64,000 bases of DNA, from positions 16,584,645 to 16,648,644 of the forward strand of contig OZ316893.1 in the NCBI GenBank assembly GCA_973895155.1, read 5' to 3'. The translations under genes were made by a program, and so were the position numbers. The stretch comes from Marsupella aquatica. Its lineage: Eukaryota > Plantae > Marchantiophyta. Positions 1 to 64,000 of the stretch are shown here, piece by piece (the first letter of the stretch is position 1; each line of letters begins with the position of its first letter). The notes under the pieces were generated by a model. The model had not been told where the DNA came from, searched no databases, and saw nothing but the letters and a program-made list of their open reading frames with translations.

Positions 1-439
1 GAAACCCCCCTGCACAAGCCGATTCCCGCAGGTTTTGCTCTTGGCAAGGCCGGTTCCGCGGCTTAGCGGCATGGGACGCTGCTAACTCTCTACTAACATT
101 TTACACACATATACTGGACAGATCCTTCATCGGGTCATGAGATACGTAGCCAACCTATTCTATGCCTTCCCTTATCTTCCTCTCGTGGTCTTCCTTTAGG
201 TATGTTTGGATTCCACCGCCGGAATGATCCCCAACTAGCTTGGGTAAGCCGCTAAGACCTCTCTCAGCTTGACACATCCAACTCTTACTACCTTGCTTAC
301 TCCCTTCTCTTGGTTGATGTGGGCAATCTTCAAACAAGTTAATGCGGCACACAAATAGCAAAATGACTCCTTCTGATTGAGTTATACCATGCACTTGCCA
401 TACAAACAGTACTTCTCATACACAAGATCTGCAAACTAA

Positions 440-3400
440 GCCGTGAGGCCCACTCTATTCATCTCTTAGGCATGAACAAGAAGCCTTAAAGGGTGAGTAA
501 CAAGCCCAAACTCTAAGCACTCTCGTAAAAAAATTGCAGAAACAAAGAAAATGGCAAAAAAGTGGCCAAAAATACTACCTGTTTTTTGACAAAATTATAA
601 AACAAACTGAAAGTATGAAAATGACACACTTTTTTCACCATCTCCTAATTACAAAATGATCTCAACTTACTTTTGATAAAATTACTACCTATAATTTTAC
701 TATGCCATTTTAGCAATTTTTACCAAAACATGATTTGTATTTTTAACAAACAATCAAATTACCTCCATAATTCATTAGACTTGGGAAAAATTCAAATTCA
801 TAAAATATGATCTCTTTTTGACTCTCCAACATGCGCCCCTTCACTCTTTGAGGAAGACTTTTCAATGGAAGATGATATCTCCACAAATTCACCACCTACG
901 CTTCCAGATGTACCCGTTCTGATCCAAATCAGATCACTCAATGGCTCCTCTTTTACTCTCAACCTGGCTCTCAACATGCCTGAGTTTGATTTGTTAGGCA
1001 ACATCTGAATTTCACAAACATATTGACCCAACTGGGCTCCCCCAACCTCTTCTTGGGGACCTCTTCCAAATTCTTATTCTTCCCCTTCAAGTTAATTTCT
1101 TGATATTGATTGGCTTCCAATCTCAGCCAAATGATGCAAGTGTGCCCGGGTGACCTTCTTGTGATGATCCTTTCCTTGCCGGAATTATTTGCAGCCTCAG
1201 TAGGTCTTCTTGTGTCCCCGCTTGTGTCAGCGCTCTTACACCTTCCTGGAATTTGAGAGATGTCAGACGACCATATTCACTCTCTCCCCTTGGTGCTTGT
1301 TGCAACGCTTGACCTTTCCAAAATGCACAACAATCTGGTTTTGAGACAGGACTTAGTGTTTTTAGAAACTTGTTACAATCGGTCTTCATGAATTCATGAG
1401 TCCGCTTTCTCAACTGTCCACTATCTTGAAGACCCTTGAGTCGGACACCCAAATTAACACTAGTCTCAACCACATGGGATAGAACTTAACGCCCGGGGAG
1501 GCTAATGCTCTCAAATGAGTGAGAAGAACTTAATGTAGACAAAACACACAAAAGAGCAAAAACCCTTTAACTTGAAACAAATGAAATAACATGTTTTCAT
1601 GAATAGAGGATGCCTATTTGAACTTAATTGGTCCTTTCTCTAATTTAAATGAATAAGAAATGCTTAAATCGTTTTTCAATAATTAAGCCAATCCTTTCAT
1701 GACATAGACGAACAAGTCAAGGAAAAAGTTGAAAAAATTATATTTCCAAATTTTTTTTATGACACAACACTTTATTAATTAGTCTTCTTGGCTACTAGGT
1801 GGTATCTTAGTCCTTTGACTTTTTGGCTTGTTGGGCAACTTAGGGCTTCTTTGGGCCTTTTCCCTTCCCCATACCTCCCTTTACTAGATTGCTCAATTAT
1901 TAATCTCACAATATTGTTTGGACTACGCAATCCAGTTTACTTGGAGAAATAAATCATTTTTAGGTTTGCATTCCCACGTTTTCATGAGGATAAACATTGG
2001 CATTAAAAACCCATATGTTTTTGCCCACCAAGATACGTACTTCCATGACTCATGATTGGAGAATTTGTTGTTGACCTACTGTTTCCATATGCTTTTTGGA
2101 ATATTGGCATTAGGAGCACTTTTTGCTTTTATTTCACCATATTTTTTGCATTTCTTGAGATTGAGTGGTTTGTCTTTATCCCCTTTTCTTTCACTCTTGA
2201 AGTCTTTCTTTTGGCTATTCTGGAGATTCTCTCCCTAAGATACCTTATTCTCTTTCATGAATTCATGAAGGGGTTACCACCTGGGAAACTGAGAAACCAA
2301 AAGCTTCATGAATTCATGAAGCCCAAAAACTGGTTGTGACAAAATACAAAGGGCAAAGACTGTGTTGCAAGCTCAATGACCTACAAAGGGCTAGGGTAGC
2401 CAATTGGCTATGGCAAAGGAGGCTGCGGCCTGGAGAGGGCTATTGCCCCTCACTTAAGCTCAAGTCGCATCAAGGTGCTGTCATCAGCTGCCGATTGAGG
2501 TCAGGCCTAATTTATGGTCTGGGAACGACTACTAATCTCTGCTGTCGCCTTCAAAATCCTGAAGCTGAAATTTTGAATTCCTGGTTTGATGTTGATGCTT
2601 TGATTGCTGGATTTCACCTGAGTGTTGGACTTTGATTTCTCAGATTTGGTTATTGAATGAGCTTCTACTGTGATTGACTGCTGCTTGAATTAGCTGTGGT
2701 AGACTCTGTTTAAATGAGTCAGATTCCAATTAGGGGAGATAGCCACAAAGGATCAGGGATAATTTGTGAAAATTTGAGCTTGAAAGCTAGATCTCAATCG
2801 AGCAGACCTAAGGATTGAAGGGGGAGCGAGTGGAGGATGGGAGAGGGAGCAAGGGAGATTGGAATGGGATTGATAAGGATTGGAAGGGGATTGGAAGGGG
2901 GGCCATTTAGGGATTGGAGGAGGGTGGACAATCGACCGTCAGGGGAACGATCAACCATCAGAGGGGGATGGAGCACCGGAGGAGGGCAGTCGAGCATCAA
3001 GGGGATGATCAAACATTGGAGGGGGAGCGGTAAAAGATCGGGGGGGAGGGTTTAGGATTGGGGAAGGGTTTCACTAATCAGGGACCGGGGGAGGGCCGAT
3101 CGGGAATCAAGATTGATCCAGGGAGGATTAAGGGTTGACCAGGCCTGGTCTGGGTCAAAAATGAGTCCAAGGTGGGTGGATTGGGAGCAGAAGCAAAGAG
3201 AACTATCGAGCTTGGGGGAACTAACTGGAGGGAGCTAGGAGGATCAGGTAGCTTCTTTCAGGTGAGAACCCGGCTTCATGATTTCATGAAGCCAGGTGGC
3301 TGCCCAAATCAAACTCGATGTACATTTCAATATTGGTATGGATCAAGAGAGTGAGGAGGACGTGAAGCGCACCAGAGTAGAGGGTGCAACAGAAGATGTA

Positions 3401-3834
3401 ACTATTGAGCTAGCTCGGATTGAAGCAAGGATCTTCTAGAAGTGGAGAGGAGGTTAGAGAAGCCTTAGATTAGTTGAGTTGCATTGTATTTAGAGATTTA
3501 GTGGACTTAGATGCACACCTACAATGGATAGTGGCATTCTACTTAAGATTTTGAGTTTGCACAAACTCAGATCAAAGACCGTAAATTTTATGTTTGTAAT
3601 TAAGTATGGATTTGTTGTTTTTGGTAATTGTGAAAATGATGTTGAAAATATCCCAAGATTTTCATTGAAAGAATTATAATAGCAAAGTTCACAAAACATG
3701 TTTCATTTTTATATGTTTTTTTAAAGCACTTTTGGAAAAATCATGAAAATCTTGAAAAAGGAATTCGGGCCTTGGACTCATCCCCTAAGGCTCCATGTTC
3801 ATGAGGAAACATGAATATACACAAGGGTCACAGT
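440..3834. mobile_element. Putative non-autonomous DNA transposon with degenerate ~75-bp terminal inverted repeats
   Basis: 441-513 (ccgtga..tattcat..catgaacaagaagcctta..ggtgagt..gcccaaactc) aligns with the reverse complement of 3762-3833 (ctgtga..tattcat..catgaacatggagcctta..gatgagt..gcccgaattc). Flanks caaactaa / ataactaa look like a decayed TSD. No convincing ORF inside. Confidence 0.45.
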
Positions 3835-4188
3835 ATAACTAACCGAGAGCTTCTTTTACTACTTGATCCCAGCCCTGCTGGTGCACTAAAAACTTGCTAA
3901 GAAGGCCCTAAGCTCCCCGCTGCCCAGGTACTTATCCTAGCAGTGGATCCGCCTAATTCCTTGCAGCGTAAGCCTAATCTATCCTAACTGAAATCTACCT
4001 ATGTACAACAAGGCAGGAGCACAAGTGTTGCTCTTACCAGCGGATCTGCAATCCCACTAATCTAAGTGTCAGGGCCGCCTCCTGGTCCTGATCCTAATTC
4101 TAAACTTGGAGATCTGAGCCCGCCCTGCCCACTCACGCCTCCTCCCTCCACGTTGGCCCTCCTTAAAAGGAGCGGCCCTCCACCACCG

Positions 4189-6270
4189 TCATGGTAGCGG
4201 TGGCTGATCCTCCATGGACGCCCCCAACGCTTCCTCCGCAGCCACTGCCGTAGGTCCGTCCTCTGACAGATTACCTACCCCGGACCGAGTCAACTCTCCA
4301 TCGGCCTGACTTGGTCCACCCTCGGCTTTGGCCTCAGCATCGGCCACGGCCATGGCCTCCGATATGGCTACGGCCTCCCTGGCCTGCTCTAGTGGTGGAT
4401 CCAGTACACCGGCTTCATCACTATTTGTTCCGGCTTTAGCCTTGCCATCCCAGCCTTCTAGGACAGTTGGATCCTTTGCCGTGACCCTGCCTAAGGTTGG
4501 TGCCGGGTTTACCTCCTTGGTTACGACGGCTTGAGAAGCCGCATTACTCCCTGACCCAAAAGGTTTACGCTTCTTCTTCTTCCCTGTTTCGGTAGCTGGT
4601 CCCTTCCCCTTGCCACTTACTTCCGACATCAGTGCGAGTGTCGCGGCTTGTCCTTCGGCCAGTACTACCCCTGGCAACTTGGTTGCCCCGATTGGAGTTG
4701 GAACTGATGAAGCCAAGCACTTAAATATTGCAGCTTGTTTCTTCAGCCGCTCCATTTGATTGTTGGCCCGCCGCTGTAAGTTCTCCATCTTCCTTGTGCT
4801 TTCTTCCAACTCCTCCTGCGTTTCGTCCAGGTCCTTGCACGCCTCCTCCAACTCCTTCTGGGCTTCCTCCAATTCCCTCTGGGCTTCCTCCAATCCCTTC
4901 TTTAAGGTAGCCCTCTCCTCCTGGGTTGCTCTTAGCTCCTTGTCAAGCTCCGTTATGACCTCAGACTCCATTTTGTTCATCTTGGCATAAGTCTGATCAA
5001 GCTGGTTGTCTTTCTCACGCAAGTCGGCCTTGAAGCTGGCCGTCAGGGATGCAAGCTCCTGCTGTAGCACAATAATCCCTTGATAGGATTTCCCTAACTC
5101 GGCCTCCTTCTGCTCAAGAGCTCCGCGGATATCCTCAAGCTCCCCCTTCAACGCCCTCTCCTTCCTCTGGGTCTCCGCCATGGCCCAATTGTTGGTTGCT
5201 ATGTGGGCCTCCTTTGCGTCCCTCAGCTCCCGCTTCCATTTCTCCCTTTCCTTGACCGCATCGGCCAACTCCCCTTGGGTCCGAGTCAGTTTATCCTTGA
5301 TAATCTGATTATCAGACTGAGCGGTATCCAGCTGCCCCTGCATGATGTTTAGCTCATGCCGCTTAATCCGTAGCTTATCTTGGGCTTTCTTGGCCACCTT
5401 CAGGTCCTCTTCCTTGGCTTCCTTCTCTCTAAGTCGTCGGATGACCTCGTCCTTCTTTCTTCTCTCCAAAGCCACCGCTTCTTCCAATCGGCGTTTTTCC
5501 AACATCTCCCTCTAGAAAAAGGGTCCCTGCTCCAACTCCTCCCCAAAGATGTTGAGCGCAAGTTCCCCACACATCTCCCCGTACTCCATGGCTCTTTCTT
5601 TAGCATAGGTGGAGTGAGTAGTAGTCATCGGCATCAACCACCGCGGCCTTTGTTCCCAAGCCGCCTTTCGGATTTCTTCTATCATGGCTGGAGGGCTGCT
5701 TCATTTTTCTGCAAGCCGCTGGATGTCCTCTGGCCATTCTCCCCCAGGTAAATCCTTCTCCCTAGCCAGGGCTGCCTCCTCTTCTTCCCTGAGTCACTCC
5801 TGAAACTCCTGTGCCATCTGTTTAATCCTGTCAAAGCTCGGGGGAGCGACATCTGGTGGGGGAGACTTGGGGCTGCTCTGCTAGGTGGGTCCCCTCAAAC
5901 TACTCTTGGAAGCTTGGGGATGAACCGGCCACAGGTCCTTACTCCTGGAACATGATGGTCCGACCCATAGCCGGAGTCATCATTGCCGTAGTCCTCCACC
6001 ACCTCCTCCCCGGCTTGGACTACCGACTCCCCCCACTGCTCTCCTTATCTTGTTGTGAACACGGCCTCTTGCCGATCATAACTCACAGGTCCTAGTTCCT
6101 CCTCCGACTTCCAAGCTATCTTTACCCTCTGTTTACCGCAAACAGGAGCTTTAGGCTGCTCTCCCTCGGCTTTGGGACTCGAGGCTCCTACATACATTTG
6201 AACCCCCGGCTCGTGTTCTGGCCTCCTTCTTTCCTTGGCTCCGATAAAGGGGTTTCCCCTCATGAGTCAG
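4189..6270 (-). pseudogene. 3' part of element E ORF: long coiled coil plus low-complexity tail (ORF 4189-5505 plus upstream stop-broken frame)
   Basis: Heptad-rich E/K/L/A sequence; KKKKRK NLS-like motif; premature stops upstream. Continues across the element A insertion to 21099-22666. Confidence 0.6.
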
Positions 6271-7381
6271 TGTCACTTGCCTCTCCAACGGTTAATACGT
6301 GCAAACCGCACTTTTCTTCGCTTAAACCGTTGGTATCGTATTACGGGGTCGTGGAGGGACGCTATTTGGATTCTTTTCACACCAGGATGAGTATTTTGGT
6401 TTCCGCTCCCGGAAATGTAGGTTTTGATCAAGTCTACCGACTACCCTCACCCCACAGCTTTTGATCAAGTCCTGCCGACTACCCCACTACACCTTCACTC
6501 GGAGTCACCCAAAGAGTGCTGTCACCACCCCTACTCACAAGGCCGACTCAAACCAAGCAAGTTTCTTCAAATCATAGAACGGGAGAACACAATTCGGAAA
6601 GCGAAAAAGGGAGAAGGAACACACAACAAAAGCCCATCAAGTCAAATGTACAGATCCATATCTCTTGGGAAAAACGATACACATTGCATGAGTAACCCGG
6701 CCTCCTGCCGTCTACTCAACTCCTGCCTCTCCGGACAATGAGTATGGCTCCCCCTCACTACTCTGAACACGCTTTCAAACTCCTCAGGCTCCACTCTATC
6801 CCTCCTTGCTAACTTCACACTGAGTCCCCCTAACTACTTCGGGGCTATCCCCCTAAATACTGAAAAATCACACCAAAGCACCCCTCACAGGGTCACAACG
6901 GTGGCGGCTACCCTAGCGGCGCCGCTAAAACCTTGCACTAAGAGAAATCCTTAAACTGAAGAGGAGCATGCGGCACACACATGCTGCTAAAACCCTAAAC
7001 CCAAAACAAGGGGGCCGACGGTGCCTTCGACGGCGCCCCAACAGTACACGTGAACCCTGAAAGTGAGAGGCACCCCAAAATGGCCGAAACTAGGTGCCCT
7101 TCCAAGTGCACACCTGAGCTCACCCCTGGATAGCTCTTCTTTTCCTGCTTCCGAATCACTAAGTCGCTCCCTCAACGGACTTCAGACGCCTGAGTTATGG
7201 CCGTTTCCGTACCGCAAAAACATAAGTTCTCCAGGCCATAACTTGCTCATCCTGGCTCCGTTTGAGGAGCGCCGCCTCTTGTTGGAATCAGCTCCGCGAG
7301 CTCATCCCAACAAGCCCATGAGTGACCCCCCACTAAAATGTTGGAAATCTGGAGGCCGTACACCCACGTCCGTACGCCTAT

Positions 7382-9238
7382 CTAATCCTCCTCTTCTTCT
7401 TCGCTCTCGGTGCCCGGACTTGTGCCCCGTGAGTGGTCCTCCTCCTCATCACTCACAGGAGTGAGTGCCACCGTACTTTTCTTCTTCTTCGACGGAGTAC
7501 TCTTAGTGCTGCTGCTCCCGCGCTTCCTCAAAGCAGCCAAGGCCTGCCACGCCTTGATGTACCCCTCACCAATTGTGTCCTTCCAGAGGGTAGCCTCTTC
7601 TCCGGACCGCAACTCCAACGGTAGAACTTGCCCCGTGGCCATGGGAGTCCCGGGGGTGACAGACCTGGGTGGCATCCCCGTACTGACCTGAGCCTCCCGT
7701 AACGATTTCCGTACCTCCCGGAGCTTCTTCTCCAAGCTCTTACTCTTCTCCTGACTCTTCTTGGCTCCATCCAACAAGGGTCCATACTTCCCACTAACCT
7801 CCTTCACCACCATCTCGATAGCTTGGGAGATCACATCCGGGGAAAGTGTGGAGCCAGGTGTGCCGGGACTCTTCCATTTCCCTAGACTCAGGGCCTCACT
7901 TCTCTTCGCTCGTGTCTCAAAGGCTGCCACCTGACTCCGTAGTGCTCCCACCTGGTTCCTCCACTCCATCACTTCTCCAGAATTTTGCTTCTCTTTGGCC
8001 AATGCTTGCCTCAACGCTCCTACTTCTTCTGCTTCCTTGGCCTTGGTGGACAAAGCTCCCTTCAAGTTGGTGATCTCTACGTGAGCTGCATTGATGTGCC
8101 TGACCTTCTCATGAATGGTCTGCTCCTTGGTCTTGATCACCTCCTTCAGTGACAGGATGCTCTGCTCTAACGTCTCTACTTTGACTGTGGCGTGCTTGAG
8201 AGACTCCCTCAATGCGTGGACTAGCTTGAGTCCCTCGTGGACTCCCTCTCTGAAATCCCGTAGCTCTGCCAAGTAAACATCCGGAATGTTGTATTCCAGA
8301 GGCTGTTTCGGATCTCCCACGAGTGATTCAAGCCACTCCAATGTGCAATCATCCTCCTGGTTCTCTTCTTCTCTATTATCCTCCCCACCAGCAGACAATG
8401 ATTCCTCCGTGAGCTTCCCTAAAACGGTAGTGGCAATACTCCGGATCTCCGTGGTGAGAGATGATCCCGTGTCTTCATGCCCCGGAGAACCAATCAACCC
8501 TTCTGCCCTGGCCAATACAAATGACCCCATCAAATGTACAGCCCCACCTGGTTTCACACTCCCGGGCTCAGCGGCCAATAGCTTCTTCAATCCGTAGCAC
8601 CACCATCCGTACACATGGGCTGGGTAGTTCTTGATGTCCATAGCTACCACGAAATGCTCCTCATTCAGCACTCCGGATTGCACGTTGCCAAGAACCCGTT
8701 GATGCACCTTGGCCAGGAAGCCCTTATACTCAACATCCTTGACAGCAGAAAGAGGGATGGCGGTGGTGGAGGTAGGATTGGTCACCCAAGTGGCCACCAT
8801 TTTCAACGTGAGTTCTCCCCTGATATTCCGAGGTGTGAATGAGAATTTCTGATTCTCAAGAAACAATAGCTTAGCCAACTCCACATGGGGCACTACACGT
8901 TTGAGACATTCAAAGTAGATTCCCTCCGTTCGGAACTCCATCCCGGCCTCAATGTCCCAGCTCTTCCCTGAAGGGATGGTAATCTCCACCTTCATGAATT
9001 CTGTAAGCCCGGTGGCTTGGAAAATGTTCCGACAATCCTCCATCACCTTGGTGGAGGTCTTGGGATAAATTCGACGAAAAATCTTCCTACCCACCGGTGA
9101 GGAACCCGCTGCCAATCCCGTGCTCATCATAACTTCTCTCTCTTCCCTTTCCCGTGTAATCCGAGTCTCCACGTAGTCACGGTAAGCAGCCTTGTATCTC
9201 CGAATGCGTGACGCACTAAACTCTGGTTGATCTAGCAT
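7382..9238 (-). CDS. 618-aa LTR-embedded protein (plant-transposon/Athila ORF2-like N-terminal domain, coiled coil, basic NLS, acidic tail), copy in 3' LTR
   Basis: Uninterrupted ATG-to-stop ORF, same sense as gag-pol, entirely inside the LTR. Motifs GLTEFM and LAKLLFL; coiled coil at ~aa330-520; SKKKKS; EEEEED terminus. Confidence 0.85.
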   Translation of the reverse strand: MLDQPEFSASRIRRYKAAYRDYVETRITREREEREVMMSTGLAAGSSPVGRKIFRRIYPKTSTKVMEDCRNIFQATGLTEFMKVEITIPSGKSWDIEAGMEFRTEGIYFECLKRVVPHVELAKLLFLENQKFSFTPRNIRGELTLKMVATWVTNPTSTTAIPLSAVKDVEYKGFLAKVHQRVLGNVQSGVLNEEHFVVAMDIKNYPAHVYGWWCYGLKKLLAAEPGSVKPGGAVHLMGSFVLARAEGLIGSPGHEDTGSSLTTEIRSIATTVLGKLTEESLSAGGEDNREEENQEDDCTLEWLESLVGDPKQPLEYNIPDVYLAELRDFREGVHEGLKLVHALRESLKHATVKVETLEQSILSLKEVIKTKEQTIHEKVRHINAAHVEITNLKGALSTKAKEAEEVGALRQALAKEKQNSGEVMEWRNQVGALRSQVAAFETRAKRSEALSLGKWKSPGTPGSTLSPDVISQAIEMVVKEVSGKYGPLLDGAKKSQEKSKSLEKKLREVRKSLREAQVSTGMPPRSVTPGTPMATGQVLPLELRSGEEATLWKDTIGEGYIKAWQALAALRKRGSSSTKSTPSKKKKSTVALTPVSDEEEDHSRGTSPGTESEEEEED

Positions 9239-9651
9239 CCATGCATCCCGAAATCAATTTCTCAATCACCAATCCCGTCACCCGTGGCAATGTCAATTCC
9301 CTGGCCCGAAACAGCCCCCGTAGCCCGATCACTTAAATTCTCTCAATTTCCCGTCACTACTCCGTGCGGCCGCCACTAATGCCTGGAAGAATGACGCCAG
9401 CAAGCCCCACTAATCCACCATGAAAGAGAGAGCTTCAAAAATAATTAGAATCTGGAGAGAGCTTCCGGCAAGAGAGAGAAGAACCCCGTTTTTGCTTTCG
9501 GCAATGAGAGGGTCGTGCAAAAGGAAGAGGGAAAGAAAAAGGAAGGAAAAAAAAATAGAACCGAAAAAACTCCTGGCGCCTTCGCCATGCGCCCCGGCCC
9601 ATTTCTCGGGCCTTACCCTTGCGTCCTCCTGCGCGCGGCCCTATGCAGGGC

Positions 9652-10034
9652 GCGCGGCCATTCCTCCCGGCTCGCGGGAGGCCCTTCAACTCCCCCCCGC
9701 TCGCGTGATCCTCCCAGCTCGCGGGAGGCCCTTTAACTCCCCCCCGCTCGCGTGATCCTCCCAGCTCGCGGGAGGCCCTTTAACTCCCCCCCGCTCGCGT
9801 GATCCTCCCAGCTCGCGGGAGGCCCTTTAACTCCCCCCCGCTCGCGTGATCCTCCCAGCTCGCGGGAGGCCCTTTAACTCCCCCCCCCCCCGCTCGCTTG
9901 CGCTCCTTCAGCTCGCGGAGCCTCATTAATTGCCCGGGCACGCAGCCCTATGGGCTCGCGAGGCAGCCCCTTCAGCTCGCGGAGCCCCATTAATCGCCCG
10001 GGCACGCAGCCCTATGGGCTCGCGAGGCAGCCCC
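9652..10034. repeat. GC-rich minisatellite in 3' LTR: 47-bp unit x4 (plus a degenerate copy), followed by a 64-bp unit x2
   Basis: gctcgcgtgatcctcccagctcgcgggaggccctttaactccccccc starts at 9699, 9746, 9793, 9840; ttcagctcgcggagcc... starts at 9907 and 9971. Confidence 0.9.
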
Positions 10035-10361
10035 TCTTTCTCTCGGACGGCCACTAATGGGACTCGCCCTCCTGAGGAGGGATTTATTTAAAAAAAAACC
10101 CCCCCCTCTCCTGACTTTGCAATGGGGGTCTCAACAATAGCTCTTGAAGCAAAACGGTAAGTCCTATGGGGCTGGTCCTGGCTAGTTTCAAGGTCCCAAA
10201 ATATTTGCCCACTTAGGTCGCCGCAAATCTTAGAACTATTATGAGAGAAAGAATATAAAGTCACCTGGGGCATCATCAACCTATAATGACGGAATTAACT
10301 AAAAATTAAAAAATGGCTTATTTACATTGACTATTAACAAGGTATCGGCCTTTGCAACCAG

Positions 10362-12851
10362 TTATGTGTGACTTCCCGTGACGGGGTACCCGTCACATAG
10401 CTCCTCTCTTAATTGCGAAGCGCCCCCGCGAGCACCATACTCTTCCTCCGTGTAGTACTTCTTTAGGCGCTCTTGATTGATCCGTGTGTTGAGTAGTTGC
10501 CCCTCCAATGTCTTGAGTTGAACCGAGCCGTTGGAGTAGACGGCATCCACTACGTAGGGTCCCATCCACCGTGTATGCAACTTCCCGGGGAAATGCATGA
10601 AGCGGCTATCGTAGAGGAGCACCAAATCTCCCTCCTCAATGGACACACGACGGAGACGGGAATCGTAATGTGACTTGCGTTTGCCTTGCTCCTGCTCCGT
10701 ATGTGTCAAAGCCTCTTCTCGTGTCTCCGTGAGTTGCTCCAACTGTTGGATCCGTGAAGTGACACTTTCTTCTGCCCCTTCCCTTTCCCGTGTTAGGATT
10801 CGAATGGTTGGAACCTCAAATTCCACCGGCACAAGAGAGTGTTGTCCAAACACAAGGAAATAGGGGCTGTGGCCCGTGGTAGTCTTGTGAGCCAGGTTGT
10901 AAGCGTAAGTGGCAGCCAACAACTTCAAATCCCAATCGGTCTTGTGAGCGGATACCGTTTTGTTGAGGATCTTGCCCATGATCCCGTTGGCTCTCTCAGT
11001 GAGCCCGTTGGCTCGAGGGTGGTACGGAGTGGTCTTCCTATGTGAGATCAAGTAGTTCTCCGTCAAACGTTCAATCGTATGATTGAGGAAGTGAGTACCC
11101 CTGTCACTTACCAACTCCAATGGTGGACCAAATCGTGTAAAAATCTGCTCATACAAAAAACGTGCCGTGGTGTTGGCATCATCCTTGGCAGTAGCTCGGG
11201 CCTCCACCCACTTGGTGGCATAGTCCGTTGCAAGAATGATGTAGCGCTTCCTCCCTCTTCGTGTGATGGGAGTGAAAGGGCCAATGAAGTCCACCCCCCA
11301 CTTCTCAAAGGGTGCAAGAGGAAGTATGGGCACCAATGGGTGTCGTGAGGAGGGCCCTGGTTTGCCTTGACGCTGGCACGGATCACATCGCTGGATGTAC
11401 CGGTGTACATCCCGAAAGAGAGTTGGCCACCAATATCCAGCATCTAGTATTTTCCTTGCGGTGGTCTCCCGTGCAAAGTGGCCACCAGCTTCCTCCTCAT
11501 GTAATGCTGCCATGACTGTACGTATCTCCGCTTCCTCCAAACAACGACGAAGTCGGCCATCCATGCCGTACTTGTGAAGTACTCCCTTCACAAGCAAGTA
11601 GGGACCTGTCTTACGCAAAAACACTGCTGCTCTCTCCGGGCCCAAACGTGAGGGAACTCTAGCCGTGCGGAGAAATTCCAAAATTTCTCCATACCAAGTA
11701 GTGGCCTCTGTATTCACGCTGAACACTTCCTCATCCGGGAACCGATCATCAATCTCCTGGGAGTCAGATGCTCCCTCAATACGGGAGAAGAAGTCTGCAT
11801 TGCTATGACTCTTCCCCGATCTTACTCTCACCTCATAGTTGAACTCTTGTAGCAACAAAACCCAACGTGCAATTCTCCCGGACAGATCTGGCTTGTTGAC
11901 CATGTATTTCAAGCTGTTGTGATCCGTGTGGAACACAACCTTGTACCCCAACAAATAATGACGATACTTCTTACAAGCGTAGATGATACCAAGTGCCTCC
12001 CTATCGGTGGGTGAGTAGTTTTTCTCTGCCGGGGCCAACTGCCTACTGGCAAAGTAGATGGGATGGTCTCTTCCATCATCATCTAACTGACTCAAAACGG
12101 CACCGATGCAAAATCCTGATACGTCTACGTAAACATGGAATTCCTTATTCCAATTGGGCGTAATGAGCACGGGGGCCTCTAGCAATCGTTTCTTCAATTC
12201 ATCAAAAGCAGCCTGACGGGAAGGAGTAGGTTCAAACTCACTTCCTTTTTTCAACATGGAAGTGAGTGGCATGGCTACCTTGGCAAAGTCTTTGATGAAG
12301 CGTCGGTAGTAGCCAACACACCCCAAGAACCCTCTCACTTCCTTCACATTCTTGGGAAATGAGACTGCTACCCACACGGCGACCTTCTCACGATCAACTT
12401 CAATCCCTCGTGCAGACACTTTGTGGCCCAATAGGATTCCCTCCTCAATTCCAAAGAAACATTTCTCCGGATGCAGCTTCAGGCAAGTCTCCCGGCACCG
12501 CTGAAAAGTCAACCGTAAGTGTTCCGGATGCTTGACTCGTTTGCCGTAGACAGCAAAGTCATCAATAAAGATCTCCAAGAACCTGCGTAAAAAGTCATGA
12601 AATATATTCATCATGAGCCGTTGGAACATGCCAGGGGCATTGCACAACCCAAAAGGCATTCTCCGGAATGCAAAAATCCCCCACTCTGTTGTGAAAGCCG
12701 TCTTGAGTTGGTCCTCCTCCCGTATCCAGATTTGGTTGTACCCAGAGTAGCCATCCAAGAAGCTGTATATCTCCCAACCTGCTACCATGTCCAACACGAT
12801 ATCCGTGAACGGTAGCGGGTAGTGATCCTTCTTGGTCGCATCATTCAACTT
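10362..12851 (-). CDS. pol: pol C-terminal part: RT, RNase H, integrase (in frame with upstream ORF across one TGA)
   Basis: DHYPLP, FLDGYSGYNQI, MPFGLCNAP, FIDD (RT); VDVS, TDHNSL, NADFFSR (RNase H); H..H..CDPC zinc finger, WGVDFIGP, SDRGTHF, NGLTER, WMGPY (integrase). Confidence 0.95.
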   Translation of the reverse strand, partial: KLNDATKKDHYPLPFTDIVLDMVAGWEIYSFLDGYSGYNQIWIREEDQLKTAFTTEWGIFAFRRMPFGLCNAPGMFQRLMMNIFHDFLRRFLEIFIDDFAVYGKRVKHPEHLRLTFQRCRETCLKLHPEKCFFGIEEGILLGHKVSARGIEVDREKVAVWVAVSFPKNVKEVRGFLGCVGYYRRFIKDFAKVAMPLTSMLKKGSEFEPTPSRQAAFDELKKRLLEAPVLITPNWNKEFHVYVDVSGFCIGAVLSQLDDDGRDHPIYFASRQLAPAEKNYSPTDREALGIIYACKKYRHYLLGYKVVFHTDHNSLKYMVNKPDLSGRIARWVLLLQEFNYEVRVRSGKSHSNADFFSRIEGASDSQEIDDRFPDEEVFSVNTEATTWYGEILEFLRTARVPSRLGPERAAVFLRKTGPYLLVKGVLHKYGMDGRLRRCLEEAEIRTVMAALHEEEAGGHFARETTARKILDAGYWWPTLFRDVHRYIQRCDPCQRQGKPGPSSRHPLVPILPLAPFEKWGVDFIGPFTPITRRGRKRYIILATDYATKWVEARATAKDDANTTARFLYEQIFTRFGPPLELVSDRGTHFLNHTIERLTENYLISHRKTTPYHPRANGLTERANGIMGKILNKTVSAHKTDWDLKLLAATYAYNLAHKTTTGHSPYFLVFGQHSLVPVEFEVPTIRILTREREGAEESVTSRIQQLEQLTETREEALTHTEQEQGKRKSHYDSRLRRVSIEEGDLVLLYDSRFMHFPGKLHTRWMGPYVVDAVYSNGSVQLKTLEGQLLNTRINQERLKKYYTEEEYGARGGASQLREELCDGYPVTGSHT
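10398..10410 (-). promoter_or_regulatory. Polypurine tract of element A
   Basis: Minus strand AAGAGAGGAGCTA immediately before TGTGAC of the 3' LTR. Confidence 0.85.
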
Positions 12852-15800
12852 TCAAAAATCTTGGCACACCCGTATTTTCACCTTCCCGTCTGGCCCCTTT
12901 TTCTTGGGCACGATTACGATGGGTGACACCCACTCACTATGCATGACCGGATAAATGAATCCTGCATCCAACAAACGGTCAATCTCCTCCTTCACCATGA
13001 GTGAGTATTTGGGGTTGAGGCGGTATTGGCGTTGCCTCACAGGTCGTGCTCCTGACATCAGGTCAATGCTGTGCTCACCAAACTCAGGTGGCACTCCTTT
13101 CAAATCTTGGTGGCTCCACGCAAATACGTCTTGGTACTCTTTCAACAATTCCTGAATCGTGCGTTGCTCCGTAGCATCCAACTTACTACCAATGTTGAGT
13201 GTCTTGCCCTCACCCACTTCCACCTTTGTGTACTGCTCCGGCCTGATCACGTCCAACTTGTTGCGTGTCTCCTCATCAAAGGTTTCTTCCAACCGTGCGA
13301 GCCTCATCCCTCCATACACCGGTGCATCACTCTCCTCCTGGTCTGGTCGGGATGGAGGTGGATCCTTTGTCACATGGGCCATTATTTCTTCAACGTCAGA
13401 TTCTTTGTAATGTGACAATAGCTCCTCTCTAAAGTCATCATCCAGGATGTCATTCAAAAACTGCTCTCTTTGCTCATCATCAAACATGATCGTGTGGGCT
13501 TGCATTTCCACCTCCTCGGGGTGATCCTCTGCCTCCCTATCATGAATCTCTAGAGGTTCAGCCTCCACAATTTTGCTTCGCTCGTCTTCCATCTCTTCTA
13601 GAACAGCGTGCACTTGGCTAACTGATTCCTCTACTGCATGCTCTTGAGTAGCAACTCCGGGGCCAAAAACATCTTCCTCCGTGAGGTGAGAAATCAGTTT
13701 CACCATGTATACTTCATCCTCGTCTTCATCTGAGGTGACCTCTGAATCATATTCCTCCTCCATAGTCGTAGTCTCCCCGTGAGGTGACTCCGCTGACCAT
13801 GGAATAGTGATAGTGGGGATACCAAACCGAAACTGCCGTTTGCCCCAATCACTTGTGACCTTGGCCACATACAACCATGGCCTGCCAATTAAAATGGGAA
13901 AACCGTACGGCCGAACGGGTCGCATCACCAAATAGTTGAGGGGGAAAGATTTTCCCCCAATCATTGTTGGAATCTTGGTGAGACACCCCAACGGCACCAC
14001 CCGTGCACCATCAGCCAACCTCATGGCACGTGCCGGTGGTTCTAACTCTGTATACCCCAACCGGTTTGCCGTCTCCTCAGTCATGATGTTGACTCCCGAG
14101 CCCCCGTCCACCGGTACAAACCGTATTGCACATCCATTGATGTCCACCGTGAGTTCTGGGGCACCCAAATCCTCCGTGACCCAGTTGACTTGTATGGGGT
14201 CAGCCCCAACTTTGGGTAACCTTCTTCTACGTCTCCTCCTCATGAGAATCTCCTTGACTTGGCGACGGTATAGGGAGCTATCCCGTAATAGTTGACCAAT
14301 TGTGGCACTGACTGGGCAATCCAGAATGTCTTGAGCAATGTTGTACGCGGTTGCAGGAGGTATGGGTGGGATGACCTCTTCTCCCGGTTTCCAACGAACA
14401 ACCCTCTCCTCCGCTTTCTTTCTGGCCTTTGCCTCCTCCATGTCTTTGTCAATGGCCGCTTGCATGGCTTGTGCTTCTAGCTCCTCCAACTGCTTACGTA
14501 CCTCTTCTCCCACCTTCGGATAGAACAACTTGGGGTTGTCCCGATCAAAGTCACTATCCTCCATAGGTGGCACCTCCGGTTCGTGTGAGGTACCCGATGT
14601 GGAAGCTTGATGCACCTCCTTGTACTTCTGCTTGAGCTCGGACTTGCCCTTCTTTTTGCCGGATCGAGTGGAGACTCGGTAACAAGAGTAATGCCTTCTC
14701 TCCTCGTCGCTGTCTTCCTCCGGTAGATTCTCAGCATGAGTCCACTCATGACTTGGGGGTGAGGGGTTAGCAACTTCAACTTCCGTAGATGTTGCAACAA
14801 CAACCACCGGTATCTCAACAACTGGAGATACTACAACGACTAGCGGTACCACCTCCTCCGTTATGGTGGTCATCCTTTGCTTGGGAATGTTCACTACGGT
14901 TTCTTCTCTTCTAGTGATTAGAGGGGTGTCGACTGCTTCCGTGGTGAGAAAGTTGACGCTAGCTTCTTTCAGAGGAGGTGGCGGCCCCTTCTTCTCTTGT
15001 GCCCCAATCGGTTGAGCCTTGAACGCCTCCAAGGTTGGGCAGTGTGGTGCAAGATGACCCTCCCCCTTGCATAGTTGACACAGCCGGGCAAAATCTCCAT
15101 TGCCTTGACGGGTGGGCTCTGGGCACACATTAGCGTAGTGGCCCGCCACTCTACAATTGTAACAAATAGGGATCTTCCTCACTCCAGGGTACGGTGGTCG
15201 ATTCCCTGGGTTAGCGTTGGGATAGTTGGAGTATGCGGGTGCTCCGGCGTTTGTTGAAACTCCATGAATGCTCCGTGGTCCCGGGTTGAGAGGTTGTACA
15301 CTATACACGTTGGCCTCTGGTGGCTCCTCCATGAAGTACTCTATTGGCCCTTCCGCTGCATATGAAGGATTTGAGTAGCTTGCCCCCTCAACATCCTCCT
15401 CCCGTACTTGGAAAACCTTGGCTGGTTCTCCCGCTGGGCACTCCTTCGGGGCATGACCAAACTTCATGCACTTGGTGCACCACACATTGGCTCTCTCCAC
15501 CGGAACTTTTCTCCTCTCAGGTTTGAGTCCGGCAAAATGTACTTTCAACGCTTTCATTTGCTCCGTCAGCTCATCATATCTGGCCTCTTGCTCCTTCAGG
15601 CGTCTTGCCGTAGACAATGGTGTAACGGCCACCGTGGGTAGTATCACTTCACGGTGAGAGGACTTCTTGACTTTCTTTGACAACTTCTTCTTCTTCCTCC
15701 TTCGTCTTTCAGCTTCTGACTCCGTAGTGTCTGACTCTGTAGTACTCTCAGAATCCTCAGATTCATCACTACTATCTGAATCAGATCCACTCGACTCCTC

Positions 15801-16760
15801 ACTGGAGGAACTGTCAACCGGCTTCAGCTTCTTTCTTCGGCAACGCTTGCTTGTGGCATCAGCTGCGGTGTATGACTCCGCTGCTGCAATAGCTTCAGCC
15901 AATGTGGTTGGCTTGGCTTGACGTACAAAGAACCCCATCTTGCTTGGTAGGGCAGCCACAAACCAGGCTTGACGCATAGCATCATCGGTACGGGCTTGGA
16001 TCCGACGTACCAGCTTTTGGAACCTTTGCAAAAACCTCCGTAATGACTCCTTCTTCTTCATCCTGAGTTGGCCCACCTTTAATAGTGAGGTGGCCTCCAC
16101 TCCTATGGATCTGAACTCCTTCAAGAAGGCTTGCTTGAACAGAGCCCAATCAGCTTTCACGTTGGCCAACAACGAAATGAACCATGGACCTGCCTCCCCT
16201 CTCATCATTCCAGGAATGATAGTGAGCTTATGTGCAGACTCCCCATTAGCTTCGGCAATCCCTTCAAACTCCTCAATCCATTCGTCTGGATCATCCTTTG
16301 GTCTCCCCTTGAAGGGTACGTACTGAACACGGGTACGTTGTGCAGCTGCCATCGGTGCAGCCGGTGCCTGTATCAACACAGGTGGTAATGGCGCTTGTTG
16401 GGCCACCGGTAACAGCACCGATGATAGGTGTGAGATGATTTGTGGCAATGCAGTGAGCTCTGGGATCAGATTTTGTAACTCAGACTGCACCAACACAAAG
16501 GGCTCTCCTTCTTCTCGCTCGTGATCTATGTCTGGCTCTTCGTCTGGGCATATGGCCTCATTACGTTGAGCCTCTTCCTGTTGCACACCAACTTGTTCTT
16601 CCAGCACCAGTGGCAACCTCCTCTCTTCTGCAAGCCGTAAGCGTTCTTCGGCAGCAACTCGTCGTCTGGTCCCAATCCAAGAGGGCCCCCCTTCTAGCTC
16701 TGATCTTGGGGTACGTGTGTGTTGGGGACTTCCTCTACCTCCCCTTCTCCCTCTCGGCAT
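12852..16760 (-). CDS. gag-pol: gag-protease-RT N-terminal part of the polyprotein
   Basis: Retrotransposon gag region (DDPDEWIEEF); three CCHC knuckles (CTKCMKFGHAPKEC, CYNCRVAGHYANVC, CQLCKGEGHLAPHC); protease VDGGSGVN and ILIGRPWL; RT start WVSPIVIVPKK..VCQDF. Confidence 0.95.
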   Translation of the reverse strand: MPRGRRGGRGSPQHTRTPRSELEGGPSWIGTRRRVAAEERLRLAEERRLPLVLEEQVGVQQEEAQRNEAICPDEEPDIDHEREEGEPFVLVQSELQNLIPELTALPQIISHLSSVLLPVAQQAPLPPVLIQAPAAPMAAAQRTRVQYVPFKGRPKDDPDEWIEEFEGIAEANGESAHKLTIIPGMMRGEAGPWFISLLANVKADWALFKQAFLKEFRSIGVEATSLLKVGQLRMKKKESLRRFLQRFQKLVRRIQARTDDAMRQAWFVAALPSKMGFFVRQAKPTTLAEAIAAAESYTAADATSKRCRRKKLKPVDSSSSEESSGSDSDSSDESEDSESTTESDTTESEAERRRRKKKKLSKKVKKSSHREVILPTVAVTPLSTARRLKEQEARYDELTEQMKALKVHFAGLKPERRKVPVERANVWCTKCMKFGHAPKECPAGEPAKVFQVREEDVEGASYSNPSYAAEGPIEYFMEEPPEANVYSVQPLNPGPRSIHGVSTNAGAPAYSNYPNANPGNRPPYPGVRKIPICYNCRVAGHYANVCPEPTRQGNGDFARLCQLCKGEGHLAPHCPTLEAFKAQPIGAQEKKGPPPPLKEASVNFLTTEAVDTPLITRREETVVNIPKQRMTTITEEVVPLVVVVSPVVEIPVVVVATSTEVEVANPSPPSHEWTHAENLPEEDSDEERRHYSCYRVSTRSGKKKGKSELKQKYKEVHQASTSGTSHEPEVPPMEDSDFDRDNPKLFYPKVGEEVRKQLEELEAQAMQAAIDKDMEEAKARKKAEERVVRWKPGEEVIPPIPPATAYNIAQDILDCPVSATIGQLLRDSSLYRRQVKEILMRRRRRRRLPKVGADPIQVNWVTEDLGAPELTVDINGCAIRFVPVDGGSGVNIMTEETANRLGYTELEPPARAMRLADGARVVPLGCLTKIPTMIGGKSFPLNYLVMRPVRPYGFPILIGRPWLYVAKVTSDWGKRQFRFGIPTITIPWSAESPHGETTTMEEEYDSEVTSDEDEDEVYMVKLISHLTEEDVFGPGVATQEHAVEESVSQVHAVLEEMEDERSKIVEAEPLEIHDREAEDHPEEVEMQAHTIMFDDEQREQFLNDILDDDFREELLSHYKESDVEEIMAHVTKDPPPSRPDQEESDAPVYGGMRLARLEETFDEETRNKLDVIRPEQYTKVEVGEGKTLNIGSKLDATEQRTIQELLKEYQDVFAWSHQDLKGVPPEFGEHSIDLMSGARPVRQRQYRLNPKYSLMVKEEIDRLLDAGFIYPVMHSEWVSPIVIVPKKKGPDGKVKIRVCQDF

Positions 16761-16977
16761 CCCATTGAGACCTGCATTCCAAACTTACACCAATGTCTCA
16801 GAAAGCAATATTTGTAAACATCAACCGTCGCACGATGCGTTGTGGTTGACGTACAATAACAAAGTAACCAACAAACTTCTCACGTATCAACCGTCGCAAG
16901 TTGCGTTGTGGTTGATAGGTTTGAACTCCCAATAGACGTAGCTCCCCTCCTTCGTGTCGTCAAACAAGAAGAAGGAT

Positions 16978-16995
16978 TCCCCGGCAGCGGCGCCA
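16978..16995 (-). promoter_or_regulatory. Primer binding site of element A (tRNA-Asp type)
   Basis: TGGCGCCGCTGCCGGGGA, one mismatch to the Athila-type tRNA-Asp PBS TGGCGCCGTTGCCGGGGA; 20 nt from the LTR end. Confidence 0.85.
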
Positions 16996-18126
16996 AAAAC
17001 AAAAGACCACACTTATGTCACTTGCCTCTCCAACGGTTAATACGTGCAAACCGCACTTTTCTTCACTTAAACCGTTGGTATCGTATTACGGGGTCGTGGA
17101 GGGACGCTATTTGGATTCTTTTCACACCAGGATGAGTATTTTGGTTTCCGCTCCCGGAAATGTAGGTTTTGATCAAGTCTACCGACTACCCTCACCCCAC
17201 AGCTTTTGATCAAGTCCTGCCGACTACCCCACTACACCTTCACTCGGAGTCACCCAAAGAGTGCTGTCACCACCCCTACTCACAAGGCCGACTCAAACCA
17301 AGCAAGTTTCTTCAAATCATAGAACGGGAGAACACAATTCGGAAAGCGAAAAAGGGAGAAGGAACACACAACAAAAGCCCATCAAGTCAAATGTACAGAT
17401 CCATATCTCTTGGGAAAAACGATACACATTGCATGAGTAACCCGGCCTCCTGCCGTCTACTCAACTCCTGCCTCTCCGGACAATGAGTATGGCTCCCCCT
17501 CACTACTCTGAACACGCTTTCAAACTCCTCAGGCTCCACTCTATCCCTCCTTGCTAACTTCACACTGAGTCCCCCTAACTACTTCGGGGCTATCCCCCTA
17601 AATACTGAAAAATCACACCAAAGCACCCCTCACAGGGTCACAACGGTGGCGGCTACCCTAGCGGCGCCGCTAAAACCTTGCACTAAGAGAAATCCTTAAA
17701 CTGAAGAGGAGCATGCGGCACACACATGCTGCTAAAACCCTAAACCCAAAACAAGGGGGCCGACGGTGCCTTCGACGGCGCCCCAACAGTACACGTGAAC
17801 CCTGAAAGTGAGAGGCACCCCAAAATGGCCGAAACTAGGTGCCCTTCCAAGTGCACACCTGAGCTCACCCCTGGATAGCTCTTCTTTTCCTGCTTCCGAA
17901 TCACTAAGTCGCTCCCTCAACGGACTTCAGACGCCTGAGTTATGGCCGTTTCCGTACCGCAAAAACATAAGTTCTCCAGGCCATAACTTGCTCATCCTGG
18001 CTCCGTTTGAGGAGCGCCGCCTCTTGTTGGAATCAGCTCCGCGAGCTCATCCCAACAAGCCCATGAGTGACCCCCCACTAAAATGTTGGAAATCTGGAGG
18101 CCGTACACCCACGTCCGTACGCCTAT

Positions 18127-19983
18127 CTAATCCTCCTCTTCTTCTTCGCTCTCGGTGCCCGGACTTGTGCCCCGTGAGTGGTCCTCCTCCTCATCACTCA
18201 CGGGAGTGAGTGCCACCGTACTTTTCTTCTTCTTCGACGGAGTACTCTTAGTGCTGCTGCTCCCGCGCTTCCTCAAAGTAGCCAAGGCCTGCCACGCCTT
18301 GATGTACCCCTCACCAATTGTGTCCTTCCAGAGGGTAGCCTCTTCTCCGGACCGCAACTCCAACGGTAGAACTTGCCCCGTGGCCATGGGAGTCCCGGGG
18401 GTGACAGACCTGGGTGGCATCCCCGTACTGACCTGAGCCTCCCGTAACGATTTCCGTACCTCCCGGAGCTTCTTCTCCAAGCTCTTACTCTTCTCCTGAC
18501 TCTTCTTGGCTCCATCCAACAAGGGTCCATACTTCCCACTAACCTCCTTCACCACCATCTCGATAGCTTGGGAGATCACATCCGGGGAAAGTGTGGAGCC
18601 AGGTGTGCCGGGACTCTTCCGTTTCCCTAGACTCAGGGCCTCACTTCTCTTCGCTCGTGTCTCAAAGGCTGCCACCTGACTCCGTAGTGCTCCCACCTGG
18701 TTCCTCCACTCCATCACTTCTCCAGAATTTTGCTTCTCTTTGGCCAATGCTTGCCTCAACGCTCCTACTTCTTCTGCTTCCTTGGCCTTGGTGGACAAAG
18801 CTCCCTTCAAGTTGGTGATCTCTACGTGAGCTGCATTGATGTGCCTGACCTTCTCATGAATGGTCTGCTCCTTGGTCTTGATCACCTCCTTCAGTGACAG
18901 GATGCTCTGCTCTAACGTCTCTACTTTGACTGTGGCGTGCTTGAGAGACTCCCTCAATGCGTGGACTAGCTTGAGTCCCTCGTGGACTCCCTCTCTGAAA
19001 TCCCGTAGCTCTGCCAAGTAAACATCCGGAATGTTGTATTCCAGAGGCTGTTTCGGATCTCCCACGAGTGATTCAAGCCACTCCAATGTGCAATCATCCT
19101 CCTGGTTCTCTTCTTCTCTATTATCCTCCCCACCAGCAGACAATGATTCCTCCGTGAGCTTCCCTAAAACGGTAGTGGCAATACTCCGGATCTCCGTGGT
19201 GAGAGATGATCCCGTGTCTTCATGCCCCGGAGAACCAATCAACCCTTCTGCCCTGGCCAATACAAATGACCCCATCAAATGTACAGCCCCACCTGGTTTC
19301 ACACTCCCGGGCTCAGCGGCCAATAGCTTCTTCAATCCGTAGCACCACCATCCGTACACATGGGCTGGGTAGTTCTTGATGTCCATAGCTACCACGAAAT
19401 GCTCCTCATTCAGCACTCCGGATTGCACGTTGCCAAGAACCCGTTGATGCACCTTGGCCAGGAAGCCCTTATACTCAACATCCTTGACAGCAGAAAGAGG
19501 GATGGCGGTGGTGGAGGTAGGATTGGTCACCCAAGTGGCCACCATTTTCAACGTGAGTTCTCCCCTGATATTCCGAGGTGTGAATGAGAATTTCTGATTC
19601 TCAAGAAACAATAGCTTAGCCAACTCCACATGGGGCACTACACGTTTGAGACATTCAAAGTAGATTCCCTCCGTTCGGAACTCCATCCCGGCCTCAATGT
19701 CCCAGCTCTTCCCTGAAGGGATGGTAATCTCCACCTTCATGAATTCTGTAAGCCCGGTGGCTTGGAAAATGTTCCGACAATCCTCCATCACCTTGGTGGA
19801 GGTCTTGGGATAAATTCGACGAAAAATCTTCCTACCCACCGGTGAGGAACCCGCTGCCAATCCCGTGCTCATCATAACTTCTCTCTCTTCCCTTTCCCGT
19901 GTAATCCGAGTCTCCACGTAGTCACGGTAAGCAGCCTTGTATCTCCGAATGCGTGACGCACTAAACTCTGGTTGATCTAGCAT
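18127..19983 (-). CDS. 618-aa LTR-embedded protein, copy in 5' LTR
   Basis: Same as 7382-9238 except GKWKS/GKRKS and LAALR/LATLR. Confidence 0.85.
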   Translation of the reverse strand: MLDQPEFSASRIRRYKAAYRDYVETRITREREEREVMMSTGLAAGSSPVGRKIFRRIYPKTSTKVMEDCRNIFQATGLTEFMKVEITIPSGKSWDIEAGMEFRTEGIYFECLKRVVPHVELAKLLFLENQKFSFTPRNIRGELTLKMVATWVTNPTSTTAIPLSAVKDVEYKGFLAKVHQRVLGNVQSGVLNEEHFVVAMDIKNYPAHVYGWWCYGLKKLLAAEPGSVKPGGAVHLMGSFVLARAEGLIGSPGHEDTGSSLTTEIRSIATTVLGKLTEESLSAGGEDNREEENQEDDCTLEWLESLVGDPKQPLEYNIPDVYLAELRDFREGVHEGLKLVHALRESLKHATVKVETLEQSILSLKEVIKTKEQTIHEKVRHINAAHVEITNLKGALSTKAKEAEEVGALRQALAKEKQNSGEVMEWRNQVGALRSQVAAFETRAKRSEALSLGKRKSPGTPGSTLSPDVISQAIEMVVKEVSGKYGPLLDGAKKSQEKSKSLEKKLREVRKSLREAQVSTGMPPRSVTPGTPMATGQVLPLELRSGEEATLWKDTIGEGYIKAWQALATLRKRGSSSTKSTPSKKKKSTVALTPVSDEEEDHSRGTSPGTESEEEEED

Positions 19984-20395
19984 CCATGCATCCCGAAATC
20001 AATTTCTCAATCACCAATCCCGTCACCCGTGGCAATGTCAATTCCCTGGCCCGAAACAGCCCCCGTAGCCCGATCACTTAAATTCTCTCAATTTCCCGTC
20101 ACTACTCCGTGCGGCCGCCACTAATGCCTGGAAGAATGACGCCAGCAAGCCCCACTAATCCACCATGAAAGAGAGAGCTTCAAAAATAATTAGAATCTGG
20201 AGAGAGCTTCCGGCAAGAGAGAGAAGAACCCCGTTTTTGCTTTCGGCAATGAGAGGGTCGTGCAAAAGGAAGAGGGAAAGAAAAAGGAAGGAAAAAAAAT
20301 AGAACCGAAAAAACTCCTGGCGCCTTCGCCATGCGCCCCGGCCCATTTCTCGGGCCTTACCCTTGCGTCCTCCTGCGCGCGGCCCTATGCAGGGC

Positions 20396-20730
20396 GCGCG
20401 GCCATTCCTCCCGGCTCGCGGGAGGCCCTTCAACTCCCCCCCGCTCGCGTGATCCTCCCAGCTCGCGGGAGGCCCTTTAACTCCCCCCCGCTCGCGTGAT
20501 CCTCCCAGCTCGCGGGAGGCCCTTTAACTCCCCCCCGCTCGCGTGATCCTCCCAGCTCGCGGGAGGCCCTTTAACTCCCCCCCCCCCGCTCGCTTGCGCT
20601 CCTTCAGCTCGCGGAGCCTCATTAATTGCCCGGGCACGCAGCCCTATGGGCTCGCGAGGCAGCCCCTTCAGCTCGCGGAGCCCCATTAATCGCCCGGGCA
20701 CGCAGCCCTATGGGCTCGCGAGGCAGCCCC
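20396..20730. repeat. GC-rich minisatellite in 5' LTR: 47-bp unit x3 plus 64-bp unit x2
   Basis: 47-bp units start at 20443, 20490 and 20537. Confidence 0.9.
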
Positions 20731-21098
20731 TCTTTCTCTCGGACGGCCACTAATGGGACTCGCCCTCCTGAGGAGGGATTTATTTAAAAAAAAACCCCCC
20801 CCTCTCCTGACTTTGCAATGGGGGTCTCAACAATAGCTCTTGAAGCAAAACGGTAAGTCCTATGGGGCTGGTCCTGGCTAGTTTCAAGGTCCCAAAATAT
20901 TTGCCCACTTAGGTCGCCGCAAATCTTAGAACTATTATGAGAGAAAGAATATAAAGTCACCTGGGGCATCATCAACCTATAATGACGGAATTAACTAAAA
21001 ATTAAAAAATGGCTTATTTACATTGACTATTAACAAGGTATCGGCCTTTGCAACCAGTTATGTGTGACTTCCCGTGACGGGGTACCCGTCACAGTCAG

Positions 21099-22666
21099 CT
21101 TAGGCCAACTTTTGGGGCAATGTCTGGTACTGTTGCCATTGCCGTTGCCGTCCTCTTTTCCTTTTCCAGCAATTTCAATAGATTCTACATGCCTGGTTGC
21201 TGCATCGGCAAGTCTTCCGTCCTCGGCCTAAACACCTGCTTGATCGTAGGACTGTCGTGCTGGTTGGGTTTCTCTGCCTCCGGCCTCTGTTCTGGAACCT
21301 CCTCTGGTGCCCTTGCCTGCAGGGGAAGTATTGGGGCAAAGATCTGACTTTGGGCATACCAGCACAACAACGGCATGTGATAGCCAAGCTGGGACACGCT
21401 TCCCTTGCCGATCACCTACTATTCCTCCTTCAAGATCTTCTTCAGTTGAGTGAGGAGGTACCCGTTGTAGTCCCGGCTTGGGTCTGGCCTCTCCGCCAGG
21501 TAGACCTGTGCCTTGCCGATCTTTGGCCTTGGCAAGTTGCAATGCATGGTTACTCGTAAGAAATTGATCATCTCTCCGATGTGCGGGTTGGTGCAGGTGT
21601 TCCAGAAGAAGCCATTCTTCGTTGATGGCCCTGGGGACGACTGGAACACCCTATCAAGCAAGGTCTTCCTGGTATCTACTTTGGTCTTATTGCCCATTGG
21701 CAAGCCAAACGCTTTGGCAATCACCCGGGGAGTGGGATAGAAATCCTTCCGATACACCCTTGTGTAATTGGTCTTGGGCTCCCAAGATCCCACAAATACT
21801 AATAAGTCTAAATTCGGCACCTCCGGCTTCAGCCATGGTAATTTCACGAAGGCTTCCAAGCCGGATCCGGCCATGAAGCCCTGGTACTTCCGAGTCTGCA
21901 TAGCCGTAAAGCATGCATCCTCTTCACGTGCAAAGTGTAATTGCACTTCCTCGGGGAGGGTTGCCGCCCAGCCTTTCCAAGTGTCATCCCTTATTGGAAC
22001 GACATTGATGGGGTTGACCTCCTCTTGTTCAGCTTCTTCTTGCCTCCTGCTTCCTTGCTCGGCTGGCTTCCTTGGTGCCGCCAACCTTGTTCTCTTTGCA
22101 GGGGTGGCCTCTTCATTGTTGTTCCTTGTCCTCTTCATAGCGGCTGCCGTGGATGTTTCTCTGAGCATGGTTGCCTTCGTCCACCCCTCCGTGCTACCCT
22201 TCAACTCCCAGTGTATGTTGTTGCAGCGGTTGATGGCTTCCCAGGTGCCAACGATTCTGTTCTCGCAAAACAGAAGGTCGTCTAGCTCGTCGCCAGTAGG
22301 TGTCCACAGGAATTCAACCTTGATGAGTTCTCCTCCTAAGAAGGCAGACTTTTGCAGCTCCCACAGTCGAGCGAGCTCCTGTTGTTCTCGAGCTGCTCTT
22401 TTTGATTCTTCGTCCTCGTAGGTCCCAATGTACTCAGTTTCCCATTCGAACAAGCATCCCCAAAAATGAGCAGCTTGGTTGCCGTTGCTCATACCCTTCT
22501 TGAGTTGATAGTCGGTATCTGCTCCCGCCCAGAGTGCTTGCCTAAGCAACGGACAGTAGTTGGTTTCACGTAGTCGTCTGCTTAGTTTGTGCTTGCAAAT
22601 GAGCCACCATTCCTTGCGATCGGTCTTATCCCCCCTGCCTGGTCTTCCTTCCTGTTGGTTACCCAT
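21099..22666 (-). pseudogene. 5' part of element E ORF (plant-transposon-protein-like domain)
   Basis: ORF 21419-22678 with FMAGSGLEAFVKLPW, IAKAFGLP, NGFFWNTC; the frame continues past a TAG at 21419; cut by element A. Confidence 0.6.
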
Positions 22667-22867
22667 AGCCACTAGCACTTAGCGTGCCCTAACCCTAATT
22701 GTGTTCCCTCCCCCGGCGTCCTTACTTCCGGCCTCGGCTCGGGTTCCATAGTCACCCTTAATTGTTTATATTTTCCTTGTTTTTGTTACTATACTAATGT
22801 GTTTCCAGGGTACACTCTTGATTTTACCATTTAAACTGGCCTAGTGATTCTTGGCTAGGCATCACAA

Positions 22868-24976
22868 TAGCGCCTGGCGCTAGTTTGAAAGGTTGGACTC
22901 ATGCAAGTTTCTGTGCCTAACAGGAGGTCAAAAGTCCGACACGGAGGTACCGGCTGCCGAAGGGAAGAGTGATGCAACTCCTCAGGCATCGGAGGCAAAC
23001 ACTAGGGCTCAAGATACCCCAGATCTAGGGACCCCAAATGGTGCTGGCAAGTCCATTGTCCTTGTCGATGCAACTAGCACTAAGAAAAAGAAAAAGAGAG
23101 GCGTCAGTGAAGACAGAGCAGCATCATCTACTCGAGACATTATTTCCTATCGACTCCAGAGAGATGTCGGGAATTTTAAACAAAGGTTTTCTCGACACTG
23201 TTTTGTGGAGTCCAATTTAAATGAATTTTATGATTCAGTATTTAACAAGGGGCTGAAGCCCATGTGGGTTACTAAAGTTGAGGCCTGGGGAAAGGATCTG
23301 GTAAAGTCAAGAGACCGAGAGAAGGGAGTAATGCGTGGCGGAAAAGAGAGAGGCTTTAGTGTAGATGTTGGTTTCATCTACATTGCCACTGGATTGAAAC
23401 CAACACTTCTCGATAGGAAGGTTCCCAAGTGAAACCTTCAGGATTACACTATTCCCAGCTCTTTCTTCCGAGCAATGGAGCCATTCCTGGCAGACGATGG
23501 CCTACTTGCAATTTTACACAGAGGAGACTATGACCAGATATCCAAAGTGATTGCGGCTTGCCAGGATTCCAAGATTTTCCAGTGTATTTCAACCCACCAT
23601 GTGGTCATGAGTACACCAATGTATAGGCCCCGATCTGATACTCAGGTAACAATATCTGTTGCAGATAATAGCGCCTGATGCTACTGTCAGGATTTGCTTT
23701 ATCTGAACTTCACTTATCTTTCTTAAGGATGAAGGGTTGACTAGCGCCAAGCGCTAATATATATGTGTTTGTTTTCTTATACTGCCTTCATTGGGAAACT
23801 TTTTTACAGATATTCACACTTACTCTTAATATATTTTGCCACATTTTGTCAAAGGGAAGGGTCCCAAAAGACCCCAAGTTCCGACCACTCTCGAATGCAG
23901 AAAACCCTTCCATCACAAACCTCATTGGGTTTTTGTTACCGAGCCATGACCCGACTCCTGAGCTCCAGTTTGCTGGAAATTCACGCTTGCCTGTGGGTTT
24001 CATGCAAACTATTTTGGAATTGGTGACTCTTCCTGGAGATATCGTTATGGACTGGACAGTAGGTTCCGGTAGTACATTTGTGGCTGGAGATTATTCTGGT
24101 CGCTTTGTTGTTGGGCTGGAAAATCGGCCAGAGTTTGTTGATACTTTTGATAAGGTCTTGCTCAATCTTTTACAGAACAAAGAAGTGGTTGCACTAACTC
24201 TTCCTAACAAGATTCCTGGAAGTAAGAAGCAGGACAGGCTCCGTGCTATTCTAAATTTTGATTCTGAAGACAAGAATGAGGGTGGCGATGGTTCTCAACA
24301 ATCTAAAGATGATGAGGTGTCAAAGAATGTGGTGGACCTTGGATCTGGAGATGAGGACAGTGAAGAGTCAGAAGAGTAATTTTCTTTAGCTTTCTTTCTC
24401 TCATTTTATACTTTTTTTCCAAAGATCTCCTCTACTCCCTTGTCTAGAAAATTCCACCGATTTCCCCACTTTGACTAAAGAACTCTAGTTCAACTTGTCA
24501 GGTCAGGGTGGAATCTTTGGAGGCATTTTCAACTTTGAAGGAAAATCTCTAGGAATGTTGTACAGACCCCGGAGGAGCCATTTGTTCTTCCCTCTTATGC
24601 TGAAAAGGCGGCATGACGGGCAGATTCAGTCAAGATGCTTACTTGGGAGAGTAAAGGTCTTAGGCTCAGGAGAGGCTCAGATAGGAAGTTTGTGCAGAAC
24701 CACTTCGTAGATGACATTGCAAAATCCAAGTATGTGGACGACGAAGCAGAGTCCACTGATAGATCAAAAAGTAGCGGTTCTGTATCAGGCTCAAAATCGA
24801 GTGGTTGTGGATCTGGTCTTTAGTTCTTTCTTGTTTTATTTACCTCTTTGGGGAGAACAGCACAAAAGAAGAACTCCGTGGCGTGTCGTATTAGAGTAGC
24901 GCCCGACGCTATTACTCTAGCCGGTAGTTCAAAGAGGTATTGATTAGGATGTTTTCCTTATAGCGTCGGGCGCTAG
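22868..24976. repeat. Dispersed palindromic motif TAGCGCCNGGCGCTA (5 copies)
   Basis: Variants at ~22868, 23669, 23742, 24897 and 24961, all outside the inferred exons. Confidence 0.7.
22924..24379 (+). pseudogene. Spliced beta-class N4-cytosine/N6-adenine DNA methyltransferase-like gene (3' exons)
   Basis: LPVGFMQTILELVTLPGDIVMDWTVGSGSTFVAGDYSGRFVVGLE matches the SAM-binding motif I region. Upstream SVDVGFIYIATGL and PFLADDGLLAIL sit where motifs IV and VI are expected. A phase-0 GT-AG intron at 23646-23809 joins the frames. Internal TGA at 23430-23432. Confidence 0.65.
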
Positions 24977-25299
24977 TATAAATGTACTCAAGGGCCGCTT
25001 GAGGTCCAATATAATGTGAAAATTCTTTTTGCACAACGAGTTTTTTATGAAAGTTTATGCTCATGATCGGACAAACTTTGGGTAAGGTGCATAATAAAAC
25101 CTTGACTTTGGGGGTTCAAATGATATTTATTATATATATTGTTATCATTTGGTGTCTTTTTTTTGTTGCATATTTTCTGGTATGAGTTTTGCTATTTGTT
25201 GTTTGTTGTTTGCTGTCACGGAGAGATCCCCCACCATTGAGTAGCGGTCGTGTTGGAGAGCAAGTGCGGCTTCGTATGGGAGGGGCCACTGGCGGTGCA

Positions 25300-26750
25300 A
25301 GGGGCACTAGGCTGCTTGCTCAAGGTATTCCGTGGAGGCATTTGGGCACCAGGGGCACCTAGGCGTGAGTGCTGGGATTGGTGAGGGCGCTAGGTGGCAA
25401 GGTCCACCACTAGATGTAGAAGTCCCATCACCAGAAGTAGGTCTCACCTGAGAACTAGCCGCAGTAGCTAGTTGTTGCTCCAATTGAGCAATCTTAGCGT
25501 CCTTAGGATTTGTGGTCATAGTAGGAGCAGCATCTCCTCCTTGTCTCCCTGCATGTGGCATACCTCGGCCATGATAACCACCTCTACCTCCTCTTCCCTG
25601 ATCATGTGTGCGTTGTCCTCCTCTCCGTAACTCAGGATGGAGTGAGAAACACCTATCCTTGGTGTGTCTAGGGGCTCCACAATGATCACACTACTGCTGA
25701 TCAGGTGTTGAGGCCCCTCCTGACCCTCTAAGATCAAGGAAATATCATTGCGCGTAATCCCCACCATAGGTCCAACATCCTGACTACTATCCAACATAGA
25801 AAGGCACAAGTCTCTGGCTGGAGACTCTCGTGCAGTGGGCTTCTCCCTCTGGCTCTTCCGTGTAGTAGGCTATAGTGTGGATATAGATGCAATCTTTGGC
25901 GCTTCCTTGGCAAATCCAAAAGTCACCACTTTCTCATTCACCATATTGAGCTCAGAAAGTATAAAAACAACTGCCAATGTGGGATCTGCATCCTTAAGTA
26001 GAGTGACATCTCTCACTCTGCATCGCAATTCTTTGTCTAGAATTGCATACCAAAATTGGACTGCCTGGGCCTCTGTCACTCCCTTGGTGATAGTGATCAA
26101 TCTGCGCATATGAGTGTATGCCTCACGTAGACTCTCTCCAGCCTTGCACTGAAACTCCTGGAGACCCTTCAACTTATCAAGTCTCACACCCTGATAGTTC
26201 TACTTTGACAGTACCTCAAAGAATTTCACCACAGGGTTAAATGTTGGCGCAACTCCAGTCCCTATCACAATCACACCGGTAGGAGTGGTGGTGGATGCTG
26301 ATGGAGTGGTACTAGTGGATGGTGTGCCACTCTGGCTAGTGCTACTAGAAGAAGCAGCGGCTGTGGCAATGGGTTGGGCAGCCGCACTAGTGCCATAGGT
26401 GATGGACACATAATTAGGCGATCAATGTTGCCTCCATGCCTCAATCTCAACCAAATGAGCCTTCCAAAACTCATGGTAGTCATCCATGGGTGGCCCCTCC
26501 AAATGCTAAAATAATCCTTTCTAGGCCATGAAAGGGGTAAACAACGTGGCGTTACGTAGTGTCTGCATATCGCACCATGTATCAAACTCCTGGATGAAGT
26601 CATCTAGATCAATCGTGCCAACTGCACCAGAGTATTGTCGTGGGCCCTTTGTAGCCCCGTACATCTCTTACATGATGAGAAGACTGGTCATAGAGTCCTC
26701 GTCAAAATCATTGTTTGAAGCTATGTTGCTGACTACTACCAATGTTGCTA
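25300..26750 (-). pseudogene. gag: Degenerate gag fragment of another LTR retrotransposon
   Basis: Stop-broken frame with DLDDFIQEFDTW, GESLREAYTHMRRLI..EAQAVQFWY and a CDHCGAPRHTKDRC knuckle. Confidence 0.65.
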
Positions 26751-27489
26751 GCCAAAACTGCACCCCACTCCGAGTGAAACCGGTCTACCATCCATTGCGT
26801 AGCCCCGCAACACCAAAAGAATCTATGATGACCAAATCACAAAATCATAGTCATCAATCTAATCTATGTGCTAACCCTAATTGGGCAATCAGTCTCTGCC
26901 AGCAACACAAGCACTCACCATGGTGTGTTGGGCATCACTCCAACATCACCATGAGAGAAATACGCAGCACAACTAGAGTGTCTAGTTTCAAACCCGAATC
27001 ACTCCTACGGAATCAAACGCCCACACAACATTAACATGGCGTGTCGGCAGGAAGCATGTGTAGAGAGGGTCCAACAACAAGAGTGGATAAGCAACAACTT
27101 TTCACACCAAGAGTGATCACAAATCAATCACATTCAATGTAGGGCCTTCATAATAGACCTCAAGAATCCTGCATCAAATATTCAAGAATCCATCGCAAAC
27201 GAGCTCAAATAGAGTAGCTAGATGAATTCAAATGTGCATAAAACCCCTAGGGCCTCATTCCTTGGACACCAAATGTGGAAGGAAGCATGTACAATGCACC
27301 ACATAAGAACTATCTAGTTAAGCGCATGAGGGGAGGAATAGCTTTGGGATGGGTGACCTCTCACTTGTCATTATGCACCAAATCTGCCACTCCAAAATGA
27401 CAGTACTTGCAATTCTCCTCATGTACTGCCCGCTCCTGCTCCGCCCTCATGCCCCTCGTCCCGAGTAACCACAACATTTCCAGGTTCAA

Positions 27490-27910
27490 TCCTTTGTTTT
27501 CTTCACAAAAGAACGTTGCGCCCAGCCTATTGGATCCGCGGATACTACCCTTGCAGCAACCGACCACACATCAATTTTGGCAACATACGCGATTGTCAGT
27601 AGTCGCTTTCTTCACAAAAATGCAGCGTCAACTACACAGCAACCCCTCGCATCGTTGCTACACAATTTGGCAACATTTGCTGTAGTTTCCTTCACAAAAA
27701 CAGCAATGTCGATGGCTCTCAACCTCCGCAAACCTATTGCGCACGGTTCTAGGACATTTTGTGAGCGTTCCTTCACAATAAAATGCTGCGAGCACTCAAA
27801 ATCAATGTTGTTGTGAACTCAACAACATTCCGACGGATCTGTCCACAAAACAGCAGCGCGGTACAAATAGCAACCTTCGGCCATCACTTTCCTTCACGAA
27901 AAGCATTGGC
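27490..27910. repeat. Cluster of TTCACAAAA..(C)AGCG-like repeats, probable subterminal repeats of a DNA transposon remnant
   Basis: About six ttcacaaaa-type motifs just upstream of a CACTA transposase fragment; no CACTA terminus found. Confidence 0.4.
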
Positions 27911-28014
27911 TATTCCCACTCCAACTCAATCCAGATCTAGACCAGGTCCAGATCTAACAACATTCAAGTGGTTGATACCAGTTATCAACCACTGATAACT
28001 AATGATCCTTGCTA

Positions 28015-29255
28015 CCCCCTATTTGTTGGTTTCCCATCATTCCTCGGTTGTTGCACATGTATCGGTGTTCTGACTTGGCAGAGTTGATGGTATGGCATAA
28101 GACTCATCGATCAGAGTCTGGTGTCATGCGGTTGCCAATTGACTCCCCTACTCACAAACATATTGAGGCAACATGGCCAGACTTTGCACATGATCCTCGC
28201 CATGTGAGGCTAGGATTGGCATCTGATGGGGTTAACCCTCATTCACTTGGAGGAAAGGGGCAACCTACATCAGTTTGGCCTACACGTGTGGTTGTCATGA
28301 ATTACAACCTTCCACCATGGCTATCCATGAAGAAGGGGTTCCTCTTATCTCGGGGGTCTCACTATATGGGGACCTCCCCATCGCCTGCGACGTTTTTAGG
28401 CCTCGAACCCCCTAAAATGTAAGAATTTTTTTTAATTTTTTAACCCCTATAAAGTTGGAATATTCTTGGAATATTCTAAAAATTGGATTAAAAAGACCCT
28501 AATGTTCTTATAAGTCTCAAAATTGAATTTAAAAGACCCTATTGTTCTTCTACAAAAATTCTTAAGTCTTCCCTTAGAACCAATAAAATGACCCTATCCT
28601 TCGTCGCACGTGATATGCCATTTTTGTGGAAGTGAGACCCTCGAGCCTTTTATTGTCTTTGATTATCCCAAGTTCAAAAAAGGTGAAGAACTTTGACACT
28701 TACTTGGCACTATTGGTTGGAGAACTTCAAAAATTATGGGATGGAGTGTGGGCATATGATGGCAGGAAAATTATAGGAGGTTTTCCACGTGTCTTTAAAT
28801 TGAGAGGGATAATTTGTTGGACAATGCATGACTATCCTGGTAAGATGACTTCCATGCCATTTGCAACCCTTCAATAATGTGCAATATATATTGTTGTTTC
28901 TCATGTGACAACCCTAACATAAAGTTTGCATGGTTTGATTTCTTTTGTGTAAGCAGGGTTTGGTTTTGTCTCTGGATTGCAAACTCACGGGTACAAAGCT
29001 TGTTCTACTTATGGCCCAAGCTTAGAGGACATGGCCATATATTGTTCATGGATTAGAAAGATTGTTTATATTGGGCATACAAAGTTTCTTCCCATAGGGC
29101 ATGAGATGAGATTTGACCCACTTCTATTTTCCTCCTTTGACATGCCATTTGGTGATGAGCGTGAAATTCCTGATGCAACAAGTTTTGCATATTGGAAGTC
29201 ACTAGCTGATAGGGTGGCAGACCCAAATGATTCCTTCACCTTTGATATAGGATAG
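28015..29255 (+). pseudogene. CACTA/En-Spm Tnp2 transposase fragment, interrupted by a MITE
   Basis: FPIIPRL, RHVRLGLASDGVNP, NYNLPPW, SLIIP, WTMHDYPG, GYKACS motifs; truncated at both ends. Confidence 0.85.
28349..28645. mobile_element. MITE (297 bp), 15-bp TIR CTCG(G/A)GGGTCTCACT, 8-bp TSD
   Basis: TIRs at 28349 and ending 28645; TSD cctcttat / ccttttat; removing it rejoins the transposase sequence (KKGFLL..SLIIP). Confidence 0.85.
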
Positions 29256-29266
29256 AGGACATCACA

Positions 29267-30116
29267 ACAAAAGCAACACTTATGGTGAGGACCCGCAATG
29301 CTGAACATGTGCGGCTTGCACACAAGGCAGAGATGTTGCACCTTGAGTATGTCAGACTTGGGATCCTTTCAGCCCAATTTGCATGGTACTTCGAGTACCT
29401 TGTTGTTTCCAGGAACAACTACAGCCAGCCTCTACCTGCTTCAGTACCCTTCCCGACATCCTTGGTATTTGTGTCTCTTGTACATGACCCGCCAAAAATT
29501 AGGTGCCAAGGGTGTGTGCACAGTTGCCAATATGACTGTCTTGCCTGTAGGGCTTTTGGCCCAGAGTTGGATGACCATTCTCTTGGATGTCGATATTTGC
29601 ACAGAGCACAATGTATCATCTGGAACCACTCGCCATCCTGTAGTGTGCCTGGTGATGTCACTTAGTTGTCCTGCCCTCCCAGACCCCACCATCGGTGCGA
29701 TTGGTGTCTACACATGTTTGGATCACACGCTCTAGAGGACCACTTATCACACCGCATGCATAGACCAGAGACCATTGATCTATAACTTAACACTCTGACT
29801 TCAACACAGAGGATATTTACTTAAAATTTGATGTATGAGCAATTTTGGGTCCAGGGTTTAGGGTCAACAGTACATAACTTATCCTATTATGGCTGCACTA
29901 AGTAGAATATCCTAATTTAAGAGGTTAGCAAGCTCACTTAAAAGTCTATATTCAAATACTGCTTTCATGACTACTTTAACTTGGTGAACATTGCAACGTT
30001 CAATGAATTAATGGGCCATGTGATAACCTGCAAAATTTGATTTATGCCTAACTCATTTGTCTCAGCCACTATCATAGCCTATTTAGGATGTATAAATTAC
30101 AACACTTATCACACTG
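29267..30116. repeat. Segment homologous to 39974-40777 (CACTA-internal sequence)
   Basis: Direct alignment visible over ~0.8 kb; this copy is cut by element B after cacactg. Confidence 0.9.
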
Positions 30117-33100
30117 TGTGACATGGGTTATGTGTCACTTAATCGAGTGTAGGTCCTAGATTAGGACTTATACGGTCATTAGGACCGTAGCCGTAGCGTA
30201 GAGTAGTAGGAATAGCCGTCTTTGCCATTATGAGTAGATTAGGAGTAGGTTAGTTGACTAAATGATTATGAATTAAGGGAAGGAAATTATTACGATTGGC
30301 CGAGGTACCATGGCGGCGGCGGAGTAAAATTCCGTTAGGAGATCACGCTTGGACCGAGACACTCAACTTTGGGCCATTATCAACGACCAAAACGGCCTCA
30401 CCTTCTCACGCTCGGGCTCACCCTAGCACCTCCATAAGAGCTGAGTTGATGGCACCGCAGCCCATTTGCTCATTCATACCTTTTAGAATTCGCGGACACT
30501 GCCATTCACTCTTGCCTTTTGCTCGAATCGAGCTAACTTTTACGAGGAAATTATCGAAGGGTAAGAGCGGATTGTGGTGGGATTTAGTCAGGGCGAGTAA
30601 GGCCTCCACTAGCAAGCAAAACTGCCGGGCGGGGGCACAAACTCAACAAACCAGACTACAAAGGTTAGTATGACCCTTACAGCCTTGGGATTTTGGACCT
30701 TGTTTAGCGAGGTAGGTGCTAAGTTCTCTGAGACTTACCGGTGCTCTTGCCCCGAGAAAGCCGCTTACAAACAAAGATACGCGAAGTTGGTGGCCAAGGT
30801 AGCATAGGTTAATTGTGAGAAGACAGCCATCACCAGGGATTCGACCTACAACAAGCTGCGGGACTACATCACCAAGCTATATCTCAGCAAGGAGGGGCTT
30901 AGATCGGTAGCAGAGGCGATTCTTGAAGTCCCCGCAAAGTTCTTTAGGCTGAAGGGCAACCAGAGGCTGACTCAAGCAGAGTTTGACAAGATCCCGGGTT
31001 ACATCGACCAGCAGATTGCAGTTGAAAAGTGCCAAGAAGACATCAACAGACAACAGGAAGCGGCGCGTAATCTTACGTTCCTCGGGGAAAGCTCTAACGC
31101 CTTCAACTGGGATATGGCTACCCCGACGCCACCCCCAGCCCCTCAGCCAATGACCATCGGCGTACCACCAAACCGGTCCCAAGTCCGTCCCGTGAACAAC
31201 ACCGAGTGTTCCTCGAGTTCCGCGCATGTTAGTCCGCAACTTGAGCAACGTTGTCAGAAGCGGGCAAGGATGACGCCGGCCCCCAAACTGACGGTGCAAA
31301 CCAACGCTGCCCCTGTACCTGCCCCGGCCAACCCGCCAACTAACCACTCTTGACGATCCTCGGATAATCAATAGCCCAACTTATTACAGGTAATCCGCAT
31401 CCTCGAGGTAGTCTGGACAGCGATCAAGAAACTCGACCACGCGGATTATCTCAAGGAGCATCAGTTGGAGCAAGTTGCTCACTTGCAATGGAGACCTAAC
31501 GCAGCCGGGCCAAGGGAGATTTATGAGTTCATCTCCAATTTTGACATCGATGCGGCAACCACCAAGGTTTCAAGGCAGACCTTATCACTTACGGAGTATC
31601 GGTTGGCACAGATCTTTTGTCTGCCAACCGGGCCGGTGTCAGTTGAACTCCAAATTTGGGATAAGGTGTATACACCCCGACACTTCAAACCCGAGGGTAA
31701 GACAGACAACGGGTACAAGCAGGGGTCATGCACCAACTTAGTCTGTATGGAGCAGCTTAACTTCATATGGACTACCCTACACATAATTGAGCCACGGTCC
31801 AAGATCTCCCTCTGTACGATCGTACAGGTGGAATAGTACAAATGGCAGAACTAGGCCCAACTCTTTTGCCGTAGGTTCTCGGAGGAGCTTAGGCGGGCTC
31901 AAGGAGGTATGTCTATCGGGGAAAGGACCTACCTAGGAAGTCACATTGCCATCATCCTCGCCTAGTACAAGGCACGGCGGGAGGCCAAGGGAAAGAATAT
32001 GGCCACCTCAGCCCCGACTAGCATCGCCCCCGCTACGAAGGAGGCTACCCCAAGCAAGCGGACCACTACGCCTTGGGAAAACCCCGAGCCCATGGCCCTA
32101 ACTAATACTCCGCCACCTCCTCCCATTGAAATCCCTCCGCCCCCTTCCGTTGAGCCTCCGCTGCCCCCAGTACAACCACCCCCAATCCCTCCACCACCTG
32201 AAGAAACCTTCCTCTCCCCATTGTAGACTACGGAGGAGCTTGCCACCCCGCCCGAGGAACCACCGGTGCCCGAGAGGATGGAGGACTACCAAGTAGCCCC
32301 GGGGAGCCTACGACCTGGTCCAGAAGTTTAGCCAAACTATGTGAGGGGAGCTAGCGACGTACATTGGGCAAGAGGTCTCGGCGTACTTCCAACCAACCTT
32401 CTTCATGTTAGAGCACCAACCACGGATCGTAAGCCGCTTGGAGGAAGAACTCATCACAAAGGGGAACAAGATCAGGGCCTCCAAATGCTAGTAGAACACC
32501 TCGAAGAGGAGGCTACCACCCGCCGTGAAGAGTTAGTCCGCACCGTTGAACAATGGGAAGGACTCAACCAGGAGTTGAGCGTGGCGTAAGCAGATCTCAA
32601 GAAGTTGGATGACACTGTGCTTCAGTTGCGCTCAGAATCCTTGGCTCGGGTTACCAGCCTGACCGACCTCAACAACCAATTCCTGCAGGCAGCTCAGCAG
32701 GTGGCTAGTCTCTCCGCCGAGCGAGATAAATTGTTGGCGTAGAACCAGATCCATCGTGACTCCATTGGCCAGCTCAGCCTAGAGGTAGCACGGCTCTAGA
32801 CCGAGGCCGATGAAGCTACAAACAAGGCAGAGGAGGCGGTACGGGATAACAAGGCCTTGCAGGACCGCATTACCCTGCTCGTAAGCCAACGGGCAAGACT
32901 TGGACCCACTTCTGATCAAGGCGGCTCAAGGTCTTGCCCCGACAAGGGGACAAACCCTGGTCCGACCACAACACACACATAAGGGGTGGTTAGCAGAGGG
33001 TGTGAGCAAGCATCGCGAGAGGCAGTTGAGTCAACAACATCTTTTTGATTAAGCTTAACGATAGAATAGCTGTCATTAGGCGCCGATTAGCGGCGCAATA

Positions 33101-33978
33101 GAAAGAATCAGGACAGGATCAGTTAGGATCAGCCGATGTAGGATAGAGTCCATCAACAGACTAGAATTTTGGTCAGTATACTTAGCCATTGCCACCCCGG
33201 TCAGCGCCCCTTGCCACTGACGGTCAACCGGTCAGAAGAAGTGCGGCCGGTTAGTCAGAAGGTAGTTAGTCAGTAGGCATTACCCCAGGAGGTAGTATCT
33301 TCCGGCTCCTTTTTGCAAACATAGTATTTAGGCTTCCCCTTCCGCTGTGGGAGGGGGAGAAGACTTAGTTCACCTTAGCGCTAGAAAAGGTGAGGCACGG
33401 GGAGTCCCGGCCTGAGCAAGGTCAAAGTGCACTAAGGAGTGAGAGCCAGAGTTGAGCTTGTTGGGCAAGCACGGGGCAGGGCCTTGTAGAGACTGGGCAT
33501 TGACTGCCGTTAGGCCTGCTGACCCCTTAGAAGTTGAGTCAACTATGTAAACCGATTCGTCGTTGAGTAAAATGTAGTCTTTTCCCTTTGATTCTATCGC
33601 GAGTAACTGGTGTTGTGTGCATGCTTTGTCTGGGCAAAGGCGCCATTTGAAGTGACGTACCGGGTGCGGACCAATGGTAGGGATTGCCTCGGGTTGCATG
33701 TCACAAGGTTCTAAGTTGCGTCAATGGCTTGAAAGCCCCAAGTAGGGAGTGAGTCCGAGTCACTTACTGTGGGAATACTCAAGTGGTGGAAAACAAATAT
33801 ACCTATATGACCCGTACGAGTTACGTAAGTATTATACTAGCAAGTATATCAACTTAGCCCGGCTTAGGGCTAATCGGGACCACTACACACCTTCTTGCCC
33901 AAACCCTCACCCCTACTGGTGGTCGTGGTTACCCCAGGGAACTAACTTGGCTTTAAGGCCCGGGTTATGGGCGCGACA
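30117..33978 (+). repeat. 5' LTR of element B (~3.86 kb) containing a decayed ORF
   Basis: 30117-30660 and 32943-33862 both match the 3' LTR. The end at ..gcgcgaca 33978 is inferred from the CA dinucleotide and the downstream PBS. Confidence 0.85.
30669..32982 (+). pseudogene. Decayed LTR-embedded ORF of element B (same domain type, Pro-rich linker, coiled coil)
   Basis: Fragments QLEQVAHLQW, EIYEFISNFD, LAQIFCLP, NGYKQGSC, a PPPP stretch, then heptads; many TAG/TAA stops. Boundaries approximate. Confidence 0.6.
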
Positions 33979-33994
33979 TACGGTGACCAGTTTT

Positions 33995-34012
33995 TGGCGC
34001 TAGATGGAGGGG
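33995..34012 (+). promoter_or_regulatory. Primer binding site of element B (tRNA-Asn type)
   Basis: TGGCGCTAGATGGAGGGG, one mismatch to TGGCGCTAGAAGGAGGGG, the complement of the plant tRNA-Asn 3' end. Confidence 0.75.
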
Positions 34013-34091
34013 GCACTCATTTTGCCTTACAAGTGGAGCCGTGTAGTGAGCTATTAACCTTTGATTTTGTCCTTAACGCATAGGAAGGGGC

Positions 34092-35785
34092 ATGCCCCTT
34101 ACCCGCTCGCGATCTGCGTATTTACAACACCCGAACGGAGCATCAAGTTTGGAAGGAAATACTGCATCTGGTGGAGCGGGGAGCTCAGCTTCCCAAACGG
34201 GATCGCTTATTGTGATGGGAACCCAAGCACCAGCTACGGGAGGACCTCCACTGGTTCCGCGAGCCCCGCAGGTACCAGGTGCGTTGCAGCCCCCTGCGGC
34301 TCAGAATGTGTCATAGCGATCTTGGTTCCACTATCAACCCTTCAAGGGACGACCCATGCACGACCCCGATGAATGGCTAGTTGAGTTCGAGGCCACAGCC
34401 AAGGCAAATGGCAAGGAAGCCATTAAGCTAACCATTCTTCCAAACGTGCTACGGGGAGAAGCGCGGCCGTGGTTTAACTTGCAACCCCCCGGCTTCACGT
34501 GGGGCCAGTTCCAGACGGCATTTTTGCAAGAGTTTAGGCCCGTGAGGATCAAATCCCGGGCTTTGTAAAAAATTGGATGGATGCAGATGGGTAAGCATGA
34601 CTCATTTTGCAAATTCCTGCAGCAATTCCAGAAGGTTGCCGCCAAGATTTGGCCTAAGCCCAATGACTCTCTGTTGAGAAAATGGTTTGTCAACGCGCTA
34701 CCCCAAAAGATGGTGTTCTCAGTGCTAGAAAAAAAGACCATGGATTACCCTACAACAGGCAATCAATAGTGCAAAATCCTTTAGGGAATCGCACTACGCC
34801 TCTCAGCTTAATCAGAGGACCAAGCATAAGAAGAGCAGGAGGTATCATACCTTCAGCGATTCCGACTTTGAGTATGACAAAAAGAAAAGGAAGAAAAGAC
34901 GGCGGCATAAGAAGAAGGGGTGGTCAAGCTCTTCGTCAGACTCTGATTCAGAGTCTAGCAATTCCCTATCCAGTAGCCCGACGTTGACTGGCTCATCCTC
35001 CAGCGACATTGAGTCAGATTATCGTAACCGCCAAAGGAAGAAGGGATCACGGTCAGATACGTGTAAACATAAACCGTGATCGAAGGTCGTCACCATAGAC
35101 CCAAAGGCCATGGAGGTAGAGAAGCTGAACGAAATCATAGACCGGCTAAAAGCACTATCCGTGCATTTGGCGGAGAAACCACCAGACAAGAAGAAACCAT
35201 TGGAAACCCGAGCGCATGCTTGGTGCTCCAAGGGTTATCAGTTTGGACACATGGTGCAGGAGTGCCCAAGATGGAACATTCGTGTACACCAGATAGAGTT
35301 GGAGCCCGGACAGTCCGAGCCAGAGGGAAGCACAATGGAGTACTTCTTCAAGGATCCGGCCAAGGCGGTGTTCCAGATGAGTATGACGGGACCTCGCACG
35401 CTAAATGGCCACAGTCTAGGTTTCCATACCCCGTATCCATATCCAGCAAATGGGCGTGGCCCCCAGGTGGTTAGCAATCCAAGTATTCCACCTAGACTTG
35501 GAGTTTGGCGGACCCCGGTTTGCTATAATTGTGAAAAACCTGGTCACTTTGCCCGAGAATGCACGGAGCAACGAAAACAAGGGGATGGGAGAGCAATTCC
35601 GTTATGCCAGGTCTGTCGGACCAAAGCACATTCCATGGCAAACTGCCCCTTGGTGTTAGCCGCAAAGGCCGGAGCCATCCGAGCTACTCTACCTGCGGCC
35701 CCATCGACTACAGATGCGGTAGTACAGATGGGAATGATGGAATGGCAGGACGACGCCATCGAGTGGATCAATCTAATAGAAGTAG
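34092..35785 (+). pseudogene. gag: gag of element B (5' part, frameshifts/stops)
   Basis: DPDEWLVEFEATAKANG, CYNCEKPGHFAREC, CQVCRTKAHSMANC; homologous to gag of A; cut by the CACTA. Confidence 0.9.
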
Positions 35786-38310
35786 CACTAGTAGAAACCG
35801 GGGTAATTTAGACCATACCTTATAGGACTAAGCCCACTAAGTCCTTCTTCCATACTTTAAATGACTTGCACCCATTGCCAAGGTTTTGTTAAAGACTATA
35901 AAAGACTTTGAGTGTTTTCCGGTTTAGTTAAAGACTATGAAAAGTAACCTTGCTACTTTGTGAAGGGTGAACACTCTAGGACATCATGGGTTTTGTTCTT
36001 GGAATCACTCTAAAGGTCCACACAAAGACTAGTTTAATACAAAGTCTTACAAGGGTTCATGATAAGAGTATACTTAAGAAGGACCGGGCGACATGCTACT
36101 TTTGGGTCTAAGTGCTTAAGGACATGCCTTCTATATATCACCAACCTTAACTAACATTGCATCGTAAATATCCATGTAACGGGTACTTTTCATAACTTAG
36201 GGTACAATTGTACTAGAGGACTTAGGGTGGTTTCTAACCGGAATCGGAACTAATGCATCACTATAACCCTAGCTAGGTACAACTCCCACACCATGATATA
36301 TTCCGCATTGCCAACTAGTGTTGTTTTGACAGGGTCATGGGCACTAATTGACACAATGAACAGTCCACAACTTGATTGATTTGAGTGTAAATGATGGTGC
36401 CTTTTGATCCAAGATTAATTCCACAAGGGGGGGGGGAGGGTTAGGGGGGCCCACAACTAATTAAGTGGCCATGACTTTGTCACCAAAGGGATTTATTTAA
36501 AGTTATCCTTAACCCTCTTTAGTTTTGTGTGTTGCCTAACACTCTGGCACAAACGTACTTATTATGCTCAACGGGTCACCTCAACGGAAACGAGCTTACA
36601 TGACTGCTTGCACTAAGTATTGGGTTAGGGTGAGTGTGCTTTGGTCATCAGGTGATTATTGGGTTTTTGTGAAGGGAACTATCGAGTACTTGCGCCCCTG
36701 TGTTCGGGCCCCATTGTGCGACAGAACATTGTGCTTTGCTTCTATGAGTGGAGCATACGAGTAGGGTTTAGGGTTAACATTTTGCGAGGGAAGCTGGGAG
36801 GCGATTGTAGTCAATTGTTGCCATCCACTCCTGCAAGCGCTTTTGACAGTTCTACCTGCATGCCCCTTACAATTGTTTGGACAAAGGAGTTCAGCAAGTG
36901 GTTTGCGCTGGTTTGGGACCTTGACAGTCGTGAGGTGGTAAGGACATTGAGGCATCCCTGAGAAGCGCTTGATGGTAAGGACATTGAGGTGTTGGAGACA
37001 TTGAGGCGTTGCGGACATTGCCTTAGAGGCTCTTGAGGCCAGTGACAGCTTTTGGTGCGAAGGCAAGCGGAGATTTGTCTCCTGCCTGAGAGCTGACAGC
37101 TTCGGATTGAGACAACGTGGGCGCACCAAGATTCAGAGAAGACTGACTGGCTGGGACCGACCGGTCTTGGGAAGTTGCAGCCGTGGAGGGACCGGGAGCG
37201 CTAAGGTACATTGCAGCTACGAGCAGCAATGCACTTGCCATAGTGACATTGAACTGCCCTGAATCACCCTGGTTAGTCCAAACTTCCATTTGCAAGTTAG
37301 TTTTGGTAGTGGCTTTGGTTTTCTAGGCGGAATGAGCTCCGATGCCATGCATTAAGAATGTGGGAAATGCTATTTGTAGCTTGCTACCTCATAGTGCTAA
37401 TTTCAACTTCAGGTTTGCGTGGTTTTGGGCGATAAGCTTGTGGCTCATTCGGACTGAGTGACCTTCCTGCGGGCCCTGCCCTAAGTGTTCACACTTCTCG
37501 CCGTCCCAAACTGCGAAAGGCTTCTCCCCGTTCTGTATCCCTGCTTCAGTAATTGTATTGAGGTCTTTCAATCAGTCTCATAGGGGAGGTCATTGTCTTC
37601 TCTGTAAGTTGTTGCTCCTATCGCACTACCAAGCTTGTTGAAGGGAGCTACTATCGCGAGCTGCTACCATTGCGAGCTACTACCATCGCAAGTTGTTGAG
37701 GAGAGGGCCAGTTGTTTGCGAAAGGATTTCCAGATTGTGTCGGAGGTCCAGATTTCTTGCCTGTGGGTCCCCATGTTTGCAGTTTTTTCCTGGCTTCTTG
37801 CGCAGTGCTCCGACGTAGTACCCATGATGCTAGTCTGAACGGATTCATGAGCTGTGACTGATTTGCTGTTCAAATGATGTCTTCAACTAGAGCTACAATT
37901 AGTGTCTGCGGAGCTGCCAACCAGGTGCAGGTGTGATTGAGGTCAGTTCAACTGTTGGGTTGCCCGAATGTTCCGTTGCCATCATTTGTAACCACGAGCA
38001 ATGGACTTTAGAGGCGGGATTTTCTAGGGATTTCTGCTCAACCCTTTGCTGGCTTTCTACTTTGAGGTCTATTTTGGGGTTCGGGCAAAGGGCGGAGGGC
38101 GAAGATCAAGCATTGCAGTTTTGCTAACGCTGCATGGTGGAAATTGGACCAGCCAACTCCTTGTCTACGGTGTTGTGGAGCTGGGCGAGCTGCGACAAGG
38201 GACCAAGCCAGGCGACCTGTAAATCAAAGCCCATTGACCGCTGCTGAAGGTTTGATGTTCTATATTTGAAGCTCTCGTTTGCTTTCTATTTGTCAGTCTT
38301 TCACAGCTGC

Positions 38311-38447
38311 GCATTAGTGTTGGCCCTATCCTCCGTCCCTCTGCTAGCCTGCTACTGACATTTGGTTAATCATAGTTGTTCACTACTGTGCATTAGTGTT
38401 GGCCCTATCCTTCGTCCCTCTGCTAGCCTGCTACATTTGGTTAATCA
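38311..38447. repeat. Tandem duplication of ~60 bp
   Basis: gcattagtgttggccctatcct(c/t)cgtccctctgctagcctgcta at 38311 and 38390. Confidence 0.85.
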
Positions 38448-39973
38448 AAATGCAATGTCTGTCTGAGTGAGCTGATCATCTCCAATGTAGTATGGGCTTG
38501 GGATTTACATATATGTTTCCTGCTTCCAGCAGATAGGCAATTGCTTCCAAGCTCTTTGGTGCAGACGTCTCTATGGAATGCAATGCCCTATATGCCAGAG
38601 CTTTCATATATTGGCATGTTCACATTTGCTCTTGGAATATATGATCCCGAAAGCTTCATGAGCAGTTTATGTTCAGAATTCTGTTTATGTTATTGTTTCC
38701 GTCAATTGCAGCTTGGATTTTTGAATATATGTCCTGTCATTGATGATAGAGGGTGGTTGAGATTGGTTTTCGTTCTTCTTGGTAGTGGGTCAGTGTGTTG
38801 GCATTTTCCTCATGTCACTCATTCTCATCGGACGAGCTGCGGATTGGTACTGAATAGTCATTTAGCCTATTGCTGCCTCCCACCGCCATTGCCGATTGCC
38901 GCTATCATCGTGTATTGCTTGCTTGCTTGCCACTGCCTTTGTTGGTTGCCACCCTCTTCACACTCTCTCGCATCTATCTTCCGATATGAACGCGCAGCCA
39001 AGCCCACCAAAAGCTCTGTCCCTACAATCCCTCCCAAATCAACTTCCTTGTTTCCTGCTGCTCATGATCACCGCATTGTTCTTCCCTATTTTTGTTTACT
39101 TATTGGTCTCTCCACACTTGTTGCTTCACATGACTATTTTGCTCCTCCCTGGATCCGAACATGCCTTGTGCCCAATGCTCCCACGGTGGAGTGGGGTGGT
39201 GAATAGACGACCTCAACACCATTGCAATCACATTTGGATGGGTTAGTTTTTTGTAGCTTAAACCTGTCGGGATTTTGCGCTTGTGGCGACGCTATCCTTT
39301 CTGCCACTTCATGAGTTTGTTTATGCTGCAGTGGGCGGTCTTGCGCAACTCAATGAGCCAATTTCATTTTCCCTGTGCACTTCTATTTCTCAGAGAATTC
39401 CCTGGTCATGCTCATTTGCCCCAGAGTTAGAAAACAAAGAAGAAGAAGAGCTGACTAATTGTAATTCCAATCCATATCCTGATCGGTCAAGGATTGTGAA
39501 CTACATTGGCCTTGTCATTGGCCGAGGTCACCAAATTTTGCTTGGTTTCATTCCTGTGGAGCACTGTTGTGATGGATGAATAGTTGTCGTAGCATTCTGC
39601 AAACTCTCACGGTTTGCTTATGGCCATTATTTGCAATTTGCTGCTACTAATATGTCTCCGACTGAGCAGCATACACCGGAAGTAAGCAATAGTGGAGGTT
39701 TAACTGCACATCAACACATCCAGTGAACTACCTCTCTGCTGCTCACTAGAGGGTGAGACTTTCACTCTTTCTGGATATTGTAGTTTGTAAGCAAGTTGAT
39801 TAGGAGTGTTTCATGCTATGTTTACATTGTGACCCCTAGCTGGAACCAATGGAATGACACAGTGAGTGGGAACTGATAATTTAAGGTTGGTTGCTGTTGG
39901 TGAGGCAAGTACAGCTCCTGCTCACCTTGCTGATCGAAGGTGCTTATCAGAGGACGTGAACACACGACACTCC

Positions 39974-40777
39974 ACAAAAGCAACACTTATGGTGAGGACC
40001 CGCAATGCTGAACATGTGCGGCTTGCACGCAAGGCAGAGATGTTGCGCCTTGAGTATGTCAGACTTGGGATCCTTCCAGCCCAGTCTGCATGGTACTTTG
40101 AGTACCCAGTTGTTGCCAGGAATAACTACAGCCGCCTTGTACCTGCTTCTCCACCCTTCCCAACATCCTTGGTATTTTTGTCTCTCGTACATGACCCGCC
40201 ACAAATTAGGGCCCAAGGGTGTGTGCACAGTTGCCAGTATGACTGTCCTGCCTGTAGGGCTTCTGGCCTAGAGTTGGATGACCGTTCTCTTGGATGTCGG
40301 TTTTTTCACAGAGCACAATGTATCATCTGGAACCACTCGCCATCCTGCAGTGTGCCTGGCGATGTCACTTGTCCTGCCCTCCCAGACCCCACCACCGGTC
40401 ACTTTGGTGTCTACACATGTTTGGATCACACGCTGTAGAAGACCACTTGTCACACCGCATGCACAGACCAGAGACCATTGACCTATAACTTAACACTTTG
40501 ACTTGAACAGAGAGGATACTTACTTAAGATTTTGAATTATGAGCAATTTTGGGTCCAGGGTTTACGGTCAACAGTACATAACTTATCCTATTATGGCTGC
40601 ACTAAGTACAATATCCTAATTTAAGAGGCTAGCAAGCTCACTTAAAAGTCTCCTTTCAAAGACTGGAATTAATGGGCCATGTGATAACCTGGAAAAAGTG
40701 ATTTATGCCTAACTTATTTGTCTCATTCACTATCATAGCCTATTTAGGATGTATAAATTACAACCCTGATCACACTG
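39974..40777. repeat. Segment homologous to 29267-30116; contains a decayed Cys-rich reading frame
   Basis: Direct alignment with the other copy; the minus-strand frame has one TAG (40268) where the other copy has TGG. Confidence 0.85.
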
Positions 40778-41107
40778 CTTGATACCAATCCTGTTCAAAA
40801 AATGCCTGTTTTACATGTCACGACTGTTATATGTGATTCAAATGCATTAAATCTTGTTGCAGATCTCCTTTGGTGAATCATAGCCACAAAATTGAGGTGT
40901 AGGTGGAGCTATTGTACGAGGGGATCAGTTTTTAGTGTGGGCTCAATAAACCAAAAAGTATGTCTACTCTGCACATGTGTATGAACATTTCATTGCAGTA
41001 GCAATTGCCACTCTAGTCTATATGCTACATTGTACTTTTTGTACACTGCACTAAATTGTATTGTCTGTGCACTCTACTAAATTGTACTATCTGTCTCAAG
41101 CGTAGGC

Positions 41108-41788
41108 ATGGCACGCCCTAAAATCCGAGCCAAGAAGCGGGGGACAGAGGTGAGCAACACAGGTGTAGTTGGGCCAGATGGTAGTAACTTCTCCGCAAGT
41201 CAGATTTTCCAGAAGGCAGCTCATTGTTGTGCCATTTGTGACGATGGTGGTGGCTTAGCCATATGTGAGGGCCCTTGCATGAGGCATTTCCACCTCAACC
41301 CGGAGTCTGACCTTGCTGCAGAAAACAACTGTCCAGGGGTGGGCCTCCCGTCAGCACACCAGGGAGGCTGGATGTGCACTGATTGTTTGGAGAAGCAGGC
41401 TAAGTGTGCACAGTGTGGGAAGTTGGGGTCTTATGAGGGCTCTGTTGATGCTCCACCACTTGTTAGGAAATGCCCTGACAGATATTGTGTGAGGTTCTTT
41501 TGTTTTTCATGTTTGCCCGATCTTGCCACAGCTTGCCCACTTCATAAGTGCAAGGCATGTGGTCAGCACGATGAAGATTTCTGGGTGGACATAGTCCACT
41601 ATGTTAGGTGTCCCACCATGTGGCACTTTCATTGTTTGAAGGAGCGTCAAGCAGAAGGCTATGCTTGTGACAGACACATCTATCATCACTCTGCACATGG
41701 TGTTGATCGATGGATCTTCTATTGTCATCGCCATGCCATAGATCCTACTTTGCACACTCCCATGAGAGATCACATTTCTTGGCTTTGA
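41108..41788 (+). CDS. Stand-alone EDM2-like composite PHD-finger protein (226 aa)
   Basis: CAICDDGGGLAICEGPCMRHFH, CxxC..CAQCGKLGS, CPLHKCKAC, RCPTMWHFHCL and FYCHRHAIDPTLHTPMRDHI parallel the EDM2 PHD block as I recall it (CAICDNGG..CEGSCLRSFH, CPLHKC, IYCQEHEID...TPVRDH). N-terminal basic NLS. Confidence 0.85.
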   Translation: MARPKIRAKKRGTEVSNTGVVGPDGSNFSASQIFQKAAHCCAICDDGGGLAICEGPCMRHFHLNPESDLAAENNCPGVGLPSAHQGGWMCTDCLEKQAKCAQCGKLGSYEGSVDAPPLVRKCPDRYCVRFFCFSCLPDLATACPLHKCKACGQHDEDFWVDIVHYVRCPTMWHFHCLKERQAEGYACDRHIYHHSAHGVDRWIFYCHRHAIDPTLHTPMRDHISWL

Positions 41789-42386
41789 ACCTGAATAATG
41801 TACATGCATAGTGCACCTGATGTGGATACCTTGGAGATTGCAGACATTCCAATTTTGAGAAGAAGGACCTCTGTAGGAGAGGATGCTTAGGCAACAAGTA
41901 CCCTAAGTTCATTACTTGTTCCTGGGTACATGCCTTCAAAAACTCCCCTTAAGCCTTCTAGGAACTTTTTTAACTCTGCAATCATTTTGATCACGACTTA
42001 CATGACACTGCTTAAATTAAATCAGGACTTCTCATTATGAGCATATAAGTTACAAGGCTATTTAATTTGCGAGAATTCCCTTAAAGTGTACCAACATTTT
42101 CTATTCTCATTGAATGTCTGCCCATTTACAACATCTGTATGTGGCATCACAAAACAATTGCACTTGTCACCTTCAATATTGTCAAGGCACATATTCAAAC
42201 TATGAGGTGCATGCTTGCAGGTGTCTAGTACGTTTGTCCCAATATTTCTCCCGTTTGGAATCGGAGCAGAGACTCACCAGACGACTGGACTGGACCAAGT
42301 TATAAACGCAGCATTTTAAGGGCCCTCCGATTATCAGGTGAACGCATTATCTTCCGGTCTGCAGTGATTAGGTGGCCCGTGTGTAC

Positions 42387-43235
42387 ATGGCCTCTAGGAA
42401 ACGTACAAAGGTTGACCACCCGCCTCTGTTGGCTGGAATCAAAGCCATTTTGATTCCTGGCCACTATGGGTTCACCCAAGTGAGTTGGCCAATCGTACAA
42501 AAACGATTCTCAGAGTTCCATGGGACTGAAGTCAAGGACATCACTCCACAGACTACACATGTTGTTGCGGGGACATGGCTGGATGTGATGAACAACTGGT
42601 CATGGTCCTTCATTGATTCTGCCATTACCAACCAAGGTCTAAAAGTAGTTGAAGTCTCTTGGCTGACCGATTCTGTTAAACATAGGTGTGTACAGAGTAC
42701 TGAGCAATATGAGTTGTGGGAGAGTGAGGAGGCCACTGCAGAGGCTTTGGCTGAAAAGGAAGCCTATGAAGCAGCGGCAGAGAAACCCAACTTTGCTTCT
42801 GTCCAATATGGACCTGTTGTCAACATAGGACACCATCCTATGCGTGCAGATGCTATATTGAATGAGCATGGCAAGGAGAGAAATACCATTATGAAGGGGT
42901 TCAGTGTGGTATTTGCAGAAGAAGGAATTGGGGAGACTAAGTGCAGATTGTACAAGTCTATAGTTGTTGAGCTAGGTGGGACAGTGGAGGAGAGTCTAAC
43001 AGAAACCTCCACTCATGTTGTAGGTCTGTCATACATGAAAATATGCAGAAAATTCTTTAAGACAACAGTGCGTGATTTTGTCATGAACAACAATCTTTGG
43101 GTGCTTTCCCCTGATTGGCTTCTGGAATCAGCAGCTAGAGGGAAGCGACAGAATGCTTGGGACTTTGATATTTTTGAGGCCTGGCCCTCCAAGATTCAGC
43201 GGAGATGTATGCTTAGCAAAGGTGGGAGAGAGTGA
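42387..43235 (+). CDS. Tandem BRCT-domain protein (282 aa from first ATG)
   Basis: Two repeats: TTHVVAG..VVEVSWLTDSV and LGGTVEESL..STHVVG..VLSPDWLLES; N-terminal RKRTK NLS. Confidence 0.85.
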   Translation: MASRKRTKVDHPPLLAGIKAILIPGHYGFTQVSWPIVQKRFSEFHGTEVKDITPQTTHVVAGTWLDVMNNWSWSFIDSAITNQGLKVVEVSWLTDSVKHRCVQSTEQYELWESEEATAEALAEKEAYEAAAEKPNFASVQYGPVVNIGHHPMRADAILNEHGKERNTIMKGFSVVFAEEGIGETKCRLYKSIVVELGGTVEESLTETSTHVVGLSYMKICRKFFKTTVRDFVMNNNLWVLSPDWLLESAARGKRQNAWDFDIFEAWPSKIQRRCMLSKGGRE

Positions 43236-43375
43236 GGAGTAGGAGTCCCTCATATTTTTGTATAAATCACAATTTTGTAATAAATGTGATCCTTGAACTA
43301 ACTCATCTTGTCATGGTTGGTCGCAGTTGAAGTGATTGTTGTTTCCTGCTGCGTGGGGTGTGACTGTGAATCTAC

Positions 43376-43945
43376 TTGCTGGGCTCTGTTTGGCTGAAGA
43401 CTTTGGTGGGTATGCTGCCTCTTCCAGACCGTCAGGCCCTATGTAGGGTCCTCCTACGGGTTGCATCGTGCATGGCTACTGCTTGGGCTTACTTGTGTGG
43501 ATTGGTAACCAGACAGAGTGTAGCTCCATCCGAGATAATGCCTGCAGACCTTGGATGTGTTGTGAATGCTGTGGTGAATGAGGATGCACAGTCGGAAGAG
43601 GATATTTACTTTTCAGCAGATGAGTTAGACAAGCACGATGCTGTAGGTGGTTCCTTGTTGCCTGATTTGGCAGATGATATAGTTCTTGCACATGTCTGGC
43701 CGAGGGTTCTTGTGGTGTCTGGCGCACAAGATATCTGCAAATATAGACTAATTAGTACCCAGTGGAGGGACTTGGTAGCAACATGTGCACCATGGAGGGC
43801 ACTGCTGCCACTGCTTGTAGGCACGGATCGAAGACCACCATGGCATGAGCAGGGTTTAGACCTTGATGACTTAATGTACATGCCTGAGTACCTCAGGGCT
43901 GAGTGGCATCGACAACAGGATTGGTATCCGTATTTGATGTGGTAG
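43376..43945 (+). CDS. Small F-box-like protein (start codon uncertain)
   Basis: SLLPDLADDIVLAHVWPRV..CKYRLISTQWRDLV resembles the plant F-box consensus LxPxLPDD..RxVSxxWRxL; no kelch or LRR domain follows. Confidence 0.6.
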   Translation: MLGSVWLKTLVGMLPLPDRQALCRVLLRVASCMATAWAYLCGLVTRQSVAPSEIMPADLGCVVNAVVNEDAQSEEDIYFSADELDKHDAVGGSLLPDLADDIVLAHVWPRVLVVSGAQDICKYRLISTQWRDLVATCAPWRALLPLLVGTDRRPPWHEQGLDLDDLMYMPEYLRAEWHRQQDWYPYLMW

Positions 43946-44278
43946 TAAGATGAGGACATCTCACACCGGTCTCGCACCTGGCACCTGTGTCTATGACTAT
44001 ACATGATTGGACTCTGATATGGTCATGGATGTACGTGCAGAGGCAGTACATGTGAGGACAGCGGAGGAGTTGACACCCTCAAACATTTAGGAATTTTGTC
44101 TCATTCACTTGAGAATAGGTACATGACTCAGGCACCTATATTTTTTGTTTTTTTGTTTTTTTGGAACGTTACGTATTTTGGCAAGTACAGTCGGGGGTGA
44201 AATCCTTAACAGGAAGTGTATTTTTCACTTGCATAATAAAATGACAGGGTGCTGAGTGCTGAGTGCGTGTGTATAGTG

Positions 44279-47200
44279 ATGGCTCCAAGGTTGCCTCTTC
44301 ACAACCCATTTAGGATTAGGCATCATGATTCTAAATTGTGGATGCGTGAACAAGCCCGGGCCGCCCAAGGTAGGAGTAGGAGGATGAGATGCCCATGCAC
44401 ACAGTGCCAAGGATTCAAGTCATTGAGTTTGAACACTGTGCACCTTCACCTGCTGCGGCATGAAAGGCACCCTCGGTGGAGGGTTTGGAATGTACCAGCA
44501 GAAGAAGACTCCTCTGATGAAGAGTGGAGAGCTGACTTTGTGGATTCTAATACAGCTAGGCGTAGAGACTATGTAGAGCAGGACATAGACTGTGCAGAGG
44601 ATGGTCCTGGGGTCCAACATGAGAACGTGGATGACCAAGATGGAGATGGAGAGGCAGTCACTGAGGACGGTGGGATGGATGTCCCAAGAATGGTTCAAGA
44701 GATTTTTGAAGACCTTGATGCTTTTTACGACACAGTGGAATCAGAAGAGGACAATGAACCACAGCCACACATTGGCGACGGACAAGCTGAACCTGACTTT
44801 GACATTGGGGAAGGTGCAGCAGAGAGGGAGTGGGTGTTTGGGGGCCCAAAACACATCAAAGAAGCTTGCATTCCTATCTACGAGGGGTCGAACTGCTCCA
44901 AGCTGGGTTTTGTCGTGTTGTTGTTGAACATCTGTGGCAATCACAATGTTCCCAATATATTTGTGACAGAGTTGTTGACCTTCCTGCGCCGAAATGTGTT
45001 ACCAGATGGTAATTCAATTCCAAAAAATATGTACGAGGCTAGGAAATTGATGTCTAACCTTGGGCTGAACTATGTGTCTATTGACGCATGCCCTGATGGG
45101 TGTGTTCTCTTTCGCAAAGAGCATGCAGATAAATTGACATGCCCTCATTGTGGTAAGCACAGGTACAAGAATGTAGGGAAATGTACACACCCTGCCAAGG
45201 TTCTTCGTCATTTTCCTCTCATTCCTAGACTACAACGTCTGTTTAGATGCCCTGCCATTTCCAAGCTGATGACATGGACTCCTGATAACAAGAGCAGTGA
45301 TGGCCTGCAGCGTCACATTGGAGATTCCAACCATTGGAAATTTGTTGATGAGAGGTGGCCACAGTTTGCTGCAGAGAAGCGGAACTTTAGATTTGGTCTA
45401 TCACTGGATGGAGTAAACCCATTTGGAGACAAAAACAACCGTTATTCATGTTGGCCGGTTACGCTGCTAAATTACAACCTTCCCCCATGGATGACTACAA
45501 AGAGGTTTTTTGTCATGATGGTGCTGTTAATCCCTGGACCAGCTTCTGTGACCGAGCAATTCATAGATATCATGTTGGCTCCAGCAGTGGAAGAGTGGAA
45601 GACTTTGTGGATAGAAGGGGTGTTAACCCATGATGTTCTGAAGGGGCTTCTTCGACCCAGCCCCTTTAGACTGCATGCAATTTGTTTGCTGGATATAGCA
45701 GATTACCCAGGCCATGGCATCATATCTGGACGAGTGACAAAGGGCTATGTGGGGTGCACACCATGTGGGAAAAATGTGACAAGTGAGTGGTCGCATGCCC
45801 TGCACAGTATGAAATTTCAGGGGCATAGAAGGTATCTGCCTGTTGATCATCCTTACAGGCACACACGGTCTCAAATTGCACACTTCAACAACAAAACAGA
45901 GCTTCGTGGCCCACCACAGAGGGTCACCAGAGAGCAAGTCCTGAGGTGGGCAGCCAGGAAGGCTGATTGGGACAAGAGAAGTGCCACTGATCGAGAACCT
46001 GAGGATCCAGTGGTGAAACACGGTGTGAAAAGACAGACCTTGATGGACTTGGAGTTGGAGTACTGGAGGGTAATGTACTTAGCCTCCAGCCCCTGTATGA
46101 TTGCAATTTTAGATTGGAGCAATGGTGGATTGATGTTGGTTACAATCCTCCTATGTGGTTAATTAGTGTTTCTGTTGTTGAATTCTTTGCTTTGTGGAGT
46201 GCAGGAATTCGAGCCCAGCAAACACAATGTGGACGTCATGCACATTGAGAAAAATATTTGTGAGAGCTTGCTGAAGTTCTTGTCGGGTGAGAAAGATACA
46301 GGAGCAGTTCGAGCTGATATGCAACAGAAGGGGATTCGCCCTCACCTTTGGTTGAAGCCCCATGCAAGCAATCCCAATGTACTTCTCAAGTTCCAAGCTC
46401 CCTATGTGTGCACACAGGATGAATGGAAGACATTCTTGTATAGATTGAGCTGTCTGAAAGTGCCCTCTGGCTATGCTGGTGCCTTCAAGAAGCATATTAC
46501 AAAGAATAAACTTGGCAGTATGAAAACACATGACTACCATGTGTTGATGCAGCACATTCTGCCCCTATGCCTCAGAGGTCTCATGCAGAAACCAGTCCGT
46601 AATGTCATTCTTCGACTGTGCAATGTATTTCGCCGTATATGTGTGAAAGTGTGGGATCCCCAAGGATTGGAGCAGTTGAAGCAGGATGCTGCTTATGTCC
46701 TCTGTGACTTGGAGATATACTTCCCCCCTGCTTTCTTTGATGTTATGACTCATCTCCTAATCCATGTGGTAGAAGAGCTAGGGCAGTATGGGCCAGTCAG
46801 TACCAGATGGATGTACCCTATGGAGCGATACATGAAGTTGTTGAAAGGTCATGTGAGAACATACTACAGGCCAGAGGCTTCCATGGCATTGGGGTACATT
46901 AAGGATGAGACGTTGGGATTCCTAACAGAGTACATGGCTGGGTCTGGTGAAGCTATGACAAGAGTTTGGAAATCTGGTGAAGATGATGGAGTGAGTGGCG
47001 AGGTTGTTGAAGGTGTGGGACGTGCTGTTCAGCTGCCTGTTGCGATTCGAGACAAGGCTCATTCATATGTGCTGGCAAACACAGAGCCTATGCAACCATG
47101 GTGGAGGTGAGTGATTGAATTGACTTGCCTTTGTTGTGATGCTTCTTGTCTGTTCCAAGGGTGATCTTAGGTTGTCATGTGTTGTTTAGACTAACTATGC

Positions 47201-47978
47201 CTGTACCTCATATTGCAGGGAATATGATATGCAAAAAGCTGCACACTCTGGGCAGCAGGATCCCTTCCCACAGTTCGAGCAGTGGATTCGGGTGACAATT
47301 CGAGAGCATAGTAGACATCACCCAGATATGGAGAAGGATTTGTATCTTCTATCTGTGCCACCACGATTGTCTATTCTGACCTACAAACGGATGAGAGCTT
47401 ATGGAAATCATTATCGAGTGAGGGATGAGCAGGGTGACCATTGTGTATCATATGATTGTGGTTTGATTTCTGTGTTTGAGCAGAGAACCTCTGAAGAACA
47501 GAGGGGGTGGATGAAGATGGGTTACGTGGGGGAGTTGACCGACATTTGGGTGTTGAATTATGGTAACACAAGTGTCCCAGTGATATTGATGAAGGGATCA
47601 TGGGTGAAATCAGAGTGGCAGAGACCAAGGGCCACCATGAAGCGTGATCATGATGGGTTCTTGTTGGCCAATTTTAGGTCCAGAGTACCAGAATGGTCTG
47701 AGCCTTTTGTTTTCCCTAGCCAAGTTGAACAGGCTTTCTTTGCAGATGTGGAGGAGTCACATGGCTGGAGGGTGGTATGCCATAGCCAAGCACGGAACAG
47801 GCGGATGGATGGAAGTAAAGTAGAGTTCAGTTTGGATGACCATGCTGCATTCGAGCATCCTAGTCATGAGACTGTACTTCCAACTCGGGCAGGGACTGAC
47901 TACATCCCCTTAACATTGAGAGAGACATATGATGAACCTGGGCAAATGGAATATGATGAGGTTGATGATTTGCAATAG
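44279..47978 (+). CDS. tnpD: CACTA transposase TnpD/Tnp2, 3 exons (44279-46069, 46205-47106, 47219-47978), ~1150 aa, open
   Basis: RCPCTQC associated domain, IDACPDGC, LSLDGVNPF, NYNLPPW, DVMHIEKN, KTHDYH, WMYPMERYM, EPFVFPSQVEQAFF. Both GT-AG introns join the exons in frame. Confidence 0.93.
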
Positions 47979-48150
47979 GCAACAGCTGGCGATTGGCAAG
48001 TATGAGGTTGAGGATGACTACCTGCACAGAGTCACAGAACGGGAATTGTTGCCTGGAATGATGTTTAGGATAGTTGGATATGCATGAAATTGATTGATAC
48101 TTTGAATTTAGTGTGCTGATTTTCCCTGTTTGGTTGTGGGTGCTGTGCAG

Positions 48151-51100
48151 AAGCTATGGGGGAAGAGGGTGATGACATGGAGACAGACATGGGGCTTGGA
48201 GAGTGGGGTGAAGAGGAAAGATTGGATATGGATGGAGACCCAGATGCAGGGGGCTCACAGAAAAATGCACCTGTGCAAGATGCACAGGGCCCTCATCAAG
48301 TCCCAGGTAGGTGGGCAGCTAGAGAGAAATCACATAATCCATACCCTAGAAGGAGCCAGAGTTATTGGCAAGGGACGCCTGATAATTATGATGATGACTA
48401 TGATGGAGCAGAAGATGGATGGGATGAATATGAACACCCAGAGCGTGGTAGAGACGGGTACAGAGGGCAATGGAAAGGTGAGGAGGATGATTGGACAAGT
48501 AAGTGCCTTGTGCTAGTGATTTTGTGATGGTAGTAGAGATTTAGCTCAATATGCACTTATCTGATGTGTAGCTAGGGCAAAGAGTTTATCTTACAGGTCC
48601 ATGAGTGTGGCATGTACCTGTTGGTATGCAGACTCTGATTGGGACAATCACGAAAACAACAAAGGCCATCCACGTTCAGATAGGAGGCAATCATTCACAG
48701 GCGGGAGAAACGCCCCTAATTCATCAAGACAAAGCAATAGGACAGGTGGTCCAGAACCATCTATGCGCCAAGGGAGAGGTAACTTGGTCATTGCAGAATT
48801 GCTCTGAAGTCCATTGTATATTTGGCAGCGGGATTTATGATTCATACTTACCTAATGTAAGTGACTGTAAATGGATCCTGTAAATGTGCAGGGACTCCAG
48901 GGAGGTTTGGACAATGCAATCCAGGCCGTGGGGGGAGATCAGGCCGTGGAGGGACCCCAGGCCGTGGGGGGACACCAGGCCGTGGAGGGACACCTAGTAG
49001 CGCTTCAGGGAGTACCAAGGCAGGAGACAGTAACAAATTTGGTAAAGTAGAAGTGAATTTCGAAGGTTGGATAACTCCCACATGTGATGGTAAGAACCGT
49101 TGGCATTCTGACCTAAGAGGAGAAGTATTGCGTTGGTTAGATTTGAGCATTACAGAGTTTAGGAGTCAGAACAAAGCTGATTGGGCTGCTATCTGCAAGG
49201 ACATTCTTGAACGGTGGGAGTATGTTGGTAATGATGGTAAGGGCCCAGTTGAAGATTGCATATCAGATTATGCAATGAGGATTTTGAAACAAGAGAGGCA
49301 TAGGTTGAAAAGGATGTGGATAGACAATGGTTCTAACAGGAGAATGCCACCACCCCCATCATTGGAACTGGATCAATGGACACGGTTAATCAAAGGGTTC
49401 ATGTCGGAGGCTGGACAGAGCAAGAGTGAACTGATGTCAAATGCTCGAGGCAAAGTGAAACACCTTTCACAGGCTGGGAGAGGAAGTTATGCTCCAGTGA
49501 AAGAACAATTGGTAAGGCAGTGACATGCCTGATAGTAAGCCTCAAACTTATCATCTTGCTACCATTATTACATTTTCATTGACAATCAACACTTGGTTTC
49601 ATTCATATGTATGTTGATGTGGACTGCAGAAGAAATTGACAGGTGAAGAACCATCAGCACAAGAAGTGAGAGAGGAGTTCATGAAACAAAGGAGTGAGGT
49701 GACAAGTGTAACTTCCAAACAGGTGATTATGTTGTAATTCTGTATGTTCTGTGACTATTTGGCCTTGAGCATCAGAAAGAAATGTAGTAGGAAGTAAGCA
49801 ACCAGTTCTTGGGGACAGTTATCTGAGATATGTAAGCTGTGTTATGACAGGGAACTGTTACAACTCTCACAGAGATGTGTGAACGGTTGAAGTCATTAGA
49901 GTGTGGACTCCCTCAAGTGGAAAGTAAATTGGCTGATCGTTTGGATATTGTGGAGGCATCTGTAGCGAACCTTCTTGCATCAGTGGAATCTAATTTCAAG
50001 CTTGTGATTGAAAAATTGGGTGGTTCCCAACCAAACAATGAGGGCAACATTGTACAAAGTGTGCCCTTGTTAACAAAAAAGGGAATTGGCAAATCTGACA
50101 CAGGTATGGAAATGACACCGGCCCATTGTTCATTGTGTCCTATGTTCAAATGTTAGAAGTAAGTTTTCATGAATTGAGTGAATGGTTTGAATGCAGGAAG
50201 AGTGGAGGCAGAGAAGGACCCTGTAATCAGTAAGCAGAAGGGCAAGAAGGTTGCTGAGACAGGTAACCTGCTATGATCTAGTACATTACATTTGAAAAGT
50301 GCATGGAGTTTTGTGAAGCTTAAGCCGGTTGGAGGTAATCTTTTCTGTAAGAACTGGTTGGATGAACTGGGATCTGAAGTGACATCATGATTGATGTATC
50401 AGGTGATTCAAAGAGCAATAATGAAGAAGATGTGCCCAGTGCCTCAGTGACCATAGCCAAGGAGGTATCAGGTAAGCTGATGCTTTAAATTCCTCTATAT
50501 GAATGTTGAGCAACAATTCAGTGGTTAATAGATTCAACGTGAATATTGTGGTGTGTTTATTGATCAACAGAAGCAGACATGGAGCATATGGCAATGGCAA
50601 AGAAGGGGAAGAAGGCTGTTCATAATGGTAAGGAGATAGTGACAACTTTGTGGTTGGTGACATGTACATTTAGCACATGTGATGAGTGATTCACTTATGT
50701 TGGACATGACACTGAATTGTAGTTGATGCAGAGTTGACAGACTCTCAACCAAGTGGGACAAGGGTGAAGCGACGTCGAAACTTGGGTGCAACATTGGATG
50801 CAAGTAAGATTGTAGATGCTTCAATTGAAGCAAGTACAATGTTGGCAGATACTGAGATGATGTCGCAGGGAAATCCTGCTACACAATCAGAAGTGTCAAA
50901 TATGGATGCAGATTCTTTGAAGAAGAGTGTAGCCAATTCTCGATCACCAGCACAAAACACTCGTGCCAAAGTCATGACTCGCAACCAAGGTATGAATAAT
51001 GTCATGTATAAGCCACCCAGGAAAGCCAAGAAAAACAGCCAGGGTAAGGTGGAGGTGATAGCCACAGCAGAGCCAGTCCATAATCTTCTATCATGGGAGG

Positions 51101-51327
51101 ATGACTCGCAGGTATGTGTGGGTACAGGCATTTTGCGACCGGATCATGCAAAATTCCATGGCAAAGTGGTCCCGGATGACCATGTAGTAGTGCTGTTGAC
51201 TACAGTGATTGTATCTGATTGTAATTTGCCATTTCCGAATAGAGACGATGATCCACCTCAGGAAATAATTGCAGATGCAGTAGGATCTCTTGTGCTCTGG
51301 CCATCAGAGTGTGTTAGTCTGCAGTGA
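48151..51327 (+). CDS. tnpA: Multi-exon CACTA TnpA-like gene (exon structure partly inferred)
   Basis: Exon 48892-49511 has the Ptta/En-Spm motif PPP..DQWTRLI..KSELMSNAR..GRGSYA; last exon has FHGKVVPDDHVVV..LPFP..AVGSLVLWP; several short GT-AG-bounded exons between them. Confidence 0.8.
48921..48993 (+). repeat. 18-bp tandem repeat encoding GRGG(T/R)(P/S) x4
   Basis: caggccgtgg(g/a)ggga.. repeated four times within the TnpA exon. Confidence 0.85.
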
Positions 51328-52157
51328 CTGAATGCAAGTGTAGATAGAATCATGTGAATTGTGTCACATTTTGACATTGCCTTGGAAAGATCCAAGAAAT
51401 ATCTGTACCAATTTTTCCATTTGGTAAAGAGGATGAAGGAGCCGTTGTGTGTGACATTGATATTTCTGAATTCTGTATGTATGAAACAATTGATTGATGT
51501 CAAACTATGGCTCTATGGTGATTGTCTATGATACTTGAATCTGTTTTGTATCATTTCAGTATTAGTGTGTATGGTATAGAGGAATACTTTGTGACCTTCT
51601 TTGTAGTCTATGAAGTTTGAATCTGTGAATTCATATTAGTGTACATGGTATAGAAGATGGCTTTCTGAAACTATGTATTCTAATGTTAACATGATGAATG
51701 GTGAACTTATAGAGTGAGTTCATTCAAGTACACAATAAAACATGAATGCAATATGTTATTTGTGCACAAGAGTGGGTTCATTCCAAGTAGTATAGTGGGG
51801 TCTTCATCACTCATATCCAGTTGACATGAAAGACTTATACATACCCCACAAAGTATATTTAAAGACTACCCTCCATAACCTTTTTAGTCGTTCCCAACGA
51901 TTCACCATCTCAGCCCATAAAAGACTGAAAATGACTCACCAAAGCTACCCACACAAAGACTAAAATAGACTGAAAATCCAGTCTATTAAACGACTTATAA
52001 ACCAGTTCTATAAAGGACTCAGTTGATTATAGTAACAAAACATACGACTCGCAGTCCTATAAAGGACTGGAGTCCTTCCCAGTCGTTTCCAAGTCATATA
52101 CGGTACTGAATAGTCGTTTAATGGGGTCTAAATACCCCCCAGTTTCTACTAGTGTAG

Positions 52158-55100
52158 TCGAGCAAACGGGAGCACACGCGGATGACAAATATTACCGCGT
52201 TTCTACCCAATCATCCCGCAAGAAGGACAAGTACAAAGATGGACGGGCTCGGAAGGATGACAAGCAAAGACGTGGTTGCAGATAAGCGTAGCCCGATAGA
52301 ACCGGATAAGCAGGAAGACTACCAACAGGATCACCCAAAGTTGTTTTACCCGCGAGTAGAGGAGCTGGTCAAAAAGCAATTGGAAGCCTACGAGGCCCAA
52401 GAGCATGAAAAAGCCATTAAAAAGGATATTGCCGATGCTAAGGTGGCAGAAAAAGCCGAGGAAGCTAAGATTGCCTTGGAAGCTCAAGTCAAGGAAACAG
52501 AAGCGTTAAAATCTGCAACCCCATCGACAAACCAGTACAACATCAAGAAGGACGTTCAAAATTGTGCAGCCACCGCCACCGTCGGACAATTGTAACAGGT
52601 AACCCAAAGTATCGGCAATAACTCAAGGAGATGCTGATAGGAAAGAGACGGAGATGACTCCCTCGGGTAAGCACCTTAGCCGATTGTATGATGATTTACG
52701 AAGACTTAGGGGCGCCTGAGATTTCTATTGAGATAGCGGGCTGTACTGTTTGGTTTGTACCGGTAGAAGGCGGGTCCGGAGTAAATATCATGACAGAAGA
52801 CACTTCCGTGAGGTTGGGATATACGTCATATCAACCTACGGCCCGCGCCATTCGGTTAGCAAACGGCGCCCAAATCATGCGGTTGGGAACTTTGACCAAG
52901 ATATCCACGTGGATTGGAAGCCTTGAGAGTTTTTTCTAAATTACCCGGTGATGCGACCAGTCCAACCCTTGTCTTACCCGGTACTGTTGGGCAGACCCTT
53001 GTTATACGGTGCCCAAGTCGTTACCAAATGGGGAAAGAAGGAGTTACAATTCGGTAACCTGACTACGACGGGATCATGGAAGGAGGAGGACTATCAGGGC
53101 GAAACACCCCAGGGACCCAAAGAATATGACTCGGAGGAGGAAATCTCATAAGAAGAGGTAAATATGGTGGAGTTAATCTCTCGGCTTGACGAAGAGGAAG
53201 TCTTTGGGGTAAGTGCCACCTGAGAGGCCCATATTCTGAACCACCCTAGACCAGCAGCCCCGACCGAGGCACCAAGGACGCCAGTAAGTGATAAGCAAGC
53301 AACGGGTAAAGAATCCCCCGTAATAGTGAGCCCTACGGAGGTCATTGGCCAATGCACCTTGCCAGGTATACTCAAGGAGAGCGCTACCATGGCTACCACT
53401 CCACTCAAAAGAAAGAAAGTTACATGGAGCCCCGACGTGCCGTCCGTAATGGAGGAAGAACCAAAGGAGCTCCCCAAAGAGCAGCCGACGGTCTAGGAAC
53501 CCGTGGTCTATGATGGCACCAGACTCAAGGAATTGGAAGACCATCTCGACCGGGCCACAAGAGACCATGTGGATGTAATCCGCAAGGAGCACTATCGCAC
53601 GTACACCACAAGGAGGGAGAGGACATTCAACGTGGGTTATGGCCTACGGGCCCCGGAGGAAAAGGCTATCCAAGAACTCCTATTAGAGTATGAGGACGTC
53701 TTTGCATGGAGTCACCGAGACCTAACCGGAATTTCACCGGCCCACAGCCAACAAGTCATTGATCTAAACTTGGGCGCTCATGTCGTCCGAGAGAGACAAC
53801 AAAGACTAAATGCAAGACATTCCATCTTGGTAAAGGAGGAGTTAGATCAATTGATCGTGGTGGACATCATCTACCCCGTCTTATCTAGCGAATGGGTGTC
53901 CCCCATTGTGGTGGTTCCTAAGAAAGTAGGGCCCAATGGTAAACCCAAGATTCAAATATGCTAGGACTACCGGAAGCTCAACGACGCCACTCGAAAAGAC
54001 CATTACCCGCTTCCATACACGGATATGGTTCTTGACATGGTAGCCCAAAATGAGGTATACACCTTCCTGGATGGATATTCGGGTTATAACCAGATTTGGA
54101 TCAGACTATCGGACCAGCTCAAAACCACGTTCATAACGGAGTGGGGAACCTACGCGTTCAGATGGATGCCCTTTGGCTTATGCAATGCCCCGGCTATGTT
54201 CCAACGAATCATTATGAATATTTTTCATGATTTCCTACAAGAATTTTTGGAGGTGTTCATAGATGATTTTGTCATCTTTGGAACAATCGCTCAACACCCA
54301 GAACACTTGAGGCGGACATTTGAGCGATGCCGAGAAGTAGGTTTGAAGTTACACCCGGGTAAATGCTTCTTTGGGGTAACGGAAGGAGTGCTGCTGGGAC
54401 ACCGAGTATCCAAACAAGGGATCAAGGTGGACCAAGAGAAGGTGGCCGCATGGATGAATGTCCCTTACCCAACGGACCAGAAGGCGGTGCGATCCTTCTT
54501 AGGCTGCGTAGGGTACTACCGACAATTCATTCAGGATTTTGCCAAAATAGCCCTACCCCTCACAGAAATGATGAAGCAGGACGCAGTCATAGAAATGACT
54601 CCCCGCCGAGTAGCAACCTTTGACAAACTAAAAAAATGGCTAACTATGGCTCCGATCTTGACTACCCCCGATTGGAACAAGGAGTTCCATGTGTATGTCG
54701 ACGTATCTCGGTTTTGCATTGGGGCTGTCTTAAGCCAACTGGATGAAGAGAGACGGGACCACCCCATCTATTATGCGAGCCGCCAGCTGTTTTCAGCAGA
54801 GAAGAACTATTTGCCCACCAATCGGGAGGCCTTGGGGATCATCTACTCATGTAAAAAGTTTTGCCATTATCTATTGGGATATAAAAGGTAGTTTTCCATA
54901 CTGACCATGACAGCCTGAAGTACATGGTAAACAAAGCAGACTTGACGGGGAGAATAGCCCGTTGGGTCCTACTGCTCCAAGAATTTGACTACCAAGTCCG
55001 AGTACGACCTGGGAAGGCACACGTGAATGCAAACTTCTTCTCAAGGATTGAGGGGGAATCGGACAATGCACCTGTGGATGATGCATTTCCCGATGAAGAG

Positions 55101-56700
55101 TTATTCCGCGTGGAAACGGACCAACTGACGTGGTACGGGGACCTGATCACCTTTCTCTTAACTACCCGCATTCCAAGTAACATTAACCAGGAGGCCGCGT
55201 CAGTCTTCCTGCGTAAGGTGGCACCTTACATGATGATACACGGACATTTGCATAAGGAGGGCGTCGACGGGAAGATCCGCAGATGCCTGGAGTATAACAA
55301 AACGATAATTGTCATGCGAGCTATGCATGAGGAGGAAGCAAGGGGACACTTTGCCCTAATAACCATGGCTCACAAGATCTTGGACCCAGGTTACTGGTGG
55401 CCTACGCTTCATCACGACGTAGCCCATTTCATCCGAGGTTGCAACTTGTGTCAACGCGCGGGCAAACCCCGCAGATTGGGTAATCACCCTCTTACCCCAA
55501 TCTTTCCTCTTGCCCCGTTTGAGAAATGAGGCATTGATTATATCAGACCATTCACCCCTATAACCCGAGGTTGGCGTTGCTGGTACATTTTTCTCGCTAT
55601 CAACTATTCAACTAAGTGGGTGGAGGCCCAAGCCACGGTCAAAGATGACGCGGTCACCACTGCCAAGTTCCTGTACGAATAGATCTTCACCCGTTTTGGA
55701 CCCCCCTTGGAGTTAGTCAGCGACCGTGGGACTCATTTTCTGAACAAAACGGTAAAAAAACTGACTAACCGTTACCTCGTCAAACCGTTACCTCGTCAAA
55801 CACAGAAACACTACCCCTTATCACCCCAAATGTAACGGACTAGCAGAGCGGGCTAATGGCATTGTGAGAAAAATCCTCAACAAAACTATAGCCGCCCACA
55901 AAATGGATTGGGACGACAAGCTTTTCAAGGCGGTCTATTCGTACAACTTGGCGTTTAAGACTACTACGAACCATAGTCCATATTTTTTGGTTTTTGGAAA
56001 ACATGCGCTCATTCCCGTCGAGTTCAAGATCGAGACTCCACGGGTAAGCATCCGCCATAGGTTATCAGAGGATGCTAGTTTGTCCGATTGAGCATATAAG
56101 ATCAACAGTCTAGAAGAAAAGAGACTGTGGGCATCGCGATGCGTGGCAGCAAAGCAGGAAACAACAAAGAAACAACATGACAAAGGACTACGGTAGGTGG
56201 ACGTCGCTATGGGAGATCTGATCCTTCTATACAATAGCAGATACATGTACTTTCCAGGAAAGTTGCACACACGCTGGCTAGGACAATTTCCGATGTACCC
56301 AAACGGATCCCTGTAGCTATCAATGTACGTCGGCGACCCTCGGGGGGTTGACTATCAATAATCTTAGGAACCACGTGCGATCCAAAATAGGTATTTTTGG
56401 CAGATTTTAACTAAATTTTTAAAAAGCGTAGGAGGCAAAAGAAGGTATTATAAACTCTTGTTTATAGAATATTCTTAAATATATACCCTTTAAAAAGTAA
56501 AATAGGTTATTAATATTAAAAATAGAGAATATTCTTGGAATATTTTCTTTATAAAATAGGTCTATTTATATTAGGCTAGGATCGCACGTGGTACCCCAAA
56601 ATATACACTTAGTTAACCCCCCGAGCGACGACCTCTTTCCCAATCGAGTTAGTTACGATTGTGTGAAGAAGTACTTTCACTAGGAGGACGAGCATAATGA
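52158..56700 (+). pseudogene. pol: Remainder of gag and pol (PR-RT-RH-IN) of element B, many stops/frameshifts
   Basis: VEGGSGVN, WVSPIVVVPKK, FLDGYSGYNQI, FIDD, YWWPTL, SDRGTHF; 16-bp tandem duplication at 55767-55798. Confidence 0.93.
56339..56625. mobile_element. MITE (287 bp), TIR CTCGGGGGGTT(G/A)ACTA, 8-bp TSD
   Basis: TSD cggcgacc / cgacgacc; internal inverted ccacgtgcgatcc / ggatcgcacgtgg; AT-rich core. Confidence 0.85.
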
Positions 56701-56737
56701 TGTTTGCAAGGACGCTTCACACTTGAGTGGGGAGCTA

Positions 56738-58199
56738 TGTGACACGGGTAACATGTCACTTAACCGAGCGTAGGTCCTAGATTAGGACTTATACGGTCAT
56801 TAGGACCATAGCCGTACCATAGAGTAGTAGGAATAGCCGTCTTGCCATTATGAGTAGATTAGAAGTAGGTTAGTTGACTGAATGATTATGAATTAAGGGA
56901 AGGAAATTATTACGATCAGCCAAGGTATGGTGGCGGCGGCGGAGTAAAATTTTGTTAGGAGATCACGCTTGGACCAAGACACCCAACTTTGGGCCATTAT
57001 CAACGACCAAAATGGCCTCGCCTTCTCACGCTCGGGCTCACTCTGGCACCTCCATATGAGCTAAGTCGATGGCGCCGCGGCCCATTTGCTCATTCATACC
57101 TTTTGGAATTTGCGGACGCTGCCATTCACTCTCACCTTTTGCTCAAATCGAGCTAACTTTTACGAGGAAATTATTGAAGGGTAAGAGCGGATTGTGGCGG
57201 GATTTAGTCAGGGCAAGTAAGGCCTCCACCAACAAGCAAAATTGCCGGGCGGGAACGCGGACTCGACAAACCAAACTAAATCAAGGGGACAAATCCTGGT
57301 CCGACCACAGCACGCACATAAGGGGTGGTTAGCGGAGGGTGTGAGCAGGCGCCACGAGAGGCAATTGAGTTTGCAGCATCTTTTTGATTAAGCTTAACGA
57401 CAAAATAGTTGTCATTAGGCGCCAATTAGTGGCGCAGTAGGAAGAATTAGGACAGGATCAGTTAGGATCAGCCAACGTAGGATAGAGTCCATCAATGGAC
57501 TAGAATTTTGGTCAGTATACTTAGCTACTGCCACCCCGGTCAGCGCCCCTTGCCACTGACGGTCAACCGGTCAGAAGAAGTGCGGCCGGTTAGTCAGAAG
57601 GTAGTTAGTCAGTAGGCATTACCCCTGGAGGTAGTATCTTCCGGCTCCTTTTTGCAAACGTAGTATTTAGGCTTCCCCTTTTGCTATGGGAGGGGGAGAA
57701 GACTTAGTTCACCTTAGCGCTAGAAAAGGCGAGGCACGGGGAGTCCCGGCCTGAGCAAGGTCAGAGTGCACTAAGGAGTGAGAGCCAGAGTTGAGCTTGT
57801 TGGGCAAGCGCGGGGCAGGGCCTCGTAGAGACTGGGCATCGACTGCCGTTAGGCCTGCTGACCCCTTAGAAGTTGAGTCAACTATGTAAACCGATTCTTC
57901 GCTGAGTAAAATGTAGTTTTTCCCCTTTGATTCTATCGCGAGTAACTGGTGTTGTGTGCATGCTTTGTCTGGGCAAAGGCGCCATTTGAAGGGACGTACC
58001 GGGTGCGAACTAATGGTAGGGATTGTCTCGGGTTGCATGTTGCAAGGTTCTAAGTTGCGTCGATGGCTTGAAAGCCCCAAGCCGGGAGTTAGTCCGAATC
58101 ACTAACTGTGGGAATATTCCAGCGGTGGAAAACAAATATACCTATGACCCGTACGAGTTACGTGAGTATTATACCGGCAAGTATATCGACTTAGCCCGG
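56738..58199 (+). repeat. 3' LTR of element B with ~2.3-kb internal deletion; interrupted at 58199 by element C
   Basis: Matches 30117-30660, then jumps (junction ~57280) to 32943-33862. Confidence 0.9.
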
Positions 58200-59712
58200 T
58201 GTCGCGTGGACTAAATGCAAGGGTCACCTCGGGAAAACGGACTATTTCTGGCTGCGATCCAGATGAGTGACAAACACAATTCGAGGCCCAAACTCAAACA
58301 CTTTACTTTCTGGAAATCTTGTTATCAATATAGTGGGTGCCATTGGGCGGGTCACTCATGGAAGTCTGATCTCTAACCCTTTGGCGGGCTACTATCTATC
58401 TTCCATCGGGCTATCGTCCACTCAAAGGCTATCAAGTCGGAAAATCCACGAAATCCAATTACTCAAGTGCTCAAGCTCATAACTCAGAATCTCTAGCCGC
58501 ATCGTCAATGATCCAACACTCAGGTTTGCTGGTCCACAATCGATAGCACCCCAATCTTCAATCCAAATCACCATAAACGATCGACTCCCCTGGACTAAGC
58601 TGAAGCCCAGCCCTCAAATACGCCTCAGAAGCAGCATCCCCACCCAACGAGTCACCGCCAGGCGGGTTCAAAACTCAACAGCCAGACTCTTGGTCTCTAG
58701 AAGACGAACCAACAGCCCTTCGCATTCCAATCGCAACCAACTCCCAACTCCTTAGCTTCCGCATGCCCAAAACTCATCAGAAACAAAACACCAATCGTCA
58801 CTCAGAGTCGAGCTTGAAGTCGAAATGATTCGACTCCAAACCATTTGCAGCTCACAAAAAATGGAACGCCAATCGACTCTTGGAGTCGAGCTTGAAGTCA
58901 AAACGATTCGACTCCAACCATTCGCGGCTCACAGAAAATGGAACACCAACCGACTTCCTCATTCCTGGTCGCAGCACAGAAATGATTCATCACGACATTC
59001 TCCTCCAATAAACCTGAGCAGCCTCCGGTCTGCTCCACTTTAATAAAAATTGTCTAAGTCTGAACCAGAATCGGAACTCGAACTTATCCCATGCGCGTGG
59101 ACCACTTCTCCTTCAAGAAATCCAAAATCCAAGTACTCAGAATCTGCTTCAGTTTCCCTCTTTCTTCCTTTAGAACTTAAACCTTTCGAACCTGTCTGAA
59201 CTCCCTTCTCTTTGCCCAAATCCGAGTCTAAGTCCTTTGAATGCGCCTGGACCAGCGCCTCATCTTCGTTTTCACTCAAGTTGGAACTTGAGTCCATTCC
59301 TTTATCAGTTCTCCTCTTAAAGACTTTCACTCTTTCCCCTGCATAAGGTACTTGGTGAATAGTCCCATCCAACTCTCGAATTGTATAGGTAGCATTTGGG
59401 TGAACTGTCACCACCACATATGGACCTTGCCACCTTCAAGCAAACTTGTTTTGGCTCAAGTGTTGCTCGTCCAACTTGCTCTCGTAAATCAAAACCCAAT
59501 CTCCTTCCTTAACCAAAATTGGCCTCAAACGATGAGTTCGATCGAACCTTGCCTTGTTCCTTAGCCGTGCCATTTTCAATTGTTTCCGAGCCACTTTGAT
59601 CTTTGTAGGTAACATCCCAAAATGTTTGATCCTTCGAGCTAGCAACTCTTCTCTCGAAACTTTGTCTTTCCAACCAATCAATCTCCAACTACAAATGTCC
59701 TCCTCAAGAGGC
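58200..59712 (-). mobile_element. Element C: 3' end of another gypsy element (LTR 58200-58997, PPT 58998-59006, integrase tail), interrupted by D
   Basis: tgtcgcg...cacgaca inverted termini; minus-strand GGAGGAGAA next to the LTR; starts exactly where similarity between the B LTRs stops. Confidence 0.75.
59040..59712 (-). pseudogene. pol: Integrase C-terminus of element C
   Basis: PLEE..W, KARFDRTHRLRP..EGDWVLIY..KFA*RWQGPY..NATYTIRELDG..GERVKVF. Confidence 0.85.
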
Positions 59713-62700
59713 TGTAAGTAGTGAGTAATTCCAAAAGTATAAAGAAACTGGGAATTTTTAAAAAAAATTGAGGTATTTAAACTATGTTTACTGCTAACCG
59801 TAGAGTAAACTGCATTCCGACTAAACTCTGACAATTTACAAGTCGCTAAGTAAACTTCTTATGAGTTGACTAGTTTACTGATTACGGGTTTACGAGTTGA
59901 GTCTGATTACGGGTTTACGGGTTTACGAGTATCGACCACGAGTGTAATTACTGGATTACGGGCTTACGAGTTGATGACTTACGAGTTAAGGGTTACGAGT
60001 TTGCGGTGTGCGGAGGAGCCTTACGATCGCGATGTCTTACGGCTATCTCAACGGACCTTTCTACGGGTTGGGAGTATGCGATGAGAGCAGCTGAAGCGCA
60101 ATAGAGAAACGCGCCTTGTTAAGATCTCTTCTGCCTCTATCTTATTCCACGATCTTAGTAGCAACTCGAGCAGCAAGAACATCCGGAGAACCAGCTATGG
60201 TAGACCTCGGAGCTGATGAGCAGTACCGCGTTGAATCCCTGGTGTTTCCCAAGGCAATGTTGGTCCGAATCCCACAGGCGCCCGATAGCTACGCCAATTT
60301 AAGGATGACGCTACAACAGCTGGGGTTAGAACTCCTCTTGCATATACCATGGAATGTGGAGTTAGACACATACTTGCAAGATTTTGTCAAAGGCACTACT
60401 ATTTCCCCTGAATTCCATCAAACAATCCGAGCTCGACCAAGTCTGTGGACAGTAGAACAGATTTCTTTTGCCTTTGGTTGCTCATCAGAAGGATCGGCAT
60501 TGTATTCCAAGAAGAAGGACTTGTCATCTCCTTACTTCTCTGGAATCAGAAACCTCGCAAATGGATGGAATCTGACTCAGTGCAATTACCATGATCTGAG
60601 AATTCTTTTGGAATTTCTAGTACCCATTCTCCATTCGAAAAAGCCAACTATCTGCCCTGTGTCCTTGGCTAACACTATTGTAGCTGCTCACAGTGGAGTT
60701 ATAAAAGTAAATTGGGCCCTACTTTTATTTAACGTTATGAAAGATCAAGTGAGGAGCTTGAAAGCAGGGAGGACTACTTACTTACAACATTATCTCTCTC
60801 AACTCTATTATACCTATGACTGTTTACATTTCGAGGAGAGAACAGAAAGGGGATTACTTCTGATCGAGATGGGCATTGAGGAAGAAATCGATGTGGAAGA
60901 ACCAGTGGATGCCATTTCCCTGAAATCCAATAATGAGGATATTGATATGGATATAGAAAATGTATCTGTAGGAGATCTTGAAGCTTTGCCTGAACACAAC
61001 TTGGAGTTAGTCCAACACCCTCTGAATAACCAAGTGTACTCACGAGAAGTCAGCATGGGAGAACAACCTGCAGCTGAAGAAGATGAAGAGGATGAAGACC
61101 TCTTTGAGCAACAAGAGCATATTGCGAAACCAACAATTGCTGTCATCCTAAGGACCAACTCGCCCACTCCTTCGAAAGCGGAATCAAATCAACAACTTAT
61201 TGATAAGTTGATATCTCTTCTCAATTGCAGTGATGATGGACTCTATGATGTTGTTAATGATTTAAGAATGGAAGCTGTCAGCTTGAAGTCACCATTCCCT
61301 GACCAATTAAGCCCTATCAGGATGATCTCCCCCCCAGGAGAATCAACACCAATGGAATATGTGACTCTCACCCTTGCTACTCAACAGGTCCCTCTTCTAA
61401 AATCAAGTGACCTTGTTCCAGTGACAGAAGGTATCAGTTGTGCAGCTATCGTAGATGATCTACTAGAGATACTACAGTGTGAACCTCGACAGATAACATC
61501 TGTGGTCAGCAACTTAGTGTAGCAATGTCCAACTGCTACACCTTCTCTTAGTCCAAGTTCCCACCCTTATAGTCCTGATTCCAACTACAAACCCACAGAA
61601 GGACCGCTCTACAATCAGCCACAATATGAGCATCCTTACGTTCGAGAGGATCTACCTGAAGATTCTGATCCACCCTCTGATTTTAATTCCATTCGATCTT
61701 ATGATAACTCCTTAACACCGTCACCAAGGCAGGGATTTGAAGATGTTGATACTGCCTTAAGATCCAATCCAAACTTAGTAGCAGTTATCACCTCGTCTAC
61801 TCAGACCCCCCGGAATGCTGTTATCGAGAACAAATACCCGAGACCCCCCAAATTCCAAGTACGCAGGTATGTGGAGACCTGTAAGATTATGCAGGCCAAC
61901 AGACCACCGATTGGAGAGTGCTAGAGATATCATTATATCAAGAAGATGGAGGCCAGTTATATCTTCGACCTCAGGTGTTTTGGGACTTCCAGGGTGGAGA
62001 TGGCACAATTTGATGAGATCTGGACTGACTCTCTCTACTTCCGACCTACTCTTGCTATGATGCTACTTCAAGGTGATGTAGAGATAGAGGATCCAGATTT
62101 GGTTTTGGCATACTTCGGAAACTTTGCAGCCTATGCCCTGGATTTTGTGGTTTCTTTCCTGATGCAGAGTAAGAAGTCTACTGCTCTACAACATGATTAC
62201 ATTCCTCAAGAGCCCAAAGTTACCCTTGTTTCAACCAGTTCATTGGCTGAGAAACAGAGGATTTGGAATAATGTCACCACTCAGACCTTGACACACTTCA
62301 ACTGGTACTTCAGAGATGTCAGATGGAGACTTTGACCTTTCTATTCTAGGATGATGAATAGTGATGAGTTCCTGTATCATTATCCCCAAGTATATGCTGC
62401 TACCTGCAACAACTATGATGTGATCGGAATGTACAGAGAAGCTCTTCGTATAGATTCATGTTATTTGATGAAGAGAATGCCTTTGATGTATCCTGAGAGA
62501 CAACTGAGATGCCTACCTTACTCCAGAGGATCCCCACGCCAAGCTGAGCTGATAGAGGTTACCCAGAATCAAACTATTACCCTTGTGGAGCTACTCGAAC
62601 CAGAGGACATCCGACAGCAAGCTTGAAGAAGTCTTTAAGTGTTTTTAGTTAGTTTTTAGAGTAGTGCATCTCATCTGATTTTTATAAAAGCGTTCTAGAG

Positions 62701-63888
62701 CTTTGGAAGCTGTCATACTTCTTTAGTGTATAGTCTGTACCTAGGAAAACCTCCTGGCAAAATCTCAGAGTTTTCTAACTTATAGTTAGGAAGTTTAAAA
62801 TAGTTGAATTCATCAAGTCTTTACTTTACCGCGATTACGAGTTACGACTTAGTTAGACTTTTACGAGTTTAAGAGTTTACTAGTTCACAGCTTTTACTAG
62901 TTTAAGAGTTACTAGTTTACGATTACGAGTTCCGACAGATTTCCGATTATGAGTTTAATACTTTACGAGTTCAGACTTAGTCATTTTTCTGACTTTTCAC
63001 TCGCAGTTTTGTAGTTTTAAAATTTTGAGAGGTATGAAGAGGCATGTCTCTTCGACCCTGTGACCTCTCACTCAGTAGATTTTGACTATAAGATAGCTCT
63101 ACCATGAGTGTAGATGATGGTAAAATTTAGCAATTTTTGCCTTTCCTTGGTGTTCTGCCAGTTGATCATGAATGTTAAGAGTTCAAGATCAAGCTTGACA
63201 CCAGGAGAAGACTTTCCTCCTTCTTGTGGTTTAATCCTTTGAATAAATCATGGGAAGTAAAATCCCTTTTGTGTAAATCTTATGAGATATGATGACAGAT
63301 TCCTCTTTGGTGACTCATTACAATCTCCTGAGTTCTTAAAGTTAACTCATTGAGTTTAAGTCTTATTTGAAATTGATGGATTTTCTTTCATGTTGCTTAG
63401 TACCATCTAAATGTTGAAGTAGCTACCTTTTAGATCTTATCTAAGTATCACTTAGAAAGAAAGGATAAGACATGTTGACGGCATTTTAAAGGAGTACTCT
63501 AGTAAGCAATTTAGATCTGAAAAGCAATATGGATTTGTATCCTTAAGTCTTTTCATTTTGACTTATGTCTAAGGAGTAACCTTGGAAAATTCCAGACTCC
63601 CTTAGCATACTTTTAGATATTTTTCCTTGTGTTTTGTTAATCATTCCCTTTTCATTAATTTATGGTTACATGATGCTGAGTTGTCATTGAAAACCACTCA
63701 CCGTTGTGGAGCGACCTTCAAAATACCTTATTAAAGTAATCAATTCTGATTACTATGTGTTAAAGAGAGTTCTTAAACTCTCATTTGTGTTTTTATGTAT
63801 CAAATCAACCCCATCTTGTTCTTTACGGGAACGAATACCGAGTTTGAAGACCTTTAAGTGTGTTTTTGGTTCTTCATAACAAACTACA
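59713..63888 (+). mobile_element. Element D: inferred ~4.2-kb 5' LTR with internal ORF; element continues beyond window
   Basis: TGTA at 59713 exactly where the integrase frame of C breaks; ..CTACA at 63888 followed by a PBS. Second LTR not visible; an end at 63881 is an alternative. Confidence 0.65.
60197..62626 (+). pseudogene. LTR-embedded ORF of element D (open 60197-61522, probably continuing through stops to ~62626)
   Basis: LQQLGLELLLHIPW, ISFAFG, NGWNLTQC, VNWALLLF, YLSQLY, then an acidic/Pro-rich region; the frame continues after the TAG at 61520. Confidence 0.65.
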
Positions 63889-63897
63889 TGAGATTTT

Positions 63898-63915
63898 TGG
63901 CGCCGCTGCCGGGGA
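63898..63915 (+). promoter_or_regulatory. Primer binding site of element D (tRNA-Asp type)
   Basis: TGGCGCCGCTGCCGGGGA, identical to the PBS of element A. Confidence 0.85.
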
Positions 63916-64000
63916 ACAAATCAAGGTTGATTTGAAGTACAGGCAGGGAATGCCAAATGAAGGATTGAATTTGTTAGGTTTTGGAACAAAACACATTGAT

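Follow-up and report, generated by a model that had tools for sequence, protein, structure and literature searches.

Structure of the Element and Position of the Gene

A gypsy element of the liverwort Marsupella aquatica raises the question of how a complete 618-aa gene came to lie wholly inside each of its LTRs, and what the product of such a gene does. The window analysed is a stretch of 64,000 nt of contig OZ316893.1. Self-BLAST of the window showed that the segment 6271-10397 is repeated at 17016-21093 with 98.7% identity, and the repeat delimits a minus-strand element with the following features, given in the direction of the element.

21094..21098, no strand: target site duplication (TSD) GTCAG, right copy
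17016..21093, minus strand: 5′ LTR, 4,078 bp, TG..CA
20406..20731, minus strand: GC-rich tandem repeats of the 5′ LTR (64 bp x2, 47 bp x3.8)
20197..20313, minus strand: pyrimidine-rich tract ending in CAG, upstream of the 618-aa ORF
18127..19983, minus strand: 618-aa accessory ORF, 5′ LTR copy, intact
16978..16995, minus strand: PBS-type motif, beginning 20 nt behind the LTR
10362..16760, minus strand: gag-PR-RT-RH-INT in a single frame
10398..10410, minus strand: PPT in use, adjoining the 3′ LTR at the end of pol and preceded by a CGCG-box motif conserved in the lineage
6271..10397, minus strand: 3′ LTR, 4,127 bp, TG..CA
7382..9238, minus strand: 618-aa accessory ORF, 3′ LTR copy, intact
6266..6270, no strand: TSD GTCAG, left copy

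In a global alignment, the two LTRs differed by 4 substitutions, one 49-nt indel in the 47-bp tandem array, and one 1-nt indel; in the 3′ LTR this array has 4.8 copies and the repeats lie at 9662-10035. The ORF starts 1,110 nt into the LTR and stops 1,111 nt from its end, and the two encoded proteins differ at 2 residues. The TG..CA limits, the TSD, the LTR alignment and the two open ORFs thus uphold the central claim of the sequence-only reading, that the gene lies wholly within each LTR of a young element.

The TG..CA LTRs, TSD, PBS and PPT, together with the domain order gag-PR-RT-RH-INT (Pfam), are those of a Ty3/gypsy LTR retrotransposon. Neither an aRH nor a chromodomain was found in gag-pol by Pfam; pol stops just after the integrase, and its final 12 codons are inside the 3′ LTR. 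The RT of the present copy has an in-frame stop at 12852-12854, which is absent from nearly all of the family depth in three of four sequencing runs and from about two thirds in the fourth. The PBS motif is also present in the metagenome relatives L002, L003, L004, and L009 and at position 63898; it resembles the Athila PBS and is presumably that of tRNA-Asp. Self-priming of the element was considered and rejected, as the complement within the LTR is merely 8 nt. The element itself sits inside the decayed extra ORF of an older repeat. Judged by their position (about 360-690 of the LTR), the GC-rich tandem repeats may be enhancer-like, and the pyrimidine tract is a candidate core promoter or a candidate splice acceptor.

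Depth and Selection Across the Family

The depths of contigs from the public sequencing runs X1, X2, and X3 were compared between LTR and internal region. The LTR/internal ratio was 2.18 in X1 (3 LTR and 5 internal contigs among those listed) and 2.17 in X2 (5 LTR and 3 internal contigs), and three X2 contigs within the 618-aa ORF gave 2.24. A contig of X1 terminates precisely at 21093. In X3 there was no clear 2:1 depth (internal 19-66, LTR 35-69). Given an LTR depth about 2.2 times the internal depth in both X1 and X2, long LTRs characterise the whole family, and the short LTRs in other members that had been named as a challenge to this layout are contradicted by the ratios of 2.17-2.18. A ratio near 2.2 leaves room for merely about 0.2 solo LTRs per full element, and the suggested survival of the gene in solo LTRs therefore looks minor. 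The doubling of gene dosage, also suggested, holds at the level of DNA templates. In run X4, the entire ORF was on a single contig with 1 difference, while runs X7 and X8 gave patchy, low-depth cover of the ORF and were left out as evidence of range.

Among 40 listed variants of the ORF, 25 were synonymous, 15 were non-synonymous and none was a stop. The expected synonymous share is 23-30%, so that synonymous variants are in excess at p 1e-7 to 2e-5, with an omega of about 0.2. The 618-aa ORF is under purifying selection, and the variants, together with the homologues, speak against the neutral evolution under which the sequence-only reading would have fallen.

These data bear directly on the possibility that the 4-kb repeat is a one-off recombinant, a tandem or an assembly artefact with the ORF as a passenger. 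The missing 2:1 depth in X3 speaks for such a reading. Yet the TSD, PPT, and PBS stand at the exact LTR limits, the 2.2-fold depth recurs in X1 and X2, X4 carries the whole ORF, the ORF is selected, and the same layout occurs in a second element of the window, element B. We regard the artefact as largely refuted and hardly credible.

Two Layouts Among the Relatives

Element B represents an older family, with a pol that is 52-71% identical, depending on the segment, to that of the element with the 618-aa gene.

30117..33978, plus strand: 5′ LTR of element B, 3.9 kb, with the right limit deduced from the CA before the PBS
56738..58199, plus strand: 3′ LTR of element B, behind pol and the PPT box

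The 5′ LTR of element B contains a decayed ORF (fragments 30808-32589). Its 3′ LTR is missing 2.3 kb from the middle, the part with the ORF, and is interrupted at 58200 by another insertion. The gene-in-LTR layout was found in element B and also in four metagenome relatives, and the LTR limits of the latter were deduced from motifs because no metagenome locus has two LTRs with a TSD. In three other relatives (L002, L009, and L012), the gene precedes a 1-kb LTR, which we call the classic layout; the LTR is 991 bp in L002 and 1,086 bp in L009.

The two layouts differ in the place of the PPT box. The CGCG-box, a purine run and TG follow directly behind pol in the element with the 618-aa gene, in element B and in L003, L004, L006, L007, and L008, whereas they follow the extra ORF instead in L002, L009, and L012. 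L002 has a second purine run behind pol, without TG after it. Both L003 and L004 have, at the LTR end ahead of the PBS, an inverted match to the start that follows pol (first 9 nt; 12 of 14). The extra ORFs of L003, L006, and L007, which lie inside the LTR, are homologous to that of L002, which lies outside (26-32% identity, E 1e-16 to 1e-23). Pol, spacer, ORF, and 1-kb tail come in the same order in both layouts, and the place of the PPT box alone differs.

The phylogeny of pol was examined in a quick tree plus three of smaller size. Elements whose PPT box directly follows pol clustered together, with an SH-aLRT of 96 in one tree and an SH-aLRT of 94 and a UFBoot of 89-92 in another analysis; the elements of classic layout fell outside, and L012 was basal. 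The gene-in-LTR elements thus appear to form one pol clade with moderate support (UFBoot < 95). A scan of viral contigs gave no relative of this pol. As far as the trees and motifs indicate, the gene-in-LTR layout is the trait of a clade, while relatives keep the gene in the ancestral internal position.

Origin and Expression of the LTR-Borne Gene

With a probability of roughly 0.55, we propose that this is an Athila-like gypsy element which acquired its LTR-borne, selected gene by a shift of plus-strand priming to the PPT behind pol, and that the gene encodes an accessory chromatin or silencing factor. The gene is likely to be inside the LTRs because plus-strand priming moved from the PPT behind the accessory gene to a second PPT directly behind pol, a shift through which the gene and the sequence ahead of it would become U3. 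The old LTR of 1.05 kb would then persist as the last quarter of the new LTR and would hold the start of the genomic RNA, R, and U5. A single copy of the gene would lie at the 3′ end of the genomic RNA, to be placed in each LTR during reverse transcription. The gene may have a promoter within the initial 1.1 kb of U3, or its mRNA may arise, like that of MMTV sag, by splicing to the pyrimidine tract that precedes the ATG; both routes may also operate together. The LTR had no nucleotide similarity to the LTRs of the relatives, so the old LTR is not demonstrable by alignment. A candidate trace of the earlier priming site was found behind the ORF.

18069..18089, minus strand: candidate relic of the ancestral PPT in the 5′ LTR, 38 nt past the ORF stop, with 1,055 nt left to the end of the LTR
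7324-7344, minus strand: copy of this candidate relic in the 3′ LTR

This site is the top match of a PPT matrix in the 4-kb LTR. With the core matrix, 1 of 100 shuffles was as good, in a matrix window that was picked after the site had been seen, and with the full matrix it was matched by 20 of 100 shuffles; the relic is a weak candidate. No relic was found in the long LTR-like stretches of B, C, L006, and L007, which make up four of the five others scanned that have an actual or possible gene-in-LTR layout.

This scarcity of relics favors a different origin, in which recombination, or the insertion of a cassette or small element into U3, brought the gene into the LTR while the PPT stayed the same. 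The great difference between the ORFs of sister families also suggests cassette exchange. However, tandem arrays aside, the ORF is without flanking internal direct or inverted repeats, and the gene order is constant across the layouts with only the PPT-box position differing, and we consider such an origin quite improbable.

The region upstream of the ORF can be read in another way as well. A single promoter there would place the ORF in R or U5 as the first cistron of the genomic RNA, with gag-pol reached via splicing or a second start. GC-rich tandem repeats followed by a pyrimidine tract are usual for U3 enhancers and core promoters, and both lie upstream of the ORF, an arrangement that a single upstream promoter fits equally well. 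By eye, L004 has a TATA-like motif with a CT-rich tail ahead of its extra ORF; in the present element, the final 1.1 kb of the LTR gave no TATA box. On the other hand, this arrangement requires a minus-strand strong-stop DNA of more than 3 kb and a 618-codon ORF ahead of gag. Nor does it account for the PPT relic, or for why the stretch after the ORF (about 1.0-1.1 kb here and in element B) corresponds to an entire LTR of the classic relatives. We therefore judge it unlikely, and prefer the shift of plus-strand priming.

The Encoded Protein

The 618-aa protein is predicted to consist of a globular N-domain (about 50-250), an acidic linker, coiled coils formed by long helices (320-451 and 467-520), and a basic and acidic tail, with basic clusters at 454, 571, and 584. 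Because its maximum 19-residue hydropathy is 1.09, no TM helix is predicted, and the hydropathy scan gave no envelope-like TM helix. The sequence-only reading had described a protein with a coiled coil, an NLS and no obvious TM helix, and the coiled coil, basic clusters and lack of a TM helix were borne out as predictions.

Homologues were found by an exhaustive search (13, with 27-62% identity) and by a profile search among longer proteins (2), while for the full ORF a word-based protein search came up empty; the homologues with a name belong to the liverwort Calypogeia fissa. For the ORF, Pfam yielded coiled-coil matches below threshold and nothing else, and for the homologues P0001, P0009, P0012, and P0134 no match to PF20167, PF03078 or PF10536. 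When the N-domain was aligned by hhalign to ORFs of relatives, in two sets, the scores did not exceed those of column-shuffled controls, and BLAST detected no similarity to the ORFs of L002-L012 or element B. The homologue P0009 reached TM 0.65-0.70 against Transposase_32, ATHILA, and PMD clusters, which is under the Atlas bar for naming a family, and an Atlas feature search with the ORF's own domain reached 0.83-0.84, which is lead level only. AlphaFold models of the protein were poor (pLDDT 44 and 47), and with them Foldseek had no match at E <= 0.001 in the viral or PDB libraries. The proposed link to PF20167 was thus not recovered by Pfam or profile comparison, and a below-threshold structural lead through a homologue is what speaks for it.

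We predict that the protein works in the nucleus as an oligomer and is an accessory factor of the Athila-ORF1/Transposase_32/plant-mobile-domain type. That it acts on the chromatin or silencing of the element is conceivable at somewhat less than even odds. The long coiled coils, which fit oligomers, would also suit a structural or movement protein, env-like in role, that joins particles or carries RNA or particles from cell to cell. The available text of PMC13547354 models Athila-domain proteins as pentameric coiled coils, and sense 3′ ORFs of Athila have been termed env-like (PMC7264820). Against such a role, the protein has three basic clusters and no predicted TM segment, and the available part of PMC11728184 predicts a nuclear location for the 3′ ORF product of a sunflower Athila element, which matches Transposase_32; we find it rather unlikely, and retain the nuclear factor. 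A bolder version, on the doubtful side in our view, is that in this bryophyte gypsy clade an upstream move of the plus-strand primer has made every LTR, solo ones included, a self-contained promoter-ORF-poly(A) unit whose nuclear anti-silencing or chromatin-targeting protein acts in trans on the family.

Comparison With Known Systems

The closest comparison is with the Athila clade, whose members carry an additional sense ORF after pol (Athila ORF1, PF03078; Transposase_32, PF20167), as far as described in the consulted portions of PMC6317226, PMC7264820, and PMC11728184. The present element shares with it the 5-bp TSD (here GTCAG), the single gag-pol frame, the lack of a detected aRH or chromodomain, a PBS offset from the LTR and a sense accessory ORF downstream of pol, and L002, L009, and L012 have the classic layout; the ORF of L012 has a weak PF20167 match (E 3e-5, below the cut-off). 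Unlike Athila, in which the extra ORF is internal, between pol and the PPT, it has the ORF inside the LTR and twice, a PPT that adjoins pol, an LTR of 4.1 kb and an accessory protein without a Pfam match. Its pol is 42-43% identical to the best named angiosperm matches and forms a long branch, in a tree that did not include REXdb, Phygy, Selgy or Tat references. The TSD of Phygy and Selgy is 4 bp, compared with 5 bp in Athila (PMC6317226, supplement 3). Diaspora and Calypso have a tRNA-Asp PBS with an offset of 5 bp (PMC1142308), compared with 20 nt here.

Ogre, Retand, Grande, RIRE2, and Retrosat2 also carry conserved accessory ORFs of unknown function, some of them nuclear and including plant mobile domain ORFs, and LTRs of 3-5 kb occur there; in the accounts available (excerpts of PMC7264820, PMC6317226, PMC3485330, and PMC5418596), however, these ORFs lie in the internal region and are often antisense. 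Tat-group elements have an aRH, and none was found here.

LTRs are treated as non-coding, and a gene in an LTR would be masked or counted twice because pipelines seek extra ORFs only upstream or downstream of gag-pol. The paired layouts among the relatives offer a natural test of LTR-boundary movement by PPT choice and of LTR growth to 4-5 kb. Being young and homogeneous, of high depth and with its gene intact, the family is also well suited to studying the function of Athila-type accessory proteins, which the layout itself does not reveal.

An LTR-borne gene as such is already known from MMTV, and sag is the precedent. As excerpted from PMC3026287, sag likewise is a complete accessory ORF in the LTR, which it lengthens to an unusual degree, and it is directly preceded by a tract resembling a splice acceptor. 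MMTV is a retrovirus of vertebrates whose LTR measures 1.3 kb and whose sag has an immune function, and the liverwort ORF has no sequence relation to sag. If true, the self-contained LTR gene described here would be a plant counterpart of the LTR gene of complex retroviruses, whose coding sequence is five times longer than in most LTR leftovers and whose ancestral layout persists in relatives.

A complete gene within each LTR of the main element

The sequence-only reading had placed a 618-aa gene wholly inside each LTR of a young gypsy element (the main element), and this arrangement proved to be real, given the LTR limits and the intact ORF in both copies. The features were as follows:

6271-21093, minus strand: main element, flanked on both sides by the target duplication GTCAG
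17016-21093, minus strand: 5' LTR
18127-19983, minus strand: 618-codon ORF in the 5' LTR
16996-17015, minus strand: gap of 20 nt between the 5' LTR and a PBS-type motif
7382-9238, minus strand: 618-codon ORF in the 3' LTR
6271-10397, minus strand: 3' LTR, adjoined by a purine tract

One long direct repeat was present in the window (6271-10397 versus 17016-21093), and both copies, read on the minus strand, start with TG and end with CA. They differ by 4 substitutions in ~4,077 aligned bases (0.1%) and by two indels, one of a 47-bp tandem-array unit plus 2 nt and one of 1 nt; this near identity indicated that the insertion is very young. The ORF is open in each LTR, with 1,110 nt preceding it and 1,111 nt coming after. 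Between the LTRs, Pfam matches revealed a single gag-PR-RT-RH-INT frame broken in this copy by one in-frame stop in RT, which was absent from most of the family depth in four runs.

The pol frame crosses the PPT and extends 12 codons into the 3' LTR (10362-10397). The LTR-PBS gap of 20 nt compares with ~5-16 nt in relatives. With a gap of this size, integrase would have to remove an overhang of unusual length from the cDNA end. A short hairpin, TGTGAC-loop-GTCAC, opens the LTRs of the main element (21071-21093) and of element B, an older gypsy family on the plus strand (30117-30138). The main element sits in a decayed ORF (21419-22666 and 4189-5505, minus strand) of an older, much deeper-covered repeat; the N-terminal part of this ORF resembles the element B LTR ORF (25%, E 1e-9), and its C-terminal part is a long coiled coil.

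The long LTR in sequencing runs

Six of the 12 listed public runs contained 74-93% of the main element's words. Contigs from four runs were placed on 10398-21600 and the 8 longest per run were compared; the ratio of LTR-contig to internal-contig depth, a rough measure in runs whose library types are not on record, was 2.18 in run X1 and 2.17 in run X2. Three X2 contigs within the 618-codon ORF had 2.24 times the internal depth, and the LTR edge at 21093 was the exact end of one X1 contig. X3 gave no clear ratio, and X5 was too fragmented for reading. Such ratios would be expected if each element has two full LTRs that include the ORF and solo LTRs are few. The ~2.2-fold LTR depth in X1 and X2 thus spoke for a long LTR in other family members, for which short LTRs had been considered. 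In run X4 the whole ORF lay on one contig with 1 difference, and the material of this run may be near the source of the window. Runs X1-X6 carry three organism codes, and many of their contigs were at least 99% alike, which may stem from close relationship, sample mixing or horizontal transfer.

Selection on the ORF and nature of its product

An exhaustive search gave 13 homologues with 27-62% identity, jointly spanning most of the 618-aa protein. Four runs were placed on the ORF at 80% likeness, and the best-supported 40 of 173 variant positions were scored, each singly; these variants come from diverged subfamilies and are not independent. Third codon positions held 23 of these 40, and 25 were synonymous, 15 non-synonymous and none a stop, while the synonymous share expected under neutrality was 23-30% (p 1e-7 to 2e-5). 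With an omega of about 0.2, neutral evolution of the ORF, which the earlier reading had left as an alternative, was disfavored, and the variant pattern indicates that the ORF is a selected gene.

As had been proposed, no TM segment was predicted in the protein. Its N-terminal domain is conserved, and Pfam, hhalign and Foldseek assigned it no name; the protein also contains three basic clusters and two long helical regions. The homologue P0009 matched at 27% over 188 residues (E 3e-15), and its predicted structure resembled Transposase_32, ATHILA and plant-mobile-domain clusters at TM 0.65-0.70, values too low for the tool to name a family. The host PMD proteins MAIN and MAIL1 are described as functioning in silencing, MAIL1 being nuclear (PMC5418596); the product of an Athila ORF of sunflower that matches Transposase_32 was predicted to be nuclear (PMC11728184), and models of Athila-domain proteins show coiled-coil oligomers that make numerous contacts with the host (PMC13547354). 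Because of the structural likeness of P0009 and these cases, we tentatively predict a nuclear role in chromatin or anti-silencing, at a little short of even odds.

The layout among relatives

Among named pol sequences, the nearest relatives of the main element belonged to two liverworts, Calypogeia fissa (59-74%) and Riccia sorocarpa (up to 58%). Ten homologues of the ORF were checked for a species name; the 4 that had one are all from C. fissa, as is one further homologue. A leafy liverwort is therefore the probable host. The 5-bp target duplication, the PBS motif and the lack of aRH and chromodomain matches in the main element point to an Athila-like element; the pol trees contained no curated references.

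The pol of element B was 52-71% identical to that of the main element by segment. Its LTRs are:

30117 to about 33978, plus strand: 5' LTR, holding a decayed ORF (globular domain, proline-rich linker, coiled-coil-like end)
from 56738, plus strand: 3' LTR behind pol, with a 2.3-kb middle lost

An 850-bp repeat (87%; 29267-30116 and 39974-40777) has a short ORF in each copy, and one copy adjoins the element B 5' LTR. Element B itself apparently received an insertion at 41108-47978 (plus strand), in which ORFs with PHD-like and BRCT domains lie upstream of a CACTA-type transposase (PF02992).

When metagenomes were scanned with a pol alignment, 104 of 217 matches could be confirmed; 80 loci were kept, and the 12 closest with usable flanks were examined. 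The LTR start is marked by a conserved CGCG-box, then a purine run, then TG (the PPT box). This box lay directly behind pol in five loci (L003, L004, L006, L007 and L008), four of which have an extra ORF after it; in L004 just an ORF start was seen, by eye. In L002, L009 and L012 the box lay behind an ORF and the LTR was about 1 kb, two being complete (991 and 1,086 bp). Four loci were left unclassed (L001, L005, L014 and L015). In L003 and L004 the start behind pol is matched in inverted form by the LTR end preceding the PBS, and in L006 and L007 no second PPT box was found downstream of the ORF. L002 shares a homologous extra ORF with L003, L006 and L007; therefore the same gene family occurs both inside and outside the LTR.

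The box-behind-pol elements formed one pol-tree clade, which also took in C. fissa and ENA sequences that are unclassed (SH-aLRT 96 in one tree; SH-aLRT 94 with UFBoot 89, UFBoot 92 and FastTree 0.96 in others). The classic layouts fell outside it, L012 being deepest when rooted on angiosperm matches. These results indicate that the gene-in-LTR layout is a clade trait, with metagenome LTR limits that we inferred because no locus has two LTRs and a target duplication.

Element C (59713-63898, plus strand), a ~4.2-kb TG..CA stretch followed by a PBS identical to that of the main element, has a long broken ORF from 60197 with 35-39% identity to the L002 and L005 extra ORFs, and no PPT box between this ORF and the PBS. 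It is possibly a third gene-in-LTR family with its second LTR beyond the window. A 5,066-bp direct repeat (99.98%) in L014:2587-14047 spans the pol end and extra ORF and reflects tandem elements or an assembly artefact.

Origin and expression

Plus-strand synthesis is primed at the PPT, whose position determines the left LTR end. A plausible origin of the layout is that priming moved from the PPT behind the ORF to a purine run behind pol, so that all between the two would become U3 and be copied into both LTRs in the next round. L002 has two such runs, behind pol and behind the ORF, with TG after the second only. Under such a shift, the old 1-kb LTR should form the terminal part of the new LTR, and a degenerate PPT should follow the ORF. 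The best PPT-matrix match in the entire main-element LTR lay 38 nt past the ORF stop and 1,055 nt before the LTR end. This candidate relic lends modest support, since 1/100 shuffles reached its score under a core matrix that had been selected once the site was known, and 20/100 did so under the full matrix, and the same scan found none in B, C, L006 or L007.

Genomic RNA would then begin in the last kilobase of the LTR and contain a single copy of the ORF, at the 3' end; expression of the ORF may start in the upstream repeat-plus-pyrimidine region, or depend on splicing to the CAG that closes this pyrimidine tract. A single promoter upstream of the ORF, which would place the ORF within R or U5, also fits, as the tandem repeats upstream of the ORF suit it and no TATA motif was found downstream.

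Comparison with known systems

Additional ORFs of plant elements are reported in the internal region or sorted only by the side of the polyprotein, 5' or 3', on which they lie (PMC7264820; PMC6317226/REXdb), and LTR-borne ORFs could hide within these counts. The literature searched did not describe any plant gypsy element whose extra ORF lies inside the LTR; some earlier work may bear on priority. The sag of MMTV is a complete gene within an LTR (PMC3026287), and in this respect the main element is alike.

Follow-up and report, generated by a model that had tools for sequence, protein, structure and literature searches.

A CACTA transposon with an apparently conserved cassette of three accessory genes: an EDM2-type PHD module, a twin-BRCT protein and a probable F-box protein

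Within the window (the whole stretch of 64,000 nucleotides analysed here), a CACTA transposon carries a set of three cargo genes that is real and conserved and apparently has not been described. All three lie on the + strand, 5′ of the transposase gene TnpD, and each is a single intron-free frame running from ATG to stop: ORF1 (41108–41788, 226 aa), a PHD module of the EDM2 type that stands alone and has a basic N-terminus; ORF2 (42387–43235, 282 aa), with two BRCT domains; and ORF3 (43412–43945, 177 aa), with an F-box-like motif. From the comparisons of sequence presented below, we consider it likely, at roughly three chances in four, that these ORFs are old, selected accessory genes of the CACTA lineage. 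The layout given in the initial annotation, with three co-oriented intron-free frames upstream of an open TnpD inside intact terminal inverted repeats (TIRs) and target-site duplication (TSD), is confirmed, although TnpD is open only with two predicted introns taken out.

The element is a CACTA transposon by its TIRs, its TSD and its TnpD. It measures 16,369 bp (35786–52154) and is bounded by perfect 13-bp TIRs, the left one on the + strand at 35786–35798, starting with CACTA, and the right one on the − strand at 52142–52154. The TSD is TAG, with its left copy at 35783–35785 and its right copy at 52155–52157. The window has 39 listed CACT/TAGTG pairs, of which 35786/52154 is the longest and the sole one with a TSD. 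The left TIR is followed by putative short subterminal repeats common to the right end, one 7-mer being counted four times at each end of the element. TnpD (44279–47978, + strand) starts 333 nt after ORF3, has predicted exons at 44279–46069, 46205–47106 and 47219–47978, and is open for 1150 aa once the two predicted GT-AG introns (46070–46204 and 47107–47218) are removed. Its product matches the Pfam families Transposase_21 (E 1e-59), DUF4218 and DUF4216, and the motifs DG.NP, DYPG, DVMH and MER are seen in it. Further downstream lies a TnpA-like multi-exon region (48156–51327, + strand), in which Transposase_24 is matched at 49275–49523 with an E value of 0.002, below the Pfam cut-off. The whole element is inserted into a Ty3-type LTR retrotransposon (30114–58199, + strand), interrupting its gag frame; the LTRs of this retrotransposon, at 30114–33862 and 56735–58199, are 91–93% alike. 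The types of element present, together with the EDM2-type module of ORF1, point to a plant as host.

A segment upstream of the cassette (39974–40777, + strand), of which an 87% copy is present at 29267–30116, contains a 149-aa frame (39989–40438). The possibility that this frame is a fourth gene was rejected: it has no Pfam match, its second copy has a 4-nt insertion, and the differences (13 synonymous to 26 replacement) make no frame stand out.

Judged by alignment, ORF1 is an EDM2-derived protein that corresponds to the EDM2 PHD module. In Pfam it is matched by three NSD-type PHD models, all below the cut-off (E 3e-4 to 6e-3). When metagenome contigs were scanned with the ORF1 alignment, 221 pattern matches led to 11 loci, namely eight EDM2-like sequences and three generic PHD proteins, none of them transposon-borne as far as they were read. 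Residues 41–225 of ORF1 align to the protein L001 with 29% identity (E 5e-18). L001 is a full-length protein of 1305 aa with an RFD domain, which we take to be an EDM2 feature, ahead of its PHDs, and we assume it to be an EDM2 homologue from this architecture. The assignment was made because the architecture of L001 agrees with that reported for EDM2, which comprises 2.5 atypical PHDs together with PGR and methyltransferase-like domains (PMC7529245). In the alignment, ORF1 spans the whole PHD module of L001, through to the closing TPxRDHI motif, exactly where ORF1 itself ends.

ORF1 has five stand-alone relatives of 217–245 aa, which are 36–81% identical and start and stop at like places; the distant ones are known here from protein sequences alone. 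In these five, 21, 21, 19, 19 and 17 of the 21 Cys are kept, together with 79, 72, 49, 34 and 31% of the non-Cys residues, respectively. In all six stand-alone ORF1-type proteins, the PHD2 linker falls short of that in the EDM2-like proteins L001–L003 by about 21 aa, and a Cys takes the place of one His ligand. They also have no acidic residue preceding the first PHD Cys, which is found in L001–L003 and in AIRE. Such a residue has a role in H3K4 binding and, because it is absent, H3 binding by the ORF1-type proteins may have changed. The ORF1 copy of the window is slightly decayed, since Tyr165 replaces a conserved PHD Cys, for which every covering contig of five runs has a codon. The AlphaFold model of ORF1 (pLDDT 40.8) is too poor for use, and a scan of viral_contigs with the PHD alignment upheld 0 of 42 pattern matches.

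ORF2 consists of two BRCTs (about aa 13–110 and 166–262) joined by a long linker, and its BRCT match, in two stretches, is above the Pfam cut-off (E 5e-14). Searching 1.84 billion representatives with a profile yielded 23 matches. From these matches and their cluster members come eight other proteins of 264–321 aa, known from protein sequences alone, that contain two BRCTs and nothing else and are 17–60% identical to ORF2, as well as shorter single-domain pieces. We place five of the profile matches outside the family; one of them is TopBP1-like. The initial annotation had assumed phosphopeptide binding by a tandem BRCT. We take the BRCA1 phosphate pocket to be formed by Ser-Gly and Thr-x-Lys of the first repeat, with S1655 and K1702 as its positions; in a weak alignment (E 0.15) these correspond to Tyr27 and Ser74 of ORF2. 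With other residues at both pocket positions and about 55 aa between the two repeats, ORF2 is not of the BRCA1 type, and the assumption of phosphopeptide binding is not supported.

BRCT2 of ORF2 appears to be most like the BRCT of Pol-lambda. Among the five matches outside the family, P0032 matches 2jw5 at E 2e-17 and is a Pol-lambda BRCT, P0027 and P0029 group with it in the BRCT tree with a support of 0.99, and P0031 has Pol-lambda as its sole PDB match (E 0.2). The twin-BRCT family profile, built without the outsiders, aligned to P0031 (97.5%), to P0032 (95.7%) and to the TopBP1-like protein (92.9%). Residues R57, L60 and F61 of Pol-lambda bind Ku (PMC12056208); they align to K185, L188 and Y189 of ORF2, and the equivalents of R57 and L60 are not kept across the wider twin-BRCT family. 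Given that these Ku-contact residues are not kept family-wide, that the PDB profile scores tie Pol-lambda, BRCA1 and Rtt107, and that the branching of the BRCT tree leaves the donor of the ORF2 BRCTs undecided, a Pol-lambda origin of BRCT2 is favoured rather than established. The AlphaFold model (pLDDT 32.2) is too poor for use here as well, and a scan of genome_contigs with the BRCT alignment upheld 0 of 75 pattern matches.

ORF3 comprises an acidic stretch, the F-box-like motif (about aa 80–125) and a C-terminal tail of about 50 aa, which equals the motif in conservation and for which there is no family match. ORF3 itself has no Pfam match at E 0.1. Three relatives at 51–55% identity, known from protein sequences alone, match F-box or F-box-like models at E 1e-3 to 0.08, below the cut-off (13–19 bits vs. 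cut-offs of 20.5–24.3). The ESM Atlas places ORF3 with F-box clusters at 0.86–0.91, and the ten best Atlas matches with a family all belong to the F-box family or clan, as happens with a third of shuffled proteins; the F-box matches in the PDB have E values of 0.7–0.9. Since ORF3 itself has no Pfam match and its relatives stay below the cut-off, with the Atlas pointing to F-box clusters, ORF3 is a probable, not a proven, F-box protein.

Ten of the twelve listed runs (eight studies, six coded organisms) carry the stretch or part of it, none on record as RNA. Seven runs were compared, all as contigs, whose depth is no copy number: in X1, depth is 2,559–5,779 in the cassette bins and 2,092–2,638 in the TnpD bins, and X2 and X5 display the same pattern. 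X9 and X10, in which the cassette occurs in scraps (12 and 7 contigs), were left out of presence/absence. The left internal segment of the element (36100–39400) is far less common in public contigs than the rest and lies outside the common family body, with X1 contig depth of 300–426 at 36634–38901 vs. 2000–5800 over 39469 to 51942; this rare 3.3-kb segment may be a Pack-CACTA-style capture. In X6, tiling contigs at a depth of 362–393 cover the cassette, no single contig spanning the whole of it: they extend from the end of ORF1 to the first spacer, over ORF2, from the end of ORF2 into ORF3, and from the last spacer into TnpD. One X6 contig of 1381 nt, about 79% alike, has ORF2 followed by the 3′ end of ORF3 and the spacer leading to TnpD, and a joint found in it is seen again in X1 at a depth of 1,799. 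Judging from these contigs, a second, diverged family about 79% alike preserves the order ORF2–ORF3, as seen up to the spacer leading to TnpD. X7 has deep diverged matches on ORF1 (up to 5,159), on the end of ORF2 plus a short spacer, on ORF3 and on TnpD; its first spacer has a depth of 0–7, and ORF1, the ORF2 end and ORF3 are covered in patches. At loose contig ends in X7, X9 and X1, the reading frames continue with many third-position changes, as judged by eye. A scan of viral_contigs with TnpD upheld 0 of 7 pattern matches.

These sequence data support the conclusion that the cassette travels with this CACTA family and that it consists of old, conserved stand-alone modules, not of recent random captures. 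The initial proposal of stripped-down modules rather than randomly captured fragments is upheld by the stand-alone relatives of like length and by the family linkage. As for the ORFs remaining syntenic and open, the first part holds, in that the cassette is tiled to TnpD and the ORF2–ORF3 order is kept; the second fails for ORF3 in one abundant subfamily. There, in the dominant X6 subfamily, a 43-nt deletion (43576–43618), present also in X2 and X5, frameshifts ORF3; it breaks the frame from the first ATG and leaves the F-box core intact. A low-depth 123-nt deletion in ORF3 is found in X1. In the copy of the window, an ATG at 43555 would be in frame with the ORF3 F-box core downstream of the 43-nt deletion.

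A frameshifted ORF3 in an amplified subfamily would be expected if the three ORFs were older mobile gene families moving among transposon types, of which only some (ORF1 and ORF2) matter here, the trio not being one unit. The same explanation would accommodate a twin-BRCT family far more diverse than the reach of the linkage data, the patchy cover of ORF1, the ORF2 end and ORF3 by the deep X7 matches, and a neighbouring CACTA remnant that has a different gene upstream, a methyltransferase. It is harder to reconcile with the ORF2–ORF3 order kept in the family about 79% alike (X6, with the same joint in X1), and we regard it as unlikely.

Selection on the cassette at the DNA level is suggested but weak. 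The dN/dS test used the 26 coding differences among the 40 listed out of 239, the other 14 falling in spacers. The coding differences are 11 synonymous and 15 replacement (synonymous/replacement 7/12 in ORF1, 2/2 in ORF2 and 2/1 in ORF3), giving an omega of 0.38–0.48 with p 0.015–0.054, depending on the transition bias assumed. The test is not clean, because the differences were picked by the tool for support and those in the spacers (14 in about 1,200 nt) are, by a count made by hand, about as dense as the replacements (15 in about 1,600 sites). A dN/dS below 1, which had been anticipated, is seen in the omega values, in a test weakened by the spacer density. Twelve of 19 indels were listed: for the three ORF2 indels among them, the lengths add up to multiples of three, and for eight of the nine spacer indels they do not.

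The weakness of this test, together with the existence of damaged copies, leaves some room for neutral Pack-CACTA cargo, i.e., host fragments captured by chance, copied along and open only through the youth of the family. Capture of this kind is a known process (PMC13317346) and the close family is indeed young, with 0–2 differences in X1 contigs of 679–1644 nt. We nevertheless hold this origin to be very improbable: whole domains, one stop position and the zinc ligands are kept across relatives at 36–81% identity, the ORF2 indels sum to multiples of three and the spacer indels do not, and identity to the host-type EDM2 proteins found is only about 30%. The near-identity to recently captured host exons that would have spoken for simple capture is not seen against the host-type proteins found in the public sequences compared.

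What the accessory genes might do can be approached from the known role of EDM2. This protein binds H3K9me2 chromatin (PMC7529245, PMC10241880). Acting with ASI1/IBM2 and AIPP1/EDM3, it counteracts the release of Pol II and the use of proximal polyadenylation sites where transposon sequence is heterochromatic (PMC7529245, PMC10241880, PMC9292364). Its effect on transposons runs both ways, since upon EDM2 loss COPIA4 RNA goes down and Mu1 RNA goes up (PMC3632883). Spm elements keep H3K9 methylation even under TnpA activation (10.64898/2026.08.24.746577). Considering this persistent methylation and the read-through role of EDM2, an element whose TnpD/TnpA transcript is long and spliced would profit from an EDM2-like reader of its own, and the idea of counter-silencing gains a specific candidate because ORF1 is an EDM2 PHD module.

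We propose, as a possible but tentative mechanism, that the cassette acts on both transcription and repair through effector-less mimics of host proteins. ORF1 would bind heterochromatic nucleosomes or the partners of EDM2, as adaptor or competitor, and Pol II would read through the H3K9me2-coated element to give long spliced TnpD/TnpA RNA without early polyadenylation. ORF2, a Pol-lambda-like BRCT protein without polymerase, would bind Ku at excision breaks and bias end joining, and ORF3 would join SCF through Skp1, as adaptor or decoy. The three proteins would work in trans, so that damaged copies could still spread. It is somewhat doubtful that the CACTA lineage has domesticated a complete three-part host-mimic kit, in which an EDM2 PHD mimic would co-opt or compete with the host heterochromatin read-through complex, a Pol-lambda BRCT mimic would steer Ku-dependent repair and the third part would be an SCF adaptor.

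All the conservation data would fit equally well if the genes were selected for target choice or transpososome assembly, with no part in anti-silencing: the PHD would tether TnpD to chosen chromatin (e.g., other repeats), and the BRCT and F-box proteins would control the partners and the turnover of TnpD. CACTA elements already have an anti-silencing factor, TnpA (10.64898/2026.08.24.746577), and the present copy is inserted within another transposon, although one insertion is hardly informative where the genome is rich in repeats. On the other hand, it is EDM2 in particular, a read-through factor, whose module was taken, and ORF1 is a separate protein with no fusion to TnpD; a role confined to target choice or assembly is rather unlikely in our view.

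If a mechanism of transcription plus repair is correct, a transposon-borne EDM2 reader would represent a different counter-silencing route, via heterochromatic read-through. The counter-silencing proteins in the literature consulted (VANC, TnpA and the AtMu1 transposase) act via DNA motifs and demethylation; here, anti-silencing would operate at the level of RNA processing and through mimicry of proteins, in place of demethylation guided by DNA motifs. Moreover, ORF1 would be a minimal EDM2 module provided by nature, with which the AAE complex could be dissected, and the twin BRCT, standing alone, would offer a way to study the influence of cut-and-paste elements on end joining. The initial remark that no described CACTA with this combination is known agrees with our full-text searches of openly accessible literature, in which no CACTA with genes for an EDM2-type PHD, a BRCT or an F-box came up; an earlier annotation, for instance in a repeat database or a subscription journal, is possible. 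In the main texts of PMC13547354 and 10.64898/2026.08.24.746577, PHD, BRCT and F-box never occur. That plant DNA transposons retain captured domains is already known (Ulp1 in KIU; PMC13317346).

Of the parts that make up EDM2 and EDM2-like proteins (AAE complex), ORF1 has the complete PHD module with its C-terminal motif, at about 30% identity. It differs by the lack of introns and of the RFD, PGR and methyltransferase-like parts, by the PHD2 linker shorter by about 21 aa, by the Cys for one His ligand and by the missing acidic residue before PHD1. It was rejected as an EDM2 orthologue, as it is without these further domains and ends where the module ends. ORF2 shares with the Pol-lambda BRCT the fold motifs and, in BRCT2, the helix start GIG..(R/K)..L(F/Y), and differs from it by having two BRCT copies and no polymerase domain; in contrast to the BRCA1 tandem BRCT, it has Tyr and Ser at the phosphate-pocket positions and a linker of about 55 aa. 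Like Pack-CACTA elements, the transposon contains host-derived sequence within CACTA ends. The Pack-CACTA label was rejected, the element having its own open TnpD and its cargo being whole, deeply diverged domains about 30% identical to the host-type proteins found. VANC and KIU (the Ulp1-bearing VANC) of VANDAL Mutator elements and the TnpA of Spm are likewise transposon-encoded accessory proteins, which act in trans (PMC13317346, 10.64898/2026.08.24.746577), and in KIU a captured host Ulp1 domain is kept for the element's use (PMC13317346). VANC and TnpA work by recognising DNA motifs and bring about hypomethylation, whereas ORF1–3 are predicted protein-binding modules in which no DNA-binding domain was found. 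Finally, the element has in common with CACTA (En/Spm) transposons the CACTA TIRs, the 3-bp TSD and a spliced TnpD and, probably, the subterminal repeats and a TnpA-like gene behind TnpD; what sets it apart are three extra conserved intron-free genes upstream of TnpD.

Within the 16.4-kb CACTA element, contig depth, which is not a measure of copy number, drops several-fold below that of the element body in the left internal segment between the terminal inverted repeats (window 36100–39400), a pattern observed in four public sequencing runs. This copy (35786–52154) may be a hybrid, or may bear a private capture at 36100–39400. The greatest contig depth within the same element in runs X1 and X2 falls on the segment 39974–40777, upstream of the three-gene cassette. 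As for the cassette itself, the short spacer between ORF2 and ORF3 (43236–43411) includes a piece which is kept in diverged families: deep matches were detected at 43166–43393 in run X7, and record 11 of run X6 also matches the spacer piece, which may mark a 3′ end or a promoter signal common to these families. Separately, the EDM2-type PHD module encoded by ORF1 recurs in a metagenome collection, where loci L002, L003, L005, and L007 encode short EDM2-like proteins consisting of this module and little else.

Elsewhere in the window, a young Ty3 element lies on the minus strand (6271–21093), with 4.1-kb LTRs sharing 98.7% identity. Its gag and pol reading frames are long and uninterrupted, and each LTR contains an open frame of 623 aa (7382–9253 and 18127–19998). 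A 475-aa open frame on the plus strand (60095–61522), without any Pfam match, is flanked by short tandem repeats at approximately 59880–60000 and 62860–62975.

A second CACTA is represented by a broken TnpD (28030–29141), directly followed by an 87% copy (29267–30116) of the segment 39974–40777, truncated by the Ty3 LTR at 30114–33862. This TnpD sits approximately 4 kb downstream of an intron-containing, plus-strand remnant (22884–24379), whose frame 23741–24376 matches the Pfam domain N6_N4_Mtase at residues 82–136 (E = 7e-8, exceeding the Pfam cut-off). Ends of the element bearing this remnant were not found. The remnant may represent a DNA methyltransferase carried as cargo by a CACTA; 4mC methyltransferases are known in Marchantia (10.1101/2021.02.12.428880).

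Follow-up and report, generated by a model that had tools for sequence, protein, structure and literature searches.

Besides 2.5 atypical PHD repeats, EDM2 has a PGR domain and an ELP domain that resembles methyltransferases; it is described as binding H3K9me2 chromatin and affecting more than 2,000 transposable elements (TEs) (PMC7529245). Why would a transposon carry the PHD block of such a protein as a gene of its own? This question is raised by an open reading frame (ORF) at 41108..41788 (+) in the 64,000-nt stretch of Marsupella aquatica DNA (contig OZ316893.1) analysed here, hereafter the window. The ORF encodes 226 aa and reads from ATG to TGA as a single exon without need for an intron; the surrounding open frame spans 41081-41788 (+), with the ATG at 41108. 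The original prediction of a stand-alone EDM2-type composite PHD finger holds in its main parts. The protein spans the whole EDM2 PHD block and contains both the CPLHKC motif (residues 143-148) and the predicted YCxxHxID...TPxRDH motif, here YCHRHAID...TPMRDH (residues 205-222). Start and stop codon bound the block, the stop lying immediately 3' of the EDM2-type tail, and a basic leader stands in front. The nuclear localization signal (NLS) proposed for this leader coincides with a basic stretch at residues 3-11, which we treat as a candidate guessed from composition. As had been noticed, an expected Cys reads Tyr within HYVRCP: Tyr165 replaces a zinc ligand and aligns with C370 of EDM2.

Residues 41-225 align with residues 225-432 of Arabidopsis EDM2 (P0178, RepID EDM2_ARATH) in BLASTP (61/211 identical positions, 29%; E 1e-23), with no second significant segment between the two proteins. 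The BLASTP match of an NSD-type protein was limited to residues 35-178. A profile of the EDM2 tail, built from the last 32 residues of 115 EDM2-type proteins of at least 400 aa (isoforms and near-copies included), gave 36.4 bits for the ORF, compared with at most 0.6 bits for six of six NSD-type triple-PHD proteins and at most 4.6 bits for 200 shuffled sequences; 10 of 15 stand-alone proteins (see below) reached at least 22 bits. The YCxxH...TPxRDH tail is thus present here and, by this profile, missing from NSD-type PHDs. Because of the BLASTP match to EDM2 and the tail scores relative to NSD-type proteins, we assign the ORF, on sequence grounds, to the EDM2-type modules and not to the generic PHDs, the outcome that would have contradicted the prediction. 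Pfam placed three NSD-type PHD models on it in the same order as in EDM2, all under the curated cut-offs (E 3e-4, 6e-3 and 2e-3), and the best ESM Atlas match was a streptophyte PHD_NSD cluster (0.93). The ligand columns agree with those of A. thaliana EDM2 save two: H316, the PHD2 His ligand, is Cys132 here, a change seen family-wide, and C370 is Tyr165. The ORF is not an EDM2 orthologue, and the features of full EDM2 (ELP methyltransferase-like domain, PGR domain, N-terminal region) are missing from it. An exon of a longer EDM2 gene was rejected as well, since ATG and stop bound the PHD block, homologues have common ends, and no other EDM2 parts were found among 47 frames scanned with Pfam.

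The direct host of the gene is a full-length CACTA (En/Spm) DNA transposon of 16,369 bp at 35786..52154 (+), with 13-bp terminal inverted repeats (TIRs) and a TAG target duplication. One of 12 candidate end pairs combined 13/13 TIR matches with a target-site duplication (TAG/TAG); AAAGACT copies are subterminal at both ends, and contigs of the sequencing runs X1 (four contigs) and X2 (three contigs) skip 35782-52156, which reveals empty sites. The insertion point lies in the gag-like region of a Ty3-type LTR retrotransposon at 30117..58199 (+), which has a zf-CCHC in frame 35080 and reverse transcriptase, RNaseH and integrase at 53965-55529. Its LTR-like repeats (30114-33862 and 56735-58199, the right end being approximate) are 91-93% identical. 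The statement that the PHD copy sits inside a retrotransposon is therefore correct only at one remove, the CACTA element being nested in it; the ORF as retrotransposon cargo was rejected because it lies within the CACTA ends. CpG observed/expected is 0.25-0.37 in the CACTA element versus 0.63-0.79 in two retrotransposon regions.

The window is composed almost wholly of repeats; its element types and the database matches point to a land plant. A young Ty3-type retrotransposon at 6271-21093 (-) has 4.1-kb LTR-like repeats that are 98.7% identical, each with a 623-aa coiled-coil-like ORF (7382-9253 and 18127-19998) of no confident family; it is flanked by ORFs of 440 and 419 aa at 4189-5511 (-) and 21419-22678 (-), with weak coiled-coil-type matches or none. 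In repeat-rich DNA at 23741-24379 (+), with upstream frames from 22884, a Pfam N6_N4_Mtase fragment (PF01555, E 7e-8) was detected, possibly a mobile-element-borne N4-cytosine or N6-adenine DNA methylase gene that is apparently split by introns or stops. Long ORFs of 475, 133 and 136 aa at 60095-62335 (+) and 59040-59858 (-) had no Pfam match; they lie antisense beyond minus-strand integrase-like frames and possibly belong to another LTR element as an additional ORF.

Within the CACTA element, Cys-rich, PHD, BRCT and F-box-like ORFs form a row upstream of TnpD and then TnpA, all on one strand. The Cys/His-rich ORF (39989..40438, +; 149 aa from the first ATG) had no Pfam match at E 0.05 and is possibly further cargo. 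The BRCT ORF (42387..43235, +; 282 aa) contains two BRCT stretches (PF00533, E 5.6e-14) and has one stand-alone homologue, P0192 (294 aa, 61% identical); a PDB sequence search with it gave no match. For the next ORF (43412..43945, +; 177 aa from the first ATG), the possible F-box motif is a lead only: ESM Atlas features matched F-box clusters (0.86-0.90), the best three matches carried no name, and no Pfam match was obtained. The TnpD-type transposase gene (44279..47978, +) matches PF13963, PF02992 (E 1e-59), PF13960 and PF13952 and likely has three exons; 54 GT-AG splice combinations leave the frame open, the longest predicted product being 1173 aa, with several splice-site sets possible. The TnpA-like multi-exon region (approximately 48156..51327, +) was delimited by sequence inspection and matched PF03004 (Transposase_24) weakly (E 0.014), so that the transposase evidence is strong for TnpD (Transposase_21) and weak for TnpA. 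The element differs from a Pack-CACTA, a transposase-less, non-autonomous element with recent and neutral pieces of host genes, in that a transposase is present, an open spliced frame is possible, and the cargo is constrained and 29% identical to A. thaliana EDM2.

Coverage varies along the element. In the left arm (about 36100-39400), X1 contig depth is about one fifth of that of the core, which points to either a segment specific to one subfamily or a nested insertion. At 39100-40900, depth is above the CACTA core in both X1 and X2; therefore, the Cys-rich ORF region is probably common to other element families. At 28006-30116 lies a second, degenerate CACTA-like piece. Its TnpD fragment belongs to a different family (42% identity) and meets, near 29258, a stretch that matches the 39965-40777 region at 87% identity; the copy of the Cys-rich ORF in this stretch (29267-30116) carries frameshifts, and the piece ends at the retrotransposon LTR.

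The window stretch is partly present in 11 of 13 sequencing runs from seven organisms, with at least half of its words in four. Near-identical X1 contigs had depths of 1978 and 1872 over the PHD ORF versus 1912, 1949 and 1817 over TnpD; contig depth does not equal copy number and serves here solely to show that ORF and transposase travel together. This equal depth indicates that the PHD gene moves with the transposase in a repeated CACTA family. A second PHD variant in X1, about 12% divergent, had a depth of 1540-1810. Position 41601, which determines residue 165, is G (Cys) in the sister contigs at full depth in X1 (3586/3586), X2 (34389/34389) and X5 (207/207) and at 38334/42124 (91%) in X3, X7 being without cover at the site. 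Tyr165 is thus nearly private to the window copy. The site is in CHG context, and the change would fit deamination of a methylated cytosine. The early decay suspected from this residue may therefore apply to the window copy, but not to the family: decay across the whole PHD family was rejected, given the Cys of the sister copies and the synonymous excess among copies.

This excess was calculated from the 39 best-supported of about 120 variants, scored singly per base: 17 were synonymous, 22 non-synonymous and none a stop, versus an expected synonymous fraction of 141/678 (21%; p 0.0011). A crude dN/dS among copies is about 0.34, and none of the 39 substitutions removes a conserved zinc ligand. 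Indels at 3% of depth or more were absent from the ORF in four runs, whereas the 18.4-kb stretch had 127 indel rows at a 10% threshold; some minor contigs carry gaps in the ORF. We regard this pattern as selection-like, in a crude sense. Together with the homologues and contig copies, it runs counter to a lack of conservation among copies, which the original prediction had named as a ground for abandoning it.

A word search retrieved five homologues among 117 candidates (81, 75, 53, 40 and 38% identity; 217-245 aa), all five ending in DHISW. Searching 1.84 billion representatives with a profile of six family members gave 536 proteins at E <=0.001; among the best 150, short family members came first, followed by long plant proteins. 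The 20 matches that were checked include EDM2 of Neltuma and Selaginella, an Arabidopsis suecica protein clustering with A. thaliana EDM2, and proteins of Marchantia, Riccia, Calypogeia, Ceratodon and Diphasiastrum. From 147 matches in a metagenome scan, one locus emerged (L001, 1867 bp, 36% identical); a viral contig scan yielded no relative among 255 pattern matches, and of 3363 candidates in a search for longer homologues, just two, both NSD-type proteins of eukaryotes, were retrieved. Over 36-81% identity, the stand-alone family keeps a fixed start, end and ligand pattern, with conservation highest in the PHD1 core (CAICDDGGxLxxCxGxC) and in the EDM2 tail. Several homologues, including P0009, P0013 and P0140, look truncated or frameshifted.

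In a tree of 32 chosen rows (LG+G4 model), all nine stand-alone rows formed one clade (support 100/100) on a stem of 0.91 changes per site, sister to streptophyte EDM2-type rows (87/86). In a 70-row quick tree, 14 stand-alone rows fell on one side of a branch (SH-aLRT 88), with the long-branch P0148 beside them. AU tests rejected a sister grouping with the three-row angiosperm-type EDM2 group (p 0.002) and were borderline for Marchantia/Riccia EDM2 (0.049); groupings with NSD-type (0.22), liverwort EDM2-like (0.47), moss-type (0.15) and all eight EDM2 rows (0.25) were not rejected. The phylogeny suggested in the original prediction thus gives a distinct clade, whose sister, judged from these alignments, may be NSD-type or one of several EDM2-type groups. 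A second EDM2-like clade of liverworts (P0014, P0017 and P0019 from Calypogeia, Riccia and Marchantia; 100/100) comprises proteins of about 700-770 aa with the PHD block near the C-terminus, the sequence beyond being too short for a methyltransferase-like domain. With its p-AU of 0.47, this clade is a possible donor of the transposon PHD gene.

Three features set the stand-alone proteins apart from their long host counterparts. At the His ligand position of PHD2, 14 of 15 stand-alone proteins have Cys, but 111 of 115 hosts have His; the PHD2-PHD3 spacer measures 7 residues in 13 of 15, compared with a host median of 27 (range 10-58, 110 scored); and the net acid excess in the eight residues before the first Cys is <=0 in 12 of 12 scored, but >=2 in 98 of 110 hosts. 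P0148, which has a host-type His and spacer, is excluded from these family counts, and the acid count omits P0059 (pattern matched at the wrong place) as well as L001 and P0097 (no pattern match). Taken together, the sequences characterize the clade as a remodelled family rather than a fresh EDM2 fragment.

With 78 aligned rows, AlphaFold gave a confident model of the PHD protein (pLDDT 88.6, pTM 0.82), the first 19 residues being disordered; since 63 of the 78 rows come from outside the stand-alone family, the model leans on EDM2. A fold from six sequences was poor (pLDDT 40.8). Sequence searches of the PDB led to AIRE PHD1 and, when the family profile was the query, to NSD2/NSD3 (E 3e-12 to 2e-9), but no EDM2 entry was found there by sequence or structure. 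Foldseek gave partial matches only, to PZP domains (E 3.5e-5 to 2.6e-4, TM-query <=0.22) and to NSD PHD5-C5HCH (TM-target about 0.59), both of which are histone-binding domains.

We tentatively propose, with slightly less than even confidence, that the PHD ORF is a selected accessory gene of its CACTA family and encodes a chromatin adaptor, likely with an anti-silencing role. Support comes from its EDM2 identity, its position inside the TIRs, the equal depth, the synonymous excess and the remodelled clade. The predicted protein is likely nuclear and would bind chromatin at element copies, keeping them expressed despite silencing. EDM2 influences both TE silencing and full-length transcription (PMC3632883, PMC7529245, PMC4980392, PMC10241880), favours distal polyadenylation together with ASI1 and AIPP1 (PMC9292364, PMC10241880, PMC4980392), and has a PHD repeat with modification-dependent histone binding, cited as unpublished (PMC3632883). 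Anti-silencing genes on TEs have precedent (PMC13317346, PMC12730594). According to our proposal, the PHD block would have been captured long ago from an EDM2-like gene, and an adaptor would have remained once the catalytic and N-terminal regions were lost. Docked on silenced chromatin, this adaptor may recruit or compete for host EDM2 partners, whereby intron-containing TnpD/TnpA transcripts could be completed. Since nothing but the reader block and its basic leader is kept, the protein can be at most an adaptor or competitor. The window copy, one zinc ligand short, may be impaired, in which case sister copies could supply the protein in trans. Counter-silencing is ranked first because transposons keep genes that aid their spread, TnpD and TnpA contain introns, and the element is CpG-depleted.

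The chief doubt concerns H3K9me2 reading as inherited from EDM2. By analogy with H3K4me0-reading PHDs, the acidic run before PHD1 would contact the histone tail; its absence from the remodelled PHD1 front end suggests that histone specificity may have changed or disappeared. The case for a plain mini-EDM2 that reads H3K9me2 just as EDM2 does is weakened by the missing acidic run and the spacer of 7 instead of 27 residues, and further by the missing N-terminal region and methyltransferase-like domain. The peptide specificity of EDM2 itself has reportedly been defined (Lei 2014; Tsuchiya and Eulgem 2014). In a bolder and rather doubtful extension, an old CACTA lineage would have rebuilt the EDM2 reader, and the whole cassette (PHD, BRCT, F-box-like and Cys-rich ORFs) would read silent chromatin and hijack or block ASI1-AIPP1-EDM2, licensing expression or steering insertion. 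If true, this would amount to histone-mark-guided counter-silencing, in contrast to the DNA-motif-guided VANC.

Other explanations account for part of the data. The PHD of RAG2 steers Transib-derived RAG1, and in a comparable manner the PHD protein could hold the TnpD/TnpA transpososome on marked chromatin, so that insertions would fall preferentially in heterochromatic repeats; most known CACTA elements transpose without such a PHD gene, and we consider this role unlikely. The insertion of the window copy in an LTR retrotransposon would agree with it, but a single site in a window of nearly all repeats carries little information. EnSpm and Transib/RAG1 are reported to have common catalytic motifs (PMC12730594), and the transposon ancestral to RAG has been proposed to have had a Kelch-PHD partner (PMC4411706). 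The product of the adjoining BRCT ORF could, moreover, dock at DNA breaks.

It is likewise improbable that the remodelled fingers have lost histone reading and serve as a scaffold that binds the adjoining BRCT and F-box-like proteins, or binds a silencing factor of the host and helps to target it for degradation. The family-wide loss of acidic run and spacer and the His-to-Cys exchange would be expected in that case, and the one-strand cassette with BRCT and F-box-like ORFs, the BRCT gene being likewise conserved as a stand-alone protein (61%), would provide partners. But it is the PHD1 core and the EDM2 tail that are best kept, the F-box assignment is no more than a lead, and linkage of the three ORFs was seen in the window's CACTA family.

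Partly independent of what the PHD protein does is the question whether the wider stand-alone clade represents a small family of host genes in non-seed plants, one member of which was recently taken up by the CACTA family. Transposon context was seen for the window's own CACTA family; among homologues, context was examined at L001 alone, where no transposon gene lies near the PHD copy within the 1867 bp available. This would agree with a host gene, an origin that we nevertheless consider quite improbable: unlike EDM2 proteins, the nine source-checked homologues and their cluster members come from raw assemblies only (Logan, JGI, ENA) and are absent from annotated gene sets, which fits repeat-masked sequence, and many are broken. 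Finally, a neutral passenger, i.e. an EDM2 piece captured in the known Pack-CACTA manner (PMC13317346), amplified with the element and now decaying, would explain Tyr165 and the broken-looking homologues but is very unlikely in view of the synonymous excess, the lack of common indels or stops, the start, end and ligand pattern fixed across the family, the absence of introns, and the long common stem with its specific remodelling.

Returning to the accessory-gene interpretation, we consider the PHD ORF a real, conserved cargo gene that is apparently undescribed; the full-text literature searched, which covers few subscription journals or Repbase reports, did not yield any description of a CACTA element carrying an EDM2-type PHD gene. 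Known anti-silencing by TEs relies on the DNA-motif-directed VANC in plants and on demethylating enzymes in fungi, and a transposon with a histone reader would add a third route. Counter-defence by the transposon would then connect straight to the EDM2 pathway. Our PDB searches yielded no solved structure of the EDM2 PHD block, of which the protein offers a small natural form, and the three family-wide changes are ready-made probes of EDM2 mark reading.

With Arabidopsis EDM2 and the EDM2/EDM2-like proteins of land plants, the transposon protein shares the colinear whole PHD block, the aligned zinc ligands and the C-terminal tail. It differs in length (226 aa versus about 700-1600 aa), in lacking the N-terminal region (with a DNMT1-RFD match in many hosts), PGR and ELP, in its PHD2 Cys, short spacer and lost acidic run, and in being encoded by a single exon inside a transposon. 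The three-finger order is common to PHD1-3 of NSD2/NSD3 and to protist NSD-type triple PHDs, in keeping with the described similarity of EDM2 and NSD proteins (PMC3776765), but these lack the EDM2 tail (<=0.6 bits, six of six), and the transposon protein lacks their SET domain.

As to function, the closest parallels are genes that transposons carry in addition to their transposases. VANC and KIU of VANDAL Mutator-like elements are such extra ORFs, KIU holding a captured host domain (Ulp1); both act for related copies, and VANC recognises DNA motifs and causes hypomethylation (PMC13317346). VANDAL elements belong to another superfamily than CACTA, and the likeness we see is functional and inferred, with no claim to sequence similarity. 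HarbingerS is said to be a DNA transposon with a SET domain. Fungal EnSpm elements encoding TET/JBP are again DNA transposons with a chromatin-related extra gene (PMC12730594). The TET/JBP and HarbingerS genes specify enzymes, whereas the PHD protein stems from plants and is a reader-type module without catalytic function; by analogy, it may help its transposon as VANC/KIU or TET/JBP do. A tie between a PHD and a DDE transposase is also found in RAG2/RAG2L, whose Kelch-PHD proteins accompany Transib-derived RAG1, and in Rehavkus (PMC4411706, PMC6446971); there, the PHD is single and forms part of a propeller protein or of the transposase itself, whereas the CACTA element of the window encodes a separate EDM2-type multi-finger block.
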